Part shown: one piece after another, positions 1 through 64,000 of the stretch
Numbering within the stretch: position 1 is the first letter of the stretch
Layout of the letters: each line of letters opens with the position of its first letter
Sequence record: PX880100.1
Length of the DNA stretch: 64,000 bases
DNA from: a phage
Strand: one strand, 5' to 3'
Notes under the pieces: generated by a model
Databases searched by the model: none
Told to the model about the DNA's origin: nothing
What the model saw: only the letters and a program-made list of their open reading frames with translations
Program-made: the position numbers and the translations under genes

Positions 1-464
1 CCTGGCTCAAACCCAAACCATTTACGAACTTCTGCAGCCCACATTTCACGAATAGATGTATTCGTACAGATTACCAAAGTTTTCTGGCCAAATTTATACG
101 CAAGCGCAAGGGCTAGGATAGTTTTACCAAATCCAGGCTTACCATTAATAATACAGGTATCATCGCATTCTTCGTATATTGGAAGCTGATCTTCTTCACG
201 CAGCTTGAACTTAGGTTCTGGTATATCTACCGGAGCTAATGTGCGTTTATCAACTAATTCGTATTTTACTCCTTTAGCATCTAATAAATCCAGACGCGTG
301 ATAGGAATCCACTTAATCTCTTTAGCAACAACACCACTATTCTTATACATAATAGGGTATTTACTAGTCATTGTCTCTATGTGATAAGTGGTTTGCTTAC
401 TACAATAATCCCAAAGTTCATCATCGGGCTTGAAATAGGCTTTATTAGATATAACAACCTTCAT
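1..464 (-). CDS. helicase-like P-loop ATPase, N-terminal part (gene runs past window start)
   Basis: Reverse-strand translation from ATG at 464..462 gives MKVV...INGKPGFGKTILALALAY (Walker A GxxGxGKT); start overlaps the stop of the upstream ORF (ATGA). Confidence 0.55.
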   Translation of the reverse strand, partial: MKVVISNKAYFKPDDELWDYCSKQTTYHIETMTSKYPIMYKNSGVVAKEIKWIPITRLDLLDAKGVKYELVDKRTLAPVDIPEPKFKLREEDQLPIYEECDDTCIINGKPGFGKTILALALAYKFGQKTLVICTNTSIREMWAAEVRKWFGFEP

Positions 465-958
465 AATTTTATTCTAAGTCTAGGAATTTCAGGCTCCTCT
501 TGATGGACTTGATAAATAACAGGGCTATTATTTACCAGAATATAGCTTATATAAGCTGGAACATAGGATAATACAAATGGATATGGAACTTTAGCTACAT
601 AGCATTGGTATTTTCCGTTATAAATTCTAGCTGAATGCAAAACTTTAGAGGTGACAACATCATAGAACGTAGTTTTCTTCCAGTTAATAAGATTTCCATC
701 AGAATCTATAAATTGGCTACGCTTTGACCCAACTAATTGAGACAACATTGATATTCTACCTCTAATAGGATAGAGCTTGTATGGTAATTCTTTCCGTTTC
801 TCAAATAGAATAAGCCTACGTTGAGAAAAAGTGCCAGGCAACTTCCTGTTATCTAGCACATATTTATTATACCTTGTTGTAATTACGGAATAATCACCTT
901 CTTGTTCAATTGATACAAATGCCCGTAAAGCATATACGGGCAATTTGAAATCAAGCAC
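461..958 (-). CDS. hypothetical protein (165 aa)
   Basis: Track ORF; 8-nt overlap with the polymerase gene and ATGA overlap with the downstream helicase gene; no motif recognised. Confidence 0.5.
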   Translation of the reverse strand: MLDFKLPVYALRAFVSIEQEGDYSVITTRYNKYVLDNRKLPGTFSQRRLILFEKRKELPYKLYPIRGRISMLSQLVGSKRSQFIDSDGNLINWKKTTFYDVVTSKVLHSARIYNGKYQCYVAKVPYPFVLSYVPAYISYILVNNSPVIYQVHQEEPEIPRLRIKL

Positions 959-3518
959 CGAGAATCCTTCTCACGTTATCCAAATCTTTACATACAGCAA
1001 TAAACTTATCATCCTTGTATTTGCTATGATCTGGATGCTCTTTATCCATTGCAGCTAGTTTCTTATACTCGAACTCTGCATCAAGTAATACACCCTTGAC
1101 ATAACGAGTATATTCATCATCATCAATACAAGCGATTGATGGGTGCTGTTTCTTCATCTTACCACAAGAATAGTCACGAGAACCTCCAGCTTCAGAATCT
1201 GAGTCAATACCAATCGGACAACCAGGAATACTGATACCACGGTCTTTCTGAATATTACGAATCAGGATTTCATTGTATTGGTCGATCAAATCCTCACGAA
1301 CAATAGCAACTACGGAGTCGTGAACCAGCATAACAATCTTCATCTCTTGTTCTAGGCCAAGAGAAATGATCTCATTATCTGCATCTACAGCACCTAAAAG
1401 GAGACTATCAGAAGAAGCAGACTGAATGATTGCGTTAAATCCAGAACGGATTTCTTCACCCTGAACACCACGGTCTTCGGAATGGATATTATGCAGACGA
1501 CGTTTACGCCCAAAGTGACTATAGATAAATCCATGATTCTTGATCTGGTCGTGACATTTATCAATCCAACGCTTAAGCTGCGGGAACTGACCGAAGTAAG
1601 TTTCGATATAGTCCTTCGCATCCGCAACAGTACACTCTACAAACGGTTCTCCTGTCTTAGCAGCCTGTTCCAAAAGAGCTTCGTTAACAGAATGAGCTAC
1701 CTTAGCCGGGCCAGAACCATACAAAATACCAAAGGTGATTGCTTTAGCTGCTTGACGCAGAGCTGGGAATAACTTTTTAACATCACGAGGCTCGCATTGG
1801 AGCTTAAATACCATGTGTGCGATGTTAGAGTGGAAGTCAGGGTATTTATCTGGTTCATTTCTCATGTTGATAAATACTTGTTGCATATTTCTATCACCAG
1901 ATAGAACAGCAGCATAATAAACTTCCGCAGTTGTTAAGTCCCATGCAATTACACGATACCCGGGAGGGGCTACTACACAACCCTTGATAATAGATTCATC
2001 ACGAGGTAACTGTTGCAGATTCAGTTTACCAGAAGAACTCAGACGACCAGAAGTAGTCATATGTTCATGGAAGCCAGTACGAATGCAACCATCAGCATCA
2101 ATGCTCAGAAGAATCTTCTCAACGTAAGTAGAGATCAGCTTAGTCAGCTTACGAATCTCTAGTAGGGTCTTAGCAATTGGATGCTGCGTAGACAATTCGT
2201 TCAGAGCTTCTGCATCTGTAGAGTCTGCTCCAGTATCCGTCAATTTACCTGTTGGAGTTAAGCCAACATAATCAAACAGAAGAACACGGAGTTGTTTAAC
2301 AGAGTTTGGGTTAAACGCTTCGTTCTGATCTTTCTCTAGCTGAACGACTTCTGGATAAGTATACAGCTTTTCACGAGCTTTATTCAGATTATGAGTTAAC
2401 TGGTACTGTGCTTCTTTCAAGCGATCAATAGAAATTGGTACACCACGATCTTCAACACGCTGGAGAAATACGCAACCAGGCATTAGAACATCATAATACA
2501 GACTGCAAAGTTTTTCATTCTTCTCAATTTTTGGTAAGAAGAAATTGTGCAAACGTAGGGTGGCATCGGTATCTTTTGCAGCGTAAGGCCACATAATATC
2601 AAACGGAATTAAATCATAGGTGAAATCTTCTTTCTTGATCTTATGTGCTTTGCAGTAATCATCCTTGAACTTATCTAGTTCAAAGTCATAGTCACCCATA
2701 TCGGTATACTTCATTGCTAGAGATTTCAAGCCATGAGTACCACGACGTTCATCTAGAACATAATGCTGCAACATAGTATCATGGAGCCTGCGTTCTTTAT
2801 GCGCTTTATCAAAAGTAAGTCCCAGATGGTACTTATAAAAGTGCATATCAAACTTCAAGTTGTGAAAAACAATAGTGTGGTTTTCACTATCCAGAATTTT
2901 CTGGAGATAATATACTGCAACCTCTGTGAGACAATCAGAATCGATATATACACCCTGATATTCTTGGTGAGACATAGAAACACCAAGCAGATAACCATCT
3001 CGACAGTATAGTGCTGAGGTTTCGGAGTCGAATGCGACAGGTCCGATAACCATATTATACACCATCTTGATATATTCTTCCGCCTCGTCAGGGTCAGTAA
3101 TAGGACGGTAATCACCAGCTTTTGCAATCTTCTCACGACCATTGATAATATCGTGGATATTTTCTACTGTTGCATCGAAAACTGGTTTCATTTCAGGCTT
3201 AAAGTGTAACTGGGCTGGGCTGATACTCGCAATCCAGTTAGCATATCCATTATACTCTACACGTTTACCAGTATAGTCACCAATGCCTTTCTTACCTGCG
3301 AAATACAGGAAAGGTTCAGCACCTACCAGTATAACAAAATCATAATCATTCGGGTCAAATGGGTTTTCCGGAGTCCCAATAGTAATATGCTTTTTGAGCA
3401 AACGACCGGATAACTTCTCGTTACACATATGGAATACATCAACTTCCTCGCCGTATAGCTGGAAATGTTTATCGTAACGAGTGTTATTTAGAGCTTTATC
3501 AACTACTGCGATTTTCAA
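951..3518 (-). CDS. DNA polymerase, family A (Pol I-like) with 3'-5' exonuclease domain
   Basis: 855 aa; exonuclease motif FDSETSALY, polymerase motif B KAITFGILYGSG, motif C-like LVHDSVV; matches T5-type replicative polymerase architecture. Confidence 0.93.
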   Translation of the reverse strand: MKIAVVDKALNNTRYDKHFQLYGEEVDVFHMCNEKLSGRLLKKHITIGTPENPFDPNDYDFVILVGAEPFLYFAGKKGIGDYTGKRVEYNGYANWIASISPAQLHFKPEMKPVFDATVENIHDIINGREKIAKAGDYRPITDPDEAEEYIKMVYNMVIGPVAFDSETSALYCRDGYLLGVSMSHQEYQGVYIDSDCLTEVAVYYLQKILDSENHTIVFHNLKFDMHFYKYHLGLTFDKAHKERRLHDTMLQHYVLDERRGTHGLKSLAMKYTDMGDYDFELDKFKDDYCKAHKIKKEDFTYDLIPFDIMWPYAAKDTDATLRLHNFFLPKIEKNEKLCSLYYDVLMPGCVFLQRVEDRGVPISIDRLKEAQYQLTHNLNKAREKLYTYPEVVQLEKDQNEAFNPNSVKQLRVLLFDYVGLTPTGKLTDTGADSTDAEALNELSTQHPIAKTLLEIRKLTKLISTYVEKILLSIDADGCIRTGFHEHMTTSGRLSSSGKLNLQQLPRDESIIKGCVVAPPGYRVIAWDLTTAEVYYAAVLSGDRNMQQVFINMRNEPDKYPDFHSNIAHMVFKLQCEPRDVKKLFPALRQAAKAITFGILYGSGPAKVAHSVNEALLEQAAKTGEPFVECTVADAKDYIETYFGQFPQLKRWIDKCHDQIKNHGFIYSHFGRKRRLHNIHSEDRGVQGEEIRSGFNAIIQSASSDSLLLGAVDADNEIISLGLEQEMKIVMLVHDSVVAIVREDLIDQYNEILIRNIQKDRGISIPGCPIGIDSDSEAGGSRDYSCGKMKKQHPSIACIDDDEYTRYVKGVLLDAEFEYKKLAAMDKEHPDHSKYKDDKFIAVCKDLDNVRRILGA

Positions 3519-3580
3519 ATTTAATCTCCTCTTGGTAAGTAAGTATAACTTCAGTGTTTCTTCTCTAACTTACCAATATA

Positions 3581-4471
3581 TTATACCAAATCTTTAAGCG
3601 ATTCAGCAACTAAAATTTCAATACGTTTTGCTAACATATCAATTTCATCTTTGTTTAAGTCACCTGGATCTTTGCCTTCTGGTAGAAGAAAGTTAGCAAC
3701 TACAGGTGTTAAACGCGTTTTTGTACGAATTAGCTTAGCCAATGCTTGTGCAGCCTTATTACCAGAAGCATCATTATCTAATAAGATAACAACAACTTTA
3801 ACACCAGCAATAATATAAGGACTGAACTTATCTGCAATGTTATCCGAGGTAAACTGATGTGTACCAAAGCAGCAAGAAGCATAGTCTATACCATTATCCT
3901 CTAGGTTCAGCATATCAAAGATACCTTCAACTAGAATAAGAACTGGAGTATTATATCGTACAGGGAAAATCGGTGGTGAAACTTGTTTTGGTTTTACTAA
4001 GTATTTAGGAGGGGCAGAACTGTTTATAGAACGACCCAAAAATAGGATATTGCGTCCAACAGCATCTGTGATTGGGAATACAATTCTGCCTTCCCAGTCT
4101 GCTTGGTGTTGGAAAGCAAAATATTTCTTCAAGGTCTTAGAACTTATACCTCGGAAATCACCTTCGAAAAGGTAAGCAGATTCAGGAATTGCAAGATTTG
4201 TAGATCCATTCCTAATCTCTGAAATCTTTTTACGTACCTGCGATAGTCTTGGGGACTGTCGGTACTGAGTCTCATTAAAATAATGGTAAATGCTCGGTAT
4301 ACCTTTACCGAAGCCACAACTCAAGCAGTGCATAATACCTGTTTCAGGATCAATACGCAAACTTGGGTGTTTATCGTCATGATCTGGATTGAGACAACAG
4401 ATGAGGATGTCCCCACCTGTGTCTTTATATTCAATGCCTTTCAGATCAAGTAGTTCTGTTATTCTACTCAT
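3581..4471 (-). CDS. DNA primase (DnaG-like: zinc-binding region plus TOPRIM)
   Basis: 296 aa; N-terminal CCLNPDHDDKHPS...HCLSCGFG zinc-ribbon-like motif, C-terminal VVVILLDNDASG TOPRIM-like motif; 4-nt overlap with helicase gene. Confidence 0.8.
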   Translation of the reverse strand: MSRITELLDLKGIEYKDTGGDILICCLNPDHDDKHPSLRIDPETGIMHCLSCGFGKGIPSIYHYFNETQYRQSPRLSQVRKKISEIRNGSTNLAIPESAYLFEGDFRGISSKTLKKYFAFQHQADWEGRIVFPITDAVGRNILFLGRSINSSAPPKYLVKPKQVSPPIFPVRYNTPVLILVEGIFDMLNLEDNGIDYASCCFGTHQFTSDNIADKFSPYIIAGVKVVVILLDNDASGNKAAQALAKLIRTKTRLTPVVANFLLPEGKDPGDLNKDEIDMLAKRIEILVAESLKDLV

Positions 4472-5991
4472 ATATCGCTGGCCTGTTCACCTGTTGAATT
4501 TTCAGTTTTGTCTTTCTTAGCACGTTTAGGTTGAGCCGGCTTATCCTTCTCAATAGGGATAACGAACTCAGCTTCCATTTGAGATATATCTTCCATTGCT
4601 AGGTTGGTAGTGTTATCCATTCGCAGAGTTTCCCAGTTCATTTTAGGCATAAACTTCACGCTATCAGAAGAACGAGTCTTAACGAAGTCAAACATAATAG
4701 CACCTTGACCATTATCAGCTTTTGCAGCGTTAAGATTAGCAGCCATGTCGGCGGAATCAAGAATCCCCTTTGACATACGTGTTCTACCATCTTGATCAAT
4801 CTGGTAAGGAGCTACACCAGCCACGTTATGTTTCTGGCAGATAGATTTGAAAGACGAGCTAACAACCATCTGTTCTTTCCAGTCATACATATCAATGGTT
4901 TTAGAGTCTGGAAGTCGGGTTTGGTTAATATAGTCCAGTAAAGCTACTGTAACTTTATCTCCATATCTAGCAACTAATTTATTTAATTCTACGTCAACTG
5001 TTGTAATAGATAGCTCAGGGTCATAAACAATAATCATAGGAGTATGTAGCTCATACCCTTCTATTAGCTTACTTTCCATATCGTAGAAATCACTCATCTT
5101 AGCCATTGTGTACTGTTTAACGAAGTTATCGAAAAGCTCTTCACCCCCATTAAACATTCTAGCTCTAGTTCTGGCTAATCTCAATAGAGCTGCACCTTCT
5201 AGAGTATTATTACGCATTGCTAATGCTGATACACCAGCTAACATGGCTAGATTACGTCTAAATACTTCATGTTCTTTCATCTCAATTGAGAAGTATGGAG
5301 CAATATCTCCATTCAAATATTGCTGAACCTGTATGTTTGAACAGATAATGGATTTACCAGTACCACGCCAACCACCAAGCAGTAACGTTTCTGTGCGAGC
5401 TAAACCAATTTGAGCGTCGAACTCATTACAAATACCAAGAGCGATTAAGTTCAGTTTGGTATCTTCTTCTCTCTGGAAAATACGCATGTTATCTGCGTTG
5501 AATACTTTTCCAGTATTCGTTACTTTCTCTTCTAATTTTAAGTGAAGGGAGGCAACTCGGTTGAGAATTTCTCCCTGATCCAGCATTGTTAAATCTTGAA
5601 GCACGTCTGTTTCTAGAAGCTTCAGGAATAAATCTTGTGTATATTCGGCTTCTAGGACTTCAAGTGCCTGTTCCATGCTCACTTCTGGAATTTGAGTGTT
5701 AGCTAAGACGACTAGAGCTTGAGAAAGGCGGGCGTTCCTATTAGCTTCAAGCATAAGTGCGTCAATGGACGGCATTGTGTTATATTTTTTATAATAATTC
5801 TGGACGGCTTGGTAAATTGAGGAGAAAGCGTCATTAAAATGATCTTTATGCAGTTTTGAGAATGTTTCCAATGCTATTTGCTTCTGTTCGGAAGCTAGAA
5901 GCATCTTCAACACTACAGCTTGCACGTTAAACAAGGTCATTCTCCTTTGCACGCTTTCGTGCCTTCTAAATGCAAAAAGGGGAAGGAGCAT
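4468..5991 (-). CDS. replicative helicase-like RecA-fold ATPase
   Basis: 507 aa; Walker A LLGGWRGTGKS; GGAGG-type RBS before ATG at 5991 (alternative start at 5940); operon with primase and polymerase. Confidence 0.7.
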   Translation of the reverse strand: MLLPLFAFRRHESVQRRMTLFNVQAVVLKMLLASEQKQIALETFSKLHKDHFNDAFSSIYQAVQNYYKKYNTMPSIDALMLEANRNARLSQALVVLANTQIPEVSMEQALEVLEAEYTQDLFLKLLETDVLQDLTMLDQGEILNRVASLHLKLEEKVTNTGKVFNADNMRIFQREEDTKLNLIALGICNEFDAQIGLARTETLLLGGWRGTGKSIICSNIQVQQYLNGDIAPYFSIEMKEHEVFRRNLAMLAGVSALAMRNNTLEGAALLRLARTRARMFNGGEELFDNFVKQYTMAKMSDFYDMESKLIEGYELHTPMIIVYDPELSITTVDVELNKLVARYGDKVTVALLDYINQTRLPDSKTIDMYDWKEQMVVSSSFKSICQKHNVAGVAPYQIDQDGRTRMSKGILDSADMAANLNAAKADNGQGAIMFDFVKTRSSDSVKFMPKMNWETLRMDNTTNLAMEDISQMEAEFVIPIEKDKPAQPKRAKKDKTENSTGEQASDI

Positions 5992-6022
5992 AGCCCCCTC
6001 CCCTTAGGTTTAATTTACCAGA

Positions 6023-6790
6023 TTATTCAGCAGCCGCAGCTTTTGCATCCAGTTTAGCACGCTTAGCGGCACCATCATAGTCCTTAGCAACCAGACCGCG
6101 ACGAGACAGCATAGATTTAACACCGCGCTCAGACTTACCAGTTTTCTCAGCGATCTCAGCAACAGTCATGTTAACCAGATCCAGACCTTCTAACAGATCT
6201 TCACGAGTTTTAGCACTTGAAGTTTCCTGTACCGGCATAGCAGCGATACGACCTTCACGAAGTAGGCTCAGAGCTTTACCACGGATCTGCTTGATATTAC
6301 GACCGAAGTGAGCAGCGATAGCTTCAATAGTAGCACCAGCAACAACCTGATTAACAAAATCAGTTTCTTCATCCGGAGTGAAGGAACGAACAGCAGCAGC
6401 TTTTTCAGTTGGCTTAACAGAAGCGGTCATTTCCAGACTCAGGATCTTACCCTGTACCTGTTTAGCACCGAACTGACCACCAGCTACAGCAGCAGCGATT
6501 TCAGCATAGGTATACTGACCAGCATGAGCGTTCAGGAAATCAACCAGTTCAGCTTCCTGCTCAGGAGTCCACGGGGATTTCTGCACTTCGTTAGCTTTTT
6601 GTACTTCAAAACCTTCTTTACGCAGTTTAGAGCCAACAGAGCGAGCAGTAACATCTTTGCCAGTTTCAGCAGCCAGTTCAGCAGCAATAGCAGCTACTTG
6701 TTCTTGAGAGATTACAGAAACACCCAGAGCAGTGGCTTTTGCTTTCAGAGACTCGGTTACACCTTCTACGTTCCAGTTCAGTTTAGACAT
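6023..6790 (-). CDS. putative DNA-binding protein (T5 D5-like by size and position)
   Basis: 255 aa Ala/Glu/Lys-rich protein between helicase and ligase genes; assignment by synteny, not by motif. Confidence 0.4.
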   Translation of the reverse strand: MSKLNWNVEGVTESLKAKATALGVSVISQEQVAAIAAELAAETGKDVTARSVGSKLRKEGFEVQKANEVQKSPWTPEQEAELVDFLNAHAGQYTYAEIAAAVAGGQFGAKQVQGKILSLEMTASVKPTEKAAAVRSFTPDEETDFVNQVVAGATIEAIAAHFGRNIKQIRGKALSLLREGRIAAMPVQETSSAKTREDLLEGLDLVNMTVAEIAEKTGKSERGVKSMLSRRGLVAKDYDGAAKRAKLDAKAAAAE

Positions 6791-7556
6791 TATTATTTTT
6801 CTCCAATAGTTCTTTAATCGACAGGATTTCTATCCCATTCGTTTCGGCTTTCTTATAAGATGAGGAAGAACGTTTTGATTCATCCTCACAGATTAGGTAT
6901 TTGACGTCTTTGGTAACGGATTTCTTAACCGTATATCCTAGACCTTCTAAATAGTTTGTTGCATCCGTTCGATTTGCAAAATCTTGCAAAGATCCGGTAA
7001 TACATACCGCGATTCCATTTGGCTGGGCAACTAAATCATCAGTAACGACGGTTTTAGCTTTAGCACCAGTTGAGAATTTCCACGGTAGTTCGATAACATC
7101 CTTGCCTTGTGGGGAATTTAGCCAGGCTTTATAATTTTCTCCAGCCTTGCCGTCAGCCTTCACATCGTGGAAGCTAGTGCAATTTTGGGATAATTTCTTT
7201 GCTGCAACCTCTCCAATTAGAGGGATTCCTAAAGAACCGAGAACTGAACCAAAGTCAATGTCTCCGCGAACTTTAGTATTTAATTCGCTAATTAACTTAG
7301 CGGCAACCTTGCTACCCACGGCTCTAACCAAATCTTCTTCGGTTAGGTAAAATAGTTCTGAAATCTTCGTCAGCTCCAGCTTCTCAATAGTTTTCGGGCC
7401 AAAGCCCTTTAACTTCATTTTTGTACAGAAGTTCTCAATTAACTTACTTGATTGCGCTGAACAGTTGGACTTATTACGACAGAATAATTGTCCGTTGACA
7501 AGATCTAGCTTAGAACCACAAGAGGGACATTGTGTTGGAATTTCGATTTTCATCAA
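6783..7556 (-). CDS. NAD-dependent DNA ligase, C-terminal subunit (Zn-finger/HhH/BRCT part)
   Basis: 257 aa; CPSCGSKLDLVNGQLFCRNKSNC zinc finger, helix-hairpin-helix-like GFGPKTIEKL, BRCT-like tail; separate gene from the adenylation part. Confidence 0.8.
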   Translation of the reverse strand: MMKIEIPTQCPSCGSKLDLVNGQLFCRNKSNCSAQSSKLIENFCTKMKLKGFGPKTIEKLELTKISELFYLTEEDLVRAVGSKVAAKLISELNTKVRGDIDFGSVLGSLGIPLIGEVAAKKLSQNCTSFHDVKADGKAGENYKAWLNSPQGKDVIELPWKFSTGAKAKTVVTDDLVAQPNGIAVCITGSLQDFANRTDATNYLEGLGYTVKKSVTKDVKYLICEDESKRSSSSYKKAETNGIEILSIKELLEKNNNV

Positions 7557-7583
7557 ATTTCTTCCTTATCAATTTATATAGAT

Positions 7584-7612
7584 ATTATAGCAAGTATTTA
7601 AGCATTTAGCAA
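7584..7612 (-). promoter_or_regulatory. early promoter (TTGCTA -35, 17-bp spacer, TATAAT -10) for ligase C-terminal subunit gene
   Basis: Reverse strand reads TTGCTAAATGCTTAAATACTTGCTATAATATCTATATAAATTGATAAGGAAG upstream of ATG 7556; coordinates approximate. Confidence 0.6.
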
Positions 7613-7755
7613 CTACAATTTTAACTAACTTTGCTTACCCTCGCCATAACTTTCTATCCCTCAACTGAATGATAATAGTATATACCTAAGCGGCGAAAAT
7701 GTCAATAACCACTTTATAATTCCGATATGGTAGATGGGTAGCAAAGGGTTATGTA

Positions 7756-8730
7756 TTAATCGTATACTCGTTCTACTATGCATGGGATTACACCACCAGC
7801 ACGAATCACTCGAATCTGGCAACCGATCTCTAGATCAAGAGAGTTAATATAATCAACGTTATTAAGAGTCGCTTTAACAATTGTAGCATCATCAATAATT
7901 ACTGGTTCAAAATAACCTACTGGAGTTACTTTACCAGAAGCCCCTACCTGCCATTCAACTTTAGTAAGAGTTGTAATCTCGCCTTCTTCATCCTCTTTAA
8001 TGGCGAATGCTCCACGAGGGAATTTATTAGTCCAGCCTTCACGGAAGAATTTGTTGTTGTCATTAATACGAACAACTTTACCGTCCGTCGGAATCCATTT
8101 AAAAAAGGAACGCACATTAACAACTGTTAAGAAGTTCTCATTCTCTAGCCAAAGCATATCTTTTAAATATGCTTCTGTAATACCTACAGATTCAGCAGAA
8201 CACTGGATACCGTATGCAACGAAGATTAAGCCACCTTCCCCGATACGTTGTACGAAATCATCGCTATCTTTGAGGTTAATAGCACCAGAGGCAAAGTTAC
8301 GTTTATTTTCTACTTCTTTTGTAATTAGAACTTCACCAGTGATTTGAGTAGGTACTTTTTGGGAAATCTTTTTAGGGATGTTCAGCAATCTTACGTTGCT
8401 TGTGACATCATTTCCCAGAATACCGTTACCACGAGTTAATGCTTGAACAAATTCACCGTTAATATATAATAGAGAAATTGCACAACCATCTAACTTATCT
8501 GTTTCTACCTGACCTAAAGGATTAAATGGTGGTTTATCCCCACGATTATAATAAACTTTCTGTAAAGAATACATACGGTACAGATGTGGAATATCACCCT
8601 TAGGCCCGATCTCTTCTTCTAATGGGAAGCGTTTTACCAGGCAATCATACTCCTCATCAGAGATTAAAGACATGCCTTGATAATATGCTTCTTGACAACG
8701 CTTAATAAAGCCTTTTACATTATTCATCAT
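7756..8730 (-). CDS. NAD-dependent DNA ligase, N-terminal adenylation subunit
   Basis: 324 aa; KxDG adenylation motif (ETDKLDGCAISLLY); lies ~200 bp upstream of the C-terminal ligase gene. Confidence 0.82.
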   Translation of the reverse strand: MMNNVKGFIKRCQEAYYQGMSLISDEEYDCLVKRFPLEEEIGPKGDIPHLYRMYSLQKVYYNRGDKPPFNPLGQVETDKLDGCAISLLYINGEFVQALTRGNGILGNDVTSNVRLLNIPKKISQKVPTQITGEVLITKEVENKRNFASGAINLKDSDDFVQRIGEGGLIFVAYGIQCSAESVGITEAYLKDMLWLENENFLTVVNVRSFFKWIPTDGKVVRINDNNKFFREGWTNKFPRGAFAIKEDEEGEITTLTKVEWQVGASGKVTPVGYFEPVIIDDATIVKATLNNVDYINSLDLEIGCQIRVIRAGGVIPCIVERVYD

Positions 8731-8935
8731 CGGCGATTTCCATCTTGAGTTCTTTATTATATTGTGTAACCATATCCATCAAATCAGCAGATTCTTTCAG
8801 AAACGAATCTTTGTACGCCTTTTGATTTACTGTGCCTATGCTATCTTGATAATTAATACGTGCTGTGGAAAGTAGATTAAGTTTTGCTTGAATCTTGGGA
8901 AGTGTTACTGTCATAGCCATGATTGATCCTCTCAT
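8720..8935 (-). CDS. hypothetical protein (71 aa)
   Basis: Track ORF; promoter immediately upstream; overlaps ligase gene start by 11 nt. Confidence 0.5.
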   Translation of the reverse strand: MRGSIMAMTVTLPKIQAKLNLLSTARINYQDSIGTVNQKAYKDSFLKESADLMDMVTQYNKELKMEIADDE

Positions 8936-8949
8936 TAATTTATATAAAT

Positions 8950-8978
8950 ATTATATAACAAAACTGAGTTGAAAGCAA
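8950..8978 (-). promoter_or_regulatory. PN25-type early promoter
   Basis: Reverse strand: TTGCTT -35, 17-bp spacer, TATAAT -10, then ATTTATATAAATTAATGAGAGG; approximate coordinates. Confidence 0.6.
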
Positions 8979-9005
8979 ATACATTTATAAAGAAAAAGCC
9001 AAGAA

Positions 9006-9314
9006 CTAGGCATTCTTGGCTTTTAGTTCTTCAGCTCGTTTCTGTACTTCATGTAAAACCTCAGATTCACTAAGAATCTGTGTAAACGCATAGAAAAGCT
9101 GTGATGTTGTTTCTAGGGTGTAAGGAAAAGAGAAGCCAGATTTCGTTGGAAACCATTCATCATTAATATCAAGAAGCCAGTAACGAATACCCATGTATAG
9201 ATTCCCACGAAATTCAGATACTGTTAATCTTACTTGTTCCCCCTCCTTCTCCCAAAGTATGATGGACTGGTCATCAACGTGTCCTTCATAGTTTTGATTT
9301 ACCTGTTCGCTCAT
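9006..9314 (-). CDS. hypothetical protein (102 aa)
   Basis: Track ORF co-oriented with neighbours; no motif recognised. Confidence 0.5.
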   Translation of the reverse strand: MSEQVNQNYEGHVDDQSIILWEKEGEQVRLTVSEFRGNLYMGIRYWLLDINDEWFPTKSGFSFPYTLETTSQLFYAFTQILSESEVLHEVQKRAEELKAKNA

Positions 9315-9364
9315 TTACATATCCCAAATACACAAAAAGCCCCATATAGGGGCTAATTGTTTTC

Positions 9365-9661
9365 TTATCGGCCTACTGGAGAAGCACGATCTAACTCTGA
9401 TTGGAGGCTAGTCACACGACGGACTTTCTCGACAGGAATAAAACGGAAGCTATCATTAGTACGAGAGAAGACAAGGATTTCATCATCTTTCGCTTTACGG
9501 ATACGTTCGCGTTTAATACGCTCAGCCAGATATTTATCTTGGGCCGGATCAAATTCCATTGTACCCTGAAGGTACGTGGTTCCTTTCTGACGAAGTTTCT
9601 CGTAATGAAGATAAAACTCACCAAATTTTTCGCACTGTGCAATAATTTCAGCTTTAGTCAT
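9365..9661 (-). CDS. hypothetical protein (98 aa)
   Basis: Track ORF co-oriented with neighbours; no motif recognised. Confidence 0.5.
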   Translation of the reverse strand: MTKAEIIAQCEKFGEFYLHYEKLRQKGTTYLQGTMEFDPAQDKYLAERIKRERIRKAKDDEILVFSRTNDSFRFIPVEKVRRVTSLQSELDRASPVGR

Positions 9662-9698
9662 AGCTATAGTTCCTTTTGTTGGTGGATTTATCTAAATA

Positions 9699-10109
9699 TT
9701 ACTTAGTGATAGCTCGGATTGCTTCTGCCAGATGAGCAGCCGCTTTACCGGTCAGTTTGTCGATAATTGCATCATCCAGAAAATCTGGTGCTAGGCCAGC
9801 ATCAGAGAATGCTGAACGAAGGTCGGCATGAGCTTGGGCTTTGGAAGTACGAGAACCGCCAGAAGCTTTTTCTCCAGTAGATGCGCTAGATTTAGAAGCA
9901 GAGCCAGCAGCTTTCTTGATATACAAACCTGCTTTAGTCAGCTTCATACGAAAACCGTTCGGAGTTACACCATTTTCCTGGGCAATTTCGCTAACAATTT
10001 CCATGCTAACACCCGGACGTTCATCCTCTGGGAATTGCTCCATACGAGCAACGTATTCGGAAGACATTTTTTCGAACAGTTCATCAGTCCACTGAGTTGG
10101 AGTAGTCAT
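9699..10109 (-). CDS. hypothetical protein (136 aa)
   Basis: Track ORF; Ser/Ala/Lys-rich C-terminal half; no motif recognised. Confidence 0.5.
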   Translation of the reverse strand: MTTPTQWTDELFEKMSSEYVARMEQFPEDERPGVSMEIVSEIAQENGVTPNGFRMKLTKAGLYIKKAAGSASKSSASTGEKASGGSRTSKAQAHADLRSAFSDAGLAPDFLDDAIIDKLTGKAAAHLAEAIRAITK

Positions 10110-10212
10110 ATTTTATATTTCCTTAATTAAGAATTAAACAGAATAGTTCTTTCAAACTATGAGAATATTATATCAAGAATTATAGGATTAAGCAACTGAA
10201 ATTTTTCAGTAG

Positions 10213-10488
10213 TTACTCCACCAGGCCAACAGCGAGCATATCATCAATGCTGGCAATCTCCCAATCGTCGGCAATAGCTTCGCATACTGTTAATGTAACA
10301 ATCTCACTATAGGGATAATTACCAGCTACCCAGGTATGTTGGGTAACTACATCCGAATCAGTATCCAAAGTTAATAATACTAAACCGTTATTATCGTTAT
10401 TCCAACTTTTACGATACACGGTTTTTGTTTCACCATCTTTGAGCAAATCTGTTAGTTTACTCACGGCGTTTTCCTTTTTCTTTATCAA
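10213..10488 (-). CDS. hypothetical protein (91 aa)
   Basis: Track ORF co-oriented with neighbours; no motif recognised. Confidence 0.45.
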   Translation of the reverse strand: MIKKKENAVSKLTDLLKDGETKTVYRKSWNNDNNGLVLLTLDTDSDVVTQHTWVAGNYPYSEIVTLTVCEAIADDWEIASIDDMLAVGLVE

Positions 10489-11161
10489 GTTTCAGGGCAG
10501 CCTTAACAGCTTCGTTAATCAACGTAATAATTTCTTCACGAGTCCATTTATACCCCAGAGACTTTACATCAACCCCTAGCTTTTCCAGATGTTTAACAGA
10601 GGCCAACTCGTAATTCATATAATGAACGTTCTGTTGTTTGCCTTCTGATAAAAGCCATACACGGTAGCAACCAACAGGATTATCCATTGCTTTTTTGATT
10701 TCACCGATACACTGGTATCCAGGAACCCAAACAAGCTCACCAACTGCAAATTCTTCTGCTACAGCATCATCAGGAATAATCGGAGGATTCAATGGATCTA
10801 CAATATCATTCAAACGAAGTAGAGCACCGTAGCGTTCCAGAACAGATTTAACCATTGCTACAGAGCGATAATTACGATCGGCAATTTCTTCAAAAGAATC
10901 ACCAGATAAATACTGCTCAATAACGTTGGCTAACTCGATGCCTTCAATAAGTGTGCCACGTTTCTTTTTCTTCATTTCGGCAACTTGAATCTGGCGGTCT
11001 TGCCATTCTTCAATCATCCTTTCCATAGTTGGATTGGATGATACGCCGAGCATTTCACATGCTGCTTTCTTAGTACCACCGTTCTCCAGATGCTCTATAA
11101 CCTTTTTAAAGACTTCATCCGGAATTTCATGGATATGTTTCTTTCTACGAGAACCAGCCAT
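10457..11161 (-). CDS. hypothetical protein (234 aa), possible HTH regulator
   Basis: Track ORF; N-terminal LENGGTKKAACEMLGVSSNPTMERMIEEW resembles a helix-turn-helix; headed by a PN25-like promoter. Confidence 0.5.
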   Translation of the reverse strand: MAGSRRKKHIHEIPDEVFKKVIEHLENGGTKKAACEMLGVSSNPTMERMIEEWQDRQIQVAEMKKKKRGTLIEGIELANVIEQYLSGDSFEEIADRNYRSVAMVKSVLERYGALLRLNDIVDPLNPPIIPDDAVAEEFAVGELVWVPGYQCIGEIKKAMDNPVGCYRVWLLSEGKQQNVHYMNYELASVKHLEKLGVDVKSLGYKWTREEIITLINEAVKAALKLDKEKGKRRE

Positions 11162-11192
11162 ATTTAAACTCCTCTCTCAAATTTATGAATCT

Positions 11193-11222
11193 ATTATACA
11201 GAAATTTTTTGCACTATGCAAA
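11193..11222 (-). promoter_or_regulatory. PN25-like early promoter
   Basis: Reverse strand: AAAAATTTATTTGCATAGTGCAAAAAATTTCTGTATAATAGATTCATAAATTTGAGAGAGGAG just upstream of ATG 11161; approximate coordinates. Confidence 0.65.
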
Positions 11223-11229
11223 TAAATTT

Positions 11230-11514
11230 TTACGATTCCTTGAGTAAAGAAGCAAGTTCAGCATAGACTTTATCTAACTCAAAGCCGATGCGAAGAGACA
11301 CGTTTGTTTTCCGTTGTTTAAGTAACCACTCGGATATGTTAGGGATGCCAGCTAATCTATGCGGTACCACCCTACATAGCTTTTCCGAAGTGTCGTAAAC
11401 AGGAACTTTACGTTCCTTTACTGGGAACTTCCTTGTTTCCCATTTTTTATTCTTCACTGTCATTTCTAGCACCCAGCTCTGCCATTGCTTCATCATGCAT
11501 ATGTTTCTCCTCAT
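11230..11514 (-). CDS. hypothetical protein (94 aa)
   Basis: Track ORF overlapping the 3' end of the large ATPase gene; no motif recognised. Confidence 0.4.
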   Translation of the reverse strand: MRRNICMMKQWQSWVLEMTVKNKKWETRKFPVKERKVPVYDTSEKLCRVVPHRLAGIPNISEWLLKQRKTNVSLRIGFELDKVYAELASLLKES

Positions 11515-14236
11515 CAGTCATAAACTTATACGGGATTGGCATACACTCGATTTTACAATAGGTTCTGTACCAGTCTACAATATTCTCCGTGTTCATATCC
11601 TTACCAATACCCATCATACCAAGATACATTCTTGCATATTTTGGGTTAGCACTCTGACCTGTTTTAAGGAAGAAATCTTTCTTCTTACCTTTCAGAGCTT
11701 CTATGAATGGTTTGATAGTGACATTTGAACACTTCTTAATATCTTCCCAGAACATCTCGTGCATCTTATGGAAGAATGCAGCTCGATCATTCGGTTTATC
11801 CTTGATATATTGTTCAACATGCTCAACTGTTACATCTTTAATAGACTCAAGATGATAGTAGCGAACAAGAAGTAGTTTAGCTTCATACGCATCTGCATGG
11901 CGTGGAGCACAATAATCAGGAGTTGAATACAAAATAGCTTTGATTCGCTCTTCCGTATATTCCTTCCCAGCACCTTCGATAGTTCCCCAGCTTTCACTGA
12001 AAATATCAATAGTTGCACCCTGATCAAGCAAGTAATAACGTAAAGTACTAGTATAATTCCTAGACTCCAGCTCCCTGCGACGTGCGTATAATTGCTGTGC
12101 TAACTCCAGCCAACCTTCATCAATGTTATATTGCTCAGAACCTGCGGAGAATCCACTCGTAGATTTATCAATAAAATAATAAATGTTCTGAGCGCCACGG
12201 TCGCGCCTGATTGCTTGGAAACGCATGTTTGGCGCTTGGTTGCTGGTTCTAGTAATAACGAATACGTTATCAAAATAGTTGAAATCAACACCACTAGTTA
12301 CGGATGGGCTACATAATAAGCAATCAATTTGTTGGTCAATTAGCTCATTAGTTGTGTAATCCAGAATACGTCGAATATCCACATCAGATGTGGAGTTTGA
12401 GTGGATTTCCTTAACTAACGCACCCGTATTACGACGCAGCGCCATGCCCTTCTCATTCAGTTCATCAGGACCACAATCAGATACCAGAATAGATTTCTCA
12501 CCCATTTCTAGAGAAGTCTGAAGTGCAACCCAAATACTGGATTCATCCGGGAACTCATAAGCATGAGCTTTTGACAGCATCTTACGGTGATGATTATAAA
12601 ATGCTACTGGTTTATCAAACTCAATCAAAGAGCCATATGCTTCAATTGTTTCTGCACTAATATCCCCATCAGATAATATAATAATTTTTGCAGTTGCAAG
12701 AATGTCCCGAAGAACCTGAATACATTCACGACGTTGTTTAACAACCGGGGCGAATAATAGGTCATTCATTACAGCATCACATTCATCGATAAAGATTGCA
12801 TCAATTTGACCAATAAAACTCTTGAACTTATGCAAAGAGTGAATAGTTGTGGACATACGGTCAATAGCACCACGCTTAAAATTAAGCATATCTACAGACT
12901 TATCATATTGTCCTGCACTGAATTTCTTAGCATTTGAAGACACCAGCGCTCTAGTATTGGTAATTGCTAAGAAATTACCTTTAATAACTCCCGAATCTAA
13001 CCAACGCACAACCGCCGTAGTTTTACCTGTACCTAGACTTGCTTTTACAAAAGTCATATAACCTTCTGGTGGCACAGTATTTAATTTCAAGAAGTTATCA
13101 GTTTCTAGAGAATTAGTTTCTAGCTTTTTAAGTGGAATACCTTTTAAAACATCTGGTATATCACGTTTAGAATTATTAACAAATGCTTTCAGAGCCTGTT
13201 TACGACCATTATTAAAGTAATCTTGAATATTGCGACTATTATCTTTAGTTGCAATATATTCTGATAAGGCTGGACGAATTTCTTTTTCTAGCCATGCAAA
13301 ATCAACACCATCCTCCAAAGCTCTATGATAGAGTTTAGGGATAATACGTAGATACACCCCATCCTCAGCTTCTTCTAGTTCGCTGATAGTTTCCTCTACT
13401 TTATCAGAGGCAGCTTTTTTACCTTTAATTTGATCGAGTAAAGAGTAAAACTCCTCCTTAAACTCACCTCTAGTTGTTTCATAGTCAACCAGATTATTGG
13501 GTAAATTTACTTTAGAACCCTTAACAAATACCAGACGTGAAGCACCCTCCGCTTTAAACGGATCTACTATACCATCAATAAATAACGGATCTGCAAAATA
13601 ATGGAGCTGTACGGAAGAGTAATAAGCTAAGTCGGCAATATCAAAGCCATACTTTTGTCTACTACTTTCGTTGATAGATGTAAATAAGAATTTGATTTGA
13701 CCCTGAGTTACTTTAACATTAGATTCTAGTATTAAGTGCATTCGGATACCTGGTTTTAGCCCAGCCGAAGACGATGCATGAGCAATAAACCCTGCATCAA
13801 GAGGAAACATATCCTCACTAATACTATTTAACATTCTAATAATATGTCGAGCCATGCCAACAAGATCAAACTTGTTACAACCACCTGTATCTACAATACC
13901 ATCCACGTCCATTGCAATTATATGACTTGGGTTAGATACATTAAAGTTGCCCTTCTTACGTCGCACATTATTTTTAGGTGCAAGACATCGACCTCGTACC
14001 GCAACGATATGAGGGTCAGACGTTAAACGTCTCATAAGAGGAAGCATTTCTACTAGGGTTTGAGGATCAACTTCATCAATTACATCAAACTTGAAGGGCA
14101 TTGAAGCTGGTTTACCTTCAGGATGCTTTGAGGAAAATCTTTTAGCAAAAAGATAGTCTTCTGCTTTAACTTCTCGCCAATTGCCTGTGGCTAAATCGCG
14201 ATGAAATCCTGCATGACCTTGTAGGATTGAGAACAC
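11447..14236 (-). CDS. origin-binding/replication-initiation type P-loop helicase-like ATPase (T5 D2-like by size and position)
   Basis: Track ORF 11447..14314; Walker A SLGTGKTTAVV; GTG at 14236 preceded by ACAGGAG RBS is the likelier start; family assignment tentative. Confidence 0.6.
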   Translation of the reverse strand: MFSILQGHAGFHRDLATGNWREVKAEDYLFAKRFSSKHPEGKPASMPFKFDVIDEVDPQTLVEMLPLMRRLTSDPHIVAVRGRCLAPKNNVRRKKGNFNVSNPSHIIAMDVDGIVDTGGCNKFDLVGMARHIIRMLNSISEDMFPLDAGFIAHASSSAGLKPGIRMHLILESNVKVTQGQIKFLFTSINESSRQKYGFDIADLAYYSSVQLHYFADPLFIDGIVDPFKAEGASRLVFVKGSKVNLPNNLVDYETTRGEFKEEFYSLLDQIKGKKAASDKVEETISELEEAEDGVYLRIIPKLYHRALEDGVDFAWLEKEIRPALSEYIATKDNSRNIQDYFNNGRKQALKAFVNNSKRDIPDVLKGIPLKKLETNSLETDNFLKLNTVPPEGYMTFVKASLGTGKTTAVVRWLDSGVIKGNFLAITNTRALVSSNAKKFSAGQYDKSVDMLNFKRGAIDRMSTTIHSLHKFKSFIGQIDAIFIDECDAVMNDLLFAPVVKQRRECIQVLRDILATAKIIILSDGDISAETIEAYGSLIEFDKPVAFYNHHRKMLSKAHAYEFPDESSIWVALQTSLEMGEKSILVSDCGPDELNEKGMALRRNTGALVKEIHSNSTSDVDIRRILDYTTNELIDQQIDCLLCSPSVTSGVDFNYFDNVFVITRTSNQAPNMRFQAIRRDRGAQNIYYFIDKSTSGFSAGSEQYNIDEGWLELAQQLYARRRELESRNYTSTLRYYLLDQGATIDIFSESWGTIEGAGKEYTEERIKAILYSTPDYCAPRHADAYEAKLLLVRYYHLESIKDVTVEHVEQYIKDKPNDRAAFFHKMHEMFWEDIKKCSNVTIKPFIEALKGKKKDFFLKTGQSANPKYARMYLGMMGIGKDMNTENIVDWYRTYCKIECMPIPYKFMTDEEKHMHDEAMAELGARNDSEE

Positions 14237-14359
14237 AACAATACTCCTGTGTTGGAAATGAAATAAGTTTTCTTTAGGACTATTCAGAAAGAATAGAACA
14301 ACTGTTACTGTCAATTTCTCAACAAATTAATTGCAAATACTGAAGTGGGGTGGCAACTT

Positions 14360-14540
14360 CCACTTTCACGCTACACTGCCGCTTCACTATACCGCACAAA
14401 TCCTTGAGGATGGCCGCTAAGCCAGATTTGCTCACCTAATGCTTCATGTACTAGCTCATACTAGATGTAGTATACCTTACGTCATCACTTCTCAGAGTTT
14501 TTCACTCTTCCCGTCTCACTTCACAACCACCTCACACTAG
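14360..14540. repeat. iteron-like TCAC(T) direct repeats in ORF-free leader
   Basis: CTTTCACG, CTTCACTA, ATCACTTC, TTCACTCT, TCACTTCAC, CTCACACT recur at ~10-20 bp spacing in a GC-richer ORF-free stretch. Confidence 0.4.
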
Positions 14541-14735
14541 GTTGCTTCGAGGCCTTACCAGGGTTCCTACGGGATGTAGATCGCTAAGTATTCTATTAAT
14601 TATTTGTTTAAAAACCAACACGTAACAGTTAAAACAACCCTTAATGGGGCAGCCTAACTGTTCCGTATCGCGGATTGTAAACAAGAAAAATTAGCAAAAT
14701 CAATTTTTACTAATGTCTCTCGATTCAATATAAAT

Positions 14736-14764
14736 ATTATATCAAGATTTTGGGCATCCTGCAA
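14736..14764 (-). promoter_or_regulatory. early promoter driving ~500-nt leader and the large ATPase gene
   Basis: Reverse strand: TTGCAG -35, 17-bp spacer, TATAAT -10, ATTTATATTGAAT; approximate coordinates. Confidence 0.55.
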
Positions 14765-14840
14765 GTAAAATTTTCCGGATGGTGCTATCATTGGTCTTGA
14801 GTACGAGTAAAACCGAGCCAAAATGACTCGGTTATGTAGA

Positions 14841-15038
14841 TTAGACACTTAAAATACTTCTAATCTCTTCTATATACTTATCTACTTTTTTAGCATCTAC
14901 TTTACTTAGTTTTCCTATGTCAAAATCAGGATCAGTAAACATTCTAGCTATCTCTATCTCTAGAGACTTACTAATTTTCCCTGTAGTATTCCACTTAGAA
15001 ATCTTACCTTTTATCTTCCAAAATTCCTTATTCATCAT
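14841..15038 (-). CDS. hypothetical protein (65 aa)
   Basis: Track ORF co-oriented with neighbours. Confidence 0.45.
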   Translation of the reverse strand: MMNKEFWKIKGKISKWNTTGKISKSLEIEIARMFTDPDFDIGKLSKVDAKKVDKYIEEIRSILSV

Positions 15039-15118
15039 TTAACCCCGGAACATATATCCCAACACGGTTTAATTGTTCTTTAGCTTCTTTGAGAATATCT
15101 GGAGTGTACTCCCAAATA

Positions 15119-15421
15119 TCATCTTCCACCTGTAAAAAAATGGGGCGAACAACCATCATCCGGCACACGACATATGGCCAAACAACGTGGATGGAACAAA
15201 GAGAAATTTAGGGCAACAATTAAACCCATAGCAGACAATTCATTCCAATCCAATTCCCATTCCCCGGCGTATCCAGACAGGAAAACGCCAATGCATGGAT
15301 CATCTATTTGCTGCTCAGGAAAAGTGAAAGAGACTTGTCTTACCCCCAACCAACGTTGTAGCAGCTTCTCCGCACGTTTCACCAAACTAGGATCAATCTG
15401 ACGCCAATATACTTGTTCCAT
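15119..15421 (-). CDS. hypothetical protein (100 aa), paralog of the adjacent gene
   Basis: Shares DDPCIGVFLSGYAGEWELDWNELSAMGLIVALNFSLF with DEAPCIGLIVQVEEGLEEIVGWKELDEMGLVFALNYKLF in ORF 15431..15859. Confidence 0.55.
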   Translation of the reverse strand: MEQVYWRQIDPSLVKRAEKLLQRWLGVRQVSFTFPEQQIDDPCIGVFLSGYAGEWELDWNELSAMGLIVALNFSLFHPRCLAICRVPDDGCSPHFFTGGR

Positions 15422-15430
15422 TCTGCCTCC

Positions 15431-15859
15431 TTAAGCAGTTAAACCTGGGATCATATACCCGAAACGGCGAAGTTTTTGGATACCATCATTCACTTCTTCT
15501 GGTGAGTAAGACCAACCATAACGTTCATTAACCTGAAAACCAGGAGATTCACTAGTTTTATAGTTAACAACGAGGCGATGCTTAGCAGACATAAACAGCT
15601 TATAGTTTAACGCAAAAACTAAGCCCATTTCATCTAACTCTTTCCAGCCGACAATCTCTTCAAGGCCCTCTTCTACCTGAACAATTAAACCAATACAGGG
15701 GGCCTCATCAATATCATCTTTAAAAGCAAAGGAGATTTCGTTATTCTCACACCATATTTTCAAGGAGTTAATAGCCTCATTATACAGGCTAGCCGGGAGA
15801 GTACGCCAAAAGTTAACCAAAATTGGGTTAGCTTCTTTAGAGAAGACATTATTAAACAT
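15431..15859 (-). CDS. hypothetical protein (142 aa), paralog of the adjacent gene
   Basis: Track ORF; C-terminal half homologous to ORF 15119..15421 (tandem duplication). Confidence 0.55.
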   Translation of the reverse strand: MFNNVFSKEANPILVNFWRTLPASLYNEAINSLKIWCENNEISFAFKDDIDEAPCIGLIVQVEEGLEEIVGWKELDEMGLVFALNYKLFMSAKHRLVVNYKTSESPGFQVNERYGWSYSPEEVNDGIQKLRRFGYMIPGLTA

Positions 15860-15861
15860 AT

Positions 15862-16374
15862 TTACACCTTAAATTGTTGTAGGGCTTTACACATTTCAAG
15901 ATCTGGACTAAATTCTAACATATAGCTAACAGCTTTTAAATCCTGAAGATTTATCCCGGTCCTACCGTTGACTATAACCGTTGGATACTGATACATCATA
16001 GCACCCCCATCATCAAGCACACACCAATGTTTGAGCTTATGCTTTTCAACGAAGCGAAGAACAGAATTACCCCTAGATAATCCACCCCCAGTAAAATCCG
16101 TTGTACCAAGAAAACGATCGATAAGACCTAATCCGGTCATAATCTGAACGTTCTCCATCTCATTTCTGACAGAGAACCAAGATGATACTCCAACAATCAT
16201 TATCGGAGAAGGACGAATAAAGTCCTGAAAAGCCTTGAGAAGCGGTTTGAAAACCCAGTCACTTCCAAAGAAAATCTTTTCATCATCAGGTGCATGATGG
16301 TGGGAGATGCTTGAATTGAGCACCCCATCAATGTCCAGAAAAATAATTGGAGTATTACTTATTTCCTGACACAT
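15862..16374 (-). CDS. HAD-superfamily hydrolase (phosphatase/nucleotidase-like)
   Basis: 170 aa; N-terminal IIFLDIDGVLNS matches HAD motif I (DxDG[TV]); 20-nt overlap with upstream Sir2-like gene. Confidence 0.6.
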   Translation of the reverse strand: MCQEISNTPIIFLDIDGVLNSSISHHHAPDDEKIFFGSDWVFKPLLKAFQDFIRPSPIMIVGVSSWFSVRNEMENVQIMTGLGLIDRFLGTTDFTGGGLSRGNSVLRFVEKHKLKHWCVLDDGGAMMYQYPTVIVNGRTGINLQDLKAVSYMLEFSPDLEMCKALQQFKV

Positions 16375-17170
16375 GAGGTCTACCCCCTAAATGAGCTTCT
16401 ACACGAGCAATAAAATCAGGATCACTGAAAGCATCTACCGCACCTTTACTCCAGTAAGGGATACCGCGTTCTTCCAGCTGGTACATCTCACTACGAGTCA
16501 TACCTTGATAGCCAGGTTCCGCCGCTAGGGCACTATCATAGTAGTTAACAACCATTAGCTTGGCAGCAGTCAAATTAAGAACAGGAAATAGTTCCCAGTA
16601 GAAGTTAATTACTTGGTTAGAGCAACCAACCACAATGATCATATCTTGACTGGTAATACCATCAAAAACATTGTACATTTCCGCATATGCTGGAGCATGC
16701 TCTCCAAAGAAGATTACATTAGGTTTAACCCATTTATAATCATCTGGATCAATAGAATTGTATCCTACATCAATAATCCGTTTATTGCTACTATTGTAGC
16801 TATCAGCTACAACAACCTCTTTTAAATATCCGTGAATGTGCAGAATGTCACTATGTGGAACGCCAGCACGCTCAATAAGGTCATCAACGTTGGTAGTCAA
16901 GTTTACTACTTGACCTGGATATTGTTTATACCATTCACCAATACGCAAATGCGCAAGATTGGGTTCAACAGTTTTTAGCTCTTCACGACGCCTGTTGTAA
17001 AACATATGGGTTTTATGATAAAAATTACCACGAAAGGCATGAATATTGCATACCTCTTCTAAGTCATAATCATCCCACAATGCTTTACCACTAGCAGTAT
17101 CAGTACGGAAGGCTCGTACACCGCTTTCAACACTCAAACCTGCACCGCTAATAACAATTAATCTACGCAT
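16355..17170 (-). CDS. Sir2-family NAD-dependent enzyme (zinc-ribbon-less sirtuin-like protein)
   Basis: 271 aa; GAGLSVESGVRAFR, TTNVDDL, HIHG and NVIFFGE motifs in Sir2 order; no CxxC zinc-ribbon cysteines after the HG motif. Confidence 0.7.
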   Translation of the reverse strand: MRRLIVISGAGLSVESGVRAFRTDTASGKALWDDYDLEEVCNIHAFRGNFYHKTHMFYNRRREELKTVEPNLAHLRIGEWYKQYPGQVVNLTTNVDDLIERAGVPHSDILHIHGYLKEVVVADSYNSSNKRIIDVGYNSIDPDDYKWVKPNVIFFGEHAPAYAEMYNVFDGITSQDMIIVVGCSNQVINFYWELFPVLNLTAAKLMVVNYYDSALAAEPGYQGMTRSEMYQLEERGIPYWSKGAVDAFSDPDFIARVEAHLGGRPHVSGNK

Positions 17171-17384
17171 TTTTCACCTGTTCTCTGAAGTTTTGCCCAA
17201 TACTGTCTAATAGCTCAGCTAATTCTTTATTGCCTTTCTCCATTAAGGTATTAGCAATAACTTCTAGCATAGTAGCGCAGGATTCAATACCATCCTTATA
17301 GCCAGTTTCCCAGTGCTGCATTAATGCGTTTTCCAAAGCGGCGTTTAAACCCTTATCTGGTAGCATCGGCTTCGAGAATGCCAT
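17163..17384 (-). CDS. hypothetical protein (73 aa)
   Basis: Track ORF, overlapping neighbours in an operon-like chain. Confidence 0.45.
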   Translation of the reverse strand: MAFSKPMLPDKGLNAALENALMQHWETGYKDGIESCATMLEVIANTLMEKGNKELAELLDSIGQNFREQVKNA

Positions 17385-17577
17385 AAAGTTTCTCCTCTAG
17401 TTCCATAACACGATTTTCATAAGAGGCACGCAACTTTTCAATTGCCAGCGCACGCACTGTAACCTCATTAGAATTAATAGCTAACTGGGCCAGATCTTCT
17501 GTTTCCATACGTCCGTTGTAAATTAAGCGATATTTAAGGTGCTTCACATTCTTAGTCATTATTAAACTCCACTGCAA
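17353..17577 (-). CDS. hypothetical protein (74 aa)
   Basis: Track ORF, overlapping neighbours in an operon-like chain. Confidence 0.45.
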   Translation of the reverse strand: MQWSLIMTKNVKHLKYRLIYNGRMETEDLAQLAINSNEVTVRALAIEKLRASYENRVMELEEKLYGILEADATR

Positions 17578-17932
17578 CTGTTTCTAGGTCTTCATCAGAA
17601 AAACTAGAGTATATATCTTTAAGATACTGTTTAATACTCCAAGTAATATCTTCATACCCATTGGGGCTACGTTGGTATACTTTTAACACTCTATTATACA
17701 CAAATTCAAGATTACATTTTACTTCATCTCTGTCTTCATCAAACAAGCAATATGGGTTATAAGGCGATACATCTAGATTTGTTCCTACCCAATCGCCAAT
17801 AATGGTAGGGTATGCAACACCCTCTATACGCGAGTAATCACCTGTGGCAGCAAAGACAGCCTCCGCAATATCATCCACACCCAGATGGAAACTACCACAT
17901 GTAGATTCAACTATATAAGGCTTTAATTTCAT
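17552..17932 (-). CDS. hypothetical protein (126 aa)
   Basis: Track ORF; PN25-like promoter immediately upstream. Confidence 0.5.
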   Translation of the reverse strand: MKLKPYIVESTCGSFHLGVDDIAEAVFAATGDYSRIEGVAYPTIIGDWVGTNLDVSPYNPYCLFDEDRDEVKCNLEFVYNRVLKVYQRSPNGYEDITWSIKQYLKDIYSSFSDEDLETVAVEFNND

Positions 17933-17960
17933 ATTTTTCTCCTCTCAAATTTATAAATCT

Positions 17961-17989
17961 ATTATATATAAATTTTTGGCTGAAAGCAA
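17961..17989 (-). promoter_or_regulatory. PN25-like early promoter
   Basis: Reverse strand: TTTATTTGCTTTCAGCCAAAAATTTATATATAATAGATTTATAAATTTGAGAGGAG; approximate coordinates. Confidence 0.65.
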
Positions 17990-18024
17990 ATAAAATAAAA
18001 GCCAGGTCGACTAGCAACCCGGCT
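17990..18024 (-). terminator. putative rho-independent terminator after nrdD
   Basis: Imperfect GC-rich hairpin (GCCAGGT...ACCCGGC) followed on the reverse strand by a T-run; approximate. Confidence 0.45.
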
Positions 18025-18031
18025 GATTAGC

Positions 18032-19906
18032 TTATTTAGCTCGAATATCCTGATGTTTCACCCTGCCCATAACCTCGTGCTGTTTGCCGGGGTTAAATGG
18101 ACGAGCACCCGGATTTCCAAGATACCCACAAACTCGACGAGTTACTTCAAGAGTTTCGGGGTCATGATTACCACAGATAGGGCACTTAAATCCATCTTCG
18201 GATGCTATTGTTTCACCTAAGAATCCACATTTACCACAAGAATCCACTGGAGTATTAATACCGAAGTAATGAACCTTACTAGCCGCATAATTAATAACCC
18301 ATTCCAGTGCATCTGGGAATCGTTTCATATCCGGTAGTTCTACATAGGAAATGCACCCACCAGAAGCAATCGGAGTAAAGTTAGACTCATAATCAAATTT
18401 CACGTTAGGAGCAACTTTACGTTCCACATCAAGGTGGTGAGAGTTAGTGTAGTATCCTTTGGACAGAATATCTTCATGCTCCGGGAAATATTCACGGTCT
18501 AGACGACAAAAACGGTCGCATAGGGATTCTGATGGTGTAGCATACAGACTATAACCTAGTTTAGTTTCTTCCTTCTTCTGATCGACTCTATCCCGCATGT
18601 ACTGCAATACACGCTGAACAAACTTGATGCAGGTCTCGGACATTGTGTCTACATCTTTGCCAAACATGAACTGTAGCATTTCATGGCAGCCAATATACCC
18701 TAGAGATACAGAAGCACGGTTATAGAAATGATCGAATACATATTCCTCAGGCCCCAAGCGTAACCCAAAGGCTCCTGACATATAGAGGATGGGTGCAGCT
18801 TTAGCTTGAATGTATTTTAAGCGATCAACTCTCCACTCCAACGCTTTTAATGCTGTATCCACACGTAGCTCAAGCAAATCAAAGAATAGGTCAATATTTC
18901 CCTCAGCTTCGATAGCAATTCTAGGCAAGTTTACAGAAACAACACCTAAGTTATTACGACCGGCAGTTTCACCATCTTCTGTAGCAGCTAGGAATGAACG
19001 ACAGCCCATAGAAACTTTGTAGTCCCCAGTAACTTCCACAACCTTATCATAGCTGATATAATCTGGATACATACGTTCAGCAGTACATTTCATAGCTAAC
19101 TTCTTGATGTCATAATTAACATCTCCTGGTTTCATGTTAACACCATCACGAAGTACAAATACCAGTTTCGGGAAGATAGCTGTACGTTTATTGATACCTA
19201 AACCATCCATGCGTACTTTCAGTATTGCTTTCTGTACTAGACGTGCTTCCCAAGAAGTTCCTAGACCAAAACCAAAGGTAATAAATGGACTCTGACCGTT
19301 AGAGTTGAACATTGTATTGATTTCATACTCTAGACCCTGACAGGCATCATAGACTTCCTTTTCAGTCATCTCCGTAGCCATTACTGATGCTTTGGCTTCA
19401 TCCTTAGTCCAACGTTTTGCAAACGCATGATTTTTGTCATAGGATTTACGAACATAAGGGGCTAATACTTCATCAAGGCGATCTACAGAAGTACCACCAT
19501 ACTGATGGGAGCTAACCTGAGTGATAATCTGAGCAGTAATAGCCGCCGCAGTAGTAATAGAGTTTGGAGTGCTAATTTCAGCATTACCAACCTTCATACC
19601 ATTCTTCAACATATCTTCCAGAGCTACCAGACAACAGTTAGTCATGCCTAATGCAGCATAATCAGCATCATGGAAATGAATATCCCCAATCATATGAGCA
19701 TTTCGAATCTGAATTGGCATTTCTTCTAGAATCAGATACTTACTCAATTCACCTGCAAGCATATCCCTTTGTGTAGGGAAACGTTCTGAGGGTTTATTAG
19801 CATTATTAAACAGCAGCTCTTCATCTGCTGACCCTTCGATAATCTCTTTGCAGTTTCTAATTAACGCCTGCATTTCTTTATACTTTAGTTCTTCATTGCG
19901 ATTCAT
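18032..19906 (-). CDS. nrdD: anaerobic ribonucleoside-triphosphate reductase (class III RNR)
   Basis: 624 aa; C-terminal zinc ribbon CGKCGF...CPICG and glycyl-radical motif RVCGYLG. Confidence 0.9.
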   Translation of the reverse strand: MNRNEELKYKEMQALIRNCKEIIEGSADEELLFNNANKPSERFPTQRDMLAGELSKYLILEEMPIQIRNAHMIGDIHFHDADYAALGMTNCCLVALEDMLKNGMKVGNAEISTPNSITTAAAITAQIITQVSSHQYGGTSVDRLDEVLAPYVRKSYDKNHAFAKRWTKDEAKASVMATEMTEKEVYDACQGLEYEINTMFNSNGQSPFITFGFGLGTSWEARLVQKAILKVRMDGLGINKRTAIFPKLVFVLRDGVNMKPGDVNYDIKKLAMKCTAERMYPDYISYDKVVEVTGDYKVSMGCRSFLAATEDGETAGRNNLGVVSVNLPRIAIEAEGNIDLFFDLLELRVDTALKALEWRVDRLKYIQAKAAPILYMSGAFGLRLGPEEYVFDHFYNRASVSLGYIGCHEMLQFMFGKDVDTMSETCIKFVQRVLQYMRDRVDQKKEETKLGYSLYATPSESLCDRFCRLDREYFPEHEDILSKGYYTNSHHLDVERKVAPNVKFDYESNFTPIASGGCISYVELPDMKRFPDALEWVINYAASKVHYFGINTPVDSCGKCGFLGETIASEDGFKCPICGNHDPETLEVTRRVCGYLGNPGARPFNPGKQHEVMGRVKHQDIRAK

Positions 19907-19935
19907 TATACTCTCCTTCTCTAACTAAGACTACT

Positions 19936-19964
19936 ATTATAACTCATTCGAGGGCGGATGTCAA
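19936..19964 (-). promoter_or_regulatory. consensus sigma70 promoter for nrdD
   Basis: Reverse strand: TTGACA, 17-bp spacer, TATAAT, ~40 nt upstream of the nrdD ATG; approximate coordinates. Confidence 0.65.
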
Positions 19965-20156
19965 CAATATTTTACTATAAAGTTCTGTAACATGATCTGA
20001 GTCAAAAAATTTTATTTGCCAATCTCTATTAAAAATTGTATAATCACGCACTCGTGCACGCGATATAAAATGATTATCTAGTATCACACATCTCACGTTA
20101 AAAGCAAGCAAATTTTTTATTTAAATGCAATATCATAGGCTTATTTAAAATTGTAG

Positions 20157-20185
20157 TTGCTTTTTACTGTATATATTGGTATAAT
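20157..20185 (+). promoter_or_regulatory. early promoter for phoH operon (divergent from the nrdD promoter)
   Basis: TTGCTT, 17-bp spacer, TATAAT, then ATATTTGTAAGTTGATAAAC; approximate coordinates. Confidence 0.6.
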
Positions 20186-20258
20186 ATATTTGTAAGTTGA
20201 TAAACAAGATCTTTTTGTTGATCCTCTGTTAGCGAAGTACACTATAGGAGTGTTATTT

Positions 20259-21011
20259 ATGGGAAAAGCACGTCAAAAAAGAGAGAACCGCAATGGTTCA
20301 AGAAAGCGTGGCAACAAGTATGAGAATAACGTAATTCAGGCTGATTTTTCTAATGATTACGCTAACCCAGTTGCTAAATCCCTAGTAGGTAAAAACCGCG
20401 AGCAAAAATCATATATCAATATGATCAAGAACAACACAGTGACTGTGGGTATTGGTGAGCCAGGTACAGGTAAAACCTTTATTCCGTCTGTTCTTGCAGC
20501 TCAGGAACTTGTAGACATTCACTCAGATATTGAGCAAGTGATCCTCGTACGTCCTAATGAACCTCTAGGTAAGTCTCTTGGTATGCTTCCTGGTGATCTA
20601 GCGGAAAAGCTAGAGCCTTGGTTGGAGCCAATAGCTGATGGTATGAAATGGGCCATCGGCGATCATGCATATAAAGGATATGTCGAACGTCAGAAAATTA
20701 AATTTTTGGCTATCGAACATGCTCGTGGCAGAACTTTCAACAACTCCTATGTAATTGTCGACGAAGCTCAGAATATTTCCGTTGAGGCAATGATTTGTCT
20801 CCTAACTCGTGTAGGGCAAGACTGCCGTTTAATTATCTGCGGAGATATAGCTCAGAAAGACATTAAAGGTGACTCAGGTCTAGCACTCCTTATGGAAGTC
20901 TATGAGAAATACGAAAATGCCCCCTTCTCAATGATCGAATTGATTGATAACGTTCGTTCTGTTGAGTCTAAAGCATTCTATGATATTTTTAAAGACATGG
21001 GGAAGGTGTAA
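20259..21011 (+). CDS. phoH: PhoH-like P-loop ATPase
   Basis: Walker A GIGEPGTGKTF; ATG at 20259 with AGGAG RBS (track ORF starts at in-frame GTG 20250). Confidence 0.8.
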   Translation: MGKARQKRENRNGSRKRGNKYENNVIQADFSNDYANPVAKSLVGKNREQKSYINMIKNNTVTVGIGEPGTGKTFIPSVLAAQELVDIHSDIEQVILVRPNEPLGKSLGMLPGDLAEKLEPWLEPIADGMKWAIGDHAYKGYVERQKIKFLAIEHARGRTFNNSYVIVDEAQNISVEAMICLLTRVGQDCRLIICGDIAQKDIKGDSGLALLMEVYEKYENAPFSMIELIDNVRSVESKAFYDIFKDMGKV

Positions 21012-21012
21012 T

Positions 21013-21255
21013 ATGGGAAACGTCGTTCATCTGAGCCGTAAAACTAAAATACATCGTACTTCACTGAGTGCTGCTAATATGATTACACGTAAGGAAGGGG
21101 AAGAAAGTCCTAAGACAACCCTAGCGTGGAAAATTGTAACCTCAAATCCAAATAAACCATTCAATTATAACGAGCTAAGCACCTCTATAGATATTCTATT
21201 AAAAGAAGTAGCTAGAGCTAAAGTAATTGAACAAGCTAAAAAGCTAGACTGGTAA
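21013..21255 (+). CDS. hypothetical protein (80 aa)
   Basis: ATG at 21013 directly after the phoH stop, GGAAGGTG RBS; track lists a longer overlapping frame from 20944. Confidence 0.5.
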   Translation: MGNVVHLSRKTKIHRTSLSAANMITRKEGEESPKTTLAWKIVTSNPNKPFNYNELSTSIDILLKEVARAKVIEQAKKLDW

Positions 21256-21376
21256 TATACAGGGCCTGGGTATGAAAATACTCGGGCCTTTTCTATCAGA
21301 AAATTTTATTTGCCTAATGACCGATAATAAAGTAGAATATTCCTTAAATCCTGATAACTATAAAAAGGAAAGCCAA

Positions 21377-23707
21377 ATGAGCCATCGCATTGAAAAAGTA
21401 ATTAAACGTGACGGTACTGTAGAAGACTTTGCTCCTGAAAAACTCAATGGTTGGGCAGAGTATGGTTGCAAAACAGTTGATGTAAGTTGGTCAGCCATTA
21501 CTATGGCTGCTCAAAAAACTCTACCTAAAGGGGTTGTAGATTCCGATACTCTGATGGACGCATTAATTAAGGCTGCCGAAAGTCTTATCAAAGATAACCC
21601 AGCATATGATGTGCCCGCAAAGGAATTACGTCTTGCGCAAATGCGTAAACGTCTTTATGACTCTTTCGAACCGCCTTCTCTGCGCTTCTTCCACGACCAT
21701 ATGGTTAGCGTAGGTGCATGGGAAGACATGAGTGCATGGATTACCGATGAGCAATTTGAAGCTCTGAATCAGGTTATCGACCATGATCGTGACCGTCTTT
21801 TTACTAGTGGTGGACTGAAGCAGTTCTTTGATAAGTATTCCCGGCGTAACATAGCCACTGGTGAAATTTATGAAACTCCGCAGTTTGCCTACATGGGTAT
21901 GGCAATGGCGATGCTATCTCAACCTAACTGGACAATTCTAGATGCAATCGACCTCTACAACGCAATGTCACTCCACAAAATCAACGTTCCTACGCCGCCA
22001 CTGGTTGGTCTGCGCTCTAGTGACCGTGGATTTGCTAGTTGCTGCCTCGTGGATTCCACTGACACGTTGGATTCAATCGACACCGCCGAGCACATCGTCT
22101 TCAAAATGGTCGCAGCCAGAGCGGGAATCGGGTATCATCTTGAAAGCCGATCAATTGCTGATCCGGTGCGAAATGGGGCATTCCCGCATTCCGGAAAACT
22201 GCCATATTATCGACACATTGACCGCTCAGTAAAGGCTAATACTCAGCAAACTCGTGGTGGTTCTGCTACAGTGTCTTATCCATACTTCGATCCTGAAATC
22301 ATTCAATTGATGCAGGTTAAGCAACAACGTGCTACAGATGAGAATAAAATCGATAAGATGGATTATTCTCTGAGCTTCAACAATCTTTTGTTAAAACGTT
22401 ATCTGAAAAATGAAGATATTACGCTAATGTCATACTTCTATGCTCCAGAAGTTCATGAAGCGTTTTATAGTGATGACGAGGCTAAATTTGAAGAAATCTA
22501 CGTGGCAGCGGAGAAACGTGTGGCATCTCTTACAAAGATCGACCACGAAGGAAAAACAGTTCCAGCAGCTCCTAAAGTCTGTGCAAAAGAAATCCTAGAT
22601 ACTTGGCTACGTATCCGAATGGAAACAGGACGTATGTATGCTCATCACATCGGGGAATCTAATCGTCACGGTAACTTCCTTGATCCGATCCGTATGACAA
22701 ACCTTTGTGTTGAAATTACTCAGCCTACACGCCCGTTCCATCATATCACAGAGCTGTATAAGACAAAAGAGCAGCTTGATCAAATGAAGCCGGAGGATAT
22801 TGGTGAAGTATCTCTGTGTAACTTAGGTGGTGTTGTACTTGGACGCATGGAATCTCTGGCTGAGTGGGAAAAAACTTGCTACATCCTTCTGAAATTCGTT
22901 GATACAATTATTGAAATTCAGGATTATCCATTCCCAACTATGGAATATACGGCTAAGAAACGTCGTAATGTTGGTATTGGCCTGATGAACGCAGCAGGTG
23001 CAATGGCAGCAGAAGGTCTGGCTTATGAAGGTATTGAAGCCCGTAACTGGATTCACCGTGAGGCTGAAAAACTGTCTTACTTTCTGCATAAAGCCTCTGT
23101 ACGCCTAGCTAAAGAACAGGGTGCATGTGAGTGGTTTGATCGTACTAAACCATCTAAAGGAATTCTGGTAATCGACACTTACAAGAAAACTGTTGATGAA
23201 CTGGTATCCGTAGGTCTAGAAATGGATTGGGAGTCTCTGCGTGCAGATATTCTGAAATATGGTATGCGTAACTCTGTTCTGACTGCTCAGATGCCGGGAG
23301 AAAGTTCTTCTGTTCTGTTAGGTGTTACTAACTCTATTGAACCGCCTCGTAAGATTGTATCTATCAAAGGTAGTGCAGTGAATAAAGTAATTGCAATTGC
23401 TCCGGGTGCAACCGATTGGGAAACGTTAATGAGCTATAAACTGGCTTATGATGTAGATCGTATTGAGTGGATCAAATGGGTAGCAACTATGCAGAAATTC
23501 TTCAGTCAGTCTATCAGTACGAATATGTACTATGACTACACCAAGTTTGAGAATGAAATCATTCCTGGCCCAGTAGTAGTTCGTGATTTCATGACTGCTG
23601 TTAAGTATGGTTGGAAGACTTTCTATTACGCAAACTTCAACACCGCTAATGGTGGTGGTGCAGGAGAAGAATCCGCAGGCTGCGCTTCTGGTGGTTGTAC
23701 CATCTAA
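21377..23707 (+). CDS. nrdA: ribonucleoside-diphosphate reductase large subunit (class Ia)
   Basis: ATG at 21377 (MSHRIEKVIKRDG, ATP-cone-like start) with AAGGAAAG RBS; long RNR-alpha-like ORF; track lists an extended N-terminus from 21272. Confidence 0.85.
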   Translation: MSHRIEKVIKRDGTVEDFAPEKLNGWAEYGCKTVDVSWSAITMAAQKTLPKGVVDSDTLMDALIKAAESLIKDNPAYDVPAKELRLAQMRKRLYDSFEPPSLRFFHDHMVSVGAWEDMSAWITDEQFEALNQVIDHDRDRLFTSGGLKQFFDKYSRRNIATGEIYETPQFAYMGMAMAMLSQPNWTILDAIDLYNAMSLHKINVPTPPLVGLRSSDRGFASCCLVDSTDTLDSIDTAEHIVFKMVAARAGIGYHLESRSIADPVRNGAFPHSGKLPYYRHIDRSVKANTQQTRGGSATVSYPYFDPEIIQLMQVKQQRATDENKIDKMDYSLSFNNLLLKRYLKNEDITLMSYFYAPEVHEAFYSDDEAKFEEIYVAAEKRVASLTKIDHEGKTVPAAPKVCAKEILDTWLRIRMETGRMYAHHIGESNRHGNFLDPIRMTNLCVEITQPTRPFHHITELYKTKEQLDQMKPEDIGEVSLCNLGGVVLGRMESLAEWEKTCYILLKFVDTIIEIQDYPFPTMEYTAKKRRNVGIGLMNAAGAMAAEGLAYEGIEARNWIHREAEKLSYFLHKASVRLAKEQGACEWFDRTKPSKGILVIDTYKKTVDELVSVGLEMDWESLRADILKYGMRNSVLTAQMPGESSSVLLGVTNSIEPPRKIVSIKGSAVNKVIAIAPGATDWETLMSYKLAYDVDRIEWIKWVATMQKFFSQSISTNMYYDYTKFENEIIPGPVVVRDFMTAVKYGWKTFYYANFNTANGGGAGEESAGCASGGCTI

Positions 23708-23716
23708 TATTAACAA

Positions 23717-23738
23717 GGGGACGTATGTCCCCTTTATT
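23717..23738 (+). terminator. rho-independent terminator after nrdA
   Basis: GGGGAC-GTAT-GTCCCC hairpin followed by TTTATT; approximate coordinates. Confidence 0.6.
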
Positions 23739-23766
23739 AGGCCTTTTATGGCTGTAATTTTAAATT

Positions 23767-24249
23767 ATGGAAGAAAAATACAAAGAAATAGCGGGGTTAT
23801 TTGATTATAATCCAGAAACAGGGATATTTACCCATAAAGCTAGAGAAGATAAATCCTTCAATACTAGATTTGCTGGCAAAGAGGCTGGTTCTCTAGAAAA
23901 ATGCTCTGGATATATTGTAATGCAAGTAAAAGGCACTAAGTATTACGCGCATATCCTAGCATTCCTTATCGTTAATGGGTATATTCCAAAAGAAGTAGAT
24001 CACGATAATAGAATACGGCATGATAACCGAGCTATTAATTTAAAGGCCTCTGACAGACACAGTAATGGTAAAAATGTCGGGGCGCACAAAGATAATAAAT
24101 TAGGTATTAAAAATATTCACCAAAAAGCTAGTGGATCTTACCAGGTACAGATAGCCCGTAAAGGTGTAAAATATACTAAAACATTCAAAGAACTTGAGGA
24201 TGCTATAGAGTGGCGCGATATGAAACTATTGGAGCTTGATAGTTTATAA
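23767..24249 (+). CDS. HNH homing endonuclease-like protein with AP2-like DNA-binding domain
   Basis: 160 aa; HNH-type region EVDHDNRIRHDNRAINL and AP2-like segment GIKNIHQKASGSYQVQIARKGVKYTKTF; free-standing between nrdA and nrdB. Confidence 0.65.
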   Translation: MEEKYKEIAGLFDYNPETGIFTHKAREDKSFNTRFAGKEAGSLEKCSGYIVMQVKGTKYYAHILAFLIVNGYIPKEVDHDNRIRHDNRAINLKASDRHSNGKNVGAHKDNKLGIKNIHQKASGSYQVQIARKGVKYTKTFKELEDAIEWRDMKLLELDSL

Positions 24250-24255
24250 TTTTAC

Positions 24256-24284
24256 TTGCTAATCGCTACCTGATTTGCTATAAT
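24256..24284 (+). promoter_or_regulatory. early promoter upstream of nrdB
   Basis: TTGCTA, 17-bp spacer, TATAAT; approximate coordinates. Confidence 0.55.
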
Positions 24285-24315
24285 ATTCCTGAAATAGTGA
24301 GAAAGAGGAAAATCA

Positions 24316-25461
24316 ATGACTACTTTACTAAACCTGAATTGGGATCATACTAACGCTGATCTTTTCCTGGGCGATTCTCTAGGTATCGCAGATTATGTAC
24401 GTGTAGCACATCCAGAACTAGAACGTCTGGCACTTCTGCAACGCTCTCAATTTTGGACTGAAACTGAAATCAGTCTGGAAGCAGATAAGAAACAATGGCC
24501 CAATCTCCCACGTGAAATCCAGGAAATCACACTCCTGAACTTAGCATGGCAGACTCAAACAGATTCCTTTATCAGTCGTGCTCCTGAAGCAGCTATTATG
24601 CCGCTTGTAAGCCGTCCAGAATTGGAAGGTATGCTCAAGCAGTGGAGCTATTTTGAAGACCTGCATAGTCGTGCTTATAGTAATATTATTCGTAATGTGC
24701 TGACTGATCCAGCAGAATTTATTGATTCTGTAACCAAAAACCAAGAAGCATTCGCACGTATCGCTGATTCTGTTGAGCTGTTCGATGAACTGTACCAGTT
24801 AGGTCAGTATTTCATCGCGGTACGTGATCATCGTGGTGACAATACATATCCAGAAACTGAGTTCCCTGAAGTTAAGCGTGAAACTCAGGCTAAACTGTTA
24901 GATGCTTATTTTGCAATCTACGGTCTGGAAGCAATGCAGTTCTACGCATCCTTTGCATGTACTTTTGCTCTAGCAGAGAACGATATTCTGCAAGGTATTG
25001 CTAAAAATCTGCAATTAATCGCTAAAGATGAGGCTCTGCACACCCAGATGTCTAAAACAATCATCCAGATTATGTTCCAGCAGTTTGACAAAGATCTGGT
25101 AGATGAAGCAGTGGCTAAAGCACCAGCACAGCTCCTGAAAACTCTAAAAACTGAGATTGAATGGGGTCATTTCATTTTCAAAGGTCGTAGTCTGATTGGT
25201 TTGAATGCAGAACTTCTAGAAGAATACTTGTACTTTGTGGGGCGTAATGCATTTATGCACATTGGTGTAGAATGGCCTAGTCACTTACCAGTAATCACTA
25301 AAAACCCTATTCCGTGGATCATGAACTGGTTGGATACTACTTCTCTACAGCCTGCTCCACAAGAAATCCAGATTGGTGCAGCCTACCGTGTAGGTCAGGT
25401 AACTGAGACCTCTACTGATACTCTGGAAGATCTGGGCAATGAATTTGGAGATTTCCTATGA
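24316..25461 (+). CDS. nrdB: ribonucleoside-diphosphate reductase small subunit
   Basis: 381 aa; position after nrdA, iron-ligand-like EALH segment; 4-nt overlap with the DHFR gene. Confidence 0.8.
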   Translation: MTTLLNLNWDHTNADLFLGDSLGIADYVRVAHPELERLALLQRSQFWTETEISLEADKKQWPNLPREIQEITLLNLAWQTQTDSFISRAPEAAIMPLVSRPELEGMLKQWSYFEDLHSRAYSNIIRNVLTDPAEFIDSVTKNQEAFARIADSVELFDELYQLGQYFIAVRDHRGDNTYPETEFPEVKRETQAKLLDAYFAIYGLEAMQFYASFACTFALAENDILQGIAKNLQLIAKDEALHTQMSKTIIQIMFQQFDKDLVDEAVAKAPAQLLKTLKTEIEWGHFIFKGRSLIGLNAELLEEYLYFVGRNAFMHIGVEWPSHLPVITKNPIPWIMNWLDTTSLQPAPQEIQIGAAYRVGQVTETSTDTLEDLGNEFGDFL

Positions 25462-25991
25462 TTACAGCAATGTATGCAGTTGGGCCGAATGGGGAGTTCG
25501 GCCTCCGAGGTAAGCTTCCCTGGGGTTCTTTTAAAGAAGAACTAGATGCTTTTTATTCACAATTAGATGTACTAAATCCTGATAATATTATTATTGGGGC
25601 AGGTACTTATTTAGCTCTTCCATATGCCGTTAGGGAACGTATGATTGGAGCTTCTGACCTATTTATTCGTGCTGATCGTCCACTGCCAGATGATATTACA
25701 CATGATATTTACACTCCCATATCAATGATAGGTGATACATTACCTACTTTTCTAAAAGATCAGCAAACAGTAGTTCTAGGTGGAGCTAATCTTCTTCTAG
25801 AAATGTATCAACATGGGCATATTGAAAGTGCTTTTGTATCTACAATCTTTAGTGAACAGAAGCTAGAGGCAGATACACACCTAGATAGTATGATACTGGA
25901 TTATAACTATGAATCCACTCGATTAGTCTATGCAGTTGGCGCAAACAGTGATAACAGCCTGCGATTTGTACAGGAATTGGTTACTTATTAA
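25458..25991 (+). CDS. frd: dihydrofolate reductase
   Basis: 177 aa; N-terminal MITAMYAVGPNGEFGLRGKLPW typical of DHFR; start overlaps nrdB stop and end overlaps thyA start. Confidence 0.8.
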   Translation: MITAMYAVGPNGEFGLRGKLPWGSFKEELDAFYSQLDVLNPDNIIIGAGTYLALPYAVRERMIGASDLFIRADRPLPDDITHDIYTPISMIGDTLPTFLKDQQTVVLGGANLLLEMYQHGHIESAFVSTIFSEQKLEADTHLDSMILDYNYESTRLVYAVGANSDNSLRFVQELVTY

Positions 25992-26830
25992 TGCAACAAT
26001 ACTTAAAAATTTTGACAGATGTAATTTTACTAGGTGAACCCCGTAATGACCGTACAGGAACAGGCACAGTTTCAATTTTTGATTCCTATGCTAAGTTTGA
26101 CCTACGTGAAGGGTTCCCGGCTGTAACTACTAAACGCCTGGCCTGGAAATCAGTAGTAGGAGAACTCTTATGGTTCCTATCTGGGTCTACAAATCTCCAT
26201 GATCTGCGTGTATTCACATTTGGTCGTGACGAAGGACAGTGGACTATCTGGACCCCAAATTATGAAGACCAAGCTATAAGTATGGGGTATGATAAGGGTA
26301 ACCTAGGACCAGTATATGGTAAACAGTGGCGTAACTTTGGTGGGCGAGATCAGATTCTAGAACTTATTGAAGGACTCAAGAATAATCCTCATGGCCGCAG
26401 ACATCTAGTTTCTGCATGGAACGTAGCTGAACTAGACAAAATGGCGTTACCACCATGTCACTACGGCTTCCAGTGTTATGTAAGTAACGATGGATACCTA
26501 GATCTTAAATGGACACAACGTTCTGTAGATTGTTTCCTCGGTTTACCTTTCAATATTGCTAGTTATGCTTTATTAACGCATATATTAGCAAAACTGACAG
26601 GATTAAAACCTCGTTATCTTATCTTTAGTGGCGGTGATACTCATATCTATAATGACCACATGGAACAGGTAGAAGAACAGGTAAAACGTAAACCTCGTGC
26701 TTTACCTACTCTAGTAATGCCAGAGTTTGTAGATCTTTACGATTTATTAGAAAATAATACGGCAGCTTGGTCATTCCATTTAGAGGGGTATGATCCTCAC
26801 CCAGCTCTTAAAGCTAAGATGTCTTCTTAA
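25991..26830 (+). CDS. thyA: thymidylate synthase
   Basis: 279 aa; catalytic-cysteine motif ALPPCHYGFQCYV. Confidence 0.9.
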   Translation: MQQYLKILTDVILLGEPRNDRTGTGTVSIFDSYAKFDLREGFPAVTTKRLAWKSVVGELLWFLSGSTNLHDLRVFTFGRDEGQWTIWTPNYEDQAISMGYDKGNLGPVYGKQWRNFGGRDQILELIEGLKNNPHGRRHLVSAWNVAELDKMALPPCHYGFQCYVSNDGYLDLKWTQRSVDCFLGLPFNIASYALLTHILAKLTGLKPRYLIFSGGDTHIYNDHMEQVEEQVKRKPRALPTLVMPEFVDLYDLLENNTAAWSFHLEGYDPHPALKAKMSS

Positions 26831-26835
26831 CTCAA

Positions 26836-26860
26836 ATAGCCCTTCGGGGCTATTATATTT
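26836..26860 (+). terminator. rho-independent terminator after thyA
   Basis: ATAGCCC-TTCG-GGGCTAT hairpin followed by a T-rich tract; approximate. Confidence 0.55.
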
Positions 26861-26869
26861 AAATTTCAT

Positions 26870-26898
26870 TTGCTTACTGAGTGAAATTTAGATATAAT
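26870..26898 (+). promoter_or_regulatory. early promoter
   Basis: TTGCTT, 17-bp spacer, TATAAT; approximate. Confidence 0.55.
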
Positions 26899-26922
26899 AT
26901 ATTTTATAAATCGGAGACAACT

Positions 26923-27177
26923 ATGGGACTCTTTAAAAAGAAAGTTTATTTAACACAAAGTCAAGAACGTAGGTTCTTAGCTCTGTCTCAATATTATCAC
27001 TTACCTTTCGATCATTTTGTAGAACGGGCGTTAGAACAATTCCTAGAAAAGGAATTAAAGGCAATTAGACCTGAACCGCCAAGAGTACCAAATGATGCAC
27101 AGAGAGGTCATCCATGTATTCCTCCTATGCCGCCAATTCCTCCAGCGACTAGGGTAATTATAGAAGGCGAAAACTAA
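26923..27177 (+). CDS. hypothetical protein (84 aa)
   Basis: ATG at 26923 with GGAGA RBS downstream of the promoter; track ORF extends upstream to 26881. Confidence 0.5.
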   Translation: MGLFKKKVYLTQSQERRFLALSQYYHLPFDHFVERALEQFLEKELKAIRPEPPRVPNDAQRGHPCIPPMPPIPPATRVIIEGEN

Positions 27178-27446
27178 TGTCTATTCTTTTATCTGCTTTA
27201 GAAGCAAAACAAAATACTATTGCTGTTATTAAACAGGAAGTACTTAATCTAGAGTCACTTATTGCCGTAGAGATTGATAAAGCAATCAAAGAAAAAGAAT
27301 TTAACTGCCATATTCAGGGATTAACTGAATATTCAGAAAACGCCAGAAACAGCGTTATGCAACGACTCACTAAACTAGGCTATGTCGTAGAAGCTAAGTA
27401 TGAGCAGCGTGAAGGTTTTTGGCTTGAAATTGACTGGAGCAAATAA
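27177..27446 (+). CDS. hypothetical protein (89 aa)
   Basis: Track ORF, start overlapping the upstream stop. Confidence 0.5.
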   Translation: MSILLSALEAKQNTIAVIKQEVLNLESLIAVEIDKAIKEKEFNCHIQGLTEYSENARNSVMQRLTKLGYVVEAKYEQREGFWLEIDWSK

Positions 27447-27922
27447 TGTCGGTTTTCCACATTTACACAGATGGTGCTTGTAAGTCTAACCCAGGTCCAG
27501 GTGCTTGGGGTTTTATTGTCTATGATGATAACGACGATCGTTTAGGTTCTAAATCTGGTTATAATCCTAAAACTACAAATAATGAGATGGAACTCACAGC
27601 TATTGTAGAAGCTCTACGTTGGTCTGTTAAAAAAGATAATAGACCAATTGCTATCTATACTGACTCTGCTTATTGCAAAAATGGCATGGAAAGTTGGATG
27701 TTTTCTTGGCAAAAGAAAGGCTGGAAGAAAGCAGATGGTGAAGTTCCTCTTAATCTAGAACTTTGGCAGGAAGCATTTAAATTAACACAGCAGTATATCA
27801 ACTTTCATAATACTAATCCTACCTTTATTAAGGTTAAAGGGCATTCTGGTATTAGTGGTAATGAAGCTGTAGATGCATTGTGTAATACAGTTATTACCGA
27901 GCAAGAACTTGCCGATATGTAA
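27446..27922 (+). CDS. rnhA: ribonuclease H (RNase HI-like)
   Basis: 158 aa; MSVFHIYTDGACKSNPGPGAWG N-terminal motif typical of RNase HI. Confidence 0.85.
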   Translation: MSVFHIYTDGACKSNPGPGAWGFIVYDDNDDRLGSKSGYNPKTTNNEMELTAIVEALRWSVKKDNRPIAIYTDSAYCKNGMESWMFSWQKKGWKKADGEVPLNLELWQEAFKLTQQYINFHNTNPTFIKVKGHSGISGNEAVDALCNTVITEQELADM

Positions 27923-27942
27923 TAAATAAATTAAAAATTTTC

Positions 27943-27971
27943 TTGCTTAAAGCCCTCTAATTTAGTATAAT
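27943..27971 (+). promoter_or_regulatory. early promoter
   Basis: TTGCTT, 17-bp spacer, TATAAT; approximate. Confidence 0.55.
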
Positions 27972-27998
27972 ATTCGTATTGAAAGTGAGGAGGGCTTT

Positions 27999-28277
27999 AT
28001 GCGAATTTATAACTCAAATTCACTAGGATTTAAACCATTGAGAAAACGTGCACAATCACCTCGTCAAATAAGAAAGGCTAATATTGGTGAGCCAGAAACA
28101 CGTCTTCCACCCCCTCCAGAACAACGTTTAGTTTATCTGGACGAAGAATTAGCTAAACGCGAAAGAAAAGCTCAAGAAGAGATTGAGCGTAAGAAAATGT
28201 GTACTGCTCCGGCGTATAATAAAGGAGCGTATCAATATGTCTCAGATGCTGAACAAGCTAAGATGGTTGGTAGATAA
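27999..28277 (+). CDS. hypothetical protein (92 aa)
   Basis: Track ORF directly downstream of promoter and RBS. Confidence 0.5.
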   Translation: MRIYNSNSLGFKPLRKRAQSPRQIRKANIGEPETRLPPPPEQRLVYLDEELAKRERKAQEEIERKKMCTAPAYNKGAYQYVSDAEQAKMVGR

Positions 28278-28293
28278 TTTTTAAAAAATTCAT

Positions 28294-28322
28294 TTGCTAA
28301 ACGCTTCAAATTCTCGTATAAT
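28294..28322 (+). promoter_or_regulatory. PN25-type early promoter
   Basis: TTGCTA, 17-bp spacer, TATAAT, then ATACTTCATAAATTGATAAAC; approximate. Confidence 0.6.
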
Positions 28323-28360
28323 ATACTTCATAAATTGATAAACAAAAAGGAAAACAAATA

Positions 28361-28876
28361 ATGGCTAAGCAGAAAAACGCAAAAACTCAAGCAGCTCCGG
28401 CAGTTAAAACTTTCCCGCAGACTGAGGCTAATCGCAAAGCTCGTCTGGAACGTCACCTGCGTAAGCATCCTACCGATGCTCAGGCTGCTCAAGCACTGAA
28501 TAATCCGGCTCCGATTCGTCAGAAGCCTAAAGCTAAAAATGCCACCCGTAAATCCTACAAAATGGTTATGTATGTAGAAAATTACGGACACAAATCTGTC
28601 CCAGTTTCCCTGAGCTTCAACGCTGGGGCTGAATTGTTCTCTCGTAATGGTATGTCTATGAAAGACTATGAGAAGGCAGTTAACCAGAAACGTAAACCAA
28701 CAGCAGATGTATTGCGTGATACTCGTGGACAGTTTGGTTCTGTTAAGCCAAATATCTTTGGCGTAGAGTATAGTAAAGATAATGTTCGTGCTCTGTGTTA
28801 CGGTGTAGGCATTAAGTTCACGGGTGATTCTGCTCGTAAATCTGCTAAACCAGCTCGCAAGCGTAAAGCGAAGTAA
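28361..28876 (+). CDS. hypothetical basic protein (171 aa)
   Basis: Track ORF; Lys/Arg/Ala-rich, possibly nucleic-acid binding; no specific motif. Confidence 0.5.
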   Translation: MAKQKNAKTQAAPAVKTFPQTEANRKARLERHLRKHPTDAQAAQALNNPAPIRQKPKAKNATRKSYKMVMYVENYGHKSVPVSLSFNAGAELFSRNGMSMKDYEKAVNQKRKPTADVLRDTRGQFGSVKPNIFGVEYSKDNVRALCYGVGIKFTGDSARKSAKPARKRKAK

Positions 28877-28939
28877 TAGATAAATAGGGGCAGAAGCCCC
28901 TACAATCTACTAATTCTCTAACTAATCAAGGATATTTTT

Positions 28940-29155
28940 ATGTTCTCTAAGAAACCACGCTCCGTTACTGAAATCGTTGCTTCCTTTACCACTATCACTG
29001 ATGAGCTTCAAGCTCGTATTGAGGCTGATCAAAAAATTGCTGCGGATATTCAGAAACAGCAGGAAGAACTCGCTTTAAAGTTGGCTGAAACCAACAAGAG
29101 TGAAAAATCTGCCCAAACTATTATGGAAAATATCCTTAAACTGCTGGGCAAGTGA
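28940..29155 (+). CDS. hypothetical protein (71 aa)
   Basis: Track ORF followed by a terminator hairpin. Confidence 0.5.
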   Translation: MFSKKPRSVTEIVASFTTITDELQARIEADQKIAADIQKQQEELALKLAETNKSEKSAQTIMENILKLLGK

Positions 29156-29163
29156 TTTAAATC

Positions 29164-29188
29164 AGGGGGCGAAAGCCCCTCTTATTTG
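29164..29188 (+). terminator. rho-independent terminator
   Basis: AGGGGGC-GAAA-GCCCCT hairpin followed by CTTATTTGG; approximate. Confidence 0.55.
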
Positions 29189-29196
29189 GAGAAACT

Positions 29197-29433
29197 ATGC
29201 GTAATTTTGTAGCAAAGAATGATTTTAACCGTGCTAGCACTCATAAGTCCGCTAGAGATTATACACGACTTTCTAGTCATGAGGTAATGGATACCTGTTA
29301 TGAAGAGCTGGAAGGTAGCTGGAATGAGTGGCCCGACTTCTCTATGGAAGAGAACTGGGATGTCAGTGAGGATATGCTTCCTGGTTTTAAAGACCCCAAG
29401 AAGTGGGAGTCTATTAAAGAGACAGCTCTTTAA
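29197..29433 (+). CDS. hypothetical protein (78 aa)
   Basis: Track ORF, no motif. Confidence 0.45.
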   Translation: MRNFVAKNDFNRASTHKSARDYTRLSSHEVMDTCYEELEGSWNEWPDFSMEENWDVSEDMLPGFKDPKKWESIKETAL

Positions 29434-29461
29434 TAGTTTTCTACACAATAAAGGATAAGTT

Positions 29462-30163
29462 ATGAAAGTAAAACCATTTGGTATGCTAGATATTGAATCT
29501 CTGGGAACTCCAGGAGATTGTGGTACTACTCATATCGCAATGCCTTCTTTCGCTTTTGTGGCTATGCATGGAATTGATAAAGACCCTGATCTAATATTTG
29601 TTACTTTGGATGTACAAGATCAGCTTAATTCTGGTGCCAAAGTTACAGCATCTACTCTAGCATTCTGGATGGATCAAGCTAAAAATAGCCCGTCTGCTAT
29701 CCACATTATGGAAGCTATGAAGGAACGTAATCCAAAACTGATTGCCTTCCAAAATGGTAAACATCATTGCACTAATAAACTCGGCTCTAACTATGCTGCC
29801 TACTCTATGGCTAAAAATATTATGGAGTTGGCTTTAGGCGAAAATGCTTTGTATTATGGCAACGGTCCAGAGTTTGATATGACTATCTACTCTGCAAACA
29901 CGTTCCATGCTGGAACCAATGAAGAGGTAGTTCCGTGGAAATTCTGGAATTTGGGTAATGTTCGATCTCTTCGTAACCTCTGGATGCAAGCTGGATACAG
30001 TTATAAAGCTCTAGAGACCGAAGGTATTAGCTGGGCAATAGCTAAAATGGAGAAGATGGACACCATTCGTTATGGGATCTATCCGGTTAAGCACGACCCA
30101 GCATTTGATGCCTTAGTTGAAAGCTATTGTGTTGCAGCTATGATCGAAAAAATGAAAATTTGA
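29462..30163 (+). CDS. putative DEDDh-type 3'-5' exonuclease
   Basis: 233 aa; N-terminal FGMLDIESLG (exo motif I-like D-x-E) and C-terminal YPVKHDPAFDALVE (H-x4-D motif III-like); tentative. Confidence 0.4.
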   Translation: MKVKPFGMLDIESLGTPGDCGTTHIAMPSFAFVAMHGIDKDPDLIFVTLDVQDQLNSGAKVTASTLAFWMDQAKNSPSAIHIMEAMKERNPKLIAFQNGKHHCTNKLGSNYAAYSMAKNIMELALGENALYYGNGPEFDMTIYSANTFHAGTNEEVVPWKFWNLGNVRSLRNLWMQAGYSYKALETEGISWAIAKMEKMDTIRYGIYPVKHDPAFDALVESYCVAAMIEKMKI

Positions 30164-30164
30164 T

Positions 30165-30193
30165 TTGCTTCCGGCCCCAAAATTCTGTATAAT
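30165..30193 (+). promoter_or_regulatory. PN25-type early promoter
   Basis: TTGCTT, 17-bp spacer, TATAAT, then ATATTCATAAATTTGAGAAAAC; approximate. Confidence 0.6.
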
Positions 30194-30233
30194 ATATTCA
30201 TAAATTTGAGAAAACAACAAAAGGAAAACAAAT

Positions 30234-30416
30234 ATGCCAGTATCTAAAAATGTTCGTAAAAATGGTAAGAAAGCTACTCGTAATCTGGGTATCCGTCGTA
30301 TGGCTGAACGTCAATCAGGTGTCCAGAAAATCTTTGATCTGCTAAATCGTGCTAATCCTAAAATTGATAACAGTAAAGATACTGTTCTGCGTACCTTACT
30401 GGCAATGGGTCTGTAA
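30234..30416 (+). CDS. hypothetical protein (60 aa)
   Basis: Track ORF directly downstream of promoter. Confidence 0.45.
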   Translation: MPVSKNVRKNGKKATRNLGIRRMAERQSGVQKIFDLLNRANPKIDNSKDTVLRTLLAMGL

Positions 30417-30468
30417 TAGACCAACTTTAAACAAATTCAAATCTTAAACTTCATATAAGGAAGAAACA

Positions 30469-31107
30469 ATGACCACTCGTATTTCTAAAACTCGTGCTCT
30501 GGCAACCATCAAATCTCTGGAAGCTAAAATCCGTAAAGCTACTGAACAACAGCTTCTGATCGCTGTTGGTGAAGGTAAGGATAAAAACCAGGTTGTAGTT
30601 GGCGCTGCAATCGAAGTAGCTGATCTGTCTACTCGTATTAAGACTGATTTCCAGTCTCTGCTGGATATGATGTCCCAGCGCGATCGTATCAAAGCTGCTC
30701 TGATTAAAAGCAATGCGGAAACAATCGTTGAGATTGGCTCTCGTAAGATGACTGTTGCGGAAGCAATTGAAGCTAAGCGTTCTATGGAACTTAAAGCTCA
30801 ACTGCTGGCTAACATGCGTAAGCAGTTCCATGCCGCTACAGTTAAGTTTAATGCGCAGAAAGCACAGTTTGATGCTAAATATGAGCGTTTGCAGGATAGC
30901 ATGGCTACCCGCGATAAGAAAACTTCCGAAGATGAAGTTAAAATGCAGCTCAACCTGCTGGAACTCAAGAATACTCCATTCTTGATTGATCCGCTGGAAC
31001 TGGAGAAGCTGATTAAGCAGCATGACGAGGAATACCAGGACTTTGCAACAAATGTTGACTTTGTTCTGTCCGAGTCTAACGCCTCTACCTTCATTGAAGT
31101 AGAGTAA
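30469..31107 (+). CDS. hypothetical coiled-coil protein (212 aa)
   Basis: Track ORF; Ala/Glu/Lys-rich helical sequence. Confidence 0.5.
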   Translation: MTTRISKTRALATIKSLEAKIRKATEQQLLIAVGEGKDKNQVVVGAAIEVADLSTRIKTDFQSLLDMMSQRDRIKAALIKSNAETIVEIGSRKMTVAEAIEAKRSMELKAQLLANMRKQFHAATVKFNAQKAQFDAKYERLQDSMATRDKKTSEDEVKMQLNLLELKNTPFLIDPLELEKLIKQHDEEYQDFATNVDFVLSESNASTFIEVE

Positions 31108-31490
31108 TAATTTAAAAGCTAGTAAATCGGTAGACGAAAGCCCAAGCATCTTACCTCGCAGCAGCGGTTGAAATACGAGGTTAAATAAGACCGCTGACCA
31201 TACTATAAAGTATAATCTATTGGAGATTATGTTTATTACACCAGCCTTTTAAGCTGACACGTAAGAACAAAGCGTCGTTGATATTACCGACACAACTTCA
31301 AAGATCAACATTTAAGTATGAAAGCTGAAAAGTTTAAAGAACTCAAACTTCTAAACTTCTAAAGCTAAAAGATGCAAAGTATTCGTTGATGATTCAAACC
31401 CTAGATCAAAGGTACATGGCTCATAAGATATGGCCTGTGGCGCCTCTAGGCTGTTTATCGGTTTACTAGTTTCACAATTTAAAAATGTAT

Positions 31491-31519
31491 TTGCTAATTT
31501 ATTAAGTTATCTGTATAAT
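31491..31519 (+). promoter_or_regulatory. early promoter
   Basis: TTGCTA, 17-bp spacer, TATAAT; approximate. Confidence 0.55.
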
Positions 31520-31549
31520 ATATTTTTAAATTGATGAAACGAGGCTATT

Positions 31550-31867
31550 ATGACTTTTCATATTTTGATTGATGATGTGCGTAATCTTCACGGAATGGAC
31601 ATTATCATTCGAACCCCAGAAGCCGCTGTAGAGTTTCTGAATAAAACTGATACCACCGGCCATTTCGTTTATATGGATAATGACTTGGCTGTAGATGGTA
31701 TGGAAGGTTATCAAATTCTTCGTTTACTCTTAGAATTTGGGCAGAGACCAAAGAAAGTGGTACTAGTAACCTCGAACCCAGTAGCTAAGCAAAATATGCG
31801 TAATGATTTGCTTGACTTAGGGTATAAAGAAAATCCCAATCGTGTTGAATATGATTGGCAGGAGTAA
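31550..31867 (+). CDS. hypothetical protein (105 aa)
   Basis: Track ORF downstream of promoter. Confidence 0.5.
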   Translation: MTFHILIDDVRNLHGMDIIIRTPEAAVEFLNKTDTTGHFVYMDNDLAVDGMEGYQILRLLLEFGQRPKKVVLVTSNPVAKQNMRNDLLDLGYKENPNRVEYDWQE

Positions 31868-31872
31868 AAAGA

Positions 31873-32322
31873 ATGAAGGCAGCTTTGCTTTTAGTAGCTG
31901 CCCTTACCTTCAGCTTTAGTAGTCAGGCATCGCACGATGCAAAAGAAATAGATTGCATTGCTAAAAATATCTATTTCGAAAGTCGTGGTGAGGGCATAAA
32001 GGGAATGACGGCGATTGCACATGTTACTAAAAACCGTGTAAACTCCGGTAAATTCCCAGATTCCTACTGTAAAGTAGTATATCAGTCTAACCAGTTCTCT
32101 TGGGTATCTAAGAGACCAAAAGTTGATAAAACTGATGAGGCTTGGCAAACCGCTAAGAATTTAGCTAGAGTGATATACTACGTTGATTTACCACAAGATC
32201 CTACATATGGAGCACTTTACTTCCATAGTGGTAAAGATAAACCTTACTGGACAAAGAAGTTTAAGAAAACAACTAAGATTAAGGGACATACGTTTTATAA
32301 ACCTGTTGTCACTAAAACTTAA
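31873..32322 (+). CDS. secreted SleB/CwlJ-like cell-wall hydrolase
   Basis: ATG at 31873 with GGAG RBS; signal peptide MKAALLLVAALTFSFSSQA; conserved segment IAKNIYFESRGEGIKGMTAIAHVTKNRVNSGKFPDSYCKVVYQSNQFSW. Confidence 0.6.
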   Translation: MKAALLLVAALTFSFSSQASHDAKEIDCIAKNIYFESRGEGIKGMTAIAHVTKNRVNSGKFPDSYCKVVYQSNQFSWVSKRPKVDKTDEAWQTAKNLARVIYYVDLPQDPTYGALYFHSGKDKPYWTKKFKKTTKIKGHTFYKPVVTKT

Positions 32323-32330
32323 AAATTTAC

Positions 32331-32359
32331 TTGCTTAAATACTTAAATTTCCGTATAAT
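32331..32359 (+). promoter_or_regulatory. early promoter
   Basis: TTGCTT, 17-bp spacer, TATAAT; approximate. Confidence 0.55.
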
Positions 32360-32390
32360 ACTTCCATAAATTAATGAGAGGAAGCGAAAT

Positions 32391-32561
32391 ATGAAATCAG
32401 TTGTAATTATTGGTGTTAACACTCGCGGTATTCGTACTACGAAAACTGTTAAAACTTCCAACGTTGCTGAGATCACTACGAACCCTAAAAAGTTTGATTT
32501 CGCCAAAGTCTCAGCAGTTATGACAGAACAATCTTTTAACCAAGCGTTAGGAATGAAATAA
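32391..32561 (+). CDS. hypothetical small protein (56 aa, below track cutoff)
   Basis: ATG at 32391 with GAGAGGAAG RBS after the promoter; stop overlaps ATG of next gene (TAATG). Confidence 0.5.
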   Translation: MKSVVIIGVNTRGIRTTKTVKTSNVAEITTNPKKFDFAKVSAVMTEQSFNQALGMK

Positions 32562-33004
32562 TGGAAGAGAATATTTTAGATGTTTTGCGTAGAGCTTTGC
32601 AGGATTCTAAGTTTAATGGTTCTGATAAAGAAGTCGCTAAAAGCTATCAGACCATAATCGGGGATCTTCAGCGTATTGATAAAGATTTCATCACTTCTGA
32701 ACAATTTGTGTCTTATCTCAAAGCTCAACTAAAAAGCATTAACCAGATGAAAGCTAAACTTCATGGTCAAGATCTTGATAGTTATAGCTTGCAGTCCGCT
32801 CAGTATGAATACATTCTAAATAAGTGGTTGCAGGAGTATCTGCCTCCTCAGTTATCTGATACTGAGATTCGTAAATACTTTGCAGAATTAGTTAAGCTAA
32901 ACCCTGGAATTACAAAAGGTATGCTGATGAAAGCGATTAAGGAAGAATTTCCTGGGCGTTATGATGGTGGTACTGCTGCTCAGATTGCTGGCGAATTTAA
33001 TTAA
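32561..33004 (+). CDS. hypothetical protein (147 aa)
   Basis: Track ORF; translationally coupled to the upstream small ORF. Confidence 0.5.
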   Translation: MEENILDVLRRALQDSKFNGSDKEVAKSYQTIIGDLQRIDKDFITSEQFVSYLKAQLKSINQMKAKLHGQDLDSYSLQSAQYEYILNKWLQEYLPPQLSDTEIRKYFAELVKLNPGITKGMLMKAIKEEFPGRYDGGTAAQIAGEFN

Positions 33005-33012
33005 AAATTTAT

Positions 33013-33041
33013 TTGCTAAATGCTTATAAATTCTGTATAAT
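33013..33041 (+). promoter_or_regulatory. PN25-type early promoter feeding an ORF-free RNA region
   Basis: TTGCTA, 17-bp spacer, TATAAT, ATATTCATAAATTAGAGAAC; no ORF for the next ~800 bp; approximate. Confidence 0.6.
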
Positions 33042-33264
33042 ATATTCATAAATTAGAGAACAGCGAGCCGATTACGCTGAGTGCAGAATCCCAACCGGAG
33101 CGCATTGAATAGAGTCGGTGGGTTAGTTGTAAAACTAGTACACAGGGGGCGGCAATCCCGGTTAGTGGCTAGAACGTGTAAAATGAGGCGTCTGAAACCT
33201 CTCCCCTAAACTCTTCTCTAATTTATAAATAGTGGGGTGTGGAAATCACTTATGTAGTAACACT

Positions 33265-33336
33265 GCCGTCCTAGTATAATTGGTATTATCAAGCCGTAAC
33301 TGGTGGAAGATGTAGGTTCGAATCCTACGGTCGGTA
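33265..33336 (+). ncRNA. tRNA-like element (T-arm and acceptor stem present, anticodon arm not foldable by eye)
   Basis: GTAGG-TTCGAAT-CCTAC T-arm and GCCGTCC/GGTCGGT acceptor pairing (one mismatch); no convincing anticodon stem; possible pseudo-tRNA. Confidence 0.3.
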
Positions 33337-33838
33337 AGAACTGGATAACTGATGCTTTTAACGTAAAAGCTTCCGAGGTTAGTTGCGCACTGCCTAAACC
33401 ACGCGGTAGTTGGTTCCAGACTAACCAACCAGTCTGCTGAATAGTTTTATTACGATTTAACTATGTCCAGGCTAAAGAAGAACTTTAGAAGGTATTCTAG
33501 GATAGTGAAGTTCTTTCTCCACATCGGAGTAGTTTTTCAAGCTATCCACAAAGTGGGAAATGCTGACATGAGAGATGTCACTAATGGTGCACAATAGCAC
33601 AGGTAATTCGCGATAATTCCTGTTGAGTAGCAGCAAAAGGCGGGAAGTCATGACCCCAAGCCTAACCGAGTCCTCAATATACCGCAGGACATAACCACTA
33701 AGTCACCCTGACTTAAACTGGAAAATAATAGACGTTACTGTATTTTGTCTTGAAATACTTAATGAGTGAGACTTATGACTCTCCCGGTATCGTCTGTATT
33801 TTTAAGAGTTTTTACGAGAGTTCTTAAAAATACTTAAA

Positions 33839-33913
33839 CGGGGTGTAGTCTAAGGGAGAGGCAGGAGTCTTCTAAATTCCTTTATGCAGGTTCGAATCCT
33901 GTCACCTCGGCCA
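33839..33913 (+). tRNA. tRNA-Arg (anticodon UCU)
   Basis: Acceptor CGGGGTG/CACCTCG, D-arm GTCT..AGGC, anticodon arm GGAGT-CTTCTAA-ATTCC, T-arm GCAGG-TTCGAAT-CCTGT, encoded CCA. Confidence 0.7.
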
Positions 33914-33947
33914 ATTTTATTAACTGTAACTAAAACAAAGGAAATAT

Positions 33948-34895
33948 ATGTTTAATACTAAAAATATGAAAGAACTGACTTCTGAGCAGAAAGTAATTCG
34001 TACTATTAAACGTTGGGGGATTGGTGCTGTAGTTGGTTTAGCAGGTTTAGTTCTAGCTCTTAACTCCTATACCGTTGTTCAAGACGGTACTGTTAAGACC
34101 CAGACTTTCTTGGGTAAAGTTGATCCTAATCCAGTATTACCTGGTTTCCATGTTGTAAATCCTTTTGCTTCTTTTGATACTTTTAGTACTAAAGATATTG
34201 CTCTAAAATTAGATAAACTTCAGGTTCCTAGTCAGGATAAGTTTAAATCCACTGTTGACCTGACTGTTATGTTGCAGTTTGATGGTTCTAAAGCACCGAT
34301 TAACCGTATTAATGCAGGTAATCAGGATCAAGCGTTAGACAAATATGTAACTGAAAAATTACTGTCTACTATTCGTGAGTTTGGTAAGTCTGTACCTAAA
34401 GCACAAGATTTATTTGATGCTAAAATTCAGGCTCAATTGCAAACTGCAATTCAACAGGAAGTTGAAGAGTATGCACGCCCATATGGTTACACAGTTAAGC
34501 AGGTGTTCCTTCAGGATATTACTTTGCCACCGGTAATCATGGAACAGGTACAGAATACCAAAGTTCGTGAAGAACAGGTTAATGCTGCTAAAGCTGAATT
34601 AGCTCGTGTTGAACAGGAAGCACAGCAAAAAGTTAAACAAGCAGAAGCAGATCGTGAAGCTCGCAACAACCAAGCTATTGCTAATGAACGTGACGCAGAT
34701 GCTAAACTGTACGCAGCTAAGAAAGAAGCTGAAGCTAACGCCGCATTGCAACGTACCATTACTCCTGAGATGATTCGCTGGAAGCAACTGGAAGTTGAAA
34801 TGATCCGTGCTCAGAAGTATCAAGGTGGTGTACCACAGACGGTAGTTGGTACTGGTTATGATGGCCAAATGATCATGGATATGCGTAATAAATAA
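33948..34895 (+). CDS. SPFH/band-7 (prohibitin/HflC-like) membrane protein
   Basis: 315 aa; N-terminal TM helix (WGIGAVVGLAGLVLALN), central SPFH-like region, C-terminal coiled coil rich in A/E/Q/K/R. Confidence 0.6.
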   Translation: MFNTKNMKELTSEQKVIRTIKRWGIGAVVGLAGLVLALNSYTVVQDGTVKTQTFLGKVDPNPVLPGFHVVNPFASFDTFSTKDIALKLDKLQVPSQDKFKSTVDLTVMLQFDGSKAPINRINAGNQDQALDKYVTEKLLSTIREFGKSVPKAQDLFDAKIQAQLQTAIQQEVEEYARPYGYTVKQVFLQDITLPPVIMEQVQNTKVREEQVNAAKAELARVEQEAQQKVKQAEADREARNNQAIANERDADAKLYAAKKEAEANAALQRTITPEMIRWKQLEVEMIRAQKYQGGVPQTVVGTGYDGQMIMDMRNK

Positions 34896-34919
34896 TACCC
34901 GCATGTAACATCTGAAGTA

Positions 34920-34954
34920 AGCCCTGCGTTTCCTGGAGAGCGCAGGGCTTTTCT
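34920..34954 (+). terminator. rho-independent terminator
   Basis: AGCCCTGCG...CGCAGGGCT hairpin followed by TTTCT; approximate. Confidence 0.6.
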
Positions 34955-34991
34955 ATATAATGTAATTATAAAACTAACTAGGAGATTAAAC

Positions 34992-35510
34992 ATGGGTGTT
35001 GATGAATTAACACAGCATCTTCTATCTAGAGGATTTGATGCAGATAAATATCATTGCTGGTTAAGTCCGGAAGGATGGCTAACAGTCCCGTTGTATGATT
35101 TCTCTGGGATGTTGAGGGGCTATCAAACTTATAATCCTTCTGCTCCAAAAGGTCATGGTAAGTATCCCTTTGAAGCTAAATATTTTACCTATTCTACTAC
35201 CCAGTGTGTATGGGGATTAGAAACTCTCAATGGAGATGAAAAAGTAGTATTGATCGCTGAATCTGTATTTAAGGCAGTTGCGTTACATAACGCTGGTTAT
35301 CCAGCCCTAGCAATGTTGGGTTCTTCTCCAGGAAAAGCGTTATTAAAGCAACTGAAATTATTACCTTTTAAATTGGTAGCTGTCGGGGATAACGATCCTG
35401 CGGGTGAAAAATTTGCTAGAAAATTAAACGGCTTTGTTTCTCCTGTAGATGTGGATGAGATGTCTACCGAAAACTTGAAAAATTTTCTTGCTATGAAGCT
35501 AAATTTCTAA
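34992..35510 (+). CDS. hypothetical protein (172 aa)
   Basis: Track ORF with GGAGA RBS. Confidence 0.5.
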   Translation: MGVDELTQHLLSRGFDADKYHCWLSPEGWLTVPLYDFSGMLRGYQTYNPSAPKGHGKYPFEAKYFTYSTTQCVWGLETLNGDEKVVLIAESVFKAVALHNAGYPALAMLGSSPGKALLKQLKLLPFKLVAVGDNDPAGEKFARKLNGFVSPVDVDEMSTENLKNFLAMKLNF

Positions 35511-35531
35511 TATAATATATCTTATAAATTC

Positions 35532-35620
35532 GGAAGAATAGCATAACGGTATTGCAGCAGATTGCTAATCTGTCGGTTTGAAATATAGCCTTGTGGGTTC
35601 GATTCCCACTTCTTCCGCCA
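35532..35620 (+). tRNA. tRNA-Ser (anticodon GCU), class II
   Basis: Acceptor GGAAGAA/TTCTTCC, 3-bp D-stem, anticodon arm GCAGA-TTGCTAA-TCTGT, long variable arm, T-arm GTGGG-TTCGATT-CCCAC, encoded CCA. Confidence 0.7.
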
Positions 35621-35626
35621 AATTCT

Positions 35627-35704
35627 GGTTCTCAAGCTCATATGGTATGAGCACCCAGCTCATAACTGGAAGGTACGTAGGTTCGAATCCTCGGGGAGCC
35701 ACCA
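35627..35704 (+). tRNA. tRNA with CAU anticodon (Met or Ile2 type)
   Basis: Acceptor GGTTCTC/GGGAGCC with G-U pairs, D-arm GCTC..GAGC, anticodon loop CTCATAA, encoded CCA; T-stem has two mismatches, so fold is uncertain. Confidence 0.5.
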
Positions 35705-35922
35705 ACTTAATTAGGGGATTACAAGTGGAATTATACATAGTTTATGTTGTGTTTATTCAAGATAGAGAATACCCTGATGAATATAAAAAAGGATATAGGT
35801 TAGCCAGAGCTACCTCTGAAGTCCAAGCTATGGATAAAGTGGCAGATTATATGATTACGGTAGAAAACGTACACTATATCGACTACCTTGAGGCCTCAAA
35901 AGTAATTGACTAAGGAGACTAT

Positions 35923-36108
35923 ATGTCCAAGTTTCAAGAACTCAAGCAAGAGCTAGAAGAATGTGCCTGCCCTGAGTGTAGGGGAATTGGTGAAAGTTCT
36001 GATGCAGAAGCAGGAGATACTTTTTGCAATATCTGGGTTTGCCCAAATTGCAATGGTACAGGTATTAATCCTAACTGTGGTATTTCTCTAGATATTGAAA
36101 GAGGGTAA
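35923..36108 (+). CDS. small zinc-ribbon-like protein (61 aa)
   Basis: Track ORF; CxxC...CxxC cysteine pairs (CACPECRG, CPNCNG); AAGGAG RBS. Confidence 0.5.
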   Translation: MSKFQELKQELEECACPECRGIGESSDAEAGDTFCNIWVCPNCNGTGINPNCGISLDIERG

Positions 36109-36209
36109 TATCTGTGAAACTAAAAGATTATTATATTGGTTGGTTTGTGGGACTAGTAGTAGGATTTTCACTAGGCTATAATATGTATCAACTAATAAAC
36201 TGATTACAC

Positions 36210-36286
36210 GGGGGTGTAATCGAATTGGCATAGGTACTGGACTTAAAATTCAGGTTTTGTGGGTTCGAATCCCACCACCCCTACCA
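36210..36286 (+). tRNA. tRNA with UAA anticodon (Leu-type anticodon, short variable arm)
   Basis: Acceptor GGGGGTG/CACCCCT, anticodon arm CTGGA-CTTAAAA-TTCAG, T-arm GTGGG-TTCGAAT-CCCAC, encoded CCA; D-arm not cleanly resolved. Confidence 0.5.
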
Positions 36287-36301
36287 AATTAAGGAAATAA
36301 G

Positions 36302-36469
36302 ATGTATAGACCTCCACCTCCGCCAACACGTCGTTCTAGAGAAGTTATCCTCATGGAATTGACTAAAAACTTCAAGGCAACTCTTGAAGATAGAGATTTA
36401 GGCACGGATGAAGACATTGATTTTATTTGTAGACTATTAAAGATGAAACTGGAGAAACAACATGGCTAA
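36302..36469 (+). CDS. hypothetical small protein (55 aa, below track cutoff)
   Basis: ATG at 36302 with AAGGAAATAAG RBS right after the tRNA; proline-rich N-terminus; overlaps the next ORF start. Confidence 0.5.
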   Translation: MYRPPPPPTRRSREVILMELTKNFKATLEDRDLGTDEDIDFICRLLKMKLEKQHG

Positions 36470-36668
36470 TCCTGAAATTACCGCACAACGTTTCATGCTT
36501 AAAGGCATGATTGCTGAAGCAGGTATGACTCAAGAGGTTGCAGACTTTCATAAGCAAATTCTTGATATTATAACTCTAGCTAAAGAGACTGGAGAAAAAG
36601 AGCACGCAGCAGCAATTATGGCTATATCTCTTATTAGTCTAGACTTGGCTGAAGAATCTGGAGTTTAG
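36462..36668 (+). CDS. hypothetical protein (68 aa)
   Basis: Track ORF. Confidence 0.5.
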   Translation: MANPEITAQRFMLKGMIAEAGMTQEVADFHKQILDIITLAKETGEKEHAAAIMAISLISLDLAEESGV

Positions 36669-36698
36669 CTCCTCCAAATAGAATTTTTAAAAATGTAC

Positions 36699-36728
36699 TT
36701 GCCTTTTGCTTTAAATTTCTGATATAAT
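36699..36728 (+). promoter_or_regulatory. early promoter
   Basis: TTGCCT, 18-bp spacer, TATAAT, then AGTTATATAAATTGATGAAGGAG; approximate. Confidence 0.55.
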
Positions 36729-36758
36729 AGTTATATAAATTGATGAAGGAGTTAACTA

Positions 36759-37034
36759 ATGCAAAATCGTGTTATAGCAACTGGTATTGAAAGTGCAATC
36801 TGTAAATCCTGGGAAGGCTGGGAAGGTGAGATTGAATGGCTTTATTTCTATGATGTAGAACTTCTGCCGGAAGTTAAAGCTAAATGTGTTGAAGCTGGAA
36901 TGGCTCCAGATGCAAAAGCTGATATTGATATTTCAATGTCTGAACTTAAAGGCCGTGTAATTACTGTTAGTGATGAGGGTGAAGAAGTTTTCGAACTTCC
37001 ATTCTCCTTAACTGTCACTCCTAAGTTCGACTAA
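36759..37034 (+). CDS. hypothetical protein (91 aa)
   Basis: Track ORF downstream of promoter. Confidence 0.5.
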   Translation: MQNRVIATGIESAICKSWEGWEGEIEWLYFYDVELLPEVKAKCVEAGMAPDAKADIDISMSELKGRVITVSDEGEEVFELPFSLTVTPKFD

Positions 37035-37070
37035 CTAATACAGCACTGAGCAAGTTCTTTAAAATTTGAC

Positions 37071-37099
37071 TTGCTCAGTGCCTTAAAACTTGGTATAAT
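37071..37099 (+). promoter_or_regulatory. early promoter feeding a tRNA block
   Basis: TTGCTC, 17-bp spacer, TATAAT; followed by a 14-bp inverted-repeat leader hairpin and tRNAs; approximate. Confidence 0.5.
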
Positions 37100-37161
37100 A
37101 GTTATCTAATTTGGAAACATATTTAAAAGTGTTTAAACTAGTATTTGAATACTTTTAAATA

Positions 37162-37267
37162 TGTTGGATTAGTATCGTAGAGGTAGCGAAGCAGACTGTA
37201 AATCTGCCGACTCGGAAGGGTCTCGGGTGGTTCGACTCCATCATCCATCATCCATCATCCAACACCA
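37162..37267 (+). tRNA. tRNA-Tyr-like (anticodon GUA), class II, atypically long; boundaries uncertain
   Basis: Perfect anticodon arm GCAGA-CTGTAAA-TCTGC, D-stem TCG/CGA, T-arm GGTGG-TTCGACT-CCATC; 3' region carries ATCCATC-ATCCATC-ATCCAAC then ACCA; GTTGGAT pairs with the last copy. Confidence 0.5.
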
Positions 37268-37274
37268 AATTTAA

Positions 37275-37351
37275 GTCCTGTTAGACAAACTGGTAAAGTC
37301 ACTACCCTTTCAAGGTAGGATTTGCGGGTTCGATCCCCGCACAGGACGCCA
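37275..37351 (+). tRNA. tRNA-Glu (anticodon UUC)
   Basis: Acceptor GTCCTGT/ACAGGAC, anticodon arm CTACC-CTTTCAA-GGTAG, T-arm GCGGG-TTCGATC-CCCGC, encoded CCA. Confidence 0.8.
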
Positions 37352-37360
37352 ATTTCTGCA

Positions 37361-37436
37361 TTCCTAGAGTGTTACTGGACAGCATGTCGGTCTCCAAAAT
37401 CGTACGGTCTAGGTTCGAGTCCTAGTAGGTTTGCCA
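37361..37436 (+). tRNA. tRNA-Trp-like (anticodon CCA), acceptor pairing unresolved
   Basis: Anticodon arm TCGGT-CTCCAAA-ATCGT and T-arm CTAGG-TTCGAGT-CCTAG with encoded CCA; spacing to neighbouring tRNAs fits, but 5' acceptor strand could not be paired by eye. Confidence 0.4.
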
Positions 37437-37442
37437 AAATTT

Positions 37443-37517
37443 GCACCTTTAGCTGAGATGGATTAGCGCTTGCCTGAAGAGCTTGAGAGGTTCGTTCGAT
37501 ACGAACAGGGTGCACCA
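37443..37517 (+). tRNA. tRNA-Phe-like (anticodon GAA)
   Basis: Acceptor GCACCTT/AGGGTGC, D-arm GCTG..TAGC, T-arm GTTCG-TTCGATA-CGAAC, encoded CCA; anticodon loop CTGAAGA but stem has two U-U mismatches. Confidence 0.55.
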
Positions 37518-37519
37518 AA

Positions 37520-37807
37520 TTGAGGGGGCTGCTGATGCATCCTGAAAACTTCTTTATTTACTGCGCTGATAAGTCGCTGAAACGTAGAATTAACAAAGTC
37601 TATCATTATCGTGCTAGTCAACAGCCTTATGTATATGCTTTTGACGGTGATCACATTCCATTAGAACAATTATCTTGTGATTACATGATATTGAAGAACT
37701 TTGACGAGACAAAGATCTCAAGCGTTCATAATCGACAGAATCCCTTAACGTGGAAATATAAGAAGAAAAAGAAAGGCATCAAATTCTTAAAAAATGTAGT
37801 TGCTTAG
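37520..37807 (+). CDS. hypothetical protein (95 aa)
   Basis: Track ORF starting 3 nt after the tRNA; TTG start. Confidence 0.45.
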   Translation: MRGLLMHPENFFIYCADKSLKRRINKVYHYRASQQPYVYAFDGDHIPLEQLSCDYMILKNFDETKISSVHNRQNPLTWKYKKKKKGIKFLKNVVA

Positions 37808-37828
37808 TTTCCAAAAGTTCTGTATAAT
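37800..37828 (+). promoter_or_regulatory. PN25-type early promoter
   Basis: TTGCTT, 17-bp spacer, TATAAT, then AATTACATAAATTGAACTGGAG; approximate. Confidence 0.55.
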
Positions 37829-37857
37829 AATTACATAAATTGAACTGGAGAAGCAAC

Positions 37858-38082
37858 ATGACAGAACAAGAATTGAATGAACGTAAGCTGGTAATGCTCC
37901 GCTTACTAAACATTTTCTCTGGTATGGATGGGGGTATTGACTTTGTTCATCTACGTTCTTTTGTAGAAGAAGCAGAAGGTGAATCTATCACTAAAATCCT
38001 TAAACATATGGGTTTACTATTAGATGCTGCTGGTGTAGCAACGGAATATAACCTCGAAGATCTACCGGAGCGTATTAAATGA
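37858..38082 (+). CDS. hypothetical protein (75 aa)
   Basis: ATG at 37858 with GGAG RBS; track lists an extended frame from 37840. Confidence 0.5.
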   Translation: MTEQELNERKLVMLRLLNIFSGMDGGIDFVHLRSFVEEAEGESITKILKHMGLLLDAAGVATEYNLEDLPERIK

Positions 38083-38267
38083 AGAAGCCAAAAGCTAAAT
38101 TAGTTAAGTTCGACTGTTGTGACACAGAAATCTTATTCACTAAGTTTGGTGAATTTAAGATGTGTGAATGTGGAACATGTGGTTATGATCATGGTGATGG
38201 ATATTATTGCAGGACTCTTGGACCAGCAAATCTAATCCACTTTTCATGGCCGGAAGATAAAGAATAA
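38079..38267 (+). CDS. small zinc-ribbon-like protein (62 aa)
   Basis: Track ORF; cysteine clusters FDCCDTE and CECGTCGYDHGDGYYC; 4-nt overlap with upstream gene. Confidence 0.5.
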   Translation: MKKPKAKLVKFDCCDTEILFTKFGEFKMCECGTCGYDHGDGYYCRTLGPANLIHFSWPEDKE

Positions 38268-38269
38268 TT

Positions 38270-38344
38270 GCATCCTTGTCCGAGTGGCTTAGGTGACGGT
38301 CTGCAAAATCGTCTAGGTTGGTTCAATTCCAGCAGGGTGCTCCA
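38270..38344 (+). tRNA. tRNA-Cys (anticodon GCA)
   Basis: Acceptor GCATCCT/AGGGTGC, anticodon arm ACGGT-CTGCAAA-ATCGT, T-arm GTTGG-TTCAATT-CCAGC, encoded CCA. Confidence 0.7.
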
Positions 38345-38350
38345 AATTCA

Positions 38351-38433
38351 GGGTCGTTAGCCAAGCGGTTTGGCGGTGGACTGTTAATCCATGTCGAAAG
38401 ACAACGTAGGTTCGAATCCTACACGGCCCGCCA
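38351..38433 (+). tRNA. tRNA-Asn (anticodon GUU) with an enlarged (~13-nt) variable region
   Basis: Acceptor GGGTCGT/ACGGCCC, D-arm GCCA..TGGC, anticodon arm GTGGA-CTGTTAA-TCCAT, T-arm GTAGG-TTCGAAT-CCTAC, encoded CCA. Confidence 0.65.
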
Positions 38434-38535
38434 AATTCTGTGTAGAGTTAAGTAAACCGGTAGCCAACCAGCTATCATTGCTGACATCGAATTCAGCCAC
38501 AGATACCATTTTCATTAATAACTGAGGAAACAAGC

Positions 38536-38721
38536 ATGTCCAAGAATGTAATTGCGCAGCTAGAAGTTCATCGTGATAGCACTATCAACAATATTGAAGT
38601 TGAGAAGAAATACATCGAAGAACTTAAACATGATATACTAGTAAGTCTCAACCGTCTTAATGTACGAAAAGAGTTTCTTAAAGAACTTAATGCAGCTATT
38701 GAAAAACTCAAAGCTGAGTAA
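38536..38721 (+). CDS. hypothetical protein (61 aa)
   Basis: Track ORF with GAGGAAAC RBS. Confidence 0.5.
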   Translation: MSKNVIAQLEVHRDSTINNIEVEKKYIEELKHDILVSLNRLNVRKEFLKELNAAIEKLKAE

Positions 38722-38730
38722 ATGAATTAT

Positions 38731-38807
38731 GCGACCGGGGCTGGCTTGGTAATGGTACTCCCCTGTCACGGGAGGGAATGTGGGTTCAAATCCCATCGGT
38801 CGCGCCA
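38731..38807 (+). tRNA. tRNA-Asp (anticodon GUC)
   Basis: Acceptor GCGACCG/CGGTCGC, anticodon arm CTCCC-CTGTCAC-GGGAG, T-arm GTGGG-TTCAAAT-CCCAT, encoded CCA. Confidence 0.8.
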
Positions 38808-38824
38808 AATAAGGTAGGTTAGCT

Positions 38825-38983
38825 ATGGAACGTAGAGAGTTTACTCCAGAAGAGATAGAGCAGATAAAAGAATCTGCTACGAAAAATGCTAGAATATCTC
38901 TGTCACTAGAAGGTATCATTATTAGTGATGTAAACTTTGAAAAAATCAAAGCCATAGCTGATGAACTGGAAAAAGTAATTTAA
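38825..38983 (+). CDS. hypothetical small protein (52 aa, below track cutoff)
   Basis: ATG at 38825 with AAGGTAGG RBS between two tRNAs; acidic helical peptide. Confidence 0.45.
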   Translation: MERREFTPEEIEQIKESATKNARISLSLEGIIISDVNFEKIKAIADELEKVI

Positions 38984-38984
38984 T

Positions 38985-39060
38985 ACATCCATAGCTCAAT
39001 GGTTAGAGCTACCGCCTCTTAAGCGGAGGGTTCTAGGTTCAAGTCCTAGTGGGTGTACCA
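38985..39060 (+). tRNA. tRNA-Lys (anticodon CUU)
   Basis: Acceptor ACATCCA/TGGGTGT, D-arm GCTC..GAGC, anticodon arm CCGC-CTCTTAA-GCGG, T-arm CTAGG-TTCAAGT-CCTAG, encoded CCA. Confidence 0.65.
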
Positions 39061-39086
39061 AACTAAACTAGCACGAGAAATATACT

Positions 39087-39434
39087 ATGCGTAATGCTAA
39101 AGAAGAGTTGTTACTTGCCTTAAAAAATACTAATTCTGAAGTTAAGTGTATTAAAATAGAATTCGGGTATTATGGGGACAAAAAAGTTTGGGTATTACCT
39201 CTGGGGTATACAGAAGAAGATATTGGGGATTTTCTTAATAACCTAGACTTTGAGTATGATTCTGGTTATGGTGGACAACTACTTTATGGTAATGTATGGT
39301 TTGCCGATGGAACCTGGCTAGAACGTGGGGAATATGATGGAGCTGAGTGGTGGGAATACAAGGCTACTCCAGCAATTCCAGAGGAATGCCGAACAATTAA
39401 TGGTGAAGTAGATAATACTTTAAGGTTAAACTAA
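39087..39434 (+). CDS. hypothetical protein (115 aa)
   Basis: Track ORF. Confidence 0.5.
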   Translation: MRNAKEELLLALKNTNSEVKCIKIEFGYYGDKKVWVLPLGYTEEDIGDFLNNLDFEYDSGYGGQLLYGNVWFADGTWLERGEYDGAEWWEYKATPAIPEECRTINGEVDNTLRLN

Positions 39435-39438
39435 TAAA

Positions 39439-39538
39439 ATTTCAGTGCAGAACACGGAGCTAGCAATTCGGAAGTGCTGACTCATGATAAGCTGCCTATG
39501 TACTTGCAAAGCGGTCGTGTCCAAGACTCGGACTCTTG
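39439..39538 (+). ncRNA. structured ORF-free element closed by a ~10-bp long-range stem
   Basis: TTCAGTGCAG at the 5' end pairs with CTTGCACTGAA at the 3' end, enclosing internal hairpins (GTCC-AAGACTC-GGAC); no ORF. Confidence 0.35.
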
Positions 39539-39556
39539 CACTGAAAACAATCAAAC

Positions 39557-39684
39557 ATTCTAGCGTGGTTGATGGGGAAACCAGCTTGGCTAGGGCAGAA
39601 GCTCGTTCGATTCGAGTGAAAGAATGGTTCTCGTAAGTCCGCACAAGTGATAATAGGTTCGAGTCCTGTCTAGAATGACACTAT
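39557..39684 (+). ncRNA. tRNA-like element of atypical length (~128 nt)
   Basis: ATTCTAG...CTAGAAT acceptor-like pairing, D-arm-like GGTT-GATGGGGA-AACC, two T-arm-like motifs; too long for a canonical tRNA. Confidence 0.3.
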
Positions 39685-39826
39685 AAAGTTTACTTATTAT
39701 GTAGGTTCCGATAGATCGGCGGGTCTATTCTGGCATTTAAGAGAGGTCTCGCAAACTTCTTTGTCAGCCGTGGGGTTGGTAGCCTCCAGGTGGCCTACAC
39801 AATAAGTAAATTTATTAAAAATTCAT

Positions 39827-39855
39827 TTGCTATTTCTCTTAATTATCTGTATAAT
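39827..39855 (+). promoter_or_regulatory. PN25-type early promoter
   Basis: TTGCTA, 17-bp spacer, TATAAT, then ATATTTTATAAAGTGAAGAGAAGG; approximate. Confidence 0.55.
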
Positions 39856-39887
39856 ATATTTTATAAAGTGAAGAGAAGGAAAGCAAA

Positions 39888-40046
39888 ATGAAACACAAGA
39901 TAGCTCAAGTTTTTATGGCATTATGGTGTATGCCAATAGCTATAACAGCATTTAATCTAGATACTTTTACTATAGAAGAAAAATGTATCGGATTAGTTAG
40001 TGGCTTTAGTATGCTTGGCTTATCTTTGTTGTGGTTGAAGAAATAA
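39888..40046 (+). CDS. hypothetical small membrane peptide (52 aa, below track cutoff)
   Basis: ATG at 39888 with GAAGGAAAG RBS after the promoter; hydrophobic sequence; stops 4 nt before tRNA-Pro. Confidence 0.5.
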   Translation: MKHKIAQVFMALWCMPIAITAFNLDTFTIEEKCIGLVSGFSMLGLSLLWLKK

Positions 40047-40050
40047 TATT

Positions 40051-40128
40051 CTCCGTGTAGCTCAGTTTGGCCAGAGCGTTTCGTTTGGGGCGATAGGGTC
40101 GGGGGTTCAAATCCTCCCACGGAGACCA
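40051..40128 (+). tRNA. tRNA-Pro (anticodon UGG)
   Basis: Acceptor CTCCGTG/CACGGAG, D-arm GCTC..GAGC, anticodon loop TTTGGGG (stem with one U-U), T-arm GGGGG-TTCAAAT-CCTCC, encoded CCA. Confidence 0.7.
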
Positions 40129-40134
40129 AACAAT

Positions 40135-40212
40135 TGCGGGTTAGATCTCTGGTAGAGATCGCTAGTCTCATAAGCTAGAAAGAGGTAGGTTCGATTCCTG
40201 CACCCGCTTCCA
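40135..40212 (+). tRNA. tRNA with CAU anticodon (Met-type; T-T mismatch at pair 1-72)
   Basis: Acceptor TGCGGGT/ACCCGCT, D-arm GATC..GATC, anticodon arm CTAGT-CTCATAA-GCTAG, T-arm GTAGG-TTCGATT-CCTGC, encoded CCA. Confidence 0.6.
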
Positions 40213-40232
40213 TTTTAATAGAGGATTTCGAA

Positions 40233-40400
40233 ATGAAAGTATTTCGATTAGTAGTAAGTGACAAACGCTTAGGTAAGAATACATCAAAATCCTTACTTGC
40301 TCATTATGGTAGAAATTGGGATGAAGTAATGGCAGAGTTTAGTACTAATCACTCTTACTTGAAAGTTCACTCTATTAAAGAAGTATACAATGGTTACTAA
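40233..40400 (+). CDS. hypothetical small protein (55 aa, below track cutoff)
   Basis: ATG at 40233 with GAGGA RBS between tRNAs. Confidence 0.45.
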   Translation: MKVFRLVVSDKRLGKNTSKSLLAHYGRNWDEVMAEFSTNHSYLKVHSIKEVYNGY

Positions 40401-40401
40401 T

Positions 40402-40480
40402 AGATCGCTAGCTCAATAGGTTTAGTAGCATCCGACTTTTAATCGGAAGGTTCTGGGTTCAAGTCCCAGGCGATCTACCA
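40402..40480 (+). tRNA. tRNA-Lys (anticodon UUU)
   Basis: Acceptor AGATCGC/GCGATCT, anticodon arm TCCGA-CTTTTAA-TCGGA, T-arm CTGGG-TTCAAGT-CCCAG, encoded CCA. Confidence 0.8.
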
Positions 40481-40484
40481 ATTT

Positions 40485-40558
40485 GCTCGGTTAGTTTAAT
40501 GGGAGAACCCCGTCTTTACATGGCGGTTGAGATAGTTCGATTCTATCACCGGGTACCA
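40485..40558 (+). tRNA. tRNA-Val (anticodon UAC)
   Basis: Acceptor GCTCGGT/ACCGGGT, anticodon arm CCGTC-TTTACAT-GGCGG, T-arm GATAG-TTCGATT-CTATC, encoded CCA. Confidence 0.8.
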
Positions 40559-40577
40559 ATTAACTCAAAATAAGGAA

Positions 40578-40937
40578 TTGCAAATGCAATTATCAAGCAA
40601 GATTCAAGGTTATTTCGGTCATGTGACAATGGAGTTCGCTATCTCTAAAGGTTGGGACTTCGAACAAGATTTAGCTGAGTTCTACAAAGATATTGATCTG
40701 AACGTACCGTACATGGGACTTTCTACTGGTCAGGAGATCACAGAAGCCGATGTATTCAAGGCAAGTCAAGGTGAGGTAACACCTAGTTTTGCCGAGTTCT
40801 GGTTAGGCATTACGTTAAAAGAAGATGCACCAGATAGTGGTGTACTAATGTCTAGTATGCACTCTGGAAGTTCCGATTACCTTTTCATTAGCGATGTTAA
40901 GGAAATACAAGAAGTCTGCAAAAATGTACTTGCTTGA
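40578..40937 (+). CDS. hypothetical protein (119 aa)
   Basis: Track ORF (TTG start; in-frame ATG at 40584) with AAGGAATTG RBS. Confidence 0.5.
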   Translation: MQMQLSSKIQGYFGHVTMEFAISKGWDFEQDLAEFYKDIDLNVPYMGLSTGQEITEADVFKASQGEVTPSFAEFWLGITLKEDAPDSGVLMSSMHSGSSDYLFISDVKEIQEVCKNVLA

Positions 40938-40957
40938 TGCTTAATTTCTTGTTATAA
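40929..40957 (+). promoter_or_regulatory. PN25-type early promoter feeding an ORF-free leader and tRNAs
   Basis: TTGCTT, 17-bp spacer, TATAAT, then ATTTATATAAATTGATGAGGAG; approximate. Confidence 0.55.
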
Positions 40958-41195
40958 TATTTATATAAATTGATGAGGAGAAATCCTCATCATAGTTCAC
41001 TAAGGTATTAGCTCGACCTAGGACTGGCTGCCAAAAAGCACGATCCCTACGATTCGGGAGAAGTTCTAGATTGGTCCACTAGATTCAGCGGCAACTGAAT
41101 AGTGTATTGGGTTTGCGAGATGACGTAGTTCCTTCCGCTCTAAGCGAAGGTGCTGTAGTTACGCCGAGCTAATAGCCTTAGTAAACTAAAGAATT

Positions 41196-41274
41196 TGGGG
41201 AATGGGTCTGCATGGAGTGGACACCTCGCTTGCACCGAGGACATCAGAACGGTTCGATTCCGTTATTCTCCACC
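41196..41274 (+). tRNA. tRNA-Ala (anticodon UGC)
   Basis: Acceptor GGGGAAT/ATTCTCC, D-arm GTCT..GGAC, anticodon arm CCTCG-CTTGCAC-CGAGG, T-arm AACGG-TTCGATT-CCGTT, encoded CCA. Confidence 0.8.
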
Positions 41275-41279
41275 AAATA

Positions 41280-41356
41280 CGCGTGATTGATGGAATTGGC
41301 ATACATACCGTCCTTAGAAGTCGGGTTTTGAGGGTTCGAATCCCTTGTCACGCACC
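41280..41356 (+). tRNA. tRNA with UAG anticodon (Leu-type anticodon, short variable arm)
   Basis: Acceptor GCGTGAT/GTCACGC, anticodon arm CCGTC-CTTAGAA-GTCGG (one mismatch), T-arm GAGGG-TTCGAAT-CCCTT, encoded CCA. Confidence 0.5.
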
Positions 41357-41468
41357 AAATTTGATGGTCAGAGTAAATTAAACCTACTATCTCGGTTGAG
41401 CTGTTTTAATGGGTTCGAATCCCAGCGAGGCGTAACTGCCTGGTGTGATAGAGGCATCATCTTATTAT

Positions 41469-41559
41469 TGGAAGAGCAAATCGAATTGGCGACGAAAACC
41501 GCTTGGAAAGTGGCTGACTGGTAAAACGGCTTGAGAGTTCAAATCTCTCCTCTTCCGCC
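41469..41559 (+). tRNA. tRNA-Ser (anticodon GGA), class II
   Basis: Acceptor GGAAGAG/CTCTTCC, anticodon arm ACCGC-TTGGAAA-GTGGC, long variable arm, T-arm GAGAG-TTCAAAT-CTCTC, encoded CCA. Confidence 0.7.
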
Positions 41560-41571
41560 AAACAATTTATA

Positions 41572-41666
41572 TGGTAGGTCAATCCAATGGCTGGCGTGGG
41601 ACTCCGACTTGAAATCGGTTGATCGTAGTGATACGGTGTAAGGGTTCGATCCCCTTACCTACCTCC
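41572..41666 (+). tRNA. tRNA-Ser (anticodon UGA), class II
   Basis: Acceptor GGTAGGT/ACCTACC, anticodon arm TCCGA-CTTGAAA-TCGGT, long variable arm, T-arm AAGGG-TTCGATC-CCCTT, encoded CCA. Confidence 0.7.
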
Positions 41667-42032
41667 AAATCTTGAAGTATGCCGGAATCGGTAGACGGGG
41701 CTGCCTAAAAGGTTTATAGGGAACATCCACTCCCTGCAACATACCCCATAAAGCGGCTGAGATAAATGGTCTATCTCGTGAAGGTTCAAGTCCTTCTGCT
41801 TCTTGATACATCAATGGCTCAAAGTGTAACGGCGCTATTTGATGCGCTTAGTAAGACTTCCCCGACATGCGTTCGGGAGTAAGCTGCTAAGGCTAGAGTA
41901 GAAGAGTTTCTGAGAGCCGCCACAATTGAAGATTCGTACTCGTCTTGAGCTGCGTGCAATAGGAGATAACTTGATTAGTATTCTAGAACATGCTAATTGA
42001 GGAAGGTTTCGCTAACCCTGCGAGTTTTCAAT

Positions 42033-42109
42033 TGTGGCTATATCATAATTGGTTAATGATCCTGATTGTGAATCAGGCCTATGTGGATTCGAATTCCACT
42101 AGCCACCCC
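42033..42109 (+). tRNA. tRNA-His (anticodon GUG)
   Basis: Acceptor GTGGCTA/TAGCCAC, D-arm TCAT..ATGA, anticodon arm CCTGA-TTGTGAA-TCAGG, T-arm GTGGA-TTCGAAT-TCCAC, encoded CCA. Confidence 0.85.
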
Positions 42110-42135
42110 AAATTAACTTAAATAGGAAATAAAAT

Positions 42136-42330
42136 ATGGCTGATTTCTGCAAACAATGCTCCATTGATATGTGGGGCAGAGATACTGGTGATCTTTCTGG
42201 TTTGATTACAGAAGCTGAAGTTAAAGAAGGCTACGGTGCTGTTGTGATTTGCGAGGGATGCGGAGTTATTCGAGTAGATCATGAAGGCAAACGTTTGGAA
42301 GAATCTGAGCCAACAACAATTTTTCCGTAG
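42136..42330 (+). CDS. small zinc-ribbon-like protein (64 aa)
   Basis: Track ORF; CKQCS...CEGCG cysteine pairs; AGGAAATAAA RBS. Confidence 0.5.
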   Translation: MADFCKQCSIDMWGRDTGDLSGLITEAEVKEGYGAVVICEGCGVIRVDHEGKRLEESEPTTIFP

Positions 42331-42342
42331 AATAAAAATTAT

Positions 42343-42418
42343 TGGGATGTAGATCAATTGGCAGATCGTCGGCCTCTGACTCCGAAGGCTCCACGTTCGA
42401 TCCGTGGCATCCCAGCCA
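42343..42418 (+). tRNA. tRNA-Gln (anticodon CUG)
   Basis: Acceptor TGGGATG/CATCCCA, D-arm GATC..GATC, anticodon loop CTCTGAC, T-arm CCACG-TTCGATC-CGTGG, encoded CCA. Confidence 0.7.
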
Positions 42419-42424
42419 AATAAT

Positions 42425-42500
42425 TGGAGAGTAGTGTAACGGTTAGCACAACGGCCTTTGACTCCGTTAATGGTAGGTTCGATTCCTCCTTCTCCAGCCA
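42425..42500 (+). tRNA. tRNA-Gln (anticodon UUG)
   Basis: Acceptor TGGAGAG/TTCTCCA, D-arm GTGT..GCAC, anticodon loop CTTTGAC, T-arm GTAGG-TTCGATT-CCTCC, encoded CCA. Confidence 0.7.
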
Positions 42501-42508
42501 AATAATAA

Positions 42509-42584
42509 GCGGTTAAGCACACGGGTTGTGTCGCAGGCCTTCCAAGCCTCGCTGAGTAGGGTTCGATTCCCTCTAGCCGCTCCA
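42509..42584 (+). tRNA. tRNA-Gly (anticodon UCC)
   Basis: Acceptor GCGGTTA/TAGCCGC, anticodon arm AGGC-CTTCCAA-GCCT, T-loop TTCGATT, encoded CCA. Confidence 0.65.
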
Positions 42585-42600
42585 ACTTTAAGGGGACATT

Positions 42601-42822
42601 ATGCACGTTTTTGAGTTTCGTAATAAAAGTACCGATAAACGAGTTATTGTTATCGGGGAAACATACCGAGCATACGAACAAACTGACGGCTCTGTTATCC
42701 TGAATGACGAAAAAGGAGGTTTTAGCTTTTATCCCAAAGAAACTTACGAAGAATTTCGTACAAAGTTTCTTCTACCAGACTGGCTAGAAGTAGCGCAGCA
42801 ACGAGAACCCGAAGATGGCTGA
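42601..42822 (+). CDS. hypothetical protein (73 aa)
   Basis: Track ORF with AAGGGGAC RBS. Confidence 0.5.
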   Translation: MHVFEFRNKSTDKRVIVIGETYRAYEQTDGSVILNDEKGGFSFYPKETYEEFRTKFLLPDWLEVAQQREPEDG

Positions 42823-42979
42823 TAACCTAAAAGTCAAGATCGATAAACAAAAGAAACGTGTCGAAGTAGAGATTGGTGAAGAACGTGTAGCCTTCACCTT
42901 TGAATTTCTACAACAAATGGCAATGACAGTTATGACTGATAAGTCTCCTGTTATTGAAAAAGAAATCCCGTTGAAATAA
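42815..42979 (+). CDS. hypothetical small protein (54 aa, below track cutoff)
   Basis: ATG at 42815 overlapping the upstream stop; ends 10 nt before tRNA-Thr. Confidence 0.4.
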   Translation: MADNLKVKIDKQKKRVEVEIGEERVAFTFEFLQQMAMTVMTDKSPVIEKEIPLK

Positions 42980-42988
42980 CGGGCTATC

Positions 42989-43063
42989 GCTCCTAAAGCA
43001 TTGTTGGCGATGCAGTTGCCTTGTAAGCATCTGAACCGGGTTCGATTCCTGGTGGGAGCACCA
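42989..43063 (+). tRNA. tRNA-Thr (anticodon UGU)
   Basis: Acceptor GCTCCTA/TGGGAGC, D-arm GCAT..ATGC, anticodon loop CTTGTAA, T-arm CCGGG-TTCGATT-CCTGG, encoded CCA. Confidence 0.75.
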
Positions 43064-43078
43064 AATTTAAAAATTCAT

Positions 43079-43107
43079 TTGCTTTCTCTCTTATTTCTTG
43101 TTATAAT
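43079..43107 (+). promoter_or_regulatory. PN25-type early promoter
   Basis: TTGCTT, 17-bp spacer, TATAAT, then ATTTATATAAATTAATGAGAGGG; approximate. Confidence 0.55.
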
Positions 43108-43137
43108 ATTTATATAAATTAATGAGAGGGAAGCCAA

Positions 43138-43431
43138 ATGAAACGTTATCTTTCTGTTGTGTTCCAAACTGGTGGTCAGCGCTATACTTACGAATTTCCT
43201 GGCTCTTGGAAAGTCAAAGAAGGTGATCAAGTAGTTGTATTAACACCGCGTGACGGGTATAAGGTAGTAACGGTTAAGCAAGTATTTTCAAAAGACTATG
43301 AACCGTCTAAGTCTATTAACTATAAGATGATTCATGGTGTAGTTCGTCAAGTACCACGAGCGGAAGTCGAAATCAAAGTAGATAAAGATGATAAACTTAA
43401 ATATACCTCTTGCATAGACGAGTTGCTATAA
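43138..43431 (+). CDS. hypothetical protein (97 aa)
   Basis: Track ORF downstream of promoter. Confidence 0.5.
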   Translation: MKRYLSVVFQTGGQRYTYEFPGSWKVKEGDQVVVLTPRDGYKVVTVKQVFSKDYEPSKSINYKMIHGVVRQVPRAEVEIKVDKDDKLKYTSCIDELL

Positions 43432-43637
43432 TGAGGATTACTTTTACAGAAAAGATTATGAGTAATGGTGTTATGATCATTACCGCATGGGACAGTAATC
43501 AGTGGTGTAGTGTTTCAGGTATTAAGCCTGAAGAACAAACACTAGAAAATATCTCAAAGATTAAGCGAAGAATGGCAGAACGTGCACGACTTCCAGGTGC
43601 ACCTAGAAATGGCAAACGTTCTGCTGTGAAATGTTAA
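43431..43637 (+). CDS. hypothetical protein (68 aa)
   Basis: ATG at 43431 overlapping the upstream TAA (TAATG); track lists a longer frame from 43410. Confidence 0.45.
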   Translation: MRITFTEKIMSNGVMIITAWDSNQWCSVSGIKPEEQTLENISKIKRRMAERARLPGAPRNGKRSAVKC

Positions 43638-43638
43638 T

Positions 43639-43715
43639 GCTTCGGTAGCTTAGCGATCTAAAGCACTCGGCTGATAACCGAGAGATCGGGGGTTTAAATC
43701 CCTCCCGGAGTACCA
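43639..43715 (+). tRNA. tRNA-Ile (anticodon GAU)
   Basis: Acceptor GCTTCGG/CCGGAGT, D-arm GCTT..AAGC, anticodon arm CTCGG-CTGATAA-CCGAG, T-arm GGGGG-TTTAAAT-CCCTC, encoded CCA. Confidence 0.8.
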
Positions 43716-43811
43716 AATTTAGGAATTAAGACTATGCGTCCAGGAAAGTTTAGAAAAGCTAATTGGTCTAAAGAGTATAAAGAATACTTACTTAGTCTAG
43801 TAAAACATAAC

Positions 43812-43887
43812 AGTTAGTTGGCAGAGTGGTTATGCACCTCCTTCATACGGAGCGACTACAGTGGTTCAAATCCACTACTAACTACCA
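43812..43887 (+). tRNA. tRNA-Met (anticodon CAU)
   Basis: Acceptor AGTTAGT/ACTAACT, anticodon loop TTCATAC, T-arm AGTGG-TTCAAAT-CCACT, encoded CCA. Confidence 0.7.
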
Positions 43888-43924
43888 TTAAAACAGCTAG
43901 AGATAGCTAAATATAGGAGCAATT

Positions 43925-44119
43925 ATGTTAACAGTTAAAATAATGTCCACTGATGGTGGTGAGCAGATTCATGTTGGTAAAAGCGTAGGGTTTAACCCCA
44001 GAAATAAAAGCATAGCTATTTCTGGAATAGATCAAGCAATCTTCTTAAAAGAAGATGAAGTAGCATACGTTATGAACCAAACCGGTAAGACAGTTTCTGT
44101 ATATCGTGGTAAACTATAG
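43925..44119 (+). CDS. hypothetical protein (64 aa)
   Basis: Track ORF with AGGAG RBS. Confidence 0.5.
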   Translation: MLTVKIMSTDGGEQIHVGKSVGFNPRNKSIAISGIDQAIFLKEDEVAYVMNQTGKTVSVYRGKL

Positions 44120-44161
44120 AGAATAAAGAGCTGAGCCAATTTCTAACATCAGGGAGATCTA

Positions 44162-44530
44162 ATGAAAGCATATCAAAATCTTAAATCTGGAGTAATCAAC
44201 CTCGTTCATGAAAATCAGATCATTCAACTATACTCCGATAACGGTGAACTTAAACAGAAAGTTCTAGTTGAAGACCTAGAAGGTATCACACCACAATTCG
44301 ATCCCGAAGCCTTCCGTGAGGTCAAAGTGGAAGTCGCCCCTCAAATCGAAGGTGGTCAACACCTAAACGTCAATGTGTTAAGCCGTGATCAGCTTTTGGA
44401 TGCGCAGAAACATCCTGAAAAATACCCTCAATTAACTATCCGTGTTTCAGGGTACGCTGTACGTTTTAACGCACTGACGCGTGAACAACAGAACGACGTT
44501 ATTAGTCGTACATTTACTCAGGCGATGTAA
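44162..44530 (+). CDS. autonomous glycyl-radical cofactor-like protein (GrcA/YfiD-like)
   Basis: 122 aa; C-terminal [31 protein letters not shown] closely resembles the glycyl-radical motif RVSGYAVRF of GrcA and pyruvate formate-lyase C-termini. Confidence 0.7.
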
Positions 44531-44611
44531 TGGGGTTTGGATACGGTTTCTCCGAACTACGCAAGGTAGTCGAGCAAACTCCATTTATCTCTCAAGTTTT
44601 AGGAGAAATGT

Positions 44612-44926
44612 GTGGATCGAGCATTAAGACGTCATCACCGCCAACGTGTGAAGAACAACCGCAAGAAGTATTGGACAGTCTTTCCACATGAAGAAAGCCC
44701 TAAGCGGTTAGGTATTATCACTACTACTCCTTGCATCTGTTCTTGTTGGATGTGTGGGGACCCTCGCAAATACTATAAGAATAGTAAAGCAGGCATGAAA
44801 ATTTCGGAGATTAGAAAAATGGAAGCAATGATTATGGGCATCTCAAATGATGAATTTGATGGCTTTGTAGGATTCGGAGAAGGAATTAGCTCAGGCTGTT
44901 TCGAAGATGAACGCCCCGATCTGTAA
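44612..44926 (+). CDS. hypothetical protein (104 aa)
   Basis: Track ORF (GTG start) followed by a terminator. Confidence 0.45.
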   Translation: MDRALRRHHRQRVKNNRKKYWTVFPHEESPKRLGIITTTPCICSCWMCGDPRKYYKNSKAGMKISEIRKMEAMIMGISNDEFDGFVGFGEGISSGCFEDERPDL

Positions 44927-44934
44927 TTAATAAC

Positions 44935-44971
44935 AAACCCCAGCTATTGAATAAGTAGTCTGGGGTTTTTC
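44935..44971 (+). terminator. rho-independent terminator
   Basis: ACCCCAG...CTGGGGT hairpin followed by TTTTTCT; approximate. Confidence 0.6.
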
Positions 44972-45047
44972 TGTATACAGGTAAATAATCTATGTATAAT
45001 AAAATTCATCCACATTAGGTTAATTTAAAAGACTTAATGGAGGTAAT

Positions 45048-45395
45048 ATGAGCCGTACTTATCGTAAACAATCTGGTGATCAGTGGTGGAAGTCTAAAGA
45101 ACACTTCTCTCAAGAATATTCTTTCTTCAAAGAAAATGGCTACTGGATTCGTGTTATTTATGCCAAATCCTGGGACGACATCAAAAAAGAAATGAAGGAA
45201 GCAACCATTCGTAATGAGAAAAAGGATGGTTATAACTGGAATTCCATTAGTAAGAATGTTAAGTGGCACTCTAATAAAATGGTTCGTCAAGGGAATCGTC
45301 AAGAACTCCACCGCGTGATGAAAGATCCAGAAAATTACGATTATAATCGCGATCATGACATGCGTAAGCGTGGGTTATGGTGGTGCTATGACTAA
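45048..45395 (+). CDS. hypothetical protein (115 aa)
   Basis: Track ORF with GGAGG RBS. Confidence 0.5.
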   Translation: MSRTYRKQSGDQWWKSKEHFSQEYSFFKENGYWIRVIYAKSWDDIKKEMKEATIRNEKKDGYNWNSISKNVKWHSNKMVRQGNRQELHRVMKDPENYDYNRDHDMRKRGLWWCYD

Positions 45396-45412
45396 ATTCT
45401 GAAATAATTCAT

Positions 45413-45441
45413 TTGCTAAACCTCTCTTTTCTTGCTATAAT
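45413..45441 (+). promoter_or_regulatory. PN25-type early promoter
   Basis: TTGCTA, 17-bp spacer, TATAAT, then ATATTTATAAATTGATGAGAGAGG; approximate. Confidence 0.55.
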
Positions 45442-45471
45442 ATATTTATAAATTGATGAGAGAGGTTTGAA

Positions 45472-45753
45472 ATGAAAAATCGCCTAGACTGTGCCATTCA
45501 TGTTCTTGAACATGATGTTACTGGAACCTGTATGTCCTACCATGAAGCAGGTCGTTTAATTAAAGAACGTGTGGCAGATGTGTGCGGATTGAAGATTACT
45601 GCTGAGGAAGCTGATGATCTTTTAGGTCAAGCACTGGAGAAAACCGAAATGTTCCTCTGCGATTCTTGTTCTTGGTGGTGTGAAGCTCACGAACGTTCTT
45701 TCAACGATTATGATGTATGTCGTGATTGTAGTGGGGAGGATGAAGATGAATAA
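45472..45753 (+). CDS. hypothetical Cys-rich protein (93 aa)
   Basis: Track ORF; CDSCSWWC...CRDCSG cysteine pairs; acidic C-terminal tail GEDEDE. Confidence 0.5.
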   Translation: MKNRLDCAIHVLEHDVTGTCMSYHEAGRLIKERVADVCGLKITAEEADDLLGQALEKTEMFLCDSCSWWCEAHERSFNDYDVCRDCSGEDEDE

Positions 45754-46045
45754 GTTTATTATTGCACTGATGATCTCCGCAGTTAGTTTCGGTTCTCTGG
45801 CGTCTACCAAAGTTTCTATGAAAAATGGTAATGTTAAAGTCCAACAGAGCGGCATTATTACCGAGTATGGTAAAGTTCGTGATGTTAAAGAACGTAATGG
45901 TAAGGTAGAAATCTATACTAATAAAAACTTCTCTACTCCAGCCGTTACTATTAGCAAACGCGGTGAAATAACCACTCAACGTACTAATAGCTCCAGTTCT
46001 TTTACTTGTCGTTATGATTGCGACTTTGAAGGTGAAGATGAATAA
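45746..46045 (+). CDS. hypothetical secreted protein with signal peptide (99 aa)
   Basis: ATG at 45746 inside GAAGATGAATAA junction; N-terminal MNKFIIALMISAVSFGSLAS signal-like sequence; track frame extends upstream to 45680. Confidence 0.5.
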   Translation: MNKFIIALMISAVSFGSLASTKVSMKNGNVKVQQSGIITEYGKVRDVKERNGKVEIYTNKNFSTPAVTISKRGEITTQRTNSSSSFTCRYDCDFEGEDE

Positions 46046-46433
46046 TTTAGACCCTAGAATTAAATTTGCAATTACAGAAATCCAAGATCAAATTGATGAG
46101 GACTTCACTGTTTGGTCAAGGTCTGGTAATGGAGAATATTGCCAGCTTTATAGCATGAAAATGGGTATCTCAATTGAGCTTAATATCAACTCTGAAGGCA
46201 GAGTAGAAGCCCAACCCATGTTCAGTGTTCCAGGCTTCTCTGGATTTGTTGCAGGTATAAAATTGTGTCTACCAAATAACCATCTTCATCGAGTTATTTG
46301 TCAGCTAGAGACTATTAAGCATTTCTTGCCAGAAGATAACATTAATGACTACTACCACGAAGTTGTAGCAGCTCATATGATGAAAGAATCTAAACGTCGG
46401 AGAGAAGAACGTGAAAAGACTAAACATCAATAG
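46038..46433 (+). CDS. hypothetical protein (131 aa)
   Basis: ATG at 46038 inside a second GAAGATGAATAA junction; track frame starts at 46014. Confidence 0.5.
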   Translation: MNNLDPRIKFAITEIQDQIDEDFTVWSRSGNGEYCQLYSMKMGISIELNINSEGRVEAQPMFSVPGFSGFVAGIKLCLPNNHLHRVICQLETIKHFLPEDNINDYYHEVVAAHMMKESKRRREEREKTKHQ

Positions 46434-46707
46434 CACAGTGCAGATTCCAGCAACTAAGGATGTTTTAACATTCCTACGGAGTGAAAACGCTCAGTTTTGG
46501 CATGATCATGTTGTAAAGAACGGTAGTACTCCAGATGTAGTTGCCTTTGCTAAAAAACGTATCGAAGAATATAAAGATCCAGAGATTAAAGATGGGATGA
46601 TTACTATGCAATTGTGGGTAGCCATGAATACGTTTGGACCTACTATGAGTCTAGGAGTTACTCCACTGTTTACTAATATTCTAATTAATGAAAAGGATCT
46701 GAAATGA
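46411..46707 (+). CDS. hypothetical protein (98 aa)
   Basis: Track ORF overlapping neighbours. Confidence 0.45.
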   Translation: MKRLNINSTVQIPATKDVLTFLRSENAQFWHDHVVKNGSTPDVVAFAKKRIEEYKDPEIKDGMITMQLWVAMNTFGPTMSLGVTPLFTNILINEKDLK

Positions 46708-46988
46708 TTATCTCTCCATTTGCTCTTTGGTTCGTCATTGGATCTATAGTAGCTATTTACAGCTTGGTTGATGATCTGTATATTTCTAAGAATAAAGATG
46801 TAATATTATACGTTATACATAAAACTCGACCGTTAGATCTGCCTCCTCTTGATGATAAAACATTACTCAGATGTGCTAGATCTATGATATTTATTGTGGA
46901 TATTCTTCTAGGCCCAACATCTGTATTTTTCTTTTATAGAAAGACTCGTAATATGAAAAAATTTAAAGCTGAAATGCAGAATACCTAA
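46704..46988 (+). CDS. hypothetical membrane protein (94 aa)
   Basis: Track ORF; hydrophobic N-terminus ISPFALWFVIGSIVAIYSL. Confidence 0.45.
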   Translation: MIISPFALWFVIGSIVAIYSLVDDLYISKNKDVILYVIHKTRPLDLPPLDDKTLLRCARSMIFIVDILLGPTSVFFFYRKTRNMKKFKAEMQNT

Positions 46989-47098
46989 AGAACTCGCGTA
47001 GGACCGAGTTGCGTCACCTGCAGCTGTTACGGATAAGGGAGTCGTGCCCCTTAGTGCGGTAAGTGGTGAGGTGGCTGCTAGCCATAACTGGAGATAAT

Positions 47099-47443
47099 AT
47101 GACTACATTACTAATTCTTGTTACAACTTGGTTTTTAATCGGTGCTGGATATGCGATAGCTATTATTAGACATCTGGACGAATATTCTGCTGAATGGTTT
47201 GTTAAGTATCTACGTATTGATGATCAAGAACAGAAGTTTAAAGATGAAAAGCAGAAAAAAGCAGTAAATAATATGACAGCCAAAGAATGCTTGTTCTACA
47301 TGCGTATTGTAGGGTTCTTTGGACTATTAGTTGCTGGCCCAATTGGTTCTACCATTGCCCCGTATAAAGAAACAGTTGCTGACATCAAATTGTGGAGAAA
47401 TGCAGGGGTACTACGCAAAGCTAGAGAAACTAATATTACATAA
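47099..47443 (+). CDS. hypothetical membrane protein (114 aa)
   Basis: ATG at 47099 with GGAGATAAT RBS; two predicted TM segments; track frame starts at 47063. Confidence 0.5.
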   Translation: MTTLLILVTTWFLIGAGYAIAIIRHLDEYSAEWFVKYLRIDDQEQKFKDEKQKKAVNNMTAKECLFYMRIVGFFGLLVAGPIGSTIAPYKETVADIKLWRNAGVLRKARETNIT

Positions 47444-47538
47444 GATTGATATTAAAATCAACTTACTAGCAAAAGCAAATAATGACAAAGCCCAGCCTGC
47501 AAAGTTGCGACTGGGCTATTTTTATAATAAAATTTTAG

Positions 47539-47567
47539 TTGCTTAGATGCCCAAACTTTTGTATAAT
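47539..47567 (+). promoter_or_regulatory. early promoter
   Basis: TTGCTT, 17-bp spacer, TATAAT; approximate. Confidence 0.55.
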
Positions 47568-47598
47568 ATGTTTATAGATTGAGGCAAGAGGATTAAAT

Positions 47599-48297
47599 AT
47601 GAGGATTATTTCTAAGTTCGCCGATGTGTATGATTTGCAGAACAGTTTGTTAGACCCAGATCGTGTTTGGGAACGTAAAACTGAAGAGTTGCTGGTTAAA
47701 GTAACCGATGATGCAGAAAAGAACATTGTGCACACTCGCCAGGTATTTCGTGATGGTTCGCTATCTTTCCGTGGTGATTTCGAATATTTTGTAAACCCAC
47801 TATTTGTTGCAGGTGAAGTTTACTGGTTACACGAGCTATACTGCTGGCATCCAGCATTTAGCTTCAAAACGTTTAATCTCGACACTATGTTCGATAAAAT
47901 GGAAGAGATGGGATTGCATGCTCGTTCTTACTTAATGGATAAGAGTCGCGGAGATGTTCGTGAAACAATGCGTGATTTGCTCGCTGAAGCAAAACCTAAA
48001 GCAGAACGTATCTTATCCGAACTGCGTGTACCGATTGCATATGTGAAAGGTATTAAAAAGAACGATAACGATGATGTTCGTAACTTCGTGATTCAGACTA
48101 ACATTCGTTTCCATCAGTCAGGTATTCCGTGGCAGGAAATTGAAAGTAACTTATACCGTTTACACCAAGTTCTCGAACAGTATATCTTTGGAGTACTAGG
48201 AACTGGTGAGCCTGATATGATTAAAGTATCAGATAAAGACAGGTTAGCAGCGCATGGATTTGATACAAAAACTTCTTTCAGGAATATGGCACGGTAA
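47599..48297 (+). CDS. hypothetical protein (232 aa)
   Basis: Track ORF with AGAGGAT RBS. Confidence 0.5.
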   Translation: MRIISKFADVYDLQNSLLDPDRVWERKTEELLVKVTDDAEKNIVHTRQVFRDGSLSFRGDFEYFVNPLFVAGEVYWLHELYCWHPAFSFKTFNLDTMFDKMEEMGLHARSYLMDKSRGDVRETMRDLLAEAKPKAERILSELRVPIAYVKGIKKNDNDDVRNFVIQTNIRFHQSGIPWQEIESNLYRLHQVLEQYIFGVLGTGEPDMIKVSDKDRLAAHGFDTKTSFRNMAR

Positions 48298-48703
48298 GTG
48301 GTATATCCTGGGAGCAGGTCTAGCGATAGGCATCGGGTTTGGTACTTATCACTTAGTAGATAAAGTGGAGACTCTAGCAGGTGATCTTGCAGTAGCTACT
48401 AAAAAGATCTCTTCTCTAGAGACTTCGCTTAATAAGGTGAAAGCTGAAAGCGAACTTCGTGAGACTAGAATGAATCAGTATTTCACGATGAATAACATTT
48501 CGCAAACAGATCTAGACAAAAAGATTAAGCAGTTAGATAAAGCTCTTAGTCGACAAGATATTATAGCTGCAAAGCCTGGATTGGTAACATTAATTGCTAA
48601 AAAGCAGAGTAAAGAGTTCGAGGAAAGATTAGCGTGTTTAACTGGAAACTTGGAATACTGCTCGCAGCCGCAATCACAATCACAGGCTGTGCAGAAGAAA
48701 TAA
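48254..48703 (+). CDS. candidate i-spanin (TM anchor plus coiled coil)
   Basis: 149 aa; one N-terminal TM helix (WYILGAGLAIGIGFGTY) followed by helical, charged periplasmic-type sequence; lipoprotein gene embedded in its 3' end. Confidence 0.45.
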   Translation: MDLIQKLLSGIWHGKWYILGAGLAIGIGFGTYHLVDKVETLAGDLAVATKKISSLETSLNKVKAESELRETRMNQYFTMNNISQTDLDKKIKQLDKALSRQDIIAAKPGLVTLIAKKQSKEFEERLACLTGNLEYCSQPQSQSQAVQKK

Positions 48704-48987
48704 AACCAGAGCCATCTCATGAGTTAAAGCAAGCTCATGTAGACTGGCCTAAAGGACTTCAACCGTGTAGCTTTGACTTTAAGTTTGAAAAGAAATTAGC
48801 TACAAATGGAGAAGATGGCGTAGTAGTTGTTGTACCATATAAAGATTGGAATATGTTGGCAAAATGCCGTGAGGCAGAATATTCATATATTTCACGACTG
48901 ACTGGTATGGTTTGCTTCTATCGCCAAGATTTACAAGAAAAACGTTGCTTAGTTTACTATCCACCAATTAACAATAGGAAAGATTAA
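48634..48987 (+). CDS. candidate o-spanin (outer-membrane lipoprotein)
   Basis: 117 aa; GTG start with GAGGAAAG RBS inside the preceding gene; signal peptide with lipobox-like LAAAITITGC; stop overlaps dNMP kinase ATG. Confidence 0.45.
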   Translation: MFNWKLGILLAAAITITGCAEEIKPEPSHELKQAHVDWPKGLQPCSFDFKFEKKLATNGEDGVVVVVPYKDWNMLAKCREAEYSYISRLTGMVCFYRQDLQEKRCLVYYPPINNRKD

Positions 48988-49739
48988 TGTCAGTATTAGT
49001 CGGTTTACATGGTGAAGCTGGTTCGGGAAAAGATACCGTTGCAAAATTAATTATCGATTGGTGTAATGACACGTATCCAACGTGTTTATCCCGTCGTTAT
49101 AGTTTTGCTAAGCCCGTTTATGAACTTGCATCCGTAATCCTCGGTGTAACTCCAGAGTTTCTAGGAGAGCGCAGGGGAAAAGAGATTGACCAATGGTTTA
49201 CGGTCACACAATCTCAGTTGGAGCGAGCCAGGGATGTATGGTTTAAGTACGGTATCGATAAGTTCGAAGATTTCTCGTACGTTTGGCCTATTTTTGAGGA
49301 AAAATATCTTAATCCTCAACAACTTATATCAGAGAATAAAGAAGACGGTCTTTATAGTTTATTTATTTCTCCGAGAAAAATGTTACAGCTCGTAGGAACA
49401 GAGCTAGGAAGGCAGCTGGTGCATGAACGCATTTGGCTCATAATTCTGGAGCAATCCATCTCTAAAGACGACCCAGATGTCGCCGTAATAACAGATGTTA
49501 GATTCCCCAATGAAGGAGAGCTACTCAGAGAAACAAACCATTTAGATATGGATTCTTTGATAGTAAATGTAGTACCAGCTGAGCAGAAGTTCACTATTAA
49601 ATCAGATCATCCATCTGAAAGTGGTATTCCTGCAAAATATATTACTCACGAATTAGTTAATAAATTCGATGGTATCAATAACCTTAAACTAGAAGTTTAT
49701 AACTTCTGTGACTTAGAGCTAGAACCACTAGTTGGATAA
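48987..49739 (+). CDS. dnk: deoxynucleoside monophosphate kinase
   Basis: 250 aa; P-loop LVGLHGEAGSGKDT at the N-terminus. Confidence 0.7.
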   Translation: MSVLVGLHGEAGSGKDTVAKLIIDWCNDTYPTCLSRRYSFAKPVYELASVILGVTPEFLGERRGKEIDQWFTVTQSQLERARDVWFKYGIDKFEDFSYVWPIFEEKYLNPQQLISENKEDGLYSLFISPRKMLQLVGTELGRQLVHERIWLIILEQSISKDDPDVAVITDVRFPNEGELLRETNHLDMDSLIVNVVPAEQKFTIKSDHPSESGIPAKYITHELVNKFDGINNLKLEVYNFCDLELEPLVG

Positions 49740-49751
49740 TCAAGGATCGCT

Positions 49752-50351
49752 ATGACTAATAAAAAAGAAGAAAAGACTAACCTGTTTCACTCCATTCGCC
49801 AATCTAATGAGTATACCTTTTTCTTTGATGAAGAATTAGGCCCGCCGGATGAATACCGTGATTTATCAATGGTACTTATGCAGGCAAATGAGGACGACGA
49901 AATTAATCTGATGATTAATGGCCCAGGTGGTTATGTTGATACTGCTGCACAGTTATCTAACTTAATTGCTAATTGCCGTGGAACAGTTATAGGGCATCTG
50001 GTTGGTCCTAGTGCTTCTGCTTACTGTACAATTTTCCTATCCTGTCATGGATGGGTAGTACATCCACATGCTACGCTAATGGGACACACGTTCTCTGGCG
50101 GATTCTGTGAGAAGGGTCAAGAAATCAAGAAAGCCTATGAATCTTACAACAAGTTCGTAGAAGATATGATGCTAGATGTCTACTATCCGTTCTTCTCAAT
50201 AGACGAAATCGACGAGATGGTAAAAGACAACAAAAATATCTATCTAGATAGCAAAGAAATCCATAAGCGTATTGAAATCTTGGCGAAATATCGATCTGAG
50301 CAGTATAATAAAGCCCAGTTACCTCAATCCGAGGAGTATAACGAAGAGTAA
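49752..50351 (+). CDS. ClpP-like serine peptidase (S14 family-like)
   Basis: 199 aa; INGPGGYVDTAAQ (cf. ClpP INSPGG), GPSASAYCTIF (catalytic Ser context), VVHPH (His). Confidence 0.55.
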   Translation: MTNKKEEKTNLFHSIRQSNEYTFFFDEELGPPDEYRDLSMVLMQANEDDEINLMINGPGGYVDTAAQLSNLIANCRGTVIGHLVGPSASAYCTIFLSCHGWVVHPHATLMGHTFSGGFCEKGQEIKKAYESYNKFVEDMMLDVYYPFFSIDEIDEMVKDNKNIYLDSKEIHKRIEILAKYRSEQYNKAQLPQSEEYNEE

Positions 50352-50360
50352 GTAGTTTTA

Positions 50361-50393
50361 AGCCAGGGTTTAACGACCCTGGCTTTTCTTTTA
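50361..50393 (+). terminator. rho-independent terminator
   Basis: AGCCAGGG...CCCTGGCT hairpin followed by TTTCTTTTAT; approximate. Confidence 0.6.
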
Positions 50394-50454
50394 TCTAAAA
50401 TTCTTCTTGACAACGACAAAATTTTGTGCTCCAAAGAAAATCTTTAAAAACACA

Positions 50455-50482
50455 TTGTAATTTTCCTCCAAAATTAGTATAA
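50455..50482 (+). promoter_or_regulatory. promoter for the holin-endolysin pair
   Basis: TTGTAA -35-like, 16-bp spacer, TATAAT; approximate. Confidence 0.45.
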
Positions 50483-50507
50483 TGGTACTGGTTAGAGGAG
50501 GTTACAA

Positions 50508-51164
50508 TTGGAAAAGTTCTTACAATTATTAACGGTACTGCTCCAAGAAGCGAAAGATCCAGCATCGCTTCTTAAACGTCTGCTAACTATCTTAGTTGCT
50601 GTCATTATTTTCTTATTTGTTAGTAATACTAGCGAGGTGATGTCATTCTTAAAGACTTTCTCCACGTCTGCGGTTCTACAGGATGTTCAAACTCAAAGGA
50701 TAGATAACTTTCCTAATGTAGCTAGAGAAAAGAGCATGGTACTCTTTTCTCAAACGGGTGCGGATGCTGTTTTTGTAGTCAAGTATAAACCCGATGCCAT
50801 TAATGATTATTCTAACATTATTGCATGGGAAAGCAATGCGCAATTAGATAGGGCTGACTTGGCCGATAAAGCAGTAAATAAAACGTCTGAGCTATACAGA
50901 CGTCACTTAGAGGGCTTTAACTACGCATCGGATTTAAGTGTAAGAGTAAATAAATATACGGGGTTAAATATACCTGCGTTTAAGAATGTTACTTTTAATT
51001 ACATATACACTTGTCCATATTTCAATCTAAACAATATCTATGCTGGATATATTGGTATTGCTTGGAAAGATAATCCTGTAGATGCAGCCGATTCTGAGAA
51101 ATTCAAGGAATATTTAACAAAGCTCTGTTCCCCACAACAGAGATCTTTAGGTAGATCAATATGA
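50508..51164 (+). CDS. holin-like membrane protein
   Basis: 218 aa; TTG start after GAGGAGG RBS; TM segment LLTILVAVIIFLFV; stop overlaps endolysin ATG (ATGA). Confidence 0.5.
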   Translation: MEKFLQLLTVLLQEAKDPASLLKRLLTILVAVIIFLFVSNTSEVMSFLKTFSTSAVLQDVQTQRIDNFPNVAREKSMVLFSQTGADAVFVVKYKPDAINDYSNIIAWESNAQLDRADLADKAVNKTSELYRRHLEGFNYASDLSVRVNKYTGLNIPAFKNVTFNYIYTCPYFNLNNIYAGYIGIAWKDNPVDAADSEKFKEYLTKLCSPQQRSLGRSI

Positions 51165-51574
51165 GTTTTAAATTTGGTAAAAACAGCGAAAAACAATTAG
51201 CTACCGTTAAGCCAGAGCTACAAAAAGTAGCTCGTAGAGCTTTAGAATTATCTCCATATGATTTCACGATCGTACAGGGTATTCGTACAGTAGCACAAAG
51301 TGCCCAGAATATTGCTAATGGTACCTCATTTTTAAAAGATCCTAGTAAAAGCAAGCATATTACTGGGGATGCGCTTGATTTTGCTCCATATATTAATGGC
51401 AAAATTGATTGGAATGACTTAGAAGCATTTTGGGCGGTTAAAAAGGCTTTTGAACAAGCGGGTAAAGAACTAGGTATTAAACTTCGTTTTGGTGCTGATT
51501 GGAATAACTCCGGAGACTATCACGATGAAATAAAACGTGGTACCTATGACGGCGGTCATGTCGAACTAGTTTAA
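51161..51574 (+). CDS. lys: endolysin, L-alanyl-D-glutamate peptidase (M15 family)
   Basis: 137 aa; zinc-ligand pattern SKHITGDALDF ... GDYHDEIKRGTYDGGHVE typical of M15/VanY-type peptidases. Confidence 0.8.
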   Translation: MSFKFGKNSEKQLATVKPELQKVARRALELSPYDFTIVQGIRTVAQSAQNIANGTSFLKDPSKSKHITGDALDFAPYINGKIDWNDLEAFWAVKKAFEQAGKELGIKLRFGADWNNSGDYHDEIKRGTYDGGHVELV

Positions 51575-51585
51575 TTAATAACTGA

Positions 51586-51608
51586 GGCGGGAATATTCCC
51601 GCCTTTTT
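51586..51608 (+). terminator. rho-independent terminator after endolysin
   Basis: GGCGGG-AATATT-CCCGCC hairpin followed by TTTTT. Confidence 0.65.
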
Positions 51609-51651
51609 AGGCAAAGGGGGCTTTAATAATTTTTGAAGATAGGAGAAAGCC

Positions 51652-52068
51652 ATGTTTGCAGAACTATTCACTATGATGCTGCTAGGTATCTGGAAAATAA
51701 GTCTAGTAGTATTCGTTTTAATGATAGTCTTCACTATCATTGCATTAACTACCCGAAATAGCTTATTAATAAAGGTTATTCACGGACTAGAGTATATAAT
51801 TATGGGTTCATTCGGCGTTTGTAAATGCAATTGCCATAGAGATACGAAATATTGTTGGTTATGGATGGAACTAGAGAATCCTATATCCATAGCTTTGGCT
51901 GTTTCATTCGGTATGATTCTTATGGCCCTTACTCTAGCATTAATACCTTTGATGTTAGCTGGGGGAGTTACAGCGTATTTCACCCTTTTCTCCCCGATAC
52001 TTATGTACTCAATTTACCCAGTAACTATGTATCTAGTTAGGAAAAAATTTATACATGCAGTAGATTAA
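51652..52068 (+). CDS. hypothetical multi-pass membrane protein (138 aa)
   Basis: Track ORF; several hydrophobic segments. Confidence 0.5.
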   Translation: MFAELFTMMLLGIWKISLVVFVLMIVFTIIALTTRNSLLIKVIHGLEYIIMGSFGVCKCNCHRDTKYCWLWMELENPISIALAVSFGMILMALTLALIPLMLAGGVTAYFTLFSPILMYSIYPVTMYLVRKKFIHAVD

Positions 52069-52081
52069 GATAAAAAAGTAG

Positions 52082-52110
52082 TTGACTTTTAGCCCTAGTT
52101 ATTATATAAT
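52082..52110 (+). promoter_or_regulatory. early promoter
   Basis: TTGACT, 17-bp spacer, TATAAT, then ATATACATAAATTAGTTAAGAGAGG; approximate. Confidence 0.55.
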
Positions 52111-52143
52111 ATATACATAAATTAGTTAAGAGAGGTATATATT

Positions 52144-52575
52144 ATGTCTGATCGTTTCTATACTCAAATGGCGGAGCATTTTCGTATACCACATTACGAG
52201 CTAAACATTGCACTCCGTGATCATGACTCTCCTGAGTACAAAAAGCTCGAAAAGAAAGCGGAAAAATCTATTGATACAAAGGTAGGTGCATCTATGTCTA
52301 AGGGCAAAAAGTTAACTCGTCTTGATCTTAATAAAATTTTAACTGAACTTTTGGGTACTGATATTGAGGGTGCTAAATTACCGCTTATTGTACTAGAGAC
52401 TATGATTAAAAAGGTCAAAAATAAAGAATATAAGAAGGTAGAAGTCCCAGAAGGCAGATTAAAGGCTCCTTATCAGGAAGCATTAACCGAGTGTTTGGGT
52501 GTAAATCTTGATCTGAGCACCGCAACCGTAAAAACTATGAAAAACTTCTTAGAGGCCATTAATAACTATGAGTAA
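52144..52575 (+). CDS. hypothetical protein (143 aa)
   Basis: Track ORF downstream of promoter. Confidence 0.5.
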   Translation: MSDRFYTQMAEHFRIPHYELNIALRDHDSPEYKKLEKKAEKSIDTKVGASMSKGKKLTRLDLNKILTELLGTDIEGAKLPLIVLETMIKKVKNKEYKKVEVPEGRLKAPYQEALTECLGVNLDLSTATVKTMKNFLEAINNYE

Positions 52576-52858
52576 ATTAGTATATCTATTGAAAGGTTCC
52601 ACCTGCAATCCTTGCAAGATGTTTGAGCCAGTATTTGATAAAGTAGTCAGTGACTATAATTTGGAAATCCATAAAGAGACTGATAATACAGAATTAATGC
52701 AGAAATTTGGTGTGCGCCAAGTTCCTGTAGTAGTTCTAGCAGATCGCTTACCTAATGGTCGAGTAGAAGCCAATCATATTTTGATTGGACGTCAGCTTCG
52801 TAAAGAAACTATGCACGAAGCTATTAAAAATTTCCTGGATGATAATCCAGAGGACTAA
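52568..52858 (+). CDS. thioredoxin/glutaredoxin-like protein
   Basis: 96 aa; N-terminal CxxC active-site-like motif STCNPCK. Confidence 0.55.
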   Translation: MSKLVYLLKGSTCNPCKMFEPVFDKVVSDYNLEIHKETDNTELMQKFGVRQVPVVVLADRLPNGRVEANHILIGRQLRKETMHEAIKNFLDDNPED

Positions 52859-52865
52859 TAAACAA

Positions 52866-52896
52866 AGCCTGATCTTAGCGGATCAGGCTTTTATTT
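52866..52896 (+). terminator. rho-independent terminator
   Basis: AGCCTGATC...GATCAGGCT hairpin followed by TTTATTTTAC; approximate. Confidence 0.6.
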
Positions 52897-52899
52897 TAC

Positions 52900-52928
52900 T
52901 TGCTTTTTGCTAAAAATTTTGGTATAAT
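52900..52928 (+). promoter_or_regulatory. early promoter
   Basis: TTGCTT, 17-bp spacer, TATAAT; approximate. Confidence 0.55.
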
Positions 52929-52955
52929 ACTTATATAAATTGATTGGAGGATTAA

Positions 52956-53201
52956 ATGTTAGCGGAACAGGCAAAACGTTTAGCCAGGATAAATAGAGCT
53001 GCCCTTCTTAAGAGCAGAAAGAAACCATATAAATATGTTAAAAAGAGAATAGTTTCTTCTGTGGGGATTGGAGGTTCTTTTGTACAGTTTAATCGTGATG
53101 AAATCAGTTATGAGGCTATAAAAGCCCTCTATAAAGAGGGTTATACTCTACAACTATCTAATGATTATGGCACAACTATTTTAACTGTTATTTGGGAATA
53201 A
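52956..53201 (+). CDS. hypothetical protein (81 aa)
   Basis: Track ORF. Confidence 0.5.
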   Translation: MLAEQAKRLARINRAALLKSRKKPYKYVKKRIVSSVGIGGSFVQFNRDEISYEAIKALYKEGYTLQLSNDYGTTILTVIWE

Positions 53202-53203
53202 TT

Positions 53204-54067
53204 ATGAAAAAAGAATTTAATGTACATAAAACTCTAGTAGTGCCAGATGACGCCAACTTGTTTTTCGTCGGTGATATTCATGGATGCAATGATTTGCTAG
53301 AAGATGCACTGAAATTAGCTGGGTATAATAGCAAAAAAGATTGCTTAGTATGTGTTGGTGACTTAATTGACCGAGGCACACAAAACCTACAAGTTTTAGC
53401 CAAATTCCTGTATAATCCACATTTTGTCAGTGTCCGTGGTAATCACGACCAGTTTATGATTGCAGGAGATTGGGCTAATTGGATGTATAACGGTGGTATA
53501 TGGGCTATGGAAGAGCTGGATGCAGACACCATTAAAAATATCGCCGAAGATATGGCTGAAAAAATGCCAGTATTCCTAACTGTTAGACATCGTGGTAAGA
53601 AGTATGGTGTTGTTCATGGTGGTGTACCTTTTACATACAAAGAATGCGGTAATGAGGTAGAAACCCCAGTATGGGATAATCTTATTGCACAAGTAGAAGC
53701 AGCTAAGGAAGACCCACATGACCATCCTGGATACCATATTGAACCATATTTATGGGATCGAGATGTAATCCAAGAAATAGGCTTCTACTTGTCCAAAAAC
53801 GGTGAGGAACATCCGTATTTTCAGCGTTATGCAGGATTTAAAGAAAAATACATGGTAGAAGTGCCCGAAGTTAAAGGGGTAGATTTCGTGTTTCATGGAC
53901 ATACTGGAGTACCTTACCCACTTCTTTATAAAAACCGTGTTTACCTTGATACTGGCGGTGTTTTCAACGGGCAGTTGACGGTTGCGCAAGTTAACGATGA
54001 AACTGGCAAAATCACCACATTTACCACAGACAAAAATAATAGCTGCGGTGTACAGAGGATTCTTTAA
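53204..54067 (+). CDS. Ser/Thr protein phosphatase (calcineurin-like metallophosphoesterase)
   Basis: Motifs GDIHGC, GDLIDRG, GNHD in canonical order; ATG at 53204 (track frame begins at TTG 53192). Confidence 0.8.
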   Translation: MKKEFNVHKTLVVPDDANLFFVGDIHGCNDLLEDALKLAGYNSKKDCLVCVGDLIDRGTQNLQVLAKFLYNPHFVSVRGNHDQFMIAGDWANWMYNGGIWAMEELDADTIKNIAEDMAEKMPVFLTVRHRGKKYGVVHGGVPFTYKECGNEVETPVWDNLIAQVEAAKEDPHDHPGYHIEPYLWDRDVIQEIGFYLSKNGEEHPYFQRYAGFKEKYMVEVPEVKGVDFVFHGHTGVPYPLLYKNRVYLDTGGVFNGQLTVAQVNDETGKITTFTTDKNNSCGVQRIL

Positions 54068-54366
54068 TGAATGATAGAATGAAAGAGGTACGAGAAGAAT
54101 TACAAGCCATGCATATTGATGCCCTTCGTTGGAGGGCATTAGTTAATGCTTTCGTCAAAGGAGATACCGGAGTAATATATTCTGGAATAGCAGTCAATTT
54201 TTGTTTTAATTCTCCTGCTGAAATAGAGATAGAGACAAGGCTTACTACCTATCTTAATGAGGTAGACCTTAAGGAAGGAGAGACTCCTGAGGAGTTTAAA
54301 ACCAAAGTGTTAACCTCTTGGGTTGATAGTTTAATACAGAATAAGGAAAAGAGTAATGAAAGTTAA
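54067..54366 (+). CDS. hypothetical protein (99 aa)
   Basis: Track ORF, start overlapping upstream stop. Confidence 0.5.
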   Translation: MNDRMKEVREELQAMHIDALRWRALVNAFVKGDTGVIYSGIAVNFCFNSPAEIEIETRLTTYLNEVDLKEGETPEEFKTKVLTSWVDSLIQNKEKSNES

Positions 54367-54946
54367 ATTCTGGTCAGACTTGCACTTAGACCACCCTGGA
54401 GCGTTACGTTTCCGTCCGTGGTTTAAGAACATGAAAGAGCACGATGAGTATATTCTAGATACTTTGTCCAAGCATATTGGTAAGCGAACAAAACTTATTT
54501 TGCTAGGGGATATTGCAGTAGGTCGTGAAGGTCTGGCCAAATTAAAGTCGGTTATCCACAATGTTCCTAACCAACTCATTATGGGTAATCATGATGCGGA
54601 ACGTCAAGGACTGAGCATTAGGGACTTAGCAGAAGTTTATGATGATATTCAGGCTCTAGGTAAACAGACTGGAGGTGGCAAAAAGTTTTGGCTATCTCAC
54701 TGCCCTTTACATCCTAATGAACTTCGTGGCAAACTAAATATTCACGGACATGTACATACTATTTCTTTACGTGACCCACGTTATATTAATGTCTCATTTG
54801 AAATGAGTAAAACTCCAGTTCCACTAGAGGATATTGTGTCTGGTAAGTTTACTAGCTATGACAGAGTAGTTAATTGTACTACCGGTGAAGTATTACAAAT
54901 AGGGGAAGATGTAGCTGCTGTATTACGTGGTGATATAAATGTCTGA
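54356..54946 (+). CDS. metallophosphoesterase (second calcineurin-like phosphatase)
   Basis: 196 aa; LGDIAVGREG and MGNHD motifs, GHVH near C-terminus. Confidence 0.65.
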   Translation: MKVKFWSDLHLDHPGALRFRPWFKNMKEHDEYILDTLSKHIGKRTKLILLGDIAVGREGLAKLKSVIHNVPNQLIMGNHDAERQGLSIRDLAEVYDDIQALGKQTGGGKKFWLSHCPLHPNELRGKLNIHGHVHTISLRDPRYINVSFEMSKTPVPLEDIVSGKFTSYDRVVNCTTGEVLQIGEDVAAVLRGDINV

Positions 54947-55054
54947 GTATATAGCTGAGGCTATTATTAAACGAATCATACAAGCGATAGCAATACTTAT
55001 AATCCTTTGTATTGCTATTGGTACGGGATTAGGCATTTTAATTAAAAGTTTTAT

Positions 55055-55083
55055 TTGCTAAAATGCTTAAGTTTCTGTATAAT
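55055..55083 (+). promoter_or_regulatory. early promoter
   Basis: TTGCTA, 17-bp spacer, TATAAT; approximate. Confidence 0.55.
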
Positions 55084-55113
55084 TACTTTATAAATTGATG
55101 AGAAGGAATCAAA

Positions 55114-55545
55114 ATGAACAAAGTTGATAAAGCTCTAGTTTTCGCAGCAGCAGATAAGTTTGAACAAGTTAAGGCAACTTTCCGAACCCTGTTCCAGTCT
55201 TACGTTCAGGATAAGTCTAATCCTATTTCTGAACGTTTGATGGTCTGGGAATGCCATGCCTGCAATGCCCTATTAATTGCGGATTATCGTAGCGATATAG
55301 ATAAAGATCTGTGCGAAATCCTTATCCCTGAGGAGGCAGAACGTTATCAGTTAATCTCTTTCCAAGATTTGGCGGAACATATCATTCCTGATGATCTTTG
55401 GGATAAATACTACGGTGATCCTGAGGACGAAGGAATGACTCCAGAAGCCTGTATTGAGCTGATCTGCAAAGATCATCCTGAAATTGCAGAGAAATTTGAA
55501 AAAGTTTTTGCTTCTGAGTTCTCCGGCGTTGTTAACGATTGGTAA
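55114..55545 (+). CDS. hypothetical acidic protein (143 aa)
   Basis: Track ORF downstream of promoter. Confidence 0.5.
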   Translation: MNKVDKALVFAAADKFEQVKATFRTLFQSYVQDKSNPISERLMVWECHACNALLIADYRSDIDKDLCEILIPEEAERYQLISFQDLAEHIIPDDLWDKYYGDPEDEGMTPEACIELICKDHPEIAEKFEKVFASEFSGVVNDW

Positions 55546-55562
55546 GTAATTAAAAAATTCAG

Positions 55563-55591
55563 TTGCTTTAAGCCTTAAAATTCTGTATAAT
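55563..55591 (+). promoter_or_regulatory. PN25-type early promoter
   Basis: TTGCTT, 17-bp spacer, TATAAT, then AAGTTCATAAATTAATGAGAGAGG; approximate. Confidence 0.55.
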
Positions 55592-55623
55592 AAGTTCATA
55601 AATTAATGAGAGAGGAAATTCTA

Positions 55624-55875
55624 ATGGAAAACATGACTAAAAACGAAATGGCTAACGTTCTGGCAATTCTCCTCGACATGCAGGGTTTTGAGGGTCAGCT
55701 CATGAAGATGTCTATTCCGGCAATGAAAAAGATGTATGATTCTCTGAATAAGAATGCTATGGCGTTCAACCTCGCAAAACAGGAAGCACGTTTTGCGAAA
55801 GAGCATCAAGCGACTGCCGAACGTCGTGCAGCATCTTTTGAGCGTGAAGTTAAGCAACTGAAAGGTAAGAAATAA
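55624..55875 (+). CDS. hypothetical protein (83 aa)
   Basis: ATG at 55624; track frame begins at 55606. Confidence 0.5.
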   Translation: MENMTKNEMANVLAILLDMQGFEGQLMKMSIPAMKKMYDSLNKNAMAFNLAKQEARFAKEHQATAERRAASFEREVKQLKGKK

Positions 55876-56039
55876 TGGAAAGGGTATCAATTGCACTCCT
55901 ATCATTACTTATAGGAATACTAGTATATAATATGGTTGCTCTTAACATACACTTAACCGAAGTAGACAAGTCTCTCCATGAGCTAAATGTAGAGATTTGC
56001 AAAGTAACTCCAAATAACGAAAAATGTAAGGGTATTTAA
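55875..56039 (+). CDS. hypothetical small membrane peptide (54 aa, below track cutoff)
   Basis: ATG overlapping the upstream TAA (TAATG) and stop overlapping the next ATG; hydrophobic core IALLSLLIGILVYNMVAL. Confidence 0.45.
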   Translation: MERVSIALLSLLIGILVYNMVALNIHLTEVDKSLHELNVEICKVTPNNEKCKGI

Positions 56040-56320
56040 TGTTAATTGAAATTCTTATTGGATTGTTAGTGCTTATGACACTAGCAGCGATTGGTGGGAT
56101 TATTGGTATTGTAAGCATACGAAAAAATATGGAGAGTATGCTTATTACTAATAGTGGACTCCACTGTCGCTTAATAGAACAAGAACAAGATATTGAACTA
56201 GCACAAAGACGCTCAGATATTCTAAAAGAAAAACTAAACAATATTGAAGCAATAGTTGGGAATACAAAATTACCTAATAAAGTGATGCGTGCACAGATAA
56301 TTACGGAGATTAAAAAATGA
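56039..56320 (+). CDS. hypothetical membrane protein (93 aa)
   Basis: Track ORF; N-terminal TM segment. Confidence 0.5.
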   Translation: MLIEILIGLLVLMTLAAIGGIIGIVSIRKNMESMLITNSGLHCRLIEQEQDIELAQRRSDILKEKLNNIEAIVGNTKLPNKVMRAQIITEIKK

Positions 56321-56562
56321 TGATGTTTATTCTAGCGTTTTATCTAATTGTGGTTGGTGTACTGGTTACTAAATACCACACATGGACGCCAAAGAATGTT
56401 GTTAAGGTAGCCTTATTTGTTATCCCAGTTCCACTTATTATCTTTTCTATGTTACTGGTGATGTTAGTTGGTAAAGTAACAAAAACCGATATTAAACGTA
56501 TTGCTGATGAATTACAACAGTCTTGTGATATGGTAGAGGATATTCTCAAAGATGAAGCTTAA
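56317..56562 (+). CDS. hypothetical membrane protein (81 aa)
   Basis: Track ORF; two hydrophobic segments. Confidence 0.5.
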   Translation: MMMFILAFYLIVVGVLVTKYHTWTPKNVVKVALFVIPVPLIIFSMLLVMLVGKVTKTDIKRIADELQQSCDMVEDILKDEA

Positions 56563-56878
56563 TTTTAATGAATTAAATACCTTACATGAGATACTACAGT
56601 TTGTAAATAATAATATTAGTATTCCAGATGATACATTAGAAGTTCTCACGTTAATCGAGAAAAAGGTAGGAATTGAGATTGAGGACTCTTGGAAACCACT
56701 CTCTGTATTAACACCACTTAATATGAAAGTGATAGTTAAAAATATTGATACTGGTGAAGAGTGTGAAATGATTCGTAAAGAACTAGCTGATAGCTATTCA
56801 CCAAAGTCTGTAGTAATGTACCATGATGATACCGCTAAGACTCTACAGACAGCTAATTACGTATGGCGTCTCCCATGA
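56552..56878 (+). CDS. hypothetical protein (108 aa)
   Basis: Track ORF. Confidence 0.5.
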   Translation: MKLNFNELNTLHEILQFVNNNISIPDDTLEVLTLIEKKVGIEIEDSWKPLSVLTPLNMKVIVKNIDTGEECEMIRKELADSYSPKSVVMYHDDTAKTLQTANYVWRLP

Positions 56879-56977
56879 TTGATTTAGTACCAATTACTGC
56901 GGGGCTACTAGCACTATTAGTGCTCGCAGTTTTTATTATTGTGGAGCAGGCCAAAGTAATAAGGAGACTTAAAAACA

Positions 56978-57178
56978 ATGATAAAACGTCTTGTTTATCA
57001 GGCACCAAAGATTGTAACTGAGTATTTTGTATTACTGCCTCAGATTGTATTTCTAACAGCGTTATTTAATATACTTTTTCAACATCTAGGAATAACGGAA
57101 AATATCTTCTACACTTCTGAACTACTTCCTTTTATGTACGAAGGCATCATCGTGGCAATTAACGGAGTTCGTAAATGA
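56978..57178 (+). CDS. hypothetical membrane protein (66 aa)
   Basis: Track ORF; hydrophobic. Confidence 0.45.
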   Translation: MIKRLVYQAPKIVTEYFVLLPQIVFLTALFNILFQHLGITENIFYTSELLPFMYEGIIVAINGVRK

Positions 57179-57636
57179 CAGCACTACAACAACTACAGAA
57201 TTACTGGTTTGATAACCAATTTAACGATCTCTTTATCCAGTTATTTGTCGAAACGAACGGACGCTTCAACTACCGATTCTTTAATAAGTTTCACGAAACA
57301 AAATTCTCGCATACAGAAATTAATGCAGCGATCCAAGACCTAACTGGTTCTAAAGTAATCCAGTATCGTGAAGTCTACTTCACACCAGATTGTTTTGGGT
57401 TTGAATTGTTTAAGAAAGCATATAAATTTGGTAAGTTTGAAGATGCTCGTCAATGGGTTTACGATTTCTGGTACAACACTGATATTGTTCCTAGTCGTGT
57501 GCTGATTCTTAACTGGATTGCTAAGCAACATCCACCTAAAGCTCAATCGTCCTTCTTACCAACTGACACAGGAAATCTCTACCATGACAGAAAAGAAAAA
57601 TCCATTGCTGGAGCAGATGAAGGAATGGGAGAGTAA
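57175..57636 (+). CDS. hypothetical protein (153 aa)
   Basis: Track ORF. Confidence 0.5.
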   Translation: MTALQQLQNYWFDNQFNDLFIQLFVETNGRFNYRFFNKFHETKFSHTEINAAIQDLTGSKVIQYREVYFTPDCFGFELFKKAYKFGKFEDARQWVYDFWYNTDIVPSRVLILNWIAKQHPPKAQSSFLPTDTGNLYHDRKEKSIAGADEGMGE

Positions 57637-57955
57637 TATTGAATCTGGTCTAGTAGACGGAGAAGATATTGTTAACTCTATGTTAGAAGTAACAATAGAT
57701 AATATTAACCCTATTTTGGCCAGTGAAACCTCAGATCTTATAGGACTTTCTAGTACTTTCGATTCTTTAGCTAAATTAGCTTTAGATGATGAAGAGATAA
57801 CCAAAGAAGATCTCGCCTCAGCTATGAATATGGCTATTAACGCTTACATTGGCAAACGTACCGATGAACTTGACAAACAAATCAAAAAGCGTGATACAAC
57901 GTTAAATCTTATGGAAACGGCCACTATTTTAAGAAGTGGTAAACAACTTCATTAA
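57584..57955 (+). CDS. hypothetical acidic protein (123 aa)
   Basis: ATG at 57584 with AGGAAA RBS, in frame with track ORF 57518..57955. Confidence 0.45.
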   Translation: MTEKKNPLLEQMKEWESNIESGLVDGEDIVNSMLEVTIDNINPILASETSDLIGLSSTFDSLAKLALDDEEITKEDLASAMNMAINAYIGKRTDELDKQIKKRDTTLNLMETATILRSGKQLH

Positions 57956-57960
57956 TTCTA

Positions 57961-57994
57961 GAGGCCAGGACTTAATTGTTCTGGCCTTTTGTGT
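57961..57994 (+). terminator. rho-independent terminator
   Basis: GGCCAGGA...TCTGGCC hairpin followed by TTTTGTGTTT; approximate. Confidence 0.55.
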
Positions 57995-58009
57995 TTCAAG
58001 GAACTTCAA

Positions 58010-58213
58010 ATGCAAGTATATGTCCTTACTAGAGATATAAATGAGTATAATCAGGATGGAGAGTATTTTGTAAAAGTATTCGCTGAAAAGCCAAGTAAAC
58101 AACAATTATTAGATGCTGGAGTACCAGAAGACCAGGCTAAGTGTATACTACAAGATAAAGAGTTTACTGGTGATGCTTACGAATGTTTCTACCTTAGCTG
58201 TGAGAATATCTAA
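58010..58213 (+). CDS. hypothetical protein (67 aa)
   Basis: ATG in frame with track ORF 57989..58213. Confidence 0.45.
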   Translation: MQVYVLTRDINEYNQDGEYFVKVFAEKPSKQQLLDAGVPEDQAKCILQDKEFTGDAYECFYLSCENI

Positions 58214-58214
58214 T

Positions 58215-58661
58215 ATGAGAGAAAAAGTAAATGAATTATTAATCGAGGAAGCTAACAACTTCCCAATAAATAGGTTTATCAAATCGGATGGATCTATTAA
58301 TAGAACTAAGATTAAGCAGCTACATCCCGACTTTCAACAAGAAGCGCTAAACCTTATATTTATCAAGAAAGCTGTTGCAGCTCATGGAGTTTTCTTTGGG
58401 TATGAACGTGTAAATTATAAGACAATGCAACAGCAAGTAGAGATCTATTGTCCAGATCATGATGGTTATTACTGGCAAACTGCTAGATCTCATTTAGAAG
58501 GGCATGGTTGTCGACTGTGTGCACACAAGGTTGTGCAGCGTGTCACGGATTATGGAACTTATACAGTACCAGCATGTTATCATAAATTTGTAATTGACGA
58601 TAATCATATAGTTTGGTATAATAAGTTTTCAAAGTTAAGAATGGAGATAAATAGTGAGTAG
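58215..58661 (+). CDS. hypothetical protein (148 aa)
   Basis: ATG at 58215 in frame with track ORF 58113..58661; Cys/His cluster CPDHDGYYW...HGCRLCAHK. Confidence 0.45.
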   Translation: MREKVNELLIEEANNFPINRFIKSDGSINRTKIKQLHPDFQQEALNLIFIKKAVAAHGVFFGYERVNYKTMQQQVEIYCPDHDGYYWQTARSHLEGHGCRLCAHKVVQRVTDYGTYTVPACYHKFVIDDNHIVWYNKFSKLRMEINSE

Positions 58662-58944
58662 CTATATTATATGGTCAAACCCATTAGCAGCACTTAGTAA
58701 CAAACTATTTAAAACAACGTGGGGATATAATGAAATAGACTTAAGCAGTCGCCCAATATCAAATACATGCTCTCTAGTCCCAGATCTGTATAAAGTAGTA
58801 ATAAATAGCGTAGAATATTTGGTTGACGAATTTGATAGAAGACATATACTAGAGGGCATTTATGATAACAATACATCAATGAATGAATTGATAGAACATG
58901 CCCAAATGTGTGATAAAAGCTGGATGTTAATATGGAAGTCATAG
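58654..58944 (+). CDS. hypothetical protein (96 aa)
   Basis: Track ORF. Confidence 0.45.
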   Translation: MSSYIIWSNPLAALSNKLFKTTWGYNEIDLSSRPISNTCSLVPDLYKVVINSVEYLVDEFDRRHILEGIYDNNTSMNELIEHAQMCDKSWMLIWKS

Positions 58945-59165
58945 CAATTATTTTAGTAATTATGTTATTCATCGTAATACTTGTATCTTTTGCTATTATG
59001 CATAGAGCCAGAGAATTAGCAGAAGATGTAGTAAAATTACGGGGTGAGTTGGCCGCTCTCAAACTACAACGTGAAGCTCTCAAGCTATTCGTAGCTCAAG
59101 GTAGCGTGGAGCATACAGCGGAAGACTTCATCATATATCTCAAACGTTACATGGGAATCAAATAA
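58932..59165 (+). CDS. hypothetical membrane protein (77 aa)
   Basis: Track ORF; N-terminal TM segment. Confidence 0.45.
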   Translation: MEVIAIILVIMLFIVILVSFAIMHRARELAEDVVKLRGELAALKLQREALKLFVAQGSVEHTAEDFIIYLKRYMGIK

Positions 59166-59350
59166 TGGAAACTCTTTTTCTTTTAATGCTCGTAGGTTCA
59201 CTGCTATTAATACTAGCACTTCTGCTAATCTGCAACATTCTTAATAATAAGAATCTAGAGTTAAAGTGTGAGAACCAAATCCTTAACCGTGAACTTAAAC
59301 AATATAATCTAGCAGCCCATAAACTGTTAGACAAACTGGAGAATAAATAA
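59165..59350 (+). CDS. hypothetical membrane protein (61 aa)
   Basis: Track ORF; N-terminal TM segment. Confidence 0.45.
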   Translation: METLFLLMLVGSLLLILALLLICNILNNKNLELKCENQILNRELKQYNLAAHKLLDKLENK

Positions 59351-59964
59351 TGTTTACACAACAACCTATTCAAGTAGTACCAGACCATGAACTGAACACA
59401 TGGGATTATAGCTTTAAAGATTTAACTGCTACTGTACAATTCAAATCTATGAAGCTAACATTTGCACACACTGACCTTAGAGCCTGTAAAGATCTTGAAA
59501 GTAAGCTCGAAGATGCTCGTAAGATTTTTGGCACGGCTCGCATCCCGGCTGATAACCTGATTAATGCACTGATCGATGCAGGGTACAAACTTGTGAAGAC
59601 TGAGGTAAATCGTCCCAGTACCCCAGTGACTATTAGAGATCCGTGGCAATCAGGGCCAATCGCAATGCTAAATAACTCCGATAAAAGATTAATGTCGGAT
59701 ATGCACAATGTTCCTTGTGGGGGTGTGATAAGTAGTACGCAGTCATATAAGTTTGCGGAAGATTACGGCCCATCTGTGCAGTTAAAACATACTCAAGAAG
59801 CTTTTGAATCTGATATACGAAGCGCAGCACCTGCGGATGCTGGAGTTTCTAGGAGTTCTGTTTGTACTACTCATTTTAATAATCCTAGTAAACATGGAAG
59901 TTTAGAGGATGCTATTATGGAGGCGTTAGGAGCTGCTCTTAATGAAGATAAGAGAGGTAATTAA
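59350..59964 (+). CDS. hypothetical protein (204 aa)
   Basis: Track ORF, start overlapping upstream stop. Confidence 0.5.
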   Translation: MFTQQPIQVVPDHELNTWDYSFKDLTATVQFKSMKLTFAHTDLRACKDLESKLEDARKIFGTARIPADNLINALIDAGYKLVKTEVNRPSTPVTIRDPWQSGPIAMLNNSDKRLMSDMHNVPCGGVISSTQSYKFAEDYGPSVQLKHTQEAFESDIRSAAPADAGVSRSSVCTTHFNNPSKHGSLEDAIMEALGAALNEDKRGN

Positions 59965-60854
59965 TGGGATTTTATAGTAATAGAAAACCAAAAGGTGTAA
60001 CTGGTAAATTCGCAGTTGAAGAAAGACCTTTTCCACCAGTAGATGTAGAGAAACTACGTGAACTTCTAGAAATGCTAGAAGGTTGCCATGAACGTTGTTA
60101 TTCTGAACTCTCTTTAAATGAGAAACGTGTTGTTGAGATGTTCTGTATTCGTTCAGCTAGAACAGCTAAAGGTACTTCTCCAAAAGATGAAGTAAAAGAA
60201 TACAGAGTTCTAGTGATGCATGCTTGGGCACAACGTTTTGCAGTTCATTCACTTCAGGAATGGTTTAATCTTCCAGCATATAAAGATTTCCATGTTTATG
60301 AAGATGAAGTTATGAATTATAATGAGTTGTATGGTTTGTCTTTCAAAAAGACAGGCTCACCGATGCATGATGCACTCAATTCATTCCCTGATCATTACCT
60401 TCCAGTTCGTGAATACAGAGATCGTGAAGGAAATAAACCCTGCTTCACTATTTGGAACAAGTCTAAGACGATATCTGATCTAGATAATTATTGGTTCCGC
60501 ACAAAAGAAGGATTCCTAGGAACAGAGCCTTTACCTAAGGATCTCAAACCTATCCTTCCGCCTGCGAAACCTAAGCATGAAGTAACGATTGCTATTAATA
60601 GAATAATTCTAGGAGCAGATGATCTTACTAAACAAATCGCCGCAGTTATCGCAGTTCTATTTGATGGTACAAATTCTTCTGCACGTTATGAGAAGCTAAC
60701 AGGTAACAAATTGCAGATACCTAACGAGTTATATGAGAGTTCGTGCAAGATCTATGATAATTTTAGTAAAGTAGATTACCCCGTGAGGTCCATCAAAGAA
60801 CTCATGGAGTATGCGGAGATGGGGATGAAAGGAAATCTCATGTTCGATGAATAA
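59964..60854 (+). CDS. hypothetical protein (296 aa)
   Basis: Track ORF; last rightward gene before the repeat region. Confidence 0.5.
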   Translation: MGFYSNRKPKGVTGKFAVEERPFPPVDVEKLRELLEMLEGCHERCYSELSLNEKRVVEMFCIRSARTAKGTSPKDEVKEYRVLVMHAWAQRFAVHSLQEWFNLPAYKDFHVYEDEVMNYNELYGLSFKKTGSPMHDALNSFPDHYLPVREYRDREGNKPCFTIWNKSKTISDLDNYWFRTKEGFLGTEPLPKDLKPILPPAKPKHEVTIAINRIILGADDLTKQIAAVIAVLFDGTNSSARYEKLTGNKLQIPNELYESSCKIYDNFSKVDYPVRSIKELMEYAEMGMKGNLMFDE

Positions 60855-60861
60855 ACTCTAC

Positions 60862-60890
60862 TTGACGTTATGATTTCTGCATGTTATAAT
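60862..60890 (+). promoter_or_regulatory. promoter directed into the ORF-free repeat region
   Basis: TTGACG, 17-bp spacer, TATAAT; no ORF downstream; approximate. Confidence 0.45.
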
Positions 60891-61193
60891 AACTCTATGA
60901 AATAACATAGAATAAAGAGATCCACCCGGATACGGATAGTGGATGGGAAACTTCTATTTCCCCCGTAGCTTGTCGGAGGGCTAGGGAAATCTTAAGAAGT
61001 TTTGTACCATCTCACGCAATTCGTATCCCAGGGGTGGAGCATCTCTTCCAATCTTTGGGGGATCTTATATTTAAATTAAAGGTAAAACTTTTGACCACAT
61101 AATTTACATTCAAGATGATACACTTGTTGCCACCGCTCTTCCTAGGATGGCACGACACTTTCTAGTAGACTCCTAAGTTTCTAGGAAAATCCT

Positions 61194-61930
61194 GTCGTAT
61201 TTGCACATATTATAGGGCAGTTTCTCTCCTGCTATAAATATCCTAGGCCGGTTTTCCTACACAGGGCGGTTATTGGGAGGGCGGTTATTTCTAGAAGACA
61301 TTTTTCCAAAACACATTTCCAGAATTCATTGTCGGATTCGCACATTGTGTTTCTAGAAATTTATGGTCGGATTTGCACAATCGCCTAAGTTTTTAGGAAC
61401 ATATAATCTCCTGAAAATGGCAGCATTATTTCGGGCCGAAGGCCCATGATTGCCTGAGTTTTTAGAGCCACAAGAATTTTCGCTTGTCAAGCTATTTTGC
61501 CCCATTTAGCTAATAAAATTTTACCTTTTCTGCACTTATCTCAAATTAACCCAAATCTTCTCAACTCTTCCCCAAAATCCCCGCAAATCAGGTGCTCCGC
61601 ACCAAACATGCACCTCTCTCACAGTTCTCTCAAATTTTTCTCGCTCTCTCAACTTCTCCCCGAACTCATACAATCACACACCCTCTAATCGAAGTCACAA
61701 AAATCTTGTCGGATTCGCACAAATAAACCCATGTCGGATCTGCACATACTCTAGCTAATTCCACAGGATTGATGCGCAGCATCGGATTGCTGGAGTTTTT
61801 GGGAAAATTCATTGTCGGATTTGCACACTATAAAAATTTTTCGGGTCGGATTTGCACACTACCAAAAATTGTCGGATTTGCACATACACGCCCACGCGTA
61901 ATCCATGGGGGCAAATGTCGGATTTGCACA
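61194..61930. repeat. nine dispersed copies of a 14-bp motif GTCGGAT(T/C)(T/C)GCACA
   Basis: Copies at about 61194, 61331, 61366, 61708, 61733, 61814, 61845, 61871, 61917, all in the same orientation with irregular spacing (25-342 bp). Confidence 0.7.
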
Positions 61931-61934
61931 AAAG

Positions 61935-61952
61935 CGCAGGGCAATTGCCCTG
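61935..61952. repeat. perfect 18-bp palindrome GCAGGGCAATTGCCCTGC
   Basis: Read directly; could form a hairpin or cruciform. Confidence 0.7.
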
Positions 61953-61972
61953 CTCGCCTGAATGCGAATAAA

Positions 61973-62150
61973 AATGAGAATGATTCTCATTTAAAAAGCG
62001 GAATGCGAATGATAATGATTCGTATTTAAGAATGGAAATGAGAATTATTCAGGAAGTGAAACGATTCTCATTTAAAAAGTGGAATGATTATTAGTTACAT
62101 AGTAAAACGCGAATGATAATGATTCGTATTTAAGAATGGAAGAGAGAAAC
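61973..62150. repeat. interleaved direct repeats and palindromes
   Basis: Unit GATTCTCATTTAAAAAG(C/T)GGAATG occurs twice and unit GCGAATGATAATGATTCGTATTTAAGAATGGAA twice; palindromes AATGAGAATGATTCTCATT and CGAATGATAATGATTCG inside. Confidence 0.65.
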
Positions 62151-62163
62151 ACTATTATTTAAG

Positions 62164-62172
62164 TTATCCACA
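62164..62172 (+). promoter_or_regulatory. DnaA box (TTATCCACA)
   Basis: Exact 9-mer consensus; second copy 73 bp downstream. Confidence 0.55.
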
Positions 62173-62236
62173 GACTTATTAACAGCACGATTTGACTTGA
62201 CAGAATCCTAGCCATTTTGAGGCGTTATTAACAGAC

Positions 62237-62245
62237 TTATCCACA
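62237..62245 (+). promoter_or_regulatory. DnaA box (TTATCCACA)
   Basis: Exact 9-mer consensus; flanked by permuted CAGACTTAT / TTAACAG motifs shared with the first box. Confidence 0.55.
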
Positions 62246-62263
62246 GCTTATCCTACTGTATAA

Positions 62264-62283
62264 ATATACAGTATTCCTACGCA
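62264..62283. promoter_or_regulatory. LexA (SOS) box-like palindrome TACTGTATAAATATACAGTA
   Basis: CTGT-N8-ACAG with AT-rich spacer and palindromic flanks, matching the E. coli LexA-box consensus pattern. Confidence 0.45.
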
Positions 62284-62467
62284 GTGAATAATTCTAATAT
62301 AGCGTTAAAACGTCCTAGATCGCATTCTAACGCGTTTAATTTTGTTGGGGATACTAAAACAAGGGCAAAATTGGAGGAGGCTTAGAAATTAGTTAGCTCG
62401 CTAACGATCACACAAGGCGACACGTAACACCCTAACCATTAGCAGGCTAACCATCGCGGGCGCGGTC

Positions 62468-62488
62468 AAATGAGAATCATTCTCATTT
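62468..62488. repeat. palindrome AAATGAGAATCATTCTCATTT
   Basis: Read directly; related to the AATGAGAATGATTCTCATT palindrome ~500 bp upstream. Confidence 0.65.
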
Positions 62489-62639
62489 GAGAATTGGGGG
62501 CACTTCCCGATAGTTGCGCCCCGTGATTATTACAGTAGTGGGCAACCGTTACGTTTTGCCCACTCCCGCCACTCATCTTGATACCTAGACTTGCGACGGC
62601 GTACTAAAAACCGTTTATACCAGTGATTAAACCATTGTT

Positions 62640-62873
62640 TCATAAATCCTCCTCCGGTAGTCGATGCGTGATTTTTTCCTCCTCCCCGTAGGAATCCGCC
62701 AAATGCTGATAATAACCATCGTGATCATAAATCACTTTATCATACTCGCCACGCTCGACCGCTTGCCGATTCTCCGGCGTATCGGGCACATAAAAAACAT
62801 CAACCATTGTACTAGTTTTGGTCACAATAATTTTATTGCTCATAATAACTCCTAGTAAATATATTTTTGCCAA
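62640..62873 (-). CDS. hypothetical protein (77 aa)
   Basis: Track ORF; higher GC than the rest of the window; GGAGG-type RBS upstream on the reverse strand. Confidence 0.5.
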   Translation of the reverse strand: MAKIYLLGVIMSNKIIVTKTSTMVDVFYVPDTPENRQAVERGEYDKVIYDHDGYYQHLADSYGEEEKITHRLPEEDL

Positions 62874-62943
62874 TAGTGGCGAACGTTATCGCCACCAGCG
62901 GAATCATTAGCTGCCTCAACATTACCAACGAAAATATATAATT

Positions 62944-63327
62944 TCATTGCGCCACCTTTCGAAACGCTGTTTCAATACTATCAGCGGTGGATTGAATATA
63001 CGCGCCTTTCATTATCAGGCGCTCGGTGCACACCTTGCGGAAAATATTAATAAAATCATCTTCATTTTCTGCAATTAACGCTTCACCCATAACCTGAACA
63101 TCACAAGATGCAAAGGTCAAAAATTGAAACGCTAGTTCACGGGCAACGACCGCATTGATTTTATAATGCGCCTTGCCCTCATAAATATTAATAACGCCCT
63201 TATAAGCGGGTGAAAGCTGATTCAAATAGTTTGCTAGTAATGCCGGACGGCAATTAGCAACAAAACGATTGCCTTCATAAATAACCATTTTATAACACCC
63301 CACGAAACGCAGCGTAAAAGGTGGCAA
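62944..63327 (-). CDS. hypothetical protein (127 aa; alternative start at 63288)
   Basis: Track ORF; the ATG at 63288 lies 1 nt after the upstream gene stop, suggesting coupling. Confidence 0.5.
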   Translation of the reverse strand: MPPFTLRFVGCYKMVIYEGNRFVANCRPALLANYLNQLSPAYKGVINIYEGKAHYKINAVVARELAFQFLTFASCDVQVMGEALIAENEDDFINIFRKVCTERLIMKGAYIQSTADSIETAFRKVAQ

Positions 63328-63502
63328 AGTGTTTAACCGTTTCAGCGATCACGTTGCCGCGCTTGTCGAATTTTTTCTCAGTAACACGAAAGGCATTTTT
63401 ATTACGTGCTACATATTCGATTTTACAGTCTTCACGCTCGAACGTGTTAACGTCCACCAGCTTAAAGCCTTTCGAACGTGCAAGGGAAACGTTACGAATC
63501 AT
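63290..63502 (-). CDS. hypothetical protein (70 aa)
   Basis: Track ORF with reverse-strand GGAGA RBS. Confidence 0.5.
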   Translation of the reverse strand: MIRNVSLARSKGFKLVDVNTFEREDCKIEYVARNKNAFRVTEKKFDKRGNVIAETVKHFATFYAAFRGVL

Positions 63503-63519
63503 TTTTATTCTCCTTTACC

Positions 63520-63652
63520 AGTCATGCAGCCCAGCAGATAAGAAAACGCAGCAATTACCGCGCCAATAATAACGGCGTGAACACCGAAAGCTATTGCAAA
63601 CAACGATAAAATAGCGCCCAAGATACCCGCCAGAATAGCTCGAAAAATAATC
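63520..63652 (-). CDS. hypothetical small membrane peptide (about 44 aa, below track cutoff)
   Basis: Reverse-strand ATG with AGGAGA RBS; product MIIFRAILAGILGAILSLFAIAFGVHAVIIGAVIAAF is one TM helix; coordinates approximate. Confidence 0.4.
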
Positions 63653-63700
63653 ATTTTTATTCTCCTAGTCAGTGGGGGATATAATATCCCCCGTTACTAA

Positions 63701-63931
63701 TTACATTAAAACAATTTTTGCAGCTTGTTTTTTAGTACAGTGTTCCGCTTTCAGCGTGTCCAGCAAAAAGCCCGCCGTTTGCTGATCGATTTTATCGGCG
63801 TTGTATAGTTCTTGGATGGTGTTATAAGTTTTAGCAATGCCGAACTCCTGCACCATTTCATGAATGATTACGCGATTAGACACCCAACCTTGAGCGGTGA
63901 ACAGATGACTAGCAGAAGAGTATGCAACCAT
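63701..63931 (-). CDS. hypothetical protein (76 aa)
   Basis: Track ORF; followed on the reverse strand by the GGGGGATAT-A-ATATCCCCC hairpin. Confidence 0.5.
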   Translation of the reverse strand: MVAYSSASHLFTAQGWVSNRVIIHEMVQEFGIAKTYNTIQELYNADKIDQQTAGFLLDTLKAEHCTKKQAAKIVLM

Positions 63932-64000
63932 TTTAAGCCTCCAAATTTTTGGGAAATTTTCAATCCACCGTTTTGGTGTAAAGGCATTATAACAAAAAAG

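What the first reader, a model, noticed from the sequence alone, without database searches (positions are those of the whole stretch)
39436..39810. Two structured elements closed by long-range stems plus an over-length tRNA-like element
Between ORF 39087..39434 and the next promoter there is no ORF. Positions ~39439-39538 are closed by a ~10-bp stem (TTCAGTGCAG / CTTGCACTGAA) and ~39700-39800 by a ~13-bp stem (CTTATTATGTAGG / CCTACACAATAAG), each enclosing internal hairpins. Between them, 39557..39684 has acceptor-like pairing (ATTCTAG/CTAGAAT), a D-arm-like hairpin and two T-arm-like motifs but is ~128 nt, too long for a canonical tRNA. These are candidate stable small RNAs of unknown function.
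Basis: seen in the sequence. Interest (0 to 1): 0.6.

Follow-up and report, generated by a model that had tools for sequence, protein, structure and literature searches.

The report
Known phage T5 orphan stable RNAs
This stretch of a T5-like phage genome encodes two small structured RNAs already listed in the phage T5 record (the tRNA look-alike RNA2, and RNAIV) plus a very highly conserved unannotated neighbour; two are clearly real structured RNAs, but what any of them does is still unknown.

Summary
The window is a T5-like phage (Tequintavirus) and the finding lies in its tRNA gene cluster. The middle element (39556-39680) is the orthologue of T5 "RNA2, tRNA-like stable RNA with unknown functions". 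The third (39699-39801) is T5 "RNAIV, stable RNA with unknown functions".

Covariation strongly supports RNA2 as a full tRNA scaffold. Its anticodon loop is replaced by a conserved 55-nt domain (39589-39643) holding a second T-loop hairpin and an invariant AAUGG. The family has no Rfam match. It extends to Klebsiella, Erwinia, Serratia and Yersinia T5-like phages, and to T4-like Acinetobacter phages, where the acceptor stem is absent.

RNAIV is a covariation-supported four-way junction. It sits inside a precursor stem of 11 invariant outer base pairs plus 5 inner pairs.

The first element (39439-39547) is unannotated. It is the most conserved segment of the region (1.4% divergence, against 16% at third codon positions of the neighbouring ORF), but its fold has no covariation support.

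The function of all three is unknown. My best guess for RNA2 is a non-decoding tRNA mimic that binds a tRNA-recognising factor.

The parts
39439..39547 (+). Element 1: an unannotated, very highly conserved segment closed by an 11-bp stem (39440-39450 with 39535-39545). Candidate extra stable RNA; internal fold unresolved.
   Evidence: Not annotated in T5 or BF23. Found in 220 phage records, all at least 94% identical. Divergence is 1.41%, against 8.3% for the adjacent ORF and 16% at its third codon positions. No covariation. Fold z -1.4 to -1.6. No Rfam match.
39556..39680 (+). RNA2: orthologue of T5 rna2 (125 nt), a tRNA scaffold with the anticodon loop replaced by a conserved domain.
   Evidence: 95.2% identity to T5 rna2 over 125 nt. 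Model R1 scores it 144.7 bits, against at most 39 bits for ordinary tRNAs. Covariation.
39557..39563 (+). RNA2 acceptor stem, 5' strand. It pairs with 39670-39676. C39556 can pair with G39677 as an eighth pair.
   Evidence: All 7 pairs change on both sides across the family.
39566..39583 (+). RNA2 D arm: 5-bp stem and loop GAUGGGGA.
   Evidence: All 5 pairs have compensatory changes.
39585..39647 (+). RNA2 anticodon-arm replacement. A 4-bp stem (39585-39588 with 39644-39647) carries the 55-nt inner domain (39589-39643). The domain holds: helix GGGC/GUCC (39593-39596 with 39637-39640); a short helix (39598-39599 with 39631-39632); a UAA bulge (39634-39636); a T-loop hairpin CUCG-UUCGAUU-CGAG (39602-39616); and an invariant AAUGG (39623-39627).
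   Evidence: Stem: 4 of 4 pairs compensatory. Inner hairpin: 3 of 4 compensatory. The pair at columns 47-86 has four Watson-Crick types (AU 11, UA 3, CG 1, GC 1) and one mismatch. Invariant columns are listed.
39653..39669 (+). RNA2 T arm: AUAGG-UUCGAGU-CCUGU.
   Evidence: 3 of 5 pairs are compensatory and 2 never vary.
39688..39811 (+). RNAIV precursor stem-enclosed unit. The outer 11-bp stem (39688-39698 with 39801-39811) is essentially invariant in all 24 distinct sequences.
   Evidence: Ten of the 11 outer pairs never vary; the eleventh is broken in 2 sequences.
39699..39801 (+). RNAIV: orthologue of T5 rnaIV (103 nt). It has a closing stem (39701-39705 with 39794-39798), a 2-bp CC/GG helix, and three hairpins at 39710-39729 (loop GGCG), 39730-39767 (invariant loop CUCGCAA) and 39772-39786.
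   Evidence: 98.1% identity to T5 rnaIV. 99.2% of cells paired and 9 compensatory pairs. Fold of 39690-39812 has z -4.46.
39827..39855 (+). Promoter-like site TTGCTA-17-TATAAT, matching the position of T5 promoter P13a. It marks the downstream limit of the RNA cluster.
   Evidence: annotated promoter in AKFV33, T5 and BF23.

Best explanation
The 375-nt stretch holds three RNA modules in a row. They are most likely co-transcribed with the surrounding tRNA genes of a T5-like phage: no promoter or terminator signal separates them from the genes upstream.

Shown:
- Module 2 is T5 RNA2 and module 3 is T5 RNAIV, both catalogued as stable RNAs of unknown function.
- RNA2 is a complete tRNA scaffold with acceptor stem, D arm, variable loop and T arm.
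- Its anticodon loop is replaced by a conserved 55-nt domain. That domain contains a second hairpin with a canonical T-loop (UUCGAUU), an invariant AAUGG and a C-N-CGUAA-N-UCC segment.
- The inner domain and the T arm are the conserved core. The acceptor stem is dispensable, because it is absent in the T4-like Acinetobacter phage versions.
- RNAIV is a four-way junction inside a long precursor stem.

Inferred:
- RNA2 is cut out by the host tRNA-processing enzymes (RNase P at the 5' end, trimming at the 3' end). RNAIV is released by cuts within its flanking duplex.
- The GG of AAUGG docks on the inner T-loop, as G18-G19 do on the T-loop of a tRNA. This would give RNA2 a second tRNA 'elbow' where the anticodon should be.
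- RNA2 therefore cannot decode. It most likely works in trans as a tRNA mimic that occupies a protein or ribosomal site recognising tRNA shape. A plausible role is a decoy against host tRNA-targeting defences, or titration of a tRNA-handling enzyme.
- Element 1 is probably a further stable RNA released between the upstream gene and RNA2.
For: Identity: the T5 and BF23 annotations; 95-98% identity and conserved gene order.

RNA2 structure: 23 of 29 pairs change on both sides, 97.2% of cells are paired, and controls are far lower. The extended model is tested.

tRNA scaffold: ARAGORN calls a tRNA in 12 of 17 family members once the inner domain is swapped for a 7-nt loop, and in 0 of 17 with it. 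Model R1 picks up ordinary tRNAs at 20-39 bits through the scaffold.

Conserved core: the invariant columns lie in the inner domain and the T arm. Acceptor-less versions occur in Acj133, Acj9, ZZ1, L052 and L061.

Selection: divergence is 1.4% (element 1), 4.1% (RNA2) and 5.7% (RNAIV), against 16% at third codon positions of the neighbouring ORF.

Context: in every phage with tRNA calls nearby, the element sits in or next to a tRNA cluster. L038 is the exception, with no tRNA called in the fetched stretch.

RNAIV. There is no terminator or promoter inside the region.
Against: - No expression or end-mapping data were available here. 'Stable RNA' rests on the depositors' annotation.
- The second-elbow contact involves invariant bases, so covariation cannot test it.
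- No protein partner was found. The two candidates that co-occur locally, a YqeY-like protein and a T5.085-like protein, are far more widespread than RNA2.
- A T5 strain lacking 30661-38625, which removes RNA2 and RNAIV, still grows (PMC11464382). Any function is therefore conditional.
- Element 1 has no structural support and could be constrained at the DNA level.
Confidence: 0.5

Rival explanations
1. The three structures act only in cis, as processing and stability signals of the polycistronic tRNA-region transcript. The tRNA-like RNA2 would recruit RNase P to cut the transcript, and the stem-closed elements would protect neighbouring RNA ends from exonucleases. The released pieces would be by-products with no function of their own.
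For: They lie between an ORF and the next promoter with no terminator. Each is closed by a terminal stem. The slot upstream of RNA2 holds different stem-closed cassettes in different phages. RNAIV's flanking duplex is almost invariant.
Against: A pure punctuation role needs only the acceptor and T-arm shape. Yet the most conserved parts are the inner-domain loops, and the acceptor stem is the part lost in Acinetobacter phages. Element 1 is conserved at almost every base, which is far more than a protective hairpin requires. The T5 record lists them as stable RNAs that accumulate.
Confidence: 0.2
2. RNA2 is a decayed or rearranged tRNA gene (a pseudo-tRNA or a fused tRNA dimer), and the others are non-functional spacers kept by linkage.
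For: The scaffold is tRNA-like and the inner hairpin looks like a duplicated T arm. The region is dispensable in the laboratory.
Against: Compensatory changes maintain every helix across Demerecviridae and T4-like phages. The insert is more conserved than the scaffold. Divergence is well below that of neighbouring synonymous sites.
Confidence: 0.05
3. RNA2 is a miniature tmRNA-like or otherwise aminoacylated RNA that enters the ribosome. The frame GCA...UAA in its inner domain would act as a tag.
For: The topology resembles the tmRNA tRNA-like domain: acceptor stem, T arm, and an insert in place of the anticodon arm. In the window an open frame, AEARSIRVKEWFS-stop, ends at the conserved UAA. 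ZZ1 has an RF-1-domain ORF next to its copy.
Against: - The frame is broken in the Klebsiella and Yersinia members.
- There is no conserved G3:U70; the acceptor sequence and discriminator base vary freely, and there is no encoded CCA in the window.
- The acceptor stem is missing altogether in the Acinetobacter phage versions.
- ARAGORN and Rfam find no tmRNA.
Confidence: 0.03
4. Element 1 only: it is constrained as DNA rather than as a folded RNA, for example as a protein-binding or recombination/homing site, or as a recently spread mobile cassette bounded by inverted repeats.
For: Conservation is near-uniform with no loop/stem pattern. It is present or absent among close relatives and sits in different contexts, after an ORF in T5 and after a tRNA-like gene in SB9 and TrudiGerster. 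The few substitutions in predicted stems are mostly disruptive.
Against: It is single-copy, with no paralogue in the window. Only 2 of 220 records have a second copy. It is flanked by RNA genes on the same strand, so it would be released by their processing. No promoter-like site overlaps it.
Confidence: 0.15

Closest known systems
Phage T5 / BF23 RNA2 and RNAIV (GenBank AY543070 rna2, rnaIV; AJ604530)
   Same: Orthologous: 95.2% and 98.1% identity over the full length. Same order (T5.067-like ORF, ~120-nt gap, RNA2, RNAIV, promoter P13a) and same strand as the tRNAs.
   Different: Nothing essential differs. BF23 and many relatives carry a tRNA-Gly plus about 150 nt between RNA2 and RNAIV; T5 and the window lack it. 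The ~120-nt element upstream of RNA2 is not annotated in either record.
Phage T4 species 1 and species 2 RNAs (rnaC, rnaD)
   Same: These are also small stable RNAs of unknown role encoded in a phage tRNA cluster (PMC3014915). rnaC has a T-arm and acceptor-like 3' part.
   Different: They are not homologous. The RNA2 model matches only the T-arm and acceptor part of rnaC at 18.6 bits, no better than ordinary tRNAs, and nothing matches the inner domain.
Canonical tRNA (Rfam RF00005)
   Same: Acceptor stem, D arm with GG, 5-nt variable loop and T arm with a UUCGAGU loop. The scaffold is called a tRNA once the insert is removed.
   Different: There is no anticodon loop; a 55-nt structured domain takes its place. 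There is no Rfam or ARAGORN hit. The 3' end reads GACA, not NCCA, in the window. C rather than U occupies position 8.
tmRNA tRNA-like domain
   Same: The topology: acceptor stem and T arm retained, with the anticodon arm replaced by another module.
   Different: No G3:U70, no conserved tag frame, no pseudoknots, only 125 nt, and no tmRNA call.
YrlA, the bacterial Y RNA-like RNA with a tRNA-like domain (Rfam RF02553)
   Same: A non-decoding RNA that mimics tRNA arms, including a T-loop. This comparison rests on my own knowledge of the family.
   Different: No match to RF02553 over RNA2 in six family members: the window copy (39380-39900) and five divergent members. The arrangement differs, and no Ro/Rsr gene was seen nearby.

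Membership tests
T5 RNA2 (tRNA-like stable RNA, AY543070 rna2) | Sequence orthology over the whole annotated RNA | tested here: met
   95.2% identity, positions 1-125 of 125, at 39556-39680; alignment.
T5 RNA2 (tRNA-like stable RNA, AY543070 rna2) | Same genomic position (after the T5.067-like ORF, before RNAIV and promoter P13a) | tested here: met
T5 RNA2 (tRNA-like stable RNA, AY543070 rna2) | Accumulates as a discrete stable RNA in infected cells | not testable with these tools
   Only the depositors' annotation is available.
T5 RNAIV (stable RNA, AY543070 rnaIV) | Sequence orthology and position | tested here: met
   98.1% identity, positions 1-103 of 103, at 39699-39801; gene order.
Canonical tRNA (RF00005) | Acceptor stem, D arm and T arm with a T-loop | tested here: met
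   Covariation in all three. The scaffold is called a tRNA by ARAGORN after removal of the insert, in 12 of 17 members.
Canonical tRNA (RF00005) | Anticodon stem capped by a 7-nt anticodon loop | tested here: not met
   The 4-bp stem carries a 55-nt structured domain instead. There is no ARAGORN or Rfam tRNA hit, even at E<=10.
tmRNA | Alanine identity pair G3:U70 in the acceptor stem | tested here: not met
   The third acceptor pair is U-A in the window. It is G-U only in Serratia phage Kamaji. The acceptor stem is absent in the Acinetobacter phage versions.
tmRNA | Conserved tag reading frame ending in a stop codon | tested here: not met
   The frame is interrupted or shifted in the Klebsiella and Yersinia members.
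T4 rnaC / rnaD | Homology of sequence and structure | tested here: not met
   18.6 bits, limited to the T arm and acceptor-like part; the inner domain is not matched.
YrlA / Y RNA-like (RF02553) and all other Rfam 15 families | Match to the family covariance model | tested here: not met
   Nothing over RNA2, RNAIV or element 1 at E<=10 in the window. Nothing over RNA2 in five divergent members.
Self-cleaving ribozymes and riboswitches in Rfam (for element 1) | Match to any curated model | tested here: not met
   the only hits in 39380-39900 are chance-level (E above 4), and none overlaps 39439-39547.

The most novel reading that the evidence does not exclude
RNA2 is a previously unrecognised class of 'two-elbow' tRNA mimic: a tRNA body whose anticodon loop is replaced by a second T-loop/GG module. 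It is shared by T5-like and Acinetobacter T4-like phages. It would act in trans as a decoy or inhibitor for a host factor that reads tRNA shape, for example a tRNA-cleaving defence nuclease. Element 1 would be a further, unannotated and very highly conserved phage non-coding RNA with its own partner.
Probability: 0.15. Interest if true: 0.75.

Novelty: already known. Interest (0 to 1): 0.38.

Why it matters
The small stable RNAs in the tRNA clusters of T5 and T4 are still annotated, or described in reviews, as having no known function. This analysis adds no function, but it makes the question more testable for RNA2. It gives a covariation-backed structure and shows that the insert and the T arm, not the acceptor stem, are the conserved core. 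It also shows that the family crosses from T5-like to T4-like phages and has no match in Rfam. Phage tRNA clusters are now linked to escape from tRNA-targeting defences; for example, T5 tRNA-Lys counters PARIS (PMC11464382). A conserved non-decoding tRNA mimic in the same cluster is therefore a reasonable candidate for an RNA-based counter-defence. The unannotated element 1 is conserved more tightly than the neighbouring tRNA genes, so it may be a cheap target for a Northern blot.

Tried and rejected
1. Rfam at gathering threshold and at E<=10, on the window and on five divergent homologues: nothing on any of the three elements.

2. tmRNA-like tag frame in RNA2: the frame is not conserved and there is no G3:U70.

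3. Homology with T4 rnaC. An eye-catching shared string, UCGAUUCGAG...CGUAAG, led me to test this. The model matches only the T arm and acceptor-like part.

4. Pairing of the D-loop with UCCGCA: L049 has a quite different D-loop and the same UCCGCA. A scan of all column pairs was too noisy, with about 10 lineages. It gave only the column 47-86 pair and a single-lineage 41-97 signal.

5. Protein partner by neighbourhood:
- The YqeY-like protein (window 32561-33004) sits about 200 nt upstream of RNA2 in L038. However, it is widespread in tRNA-rich phages that lack RNA2, and it was not detected in Acinetobacter phages.
- The T5.085-like protein lies near the element in Acj9, L052 and L061, but occurs in 744 very diverse phage records.
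- The RF-1-domain ORF next to the ZZ1 copy is not conserved in L052, and no homologue was found among the window ORFs.

6. Element 1 as a multi-copy mobile element: it is single-copy.

7. Element 1 as coding sequence: there are only short ORFs and no third-position pattern.

8. Literature searches found no paper describing a function for T5 RNA2 or RNAIV. The original Russian-group papers are not in the searchable library.

Full report
**What the window is.** The 1.1 kb around the finding is 100% identical to Escherichia phage IME178 and Salmonella phages PK7/PK8, and 99.5% identical to AKFV33. All are T5-like phages of the genus Tequintavirus. ARAGORN finds 24 tRNA genes between 33.8 and 43.9 kb, all on the + strand, and the finding sits among them. 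Rfam reports only tRNAs at gathering threshold. It finds nothing credible in 39380-39900 even at E<=10.

**The observation.** Only short ORFs of 20-72 codons overlap the stretch, on either strand, and they overlap the RNA genes described below. A promoter-like site, TTGCTA-17-TATAAT, lies at 39827-39855. No terminator-like site lies in the region. A single perfect 10-bp inverted repeat at 40-130 nt spacing is not rare in this genome: there are 15 k-mer hits against a mean of 8.8 in dinucleotide shuffles. The stems alone are therefore weak evidence. Two within 375 nt is about 0.05 expected, by my own arithmetic from that rate.

**Identity.** The BF23 tRNA-region record (AJ604530) and the T5 genome record (AY543070) annotate the homologous DNA. 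They list rna2, 125 nt, 'tRNA-like stable RNA with unknown functions', and rnaIV, 103 nt, 'stable RNA with unknown functions'.
- Mapped to the window, these are 39556-39680 (95.2% identity) and 39699-39801 (98.1% identity).
- The order is the same as in T5: T5.067-like ORF, a gap of about 120 nt, RNA2, RNAIV, promoter P13a.
It is unannotated in both records, although it is 98.3% identical to T5.
- BF23 and many relatives carry a tRNA-Gly and about 150 further bases between RNA2 and RNAIV. T5 and the window do not.
- All seven 'stable RNAs' of the T5 record have orthologues in the window.

**RNA2: family and structure.** Homologues occur in about 420-480 phage records. They include:
- the Salmonella, Escherichia and related T5-like phages;
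- Klebsiella Sugarlandvirus, Erwinia phage KEY, Pantoea phage AAS21, Serratia phages Kamaji and Slocum, and Yersinia phiR2-01;
- T4-like Acinetobacter phages 133, Acj9 and ZZ1;
- several metagenomic contigs of 164-167 kb.

I built a covariance model from 19 diverse sequences. It scores family members at 79-148 bits and ordinary tRNAs at no more than 39 bits. On the 33-sequence alignment fitted to the model, 97.2% of cells are paired and 23 of 29 pairs change on both sides. No shuffle out of 500 reaches these values, and slid controls reach at most 48.5% paired. The alignment was fitted to the structure, which favours it. However, the compensatory changes are plain in the raw sequences. The acceptor stem reads AUUCUAG/CUAGAAU, AGACAAU/AUUGUCU, UACGGGG/UCCCGUA, GGGUACU/GGUAUCC, GACUUUG/CAAAGUC or ACUGACC/GGUCAGU in different members.

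The structure has these parts:
- a 7-bp acceptor stem, with a possible eighth pair C39556-G39677;
- a D arm with loop GAUGGGGA;
- a 4-bp stem where the anticodon stem would be;
- a 5-nt variable loop and a canonical T arm.

In place of the anticodon loop there is a 55-nt domain (39589-39643). It contains:
- helix GGGY/RUCC, which covaries C-G with U-A;
- a short adjoining helix whose second pair shows four Watson-Crick types (AU 11, UA 3, CG 1, GC 1, one mismatch);
- a UAA bulge;
- a hairpin whose stem covaries (CUCG/CGAG, ACGG/CCGU, CUGG/CCAG, UUGG/CCAA, AUGG/CCAU) and whose loop UUCRAUU matches the tRNA T-loop consensus;
- a single-stranded UGAAAGAAUGGUUC with an invariant AAUGG.

When this domain is replaced in silico by a 7-nt loop, ARAGORN calls a tRNA in 12 of 17 members. 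With the domain present it calls none.

The invariant positions lie in the inner domain and the T arm, while the scaffold stems vary freely. In Acinetobacter phages 133, Acj9 and ZZ1, and in contigs L052 and L061, the acceptor stem is missing altogether. There the element abuts neighbouring tRNA genes.

**Inference on how RNA2 works.** A tRNA scaffold with acceptor stem and T arm is the substrate shape of RNase P and the 3' trimming enzymes (established knowledge). Release from the polycistronic transcript by the tRNA machinery is therefore the simplest reading.

By analogy with G18-G19 pairing to positions 55-56 of the T-loop in every tRNA, I propose that the invariant GG of AAUGG docks on the inner T-loop. 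RNAalifold independently paired these bases. The helices below the hairpin would stack on it. The result would be a second 'elbow' at the end of the molecule where the anticodon should be. This cannot be tested by covariation, because the bases never vary.

Such an RNA cannot decode. The acceptor stem is dispensable, and acceptor sequence, discriminator base and 3' tail are not conserved. Aminoacylation is therefore unlikely to be the conserved activity. I consider a trans-acting tRNA mimic that occupies a factor reading tRNA shape the most likely mechanism. A decoy for tRNA-targeting defence nucleases is one concrete possibility.

The function must be conditional. A T5 strain lacking 30661-38625, which removes RNA2 and RNAIV, is viable (PMC11464382).

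**RNAIV.** Homologues occur in 409 records, down to 76% identity in EPS7-like phages. On 24 distinct sequences the RNAalifold structure is 99.2% paired. Nine pairs have compensatory changes, no shuffle out of 500 reaches this, and slid controls reach at most 55%. Most compensatory changes come from one lineage, plus independent variation in hairpin 3, so the support is good but narrower than for RNA2.

The RNA is a four-way junction with a closing stem, a 2-bp CC/GG helix and three hairpins. The middle hairpin has an invariant 7-nt loop, CUCGCAA. The mature T5 ends (39699 and 39801) fall at an internal mismatch of a longer precursor stem. Its outer 11 bp are essentially invariant, even in the lineage where the body has diverged. 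The 3' arm runs to within about 15 nt of the -35 hexamer of P13a and into the region annotated as that promoter in T5, which may explain part of that invariance. Whether the cuts are made by RNase III or by other enzymes cannot be decided here.

**Element 1.** It is present in 220 records, all at least 94% identical. Across the fetched T5-like loci it is the least divergent segment:

| Segment | Divergence from the window |
|---|---|
| Element 1 | 1.41% |
| tRNA-Pro | 2.4% |
| RNA2 | 4.1% |
| RNAIV | 5.7% |
| Adjacent ORF | 8.3% |
| Third codon positions of that ORF | 16% |

This argues for function but leaves no covariation. Of the substitutions that fall in the predicted stems, six pairs are disrupted and two show compatible one-sided changes. 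RNAalifold chooses a different inner fold. Folding energy is unremarkable, with z of -1.4 to -1.6.

In SB9 and TrudiGerster the element follows an unannotated ~90-nt tRNA-like sequence ending in ACCA, rather than an ORF. In SH9 (L035) a different 70-nt stem-closed sequence fills the slot. In others RNA2 directly follows tRNA-Lys. Element 1 is thus an optional cassette. The processing of its neighbours would release it as a piece of about 120 nt. I regard it as a candidate stable RNA, with a DNA-level constraint as a live alternative.

**Comparison with known families.**
- These are the T5 RNA2 and RNAIV genes themselves, so the finding is already known as an entity.
- The analogous T4 RNAs, rnaC and rnaD, are also of unknown role (PMC3014915). 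They are not homologous: rnaC matches only through its T arm and acceptor-like part.
- RNA2 fails the defining tRNA feature (anticodon loop) and the defining tmRNA features (G3:U70, conserved tag frame).
- It has no match to YrlA or any other Rfam family.

**Searches for a protein partner.** Neighbourhood comparison produced two local co-occurrences, a YqeY-like protein and a T5.085-like protein. Both are far more widely distributed than RNA2, so they are not specific partners.

**Verdict.** What this analysis adds:
- a covariation-supported architecture for RNA2, with a second T-loop module in place of the anticodon loop;
- the spread of RNA2 into T4-like Acinetobacter phages and its absence from Rfam;
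- a supported fold for RNAIV;
- the recognition that the unannotated upstream element is more strongly conserved than the neighbouring RNA genes.

Function remains unknown for all three.

Noticed in passing
window 38436-38508, 41006-41177, 41671-41815, 41816-41922, 41927-42032: Orthologues of the other five 'stable RNAs' in the T5 record (rna3, rna2H, rna1, rnaI, rnaIII; 85-100% identity). None is called by ARAGORN or Rfam. All are listed as function unknown in the T5 record.
   Followed up: partly
window 41919-41930 with 42029-42040: A perfect 12-bp inverted repeat (GCCACAATTGAA) encloses rnaIII. Its 5' arm starts in the GCCA end of rnaI and its 3' arm runs into the first bases of tRNA-His. 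This is the same 'closed by a long stem' layout as RNAIV and element 1.
   Followed up: no
window 33265-33336 and 35627-35701: Two Rfam tRNA hits (35.5 and 38.2 bits) that ARAGORN did not report. The second corresponds in position to T5 tRNA-Ile2 (CAU).
   Followed up: no
window 32561-33004 (+); L038 3005-3508: A YqeY/GatB-tail-like protein (PHROG 1460 'tRNA amidotransferase', T5.081 homologue) is encoded just upstream of the tRNA cluster. In the T4-like contig L038 its homologue lies about 200 nt upstream of the RNA2 copy. The family is widespread in tRNA-rich phages, so it is not a specific partner of RNA2. It may still be a general tRNA-binding accessory protein.
   Followed up: partly
L055 611-701 and L054 ~176-266: An unannotated ~90-nt tRNA-like sequence lies between tRNA-Lys and element 1 in Epseptimavirus phages TrudiGerster and SB9. 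It has a 7-bp acceptor pairing (GGGGUCU/AGACUCC) followed by ACCA. ARAGORN does not call it.
   Followed up: partly
L035 6484-6552: In Salmonella phage SH9 the slot between tRNA-Lys and RNA2 holds a different ~70-nt sequence closed by an 8-bp stem (AUAGAGU.../...ACUCUAU). This suggests that the position accepts interchangeable stem-closed cassettes.
   Followed up: no
L066 (Acinetobacter phage ZZ1) 8401-8524 and 8540-8770; also 4663-4733: The acceptor-less RNA2-like element of ZZ1 lies directly upstream of a 76-aa ORF annotated 'RF-1 domain peptide chain release factor', in which the GGQ motif appears to be replaced. The same cluster has a CUA-anticodon (amber suppressor) tRNA. L052 and L061 also carry CUA tRNAs.
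   Followed up: partly
window 39763-39769 versus 39630-39636: The invariant RNAIV hairpin loop CUCGCAA resembles the conserved CUCGUAA of the RNA2 inner domain (shared CUCGYAA). This may be coincidence or a shared recognition motif.
   Followed up: no

What the first reader, a model, noticed from the sequence alone, without database searches (positions are those of the whole stretch)
40958..42032. ORF-free structured segments interspersed in the tRNA block, including a T-arm-only element and a minihelix-like element
Three stretches in the tRNA cluster have no ORF and no complete tRNA: the ~240-nt leader 40958..41195 with several hairpins (for example CCTTCCGCTCTAAGCGAAGG), the segment 41357..41468 with a T-arm motif (TGGG-TTCGAAT-CCCA) but no pairable acceptor stem, and 41667..42032, where AAGCGG pairs with CTGCTT around a single hairpin and a T-arm (GAAGG-TTCAAGT-CCTTC) to make a ~53-nt tRNA minihelix-like unit near 41750..41802. 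These could be processing signals, tRNA fragments or decoys, or small RNAs.
Basis: seen in the sequence. Interest (0 to 1): 0.5.

Follow-up and report, generated by a model that had tools for sequence, protein, structure and literature searches.

The report
Phage T5 stable tRNA-like RNAs
The ORF-free stretches in this T5-like phage's tRNA block are homologues of the small stable RNAs (RNA2H, RNA1, RNAI, RNAIII) already annotated in phages T5 and BF23, whose function is still unknown, plus one conserved, structured 112-nt spacer that no record I examined annotates as an RNA.

Summary
The window is a Tequintavirus (99% identical to phage IME178). Segment 1 holds the T5 promoter P13b, a leader hairpin and RNA2H (41006-41177). 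Segment 3 is RNA1 (41671-41815), RNAI (41816-41922) and RNAIII (41927-42032). All four are annotated in the T5 and BF23 GenBank records as "stable RNA with unknown functions". Each folds with a closed terminal helix, and compensatory substitutions across Tequinta-, Epseptima- and Sugarlandvirus support the folds of RNA2H, RNA1 and RNAI; RNAIII varies too little to test. RNA1 is not a 53-nt minihelix. It is a full tRNA-Leu-type cloverleaf (41673-41803) whose anticodon loop is replaced by a 48-nt irregular hairpin, and it has no encoded CCA. Segment 2 (41358-41469) carries no RNA annotation in any record whose annotation I examined, including BF23. It is 97-100% conserved in about 200 phages, covaries with Klebsiella-phage homologues, and forms a four-way junction containing the T-loop hairpin. 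T5 has the HNH endonuclease gene hegC at that position instead. T5 mutants with deletions spanning the four annotated RNAs are viable, so these RNAs are accessory. Verdict: a real observation, mostly already known. Function remains unknown; tRNA mimicry is the leading guess.

The parts
40909..40984 (+). Homologue of T5 early promoter P13b (-35 TTGCTT 40930-40935, 17-nt spacer, -10 TATAAT 40953-40958); presumed start of the transcription unit
   Evidence: 90.8% identity to the annotated T5 P13b feature. AKFV33 and BF23 annotate a promoter at the same place. The generic sigma-70 scan misses it because the T5 -35 box is TTGCTT.
40971..40992 (+). 9-bp leader hairpin TGATGAGGA-GAAA-TCCTCATCA just downstream of the promoter
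   Evidence: MFE -13.8 kcal/mol, z = -3.8. The surrounding 48 nt are 92-100% conserved in relatives.
41006..41177 (+).
   Evidence: 96.5% identity to T5 misc_RNA rna2H 'stable RNA with unknown functions'; also annotated in BF23. Consensus fold of 48 pairs, 99.8% paired, 9 pairs with compensatory change.
41358..41469 (+). Unannotated Leu-Ser spacer element ('segment 2'). P1 GATGGT 41363-41368 / ATCATC 41456-41461; P2 41383-41391 / 41447-41454; small hairpin 41393-41403; T-loop hairpin TGGG-TTCGAAT-CCCA 41410-41424; hairpin P4 41426-41443. Together a four-way junction.
   Evidence: 97-100% identical in 22 fetched loci and >=95% in 194 of 252 phage records. Sugarlandvirus homologues are 73-82% identical and carry compensatory changes in P2, the T-loop hairpin and P4: 100% of cells paired, 6 pairs changed on both sides. 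RNAalifold finds the same fold. No RNA feature lies under any listed match, including the curated BF23 record. Absent from the fetched T5 tRNA region (record positions 24000-42000), where hegC occupies the site.
41671..41815 (+). RNA1 homologue (145 nt). The tRNA-Leu-like cloverleaf core is 41673-41803: acceptor 41674-41679/41797-41802; D arm CCG-GAATCGGTAGA-CGG; anticodon stem GCTGC/GCGGC closing a 48-nt irregular hairpin with loop ACATCCAC (ACATCCGC in T5); 6-bp variable-arm hairpin; T arm 41780-41796; discriminator T 41803; no CCA.
   Evidence: 84.8% identity to T5 rna1 'tRNA-like stable RNA'. 26 distinct sequences give 98.3% of cells paired and 11 covarying pairs. ARAGORN -i draws the same cloverleaf. 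The best non-self hits of covariance model R1 are phage tRNA-Leu and tRNA-Ser.
41816..41922 (+). RNAI homologue (107 nt): 5' GGCTC paired with GAGCC, followed by G-CCA at the 3' end; central covarying hairpin; 3' hairpin next to the terminal stem (acceptor/minihelix-like end)
   Evidence: 91.6% identity to T5 rnaI. Divergent homologues occur in Epseptima-type and Klebsiella phages. 96.8% paired, 7 covarying pairs, terminal stem U-A <-> C-G.
41927..42032 (+). RNAIII homologue (106 nt): 12-bp terminal stem, 12-bp internal hairpin; its 3' end abuts tRNA-His
   Evidence: 98.1% identity to T5 rnaIII. MFE -30 kcal/mol, z = -2.5. Too little variation (97-99% identity) to test covariation.
41197..41357 (+). 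Context: tRNA-Ala(UGC) 41197-41275 and tRNA-Leu(UAG) 41281-41357, between RNA2H and segment 2
   Evidence: ARAGORN and Rfam.
41470..41667 (+). Context: tRNA-Ser(GGA) 41470-41560 (missed at default thresholds) and tRNA-Ser(UGA) 41573-41667
   Evidence: ARAGORN -ps80, a weak Rfam tRNA-Sec hit, the T5 tRNAS2(GGA) annotation.
42033..42110 (+). Context: tRNA-His(GUG), 100% identical to that of T5; marks the 3' boundary of RNAIII

Best explanation
These stretches are genes for small structured non-coding RNAs of the T5 phage family. They are RNA2H, RNA1 (tRNA-like), RNAI and RNAIII, plus a fifth, unannotated element between tRNA-Leu and tRNA-Ser(GGA).

Inferred mechanism: the RNAs are transcribed together with the neighbouring tRNAs from the early promoter P13b as one polycistronic precursor. 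The host tRNA-maturation machinery then cuts them out. RNase P would cleave at the 5' ends of the tRNAs and of the acceptor-like ends of RNA1 and RNAI. RNase E would cut in the A-rich CCA-AAU spacers, and 3' exonucleases would trim. The products persist because their 5' and 3' ends are locked in a terminal helix.

What each RNA looks like: RNA1 descends from a type-II tRNA-Leu whose anticodon loop was replaced by a long hairpin, so it keeps the tRNA elbow but cannot decode. RNAI keeps only an acceptor-like helix with an encoded RCCA end. Segment 2 keeps a T-loop hairpin inside a four-way junction.

These RNAs are accessory, not essential. The most likely role (a guess, about 0.3) is tRNA mimicry: binding or titrating a host or phage factor that recognises tRNA shape, such as a processing or modification enzyme, a synthetase, or a tRNA-targeting defence nuclease.
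For: Shown:
- Sequence homology and conserved gene order with the annotated T5 and BF23 misc_RNAs ('stable RNA with unknown functions', 'tRNA-like').
- The same order, P13b - RNA2H - Ala - Leu - seg2 - Ser - Ser - RNA1 - RNAI - RNAIII - His, in about 35 loci.
- No convincing + strand terminator inside the unit; the only two + strand matches lie on the RNA1 T arm and a hairpin inside RNAIII.
- Every element has a closed terminal helix.
- Structure is kept by compensatory changes across three genera.
- RNA1 has a D loop, T loop, U8 and long variable arm of the tRNA-Leu type, and the best non-self hits of its covariance model are tRNA-Leu and tRNA-Ser.
- RNAI ends in GCCA or ACCA in all clades.
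- T5 mutants T5-123 (deletion 29191-32442, spanning rnaIII, rnaI, rna1 and rna2H by NC_005859 coordinates) and T5Mos (deletion 30661-38625) are viable (PMC11464382; coordinates).
- Individual elements are missing in some natural relatives.

Inferred: co-transcription, the processing enzymes involved, stability in this phage, and any function in trans.
Against: There are no expression or stability data for this phage or for segment 2. The BF23 curators, who annotated the other RNAs, left segment 2 blank. Folding energies of single sequences are close to those of shuffled controls. The plasmid fragments from the T5-123 deletion other than the tRNA-Pro/fMet/Lys/Val fragment did not rescue T5-123 infection on PARIS+ cells (PMC11464382). 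Those fragments should span the four RNAs, but I did not check their boundaries. Nothing in the sequence identifies a binding partner. Covariation shows selection on structure, which a purely cis-acting processing role would also explain.
Confidence: 0.8

Rival explanations
1. Passive spacers or processing insulators. The structures exist only in cis, to keep neighbouring tRNAs from misfolding in the long precursor and to position RNase P and RNase E cuts. The excised pieces are by-products that happen to be stable and have no function of their own.
For: The elements sit exactly between tRNAs and end at tRNA boundaries. They can be deleted and are variably present. Selection on structure is equally expected for cis elements.
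Against: Loop and single-stranded sequences are nearly or fully invariant while the adjacent stems covary. Examples are the RNA1 loop ACATCCAC (25 of 26 sequences; T5 has ACATCCGC) and the fully invariant GTAACGG of RNAI. Most tRNA pairs in the same cluster are separated by only 5-12 nt and need no insulator. In Klebsiella phages RNA1 sits at a different place in the cluster yet keeps its structure.
Confidence: 0.3
2. Decaying tRNA pseudogenes: leftover fragments of tRNA genes drifting neutrally.
For: RNA1 and segment 2 contain tRNA-derived motifs (T loop, D loop). T5-type RNA1 still carries CUUAAAA, a perfect tRNA-Leu(UAA) anticodon-loop sequence, next to the 3' strand of the anticodon stem. 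The region is a mosaic shaped by homing endonucleases.
Against: Compensatory substitutions keep 97-100% of cells paired in all helices across three genera. Segment 2 is 97-100% identical in the fetched loci, while neighbouring RNA1 ranges from 83 to 99%. Neutral decay would break the stems.
Confidence: 0.04
3. RNA1 is a functional intron-containing tRNA (Leu or Phe) that is spliced to a normal tRNA.
For: ARAGORN -i calls it tRNA-Phe(aaa) with a 41-nt intron here. The JLBYU40 record annotates the homologue as tRNA-Leu(taa), 134 nt.
Against: The 'anticodon' differs between close homologues (aaa, taa, others) and U33 is not conserved. The Rfam scan gave no hit of any family, group I intron included, on RNA1. 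Bacteria are not known to have a tRNA splicing endonuclease (established knowledge). There is no encoded CCA, the discriminator is U rather than the A73 of tRNA-Leu, and the first acceptor pair is U.U. T5 and BF23 annotate the full 144-nt species as the stable RNA. The 'intron' itself is a covarying hairpin with a nearly invariant loop.
Confidence: 0.03
4. Segment 2 matters mainly at the DNA level. It would be the endonuclease-free allele or homing site for the HNH endonuclease hegC, kept uniform by gene conversion rather than by an RNA function.
For: In T5, hegC occupies the Leu-Ser(GGA) interval in place of segment 2, and the T5 tRNA-Ala and tRNA-Leu queries gave no BLAST hit in the window. 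Near-identity across otherwise 85-95% identical phages fits recent sweeps.
Against: Klebsiella-phage homologues differ at many positions, yet every helix stays paired through compensatory or wobble changes. All single substitutions seen in helices within Tequintavirus are wobble-compatible. Both observations point to selection on an RNA fold. The two explanations are not mutually exclusive.
Confidence: 0.1
5. The stretches encode small proteins, as some GenBank records annotate ('hypothetical protein').
For: Mechanical ORFs of 20-59 aa overlap the stretches. Several phage records place hypothetical proteins there.
Against: No ORF is longer than 59 aa, and the longest run into or across the neighbouring tRNA genes. 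None matches a PHROG family. Substitutions follow base-pairing, not codon, logic. The expert-curated T5 and BF23 records annotate RNAs at these positions.
Confidence: 0.02

Closest known systems
Bacteriophage T5 / BF23 stable RNAs RNA2H, RNA1, RNAI, RNAIII (misc_RNA features T5s04, T5s03, T5s02, T5s01 of NC_005859; FIU71_gs05-gs08 of NC_042564)
   Same: Direct homologues (96.5, 84.8, 91.6 and 98.1% identity) in the same order between promoter P13b and tRNA-His, with the same lengths.
   Different: Nothing essential differs for segments 1 and 3. Segment 2 has no counterpart feature: it is absent from the fetched T5 tRNA region, where hegC occupies the site, and it is present but unannotated in BF23.
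Bacteriophage T4 species 1 and species 2 RNAs (rnaC, rnaD)
   Same: Small stable RNAs of unknown function, encoded inside a phage tRNA cluster next to a homing endonuclease gene. rnaC carries a canonical T arm (CCGGG-TTCGAAT-CCCGG) adjacent to its 3' terminal strand.
   Different: No sequence homology beyond the T-loop consensus (13-nt match; covariance model R2 scores 12 bits). Different phage family and a different overall fold.
Canonical type-II tRNA-Leu (Rfam RF00005)
   Same: RNA1 has a 7-pair acceptor stem (first pair U.U), U8, a 3-bp D stem with loop GAAUCGGUAGA, a 5-bp anticodon stem, a long variable-arm hairpin, and a 5-bp T stem with loop UUCAAGU.
   Different: The 7-nt anticodon loop is replaced by 48 nt. 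There is no conserved anticodon, no CCA, and the discriminator is U. RNA1 has no RF00005 hit even at E <= 10.
tRNA-like domains of other non-coding RNAs (tmRNA; bacterial YrlA/Y RNA)
   Same: They reuse the tRNA acceptor/T-arm or elbow as a module within a larger non-decoding RNA. RNAI has an acceptor-like helix plus RCCA, as tmRNA does.
   Different: No Rfam hit to tmRNA or Y RNA families, and ARAGORN finds no tmRNA at default settings. There is no tag reading frame. In YrlA the acceptor-like stem is capped and the ends lie in the Ro-binding helix (recalled from the literature, not tested), the opposite topology to RNA1.

Membership tests
T5-family stable RNAs (RNA2H, RNA1, RNAI, RNAIII) | Sequence homology to the annotated T5/BF23 misc_RNA genes | tested here: met
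   Full-length blastn matches at 96.5%, 84.8%, 91.6% and 98.1% identity. Features listed.
T5-family stable RNAs (RNA2H, RNA1, RNAI, RNAIII) | Conserved position: P13b - RNA2H - tRNA-Ala ... tRNA-Ser - RNA1 - RNAI - RNAIII - tRNA-His | tested here: met
   Same order in the window, T5, BF23 and about 30 further loci.
T5-family stable RNAs (RNA2H, RNA1, RNAI, RNAIII) | Accumulates as a discrete stable RNA in infected cells | not testable with these tools
   Rests on the depositors' annotation 'stable RNA' for T5 and BF23. There are no data for this phage or for segment 2.
Canonical tRNA (RF00005 / ARAGORN default) | Cloverleaf with a 7-nt anticodon loop, scoring above the Rfam gathering score or ARAGORN's default threshold | tested here: not met
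   No hit in any of the three stretches, and none even at E <= 10. RNA1 has every arm, but 48 nt stand in place of the anticodon loop.
Intron-containing tRNA | A conserved anticodon and loop flanking the intron, and a recognisable splicing system (group I core or bulge-helix-bulge) | tested here: not met
   The anticodon is called aaa here and taa in JLBYU40, and U33 is not conserved. No Rfam family, group I intron included, hits RNA1. T5 annotates the unspliced 144-nt species.
   The AAGCG/TGCTT helix has 72% of cells paired, with 11-15 of 26 sequences unpaired at two positions. The cloverleaf acceptor stem has 97% paired and 4 covarying pairs.
tmRNA | tRNA-like domain plus a tag reading frame, detected by ARAGORN or Rfam | tested here: not met
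   No tmRNA. Only a 13-bit sub-threshold match to permuted tmRNA over tRNA genes. The very relaxed ARAGORN calls are artefacts built on the true tRNAs.
T4 rnaC/rnaD family | Sequence or structure homology to T4 species 1 and 2 RNAs | tested here: not met
   Only the 13-nt T-loop consensus is shared with rnaC. Covariance model R2 scores 12 bits on T4. The resemblance is functional and positional only.
Conserved structured RNA (segment 2 as a new element) | The fold is kept by compensatory substitutions in independent lineages | tested here: met
   8 distinct sequences from two genera: 17 pairs, 100% paired, 6 pairs changed on both sides, slid controls 31-49%. RNAalifold recovers the same helices. 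Caveat: there are effectively only two deep lineages.

The most novel reading that the evidence does not exclude
Segment 2 (41358-41469) is a previously unrecognised fifth small RNA of the T5-family tRNA operon. It is a four-way-junction RNA built around a T-loop hairpin, and it alternates with the homing endonuclease gene hegC at the same locus. Its core module (T-loop hairpin plus the adjacent hairpin) also turns up in the tRNA cluster of a T4-like Erwinia phage. More broadly, RNA1, RNAI and segment 2 could be tRNA-shaped decoys or sponges that protect the phage's translation apparatus from host tRNA-targeting defences. That would fit the emerging picture of T5 tRNAs as counter-defence tools against PARIS, retron Eco7 and retron Eco2.
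Probability: 0.2. Interest if true: 0.65.

Novelty: already known. Interest (0 to 1): 0.33.

Why it matters
The T5 stable RNAs are annotated in the T5 and BF23 GenBank records, but still as 'unknown functions'. The literature searches here found no paper that assigns them a function. Phage tRNA clusters are now known to counter tRNA-cleaving immune systems: T5 tRNA-Lys against PARIS (PMC11464382) and T5 tRNA-Tyr against retron Eco7 (cited in PMC10644984). Non-decoding, tRNA-shaped RNAs in the same operons are therefore obvious but untested candidates for decoys or regulators. This analysis adds covariation-backed secondary structures for RNA1, RNAI and RNA2H, shows that RNA1 is a tRNA-Leu derivative with its anticodon loop replaced, and flags one conserved element (segment 2) that no annotation I examined marks as an RNA. 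It also has practical value for annotation: public T5-like genomes variously label these RNAs as hypothetical proteins, tRNA-Leu or tRNA-Gly.

Tried and rejected
1. Rfam at gathering and at permissive thresholds: nothing beyond true tRNAs.
2. ARAGORN at default, in intron mode, and at relaxed thresholds: only RNA1 is drawn as a cloverleaf. The relaxed minus-strand and tmRNA calls are artefacts.
4. A pseudoknot between the RNA1 loop (CCGCU in T5) and AGCGG: rejected by eye, because all sequences other than T5 have CCACU in the loop.
5. A partner for the RNA1 loop ACAUCCAC: no GTGGATGT anywhere on the window's + strand, and only scattered 6-mers.
6. Covariance models R1 (RNA1) and R2 (segment 2) run against 35 distant metagenomic loci that encode the neighbouring 64-aa protein: no homologues.
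7. Homology of any element to T4 rnaC or rnaD: only the T-loop consensus is shared.
8. Coding potential of the overlapping ORFs: no PHROG hits.
9. Open-access literature on the T5 stable RNAs themselves: none found. Only the GenBank annotations and the deletion-mutant data were usable.
10. MAFFT misaligned the 5' part of segment 2 and the 3' end of the Klebsiella RNA1 sequences. This was fixed by trimming to the structural cores.
Full report
**Origin of the window.** The region 40560-42340 is 99.3% identical to Escherichia phage IME178 and 98.6% identical to AKFV33. It matches 534 phage records, nearly all Salmonella, Escherichia or Klebsiella T5-like phages (family Demerecviridae). The window carries at least 24 tRNA genes, all on the + strand.

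**Observation check.** ARAGORN at default settings and Rfam at gathering score find tRNA-Ala (41197-41275), tRNA-Leu(UAG) (41281-41357), tRNA-Ser(UGA) (41573-41667) and tRNA-His (42034-42110). A permissive Rfam scan (E up to 10) adds only chance-level hits. The mechanical ORFs there are at most 59 aa and match no PHROG family. One tRNA that default tools miss, tRNA-Ser(GGA), lies at 41470-41560 (annotated in T5).

**Identity of segments 1 and 3.** The T5 RefSeq record annotates, in the syntenic positions:
- rna2H (172 nt, between promoter P13b and tRNA-Ala);
- rna1 ('tRNA-like stable RNA', 144 nt);
- rnaI (107 nt);
- rnaIII (106 nt, abutting tRNA-His).

All are labelled 'unknown functions'. 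The BF23 tRNA-region record annotates the same features. BLAST of the T5 features onto the window gives:
- P13b at 40909-40984 (90.8%);
- rna2H at 41006-41177 (96.5%);
- rna1 at 41671-41815 (84.8%);
- rnaI at 41816-41922 (91.6%);
- rnaIII at 41927-42032 (98.1%);
- tRNA-His at 42033-42110 (100%).

So the 'leader' consists of the promoter, a 9-bp leader hairpin (40971-40992, z = -3.8) and RNA2H. The 366-nt stretch is three abutting RNAs.

**RNA1.** I collected 26 distinct sequences from Tequintavirus, Epseptimavirus-type and Klebsiella Sugarlandvirus phages. They support a complete cloverleaf at 41673-41803:
- Acceptor stem: GAAGTA/TGCTTC here, GGAATA/TGTTCC in T5, ATGCCG/CGGGGT in Klebsiella phages.
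- U8, a 3-bp D stem, and the D loop GAAUCGGUAGA. This is the E. coli tRNA-Leu D loop with one change (U to C); the T5-type sequence GAAUUGGUAGA is identical to it (comparison recalled from memory).
- A 5-bp anticodon stem, GCTGC/GCGGC.
- In place of the 7-nt anticodon loop, a 48-nt irregular hairpin. Its stems covary while its loop ACATCCAC is nearly invariant (T5 has ACATCCGC).
- A 6-bp variable-arm hairpin, and the T arm GAAGG-TTCAAGT-CCTTC.

Counts for this structure: 34 pairs, 98.3% of cells paired, 11 pairs changed on both sides. Slid controls give 41-52% paired.

ARAGORN in intron mode independently draws the same cloverleaf. It calls the RNA 'tRNA-Phe(aaa) with a 41-nt intron' here, while the JLBYU40 record calls the homologue 'tRNA-Leu(taa)'. 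The supposed anticodon is therefore not conserved. There is no encoded CCA, the discriminator is U, and the first acceptor pair is U.U.

T5-type sequences still carry CUUAAAA next to the 3' strand of the anticodon stem. This is consistent with descent from a tRNA-Leu(UAA). A covariance model of RNA1 scores phage tRNA-Leu(UAG) (38.5 bits), tRNA-Ser(GCT) (35.8 bits) and the window's own tRNA-Leu(UAA) (34.2 bits) as its best non-self hits. RNA1 occurs in 493 phage records.

**RNAI.** All clades share three features: a 5' GGCYC paired with GRGCC and followed by R-CCA; an invariant single-stranded GTAACGG; and a 3' hairpin next to the terminal stem. The central hairpin is rebuilt with different sequence in Epseptima-type and Klebsiella phages (CCCGA/TCGGG versus TCTGG/CCAGA, CCTGG/CCAGG, CTTGG/CCAAG). 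On the RNAalifold structure, 96.8% of cells are paired and 7 pairs changed on both sides. That structure was derived from the same alignment, so the counts lean towards it. RNAI, not RNA1, is the element that most resembles an acceptor minihelix with a CCA end.

**RNA2H and RNAIII.** RNA2H has a 10-bp terminal stem and seven helices in all. 99.8% of cells are paired and 9 pairs are compensatory. Most of these come from Epseptima-type phages, in which two sub-hairpins are replaced by different sequences that still pair. RNAIII has a 12-bp terminal stem and z = -2.5, but it is 97-99% conserved and too uniform to test. Klebsiella phages have an element of about 150 nt with a long terminal stem in the same position, without detectable sequence similarity.

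**Segment 2 (41358-41469).** This is the part that goes beyond the public annotation.
- It directly follows the CCA of tRNA-Leu in every locus where it occurs and where ARAGORN called the tRNA-Leu.
- It is 97-100% identical in 22 fetched loci, and at least 95% identical in 194 of 252 phage records.
- No RNA feature lies under any listed match, including the expert-curated BF23 record.
- The fetched T5 tRNA region (record positions 24000-42000) lacks it. There the HNH endonuclease gene hegC fills the Leu-Ser(GGA) interval.

Sugarlandvirus phages carry homologues that are 73-82% identical. On an alignment of the core (41383-41461), the pairing is kept as follows:
- The 8-bp stem CCTaCTATC/GATAGAGG becomes CCTaCGGCT/AGTCGAGG.
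- The T-loop hairpin TGGG/CCCA becomes CAGG/CCTG.
- The next hairpin, AGGC/GCCT, becomes GGGC/GCCC.

In total there are 17 pairs, 100% of cells paired, and 6 pairs changed on both sides. Slid controls give 31-49%. RNAalifold recovers the same helices plus a small 3-4-bp hairpin, which makes a four-way junction. An outer stem GATGGT/ATCATC closes the whole element. All single substitutions seen in helices within Tequintavirus are wobble-compatible. Caveat: there are effectively only two deep lineages.

A partial match to the core (T-loop hairpin plus the adjacent hairpin; 31.5 bits) lies just upstream of a tRNA-Met in the tRNA cluster of the T4-like Erwinia phage IT22.

**Mechanism.**
- Shown: homology, synteny, conserved folds, closed terminal helices, tRNA-derived modules, the encoded RCCA on RNAI, and no convincing + strand terminator within the unit.
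- From the literature: T5 mutants T5-123 (deletion 29191-32442) and T5Mos (deletion 30661-38625) are viable. By NC_005859 coordinates the first removes rnaIII, rnaI, rna1 and rna2H. Only the fragment carrying tRNA-Pro, fMet, Lys and Val partially rescued T5-123 infection of PARIS+ cells (PMC11464382).
- From the loci: natural relatives lack individual elements. The RNAs are therefore accessory.
- Inferred: co-transcription from P13b; excision by RNase P, RNase E and 3' exonucleases; persistence through the terminal helices; and a function as tRNA mimics.

The main rival is a purely cis role in precursor folding and processing. The nearly or fully invariant loops next to covarying stems, and the relocation of RNA1 within the cluster in Klebsiella phages, argue mildly against that rival.

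**Comparison and novelty.** Segments 1 and 3 are members of the annotated T5/BF23 stable-RNA set, and so already known. The closest analogue elsewhere is T4 rnaC/rnaD, which also sit in a tRNA cluster beside a homing endonuclease gene and also have no known function. No homology to them was found. None of the elements is in Rfam. Segment 2 is best described as a probable new member of the same kind, pending evidence that it is expressed. The open question of function has become more topical now that T5 tRNAs are known to counter tRNA-targeting defences (PMC11464382; PMC10644984; PMC12916289).

Noticed in passing
window 41470-41560: tRNA-Ser(GGA), 91 nt with a long variable arm, is missed by ARAGORN at default settings and by Rfam at gathering score. 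It appears only at ARAGORN -ps80 and as a 19.7-bit tRNA-Sec hit. T5 annotates the homologue as tRNAS2(GGA), which cannot be converted into a suppressor.
   Followed up: partly
window 41281-41357: tRNA-Leu(UAG) is only 77 nt and lacks the long variable arm expected of bacterial tRNA-Leu. T5 and several relatives (L012, L015, L016) carry an 85-nt allele at the same position, also followed by segment 2 in the relatives. The T5 tRNA-Ala and tRNA-Leu queries gave no BLAST hit in the window, which suggests allele replacement around the hegC site.
   Followed up: partly
window 33209-33838, 38436-38508, 39556-39680, 39699-39801: Homologues of four further T5 'stable RNAs' outside the finding: RNAX (91-99%), RNA3 (100%), RNA2 (95%, tRNA-like) and RNAIV (98%). 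The Rfam tRNA hit at 33265-33336, which ARAGORN does not call, lies inside RNAX.
   Followed up: no
L003 (T5) 7023-7607 versus window 41358-41469; table: The tRNA block is a mosaic. HNH endonuclease genes and small ORFs (66-194 aa) are inserted between different tRNAs in different phages. hegC in T5 occupies the place of segment 2. RNA1, RNAI or RNAIII are each missing in some relatives (for example L020 lacks RNA1; L007, L021 and L024 lack RNAIII).
   Followed up: partly
L076 (Erwinia phage IT22, Straboviridae) 586-642: A T4-like phage carries, just upstream of a tRNA-Met gene, a 57-nt module (TTTAATGGGTTCGAGTCCCAGCGAGGGGTAACCCTGG...) that matches the T-loop hairpin plus adjacent hairpin of segment 2 (31.5 bits). 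The 380-nt interval between two tRNA-Met genes is unannotated.
   Followed up: partly
L069 (Klebsiella phage K7_rec14) 3256-3506 and 4807-4937: In Sugarlandvirus, an RNAI homologue (GGCCC...GGGCCACCA) and an element of about 150 nt with a long terminal stem lie between tRNA-Ser and tRNA-His. RNA1 sits about 1.3 kb further downstream, after tRNA-Val. More GC-rich hairpins follow it (4938-5170).
   Followed up: no
window 42136-42330: The 64-aa ORF next to tRNA-His (T5.062 homologue, with CxxC...CxxC motifs) has relatives at 43-68% identity in over 30 metagenomic viral contigs. Most of these were searched for RNA1 and segment 2 and have neither.
   Followed up: partly
public records listed: T5-like genome records annotate RNA1 inconsistently: 'hypothetical protein' in several, 'tRNA-Leu(taa)' of 134 nt in JLBYU40, 'tRNA-Gly' in SUT_E1620. 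Hypothetical proteins are also placed elsewhere in the RNA1-RNAIII region and over segment 2.
   Followed up: partly
window 42032-42034: T5 annotates tRNA-His as 78 nt starting one base upstream of the ARAGORN call. That base is U (42033), not the G-1 typical of bacterial tRNA-His, and it directly follows the last base of RNAIII.
   Followed up: no
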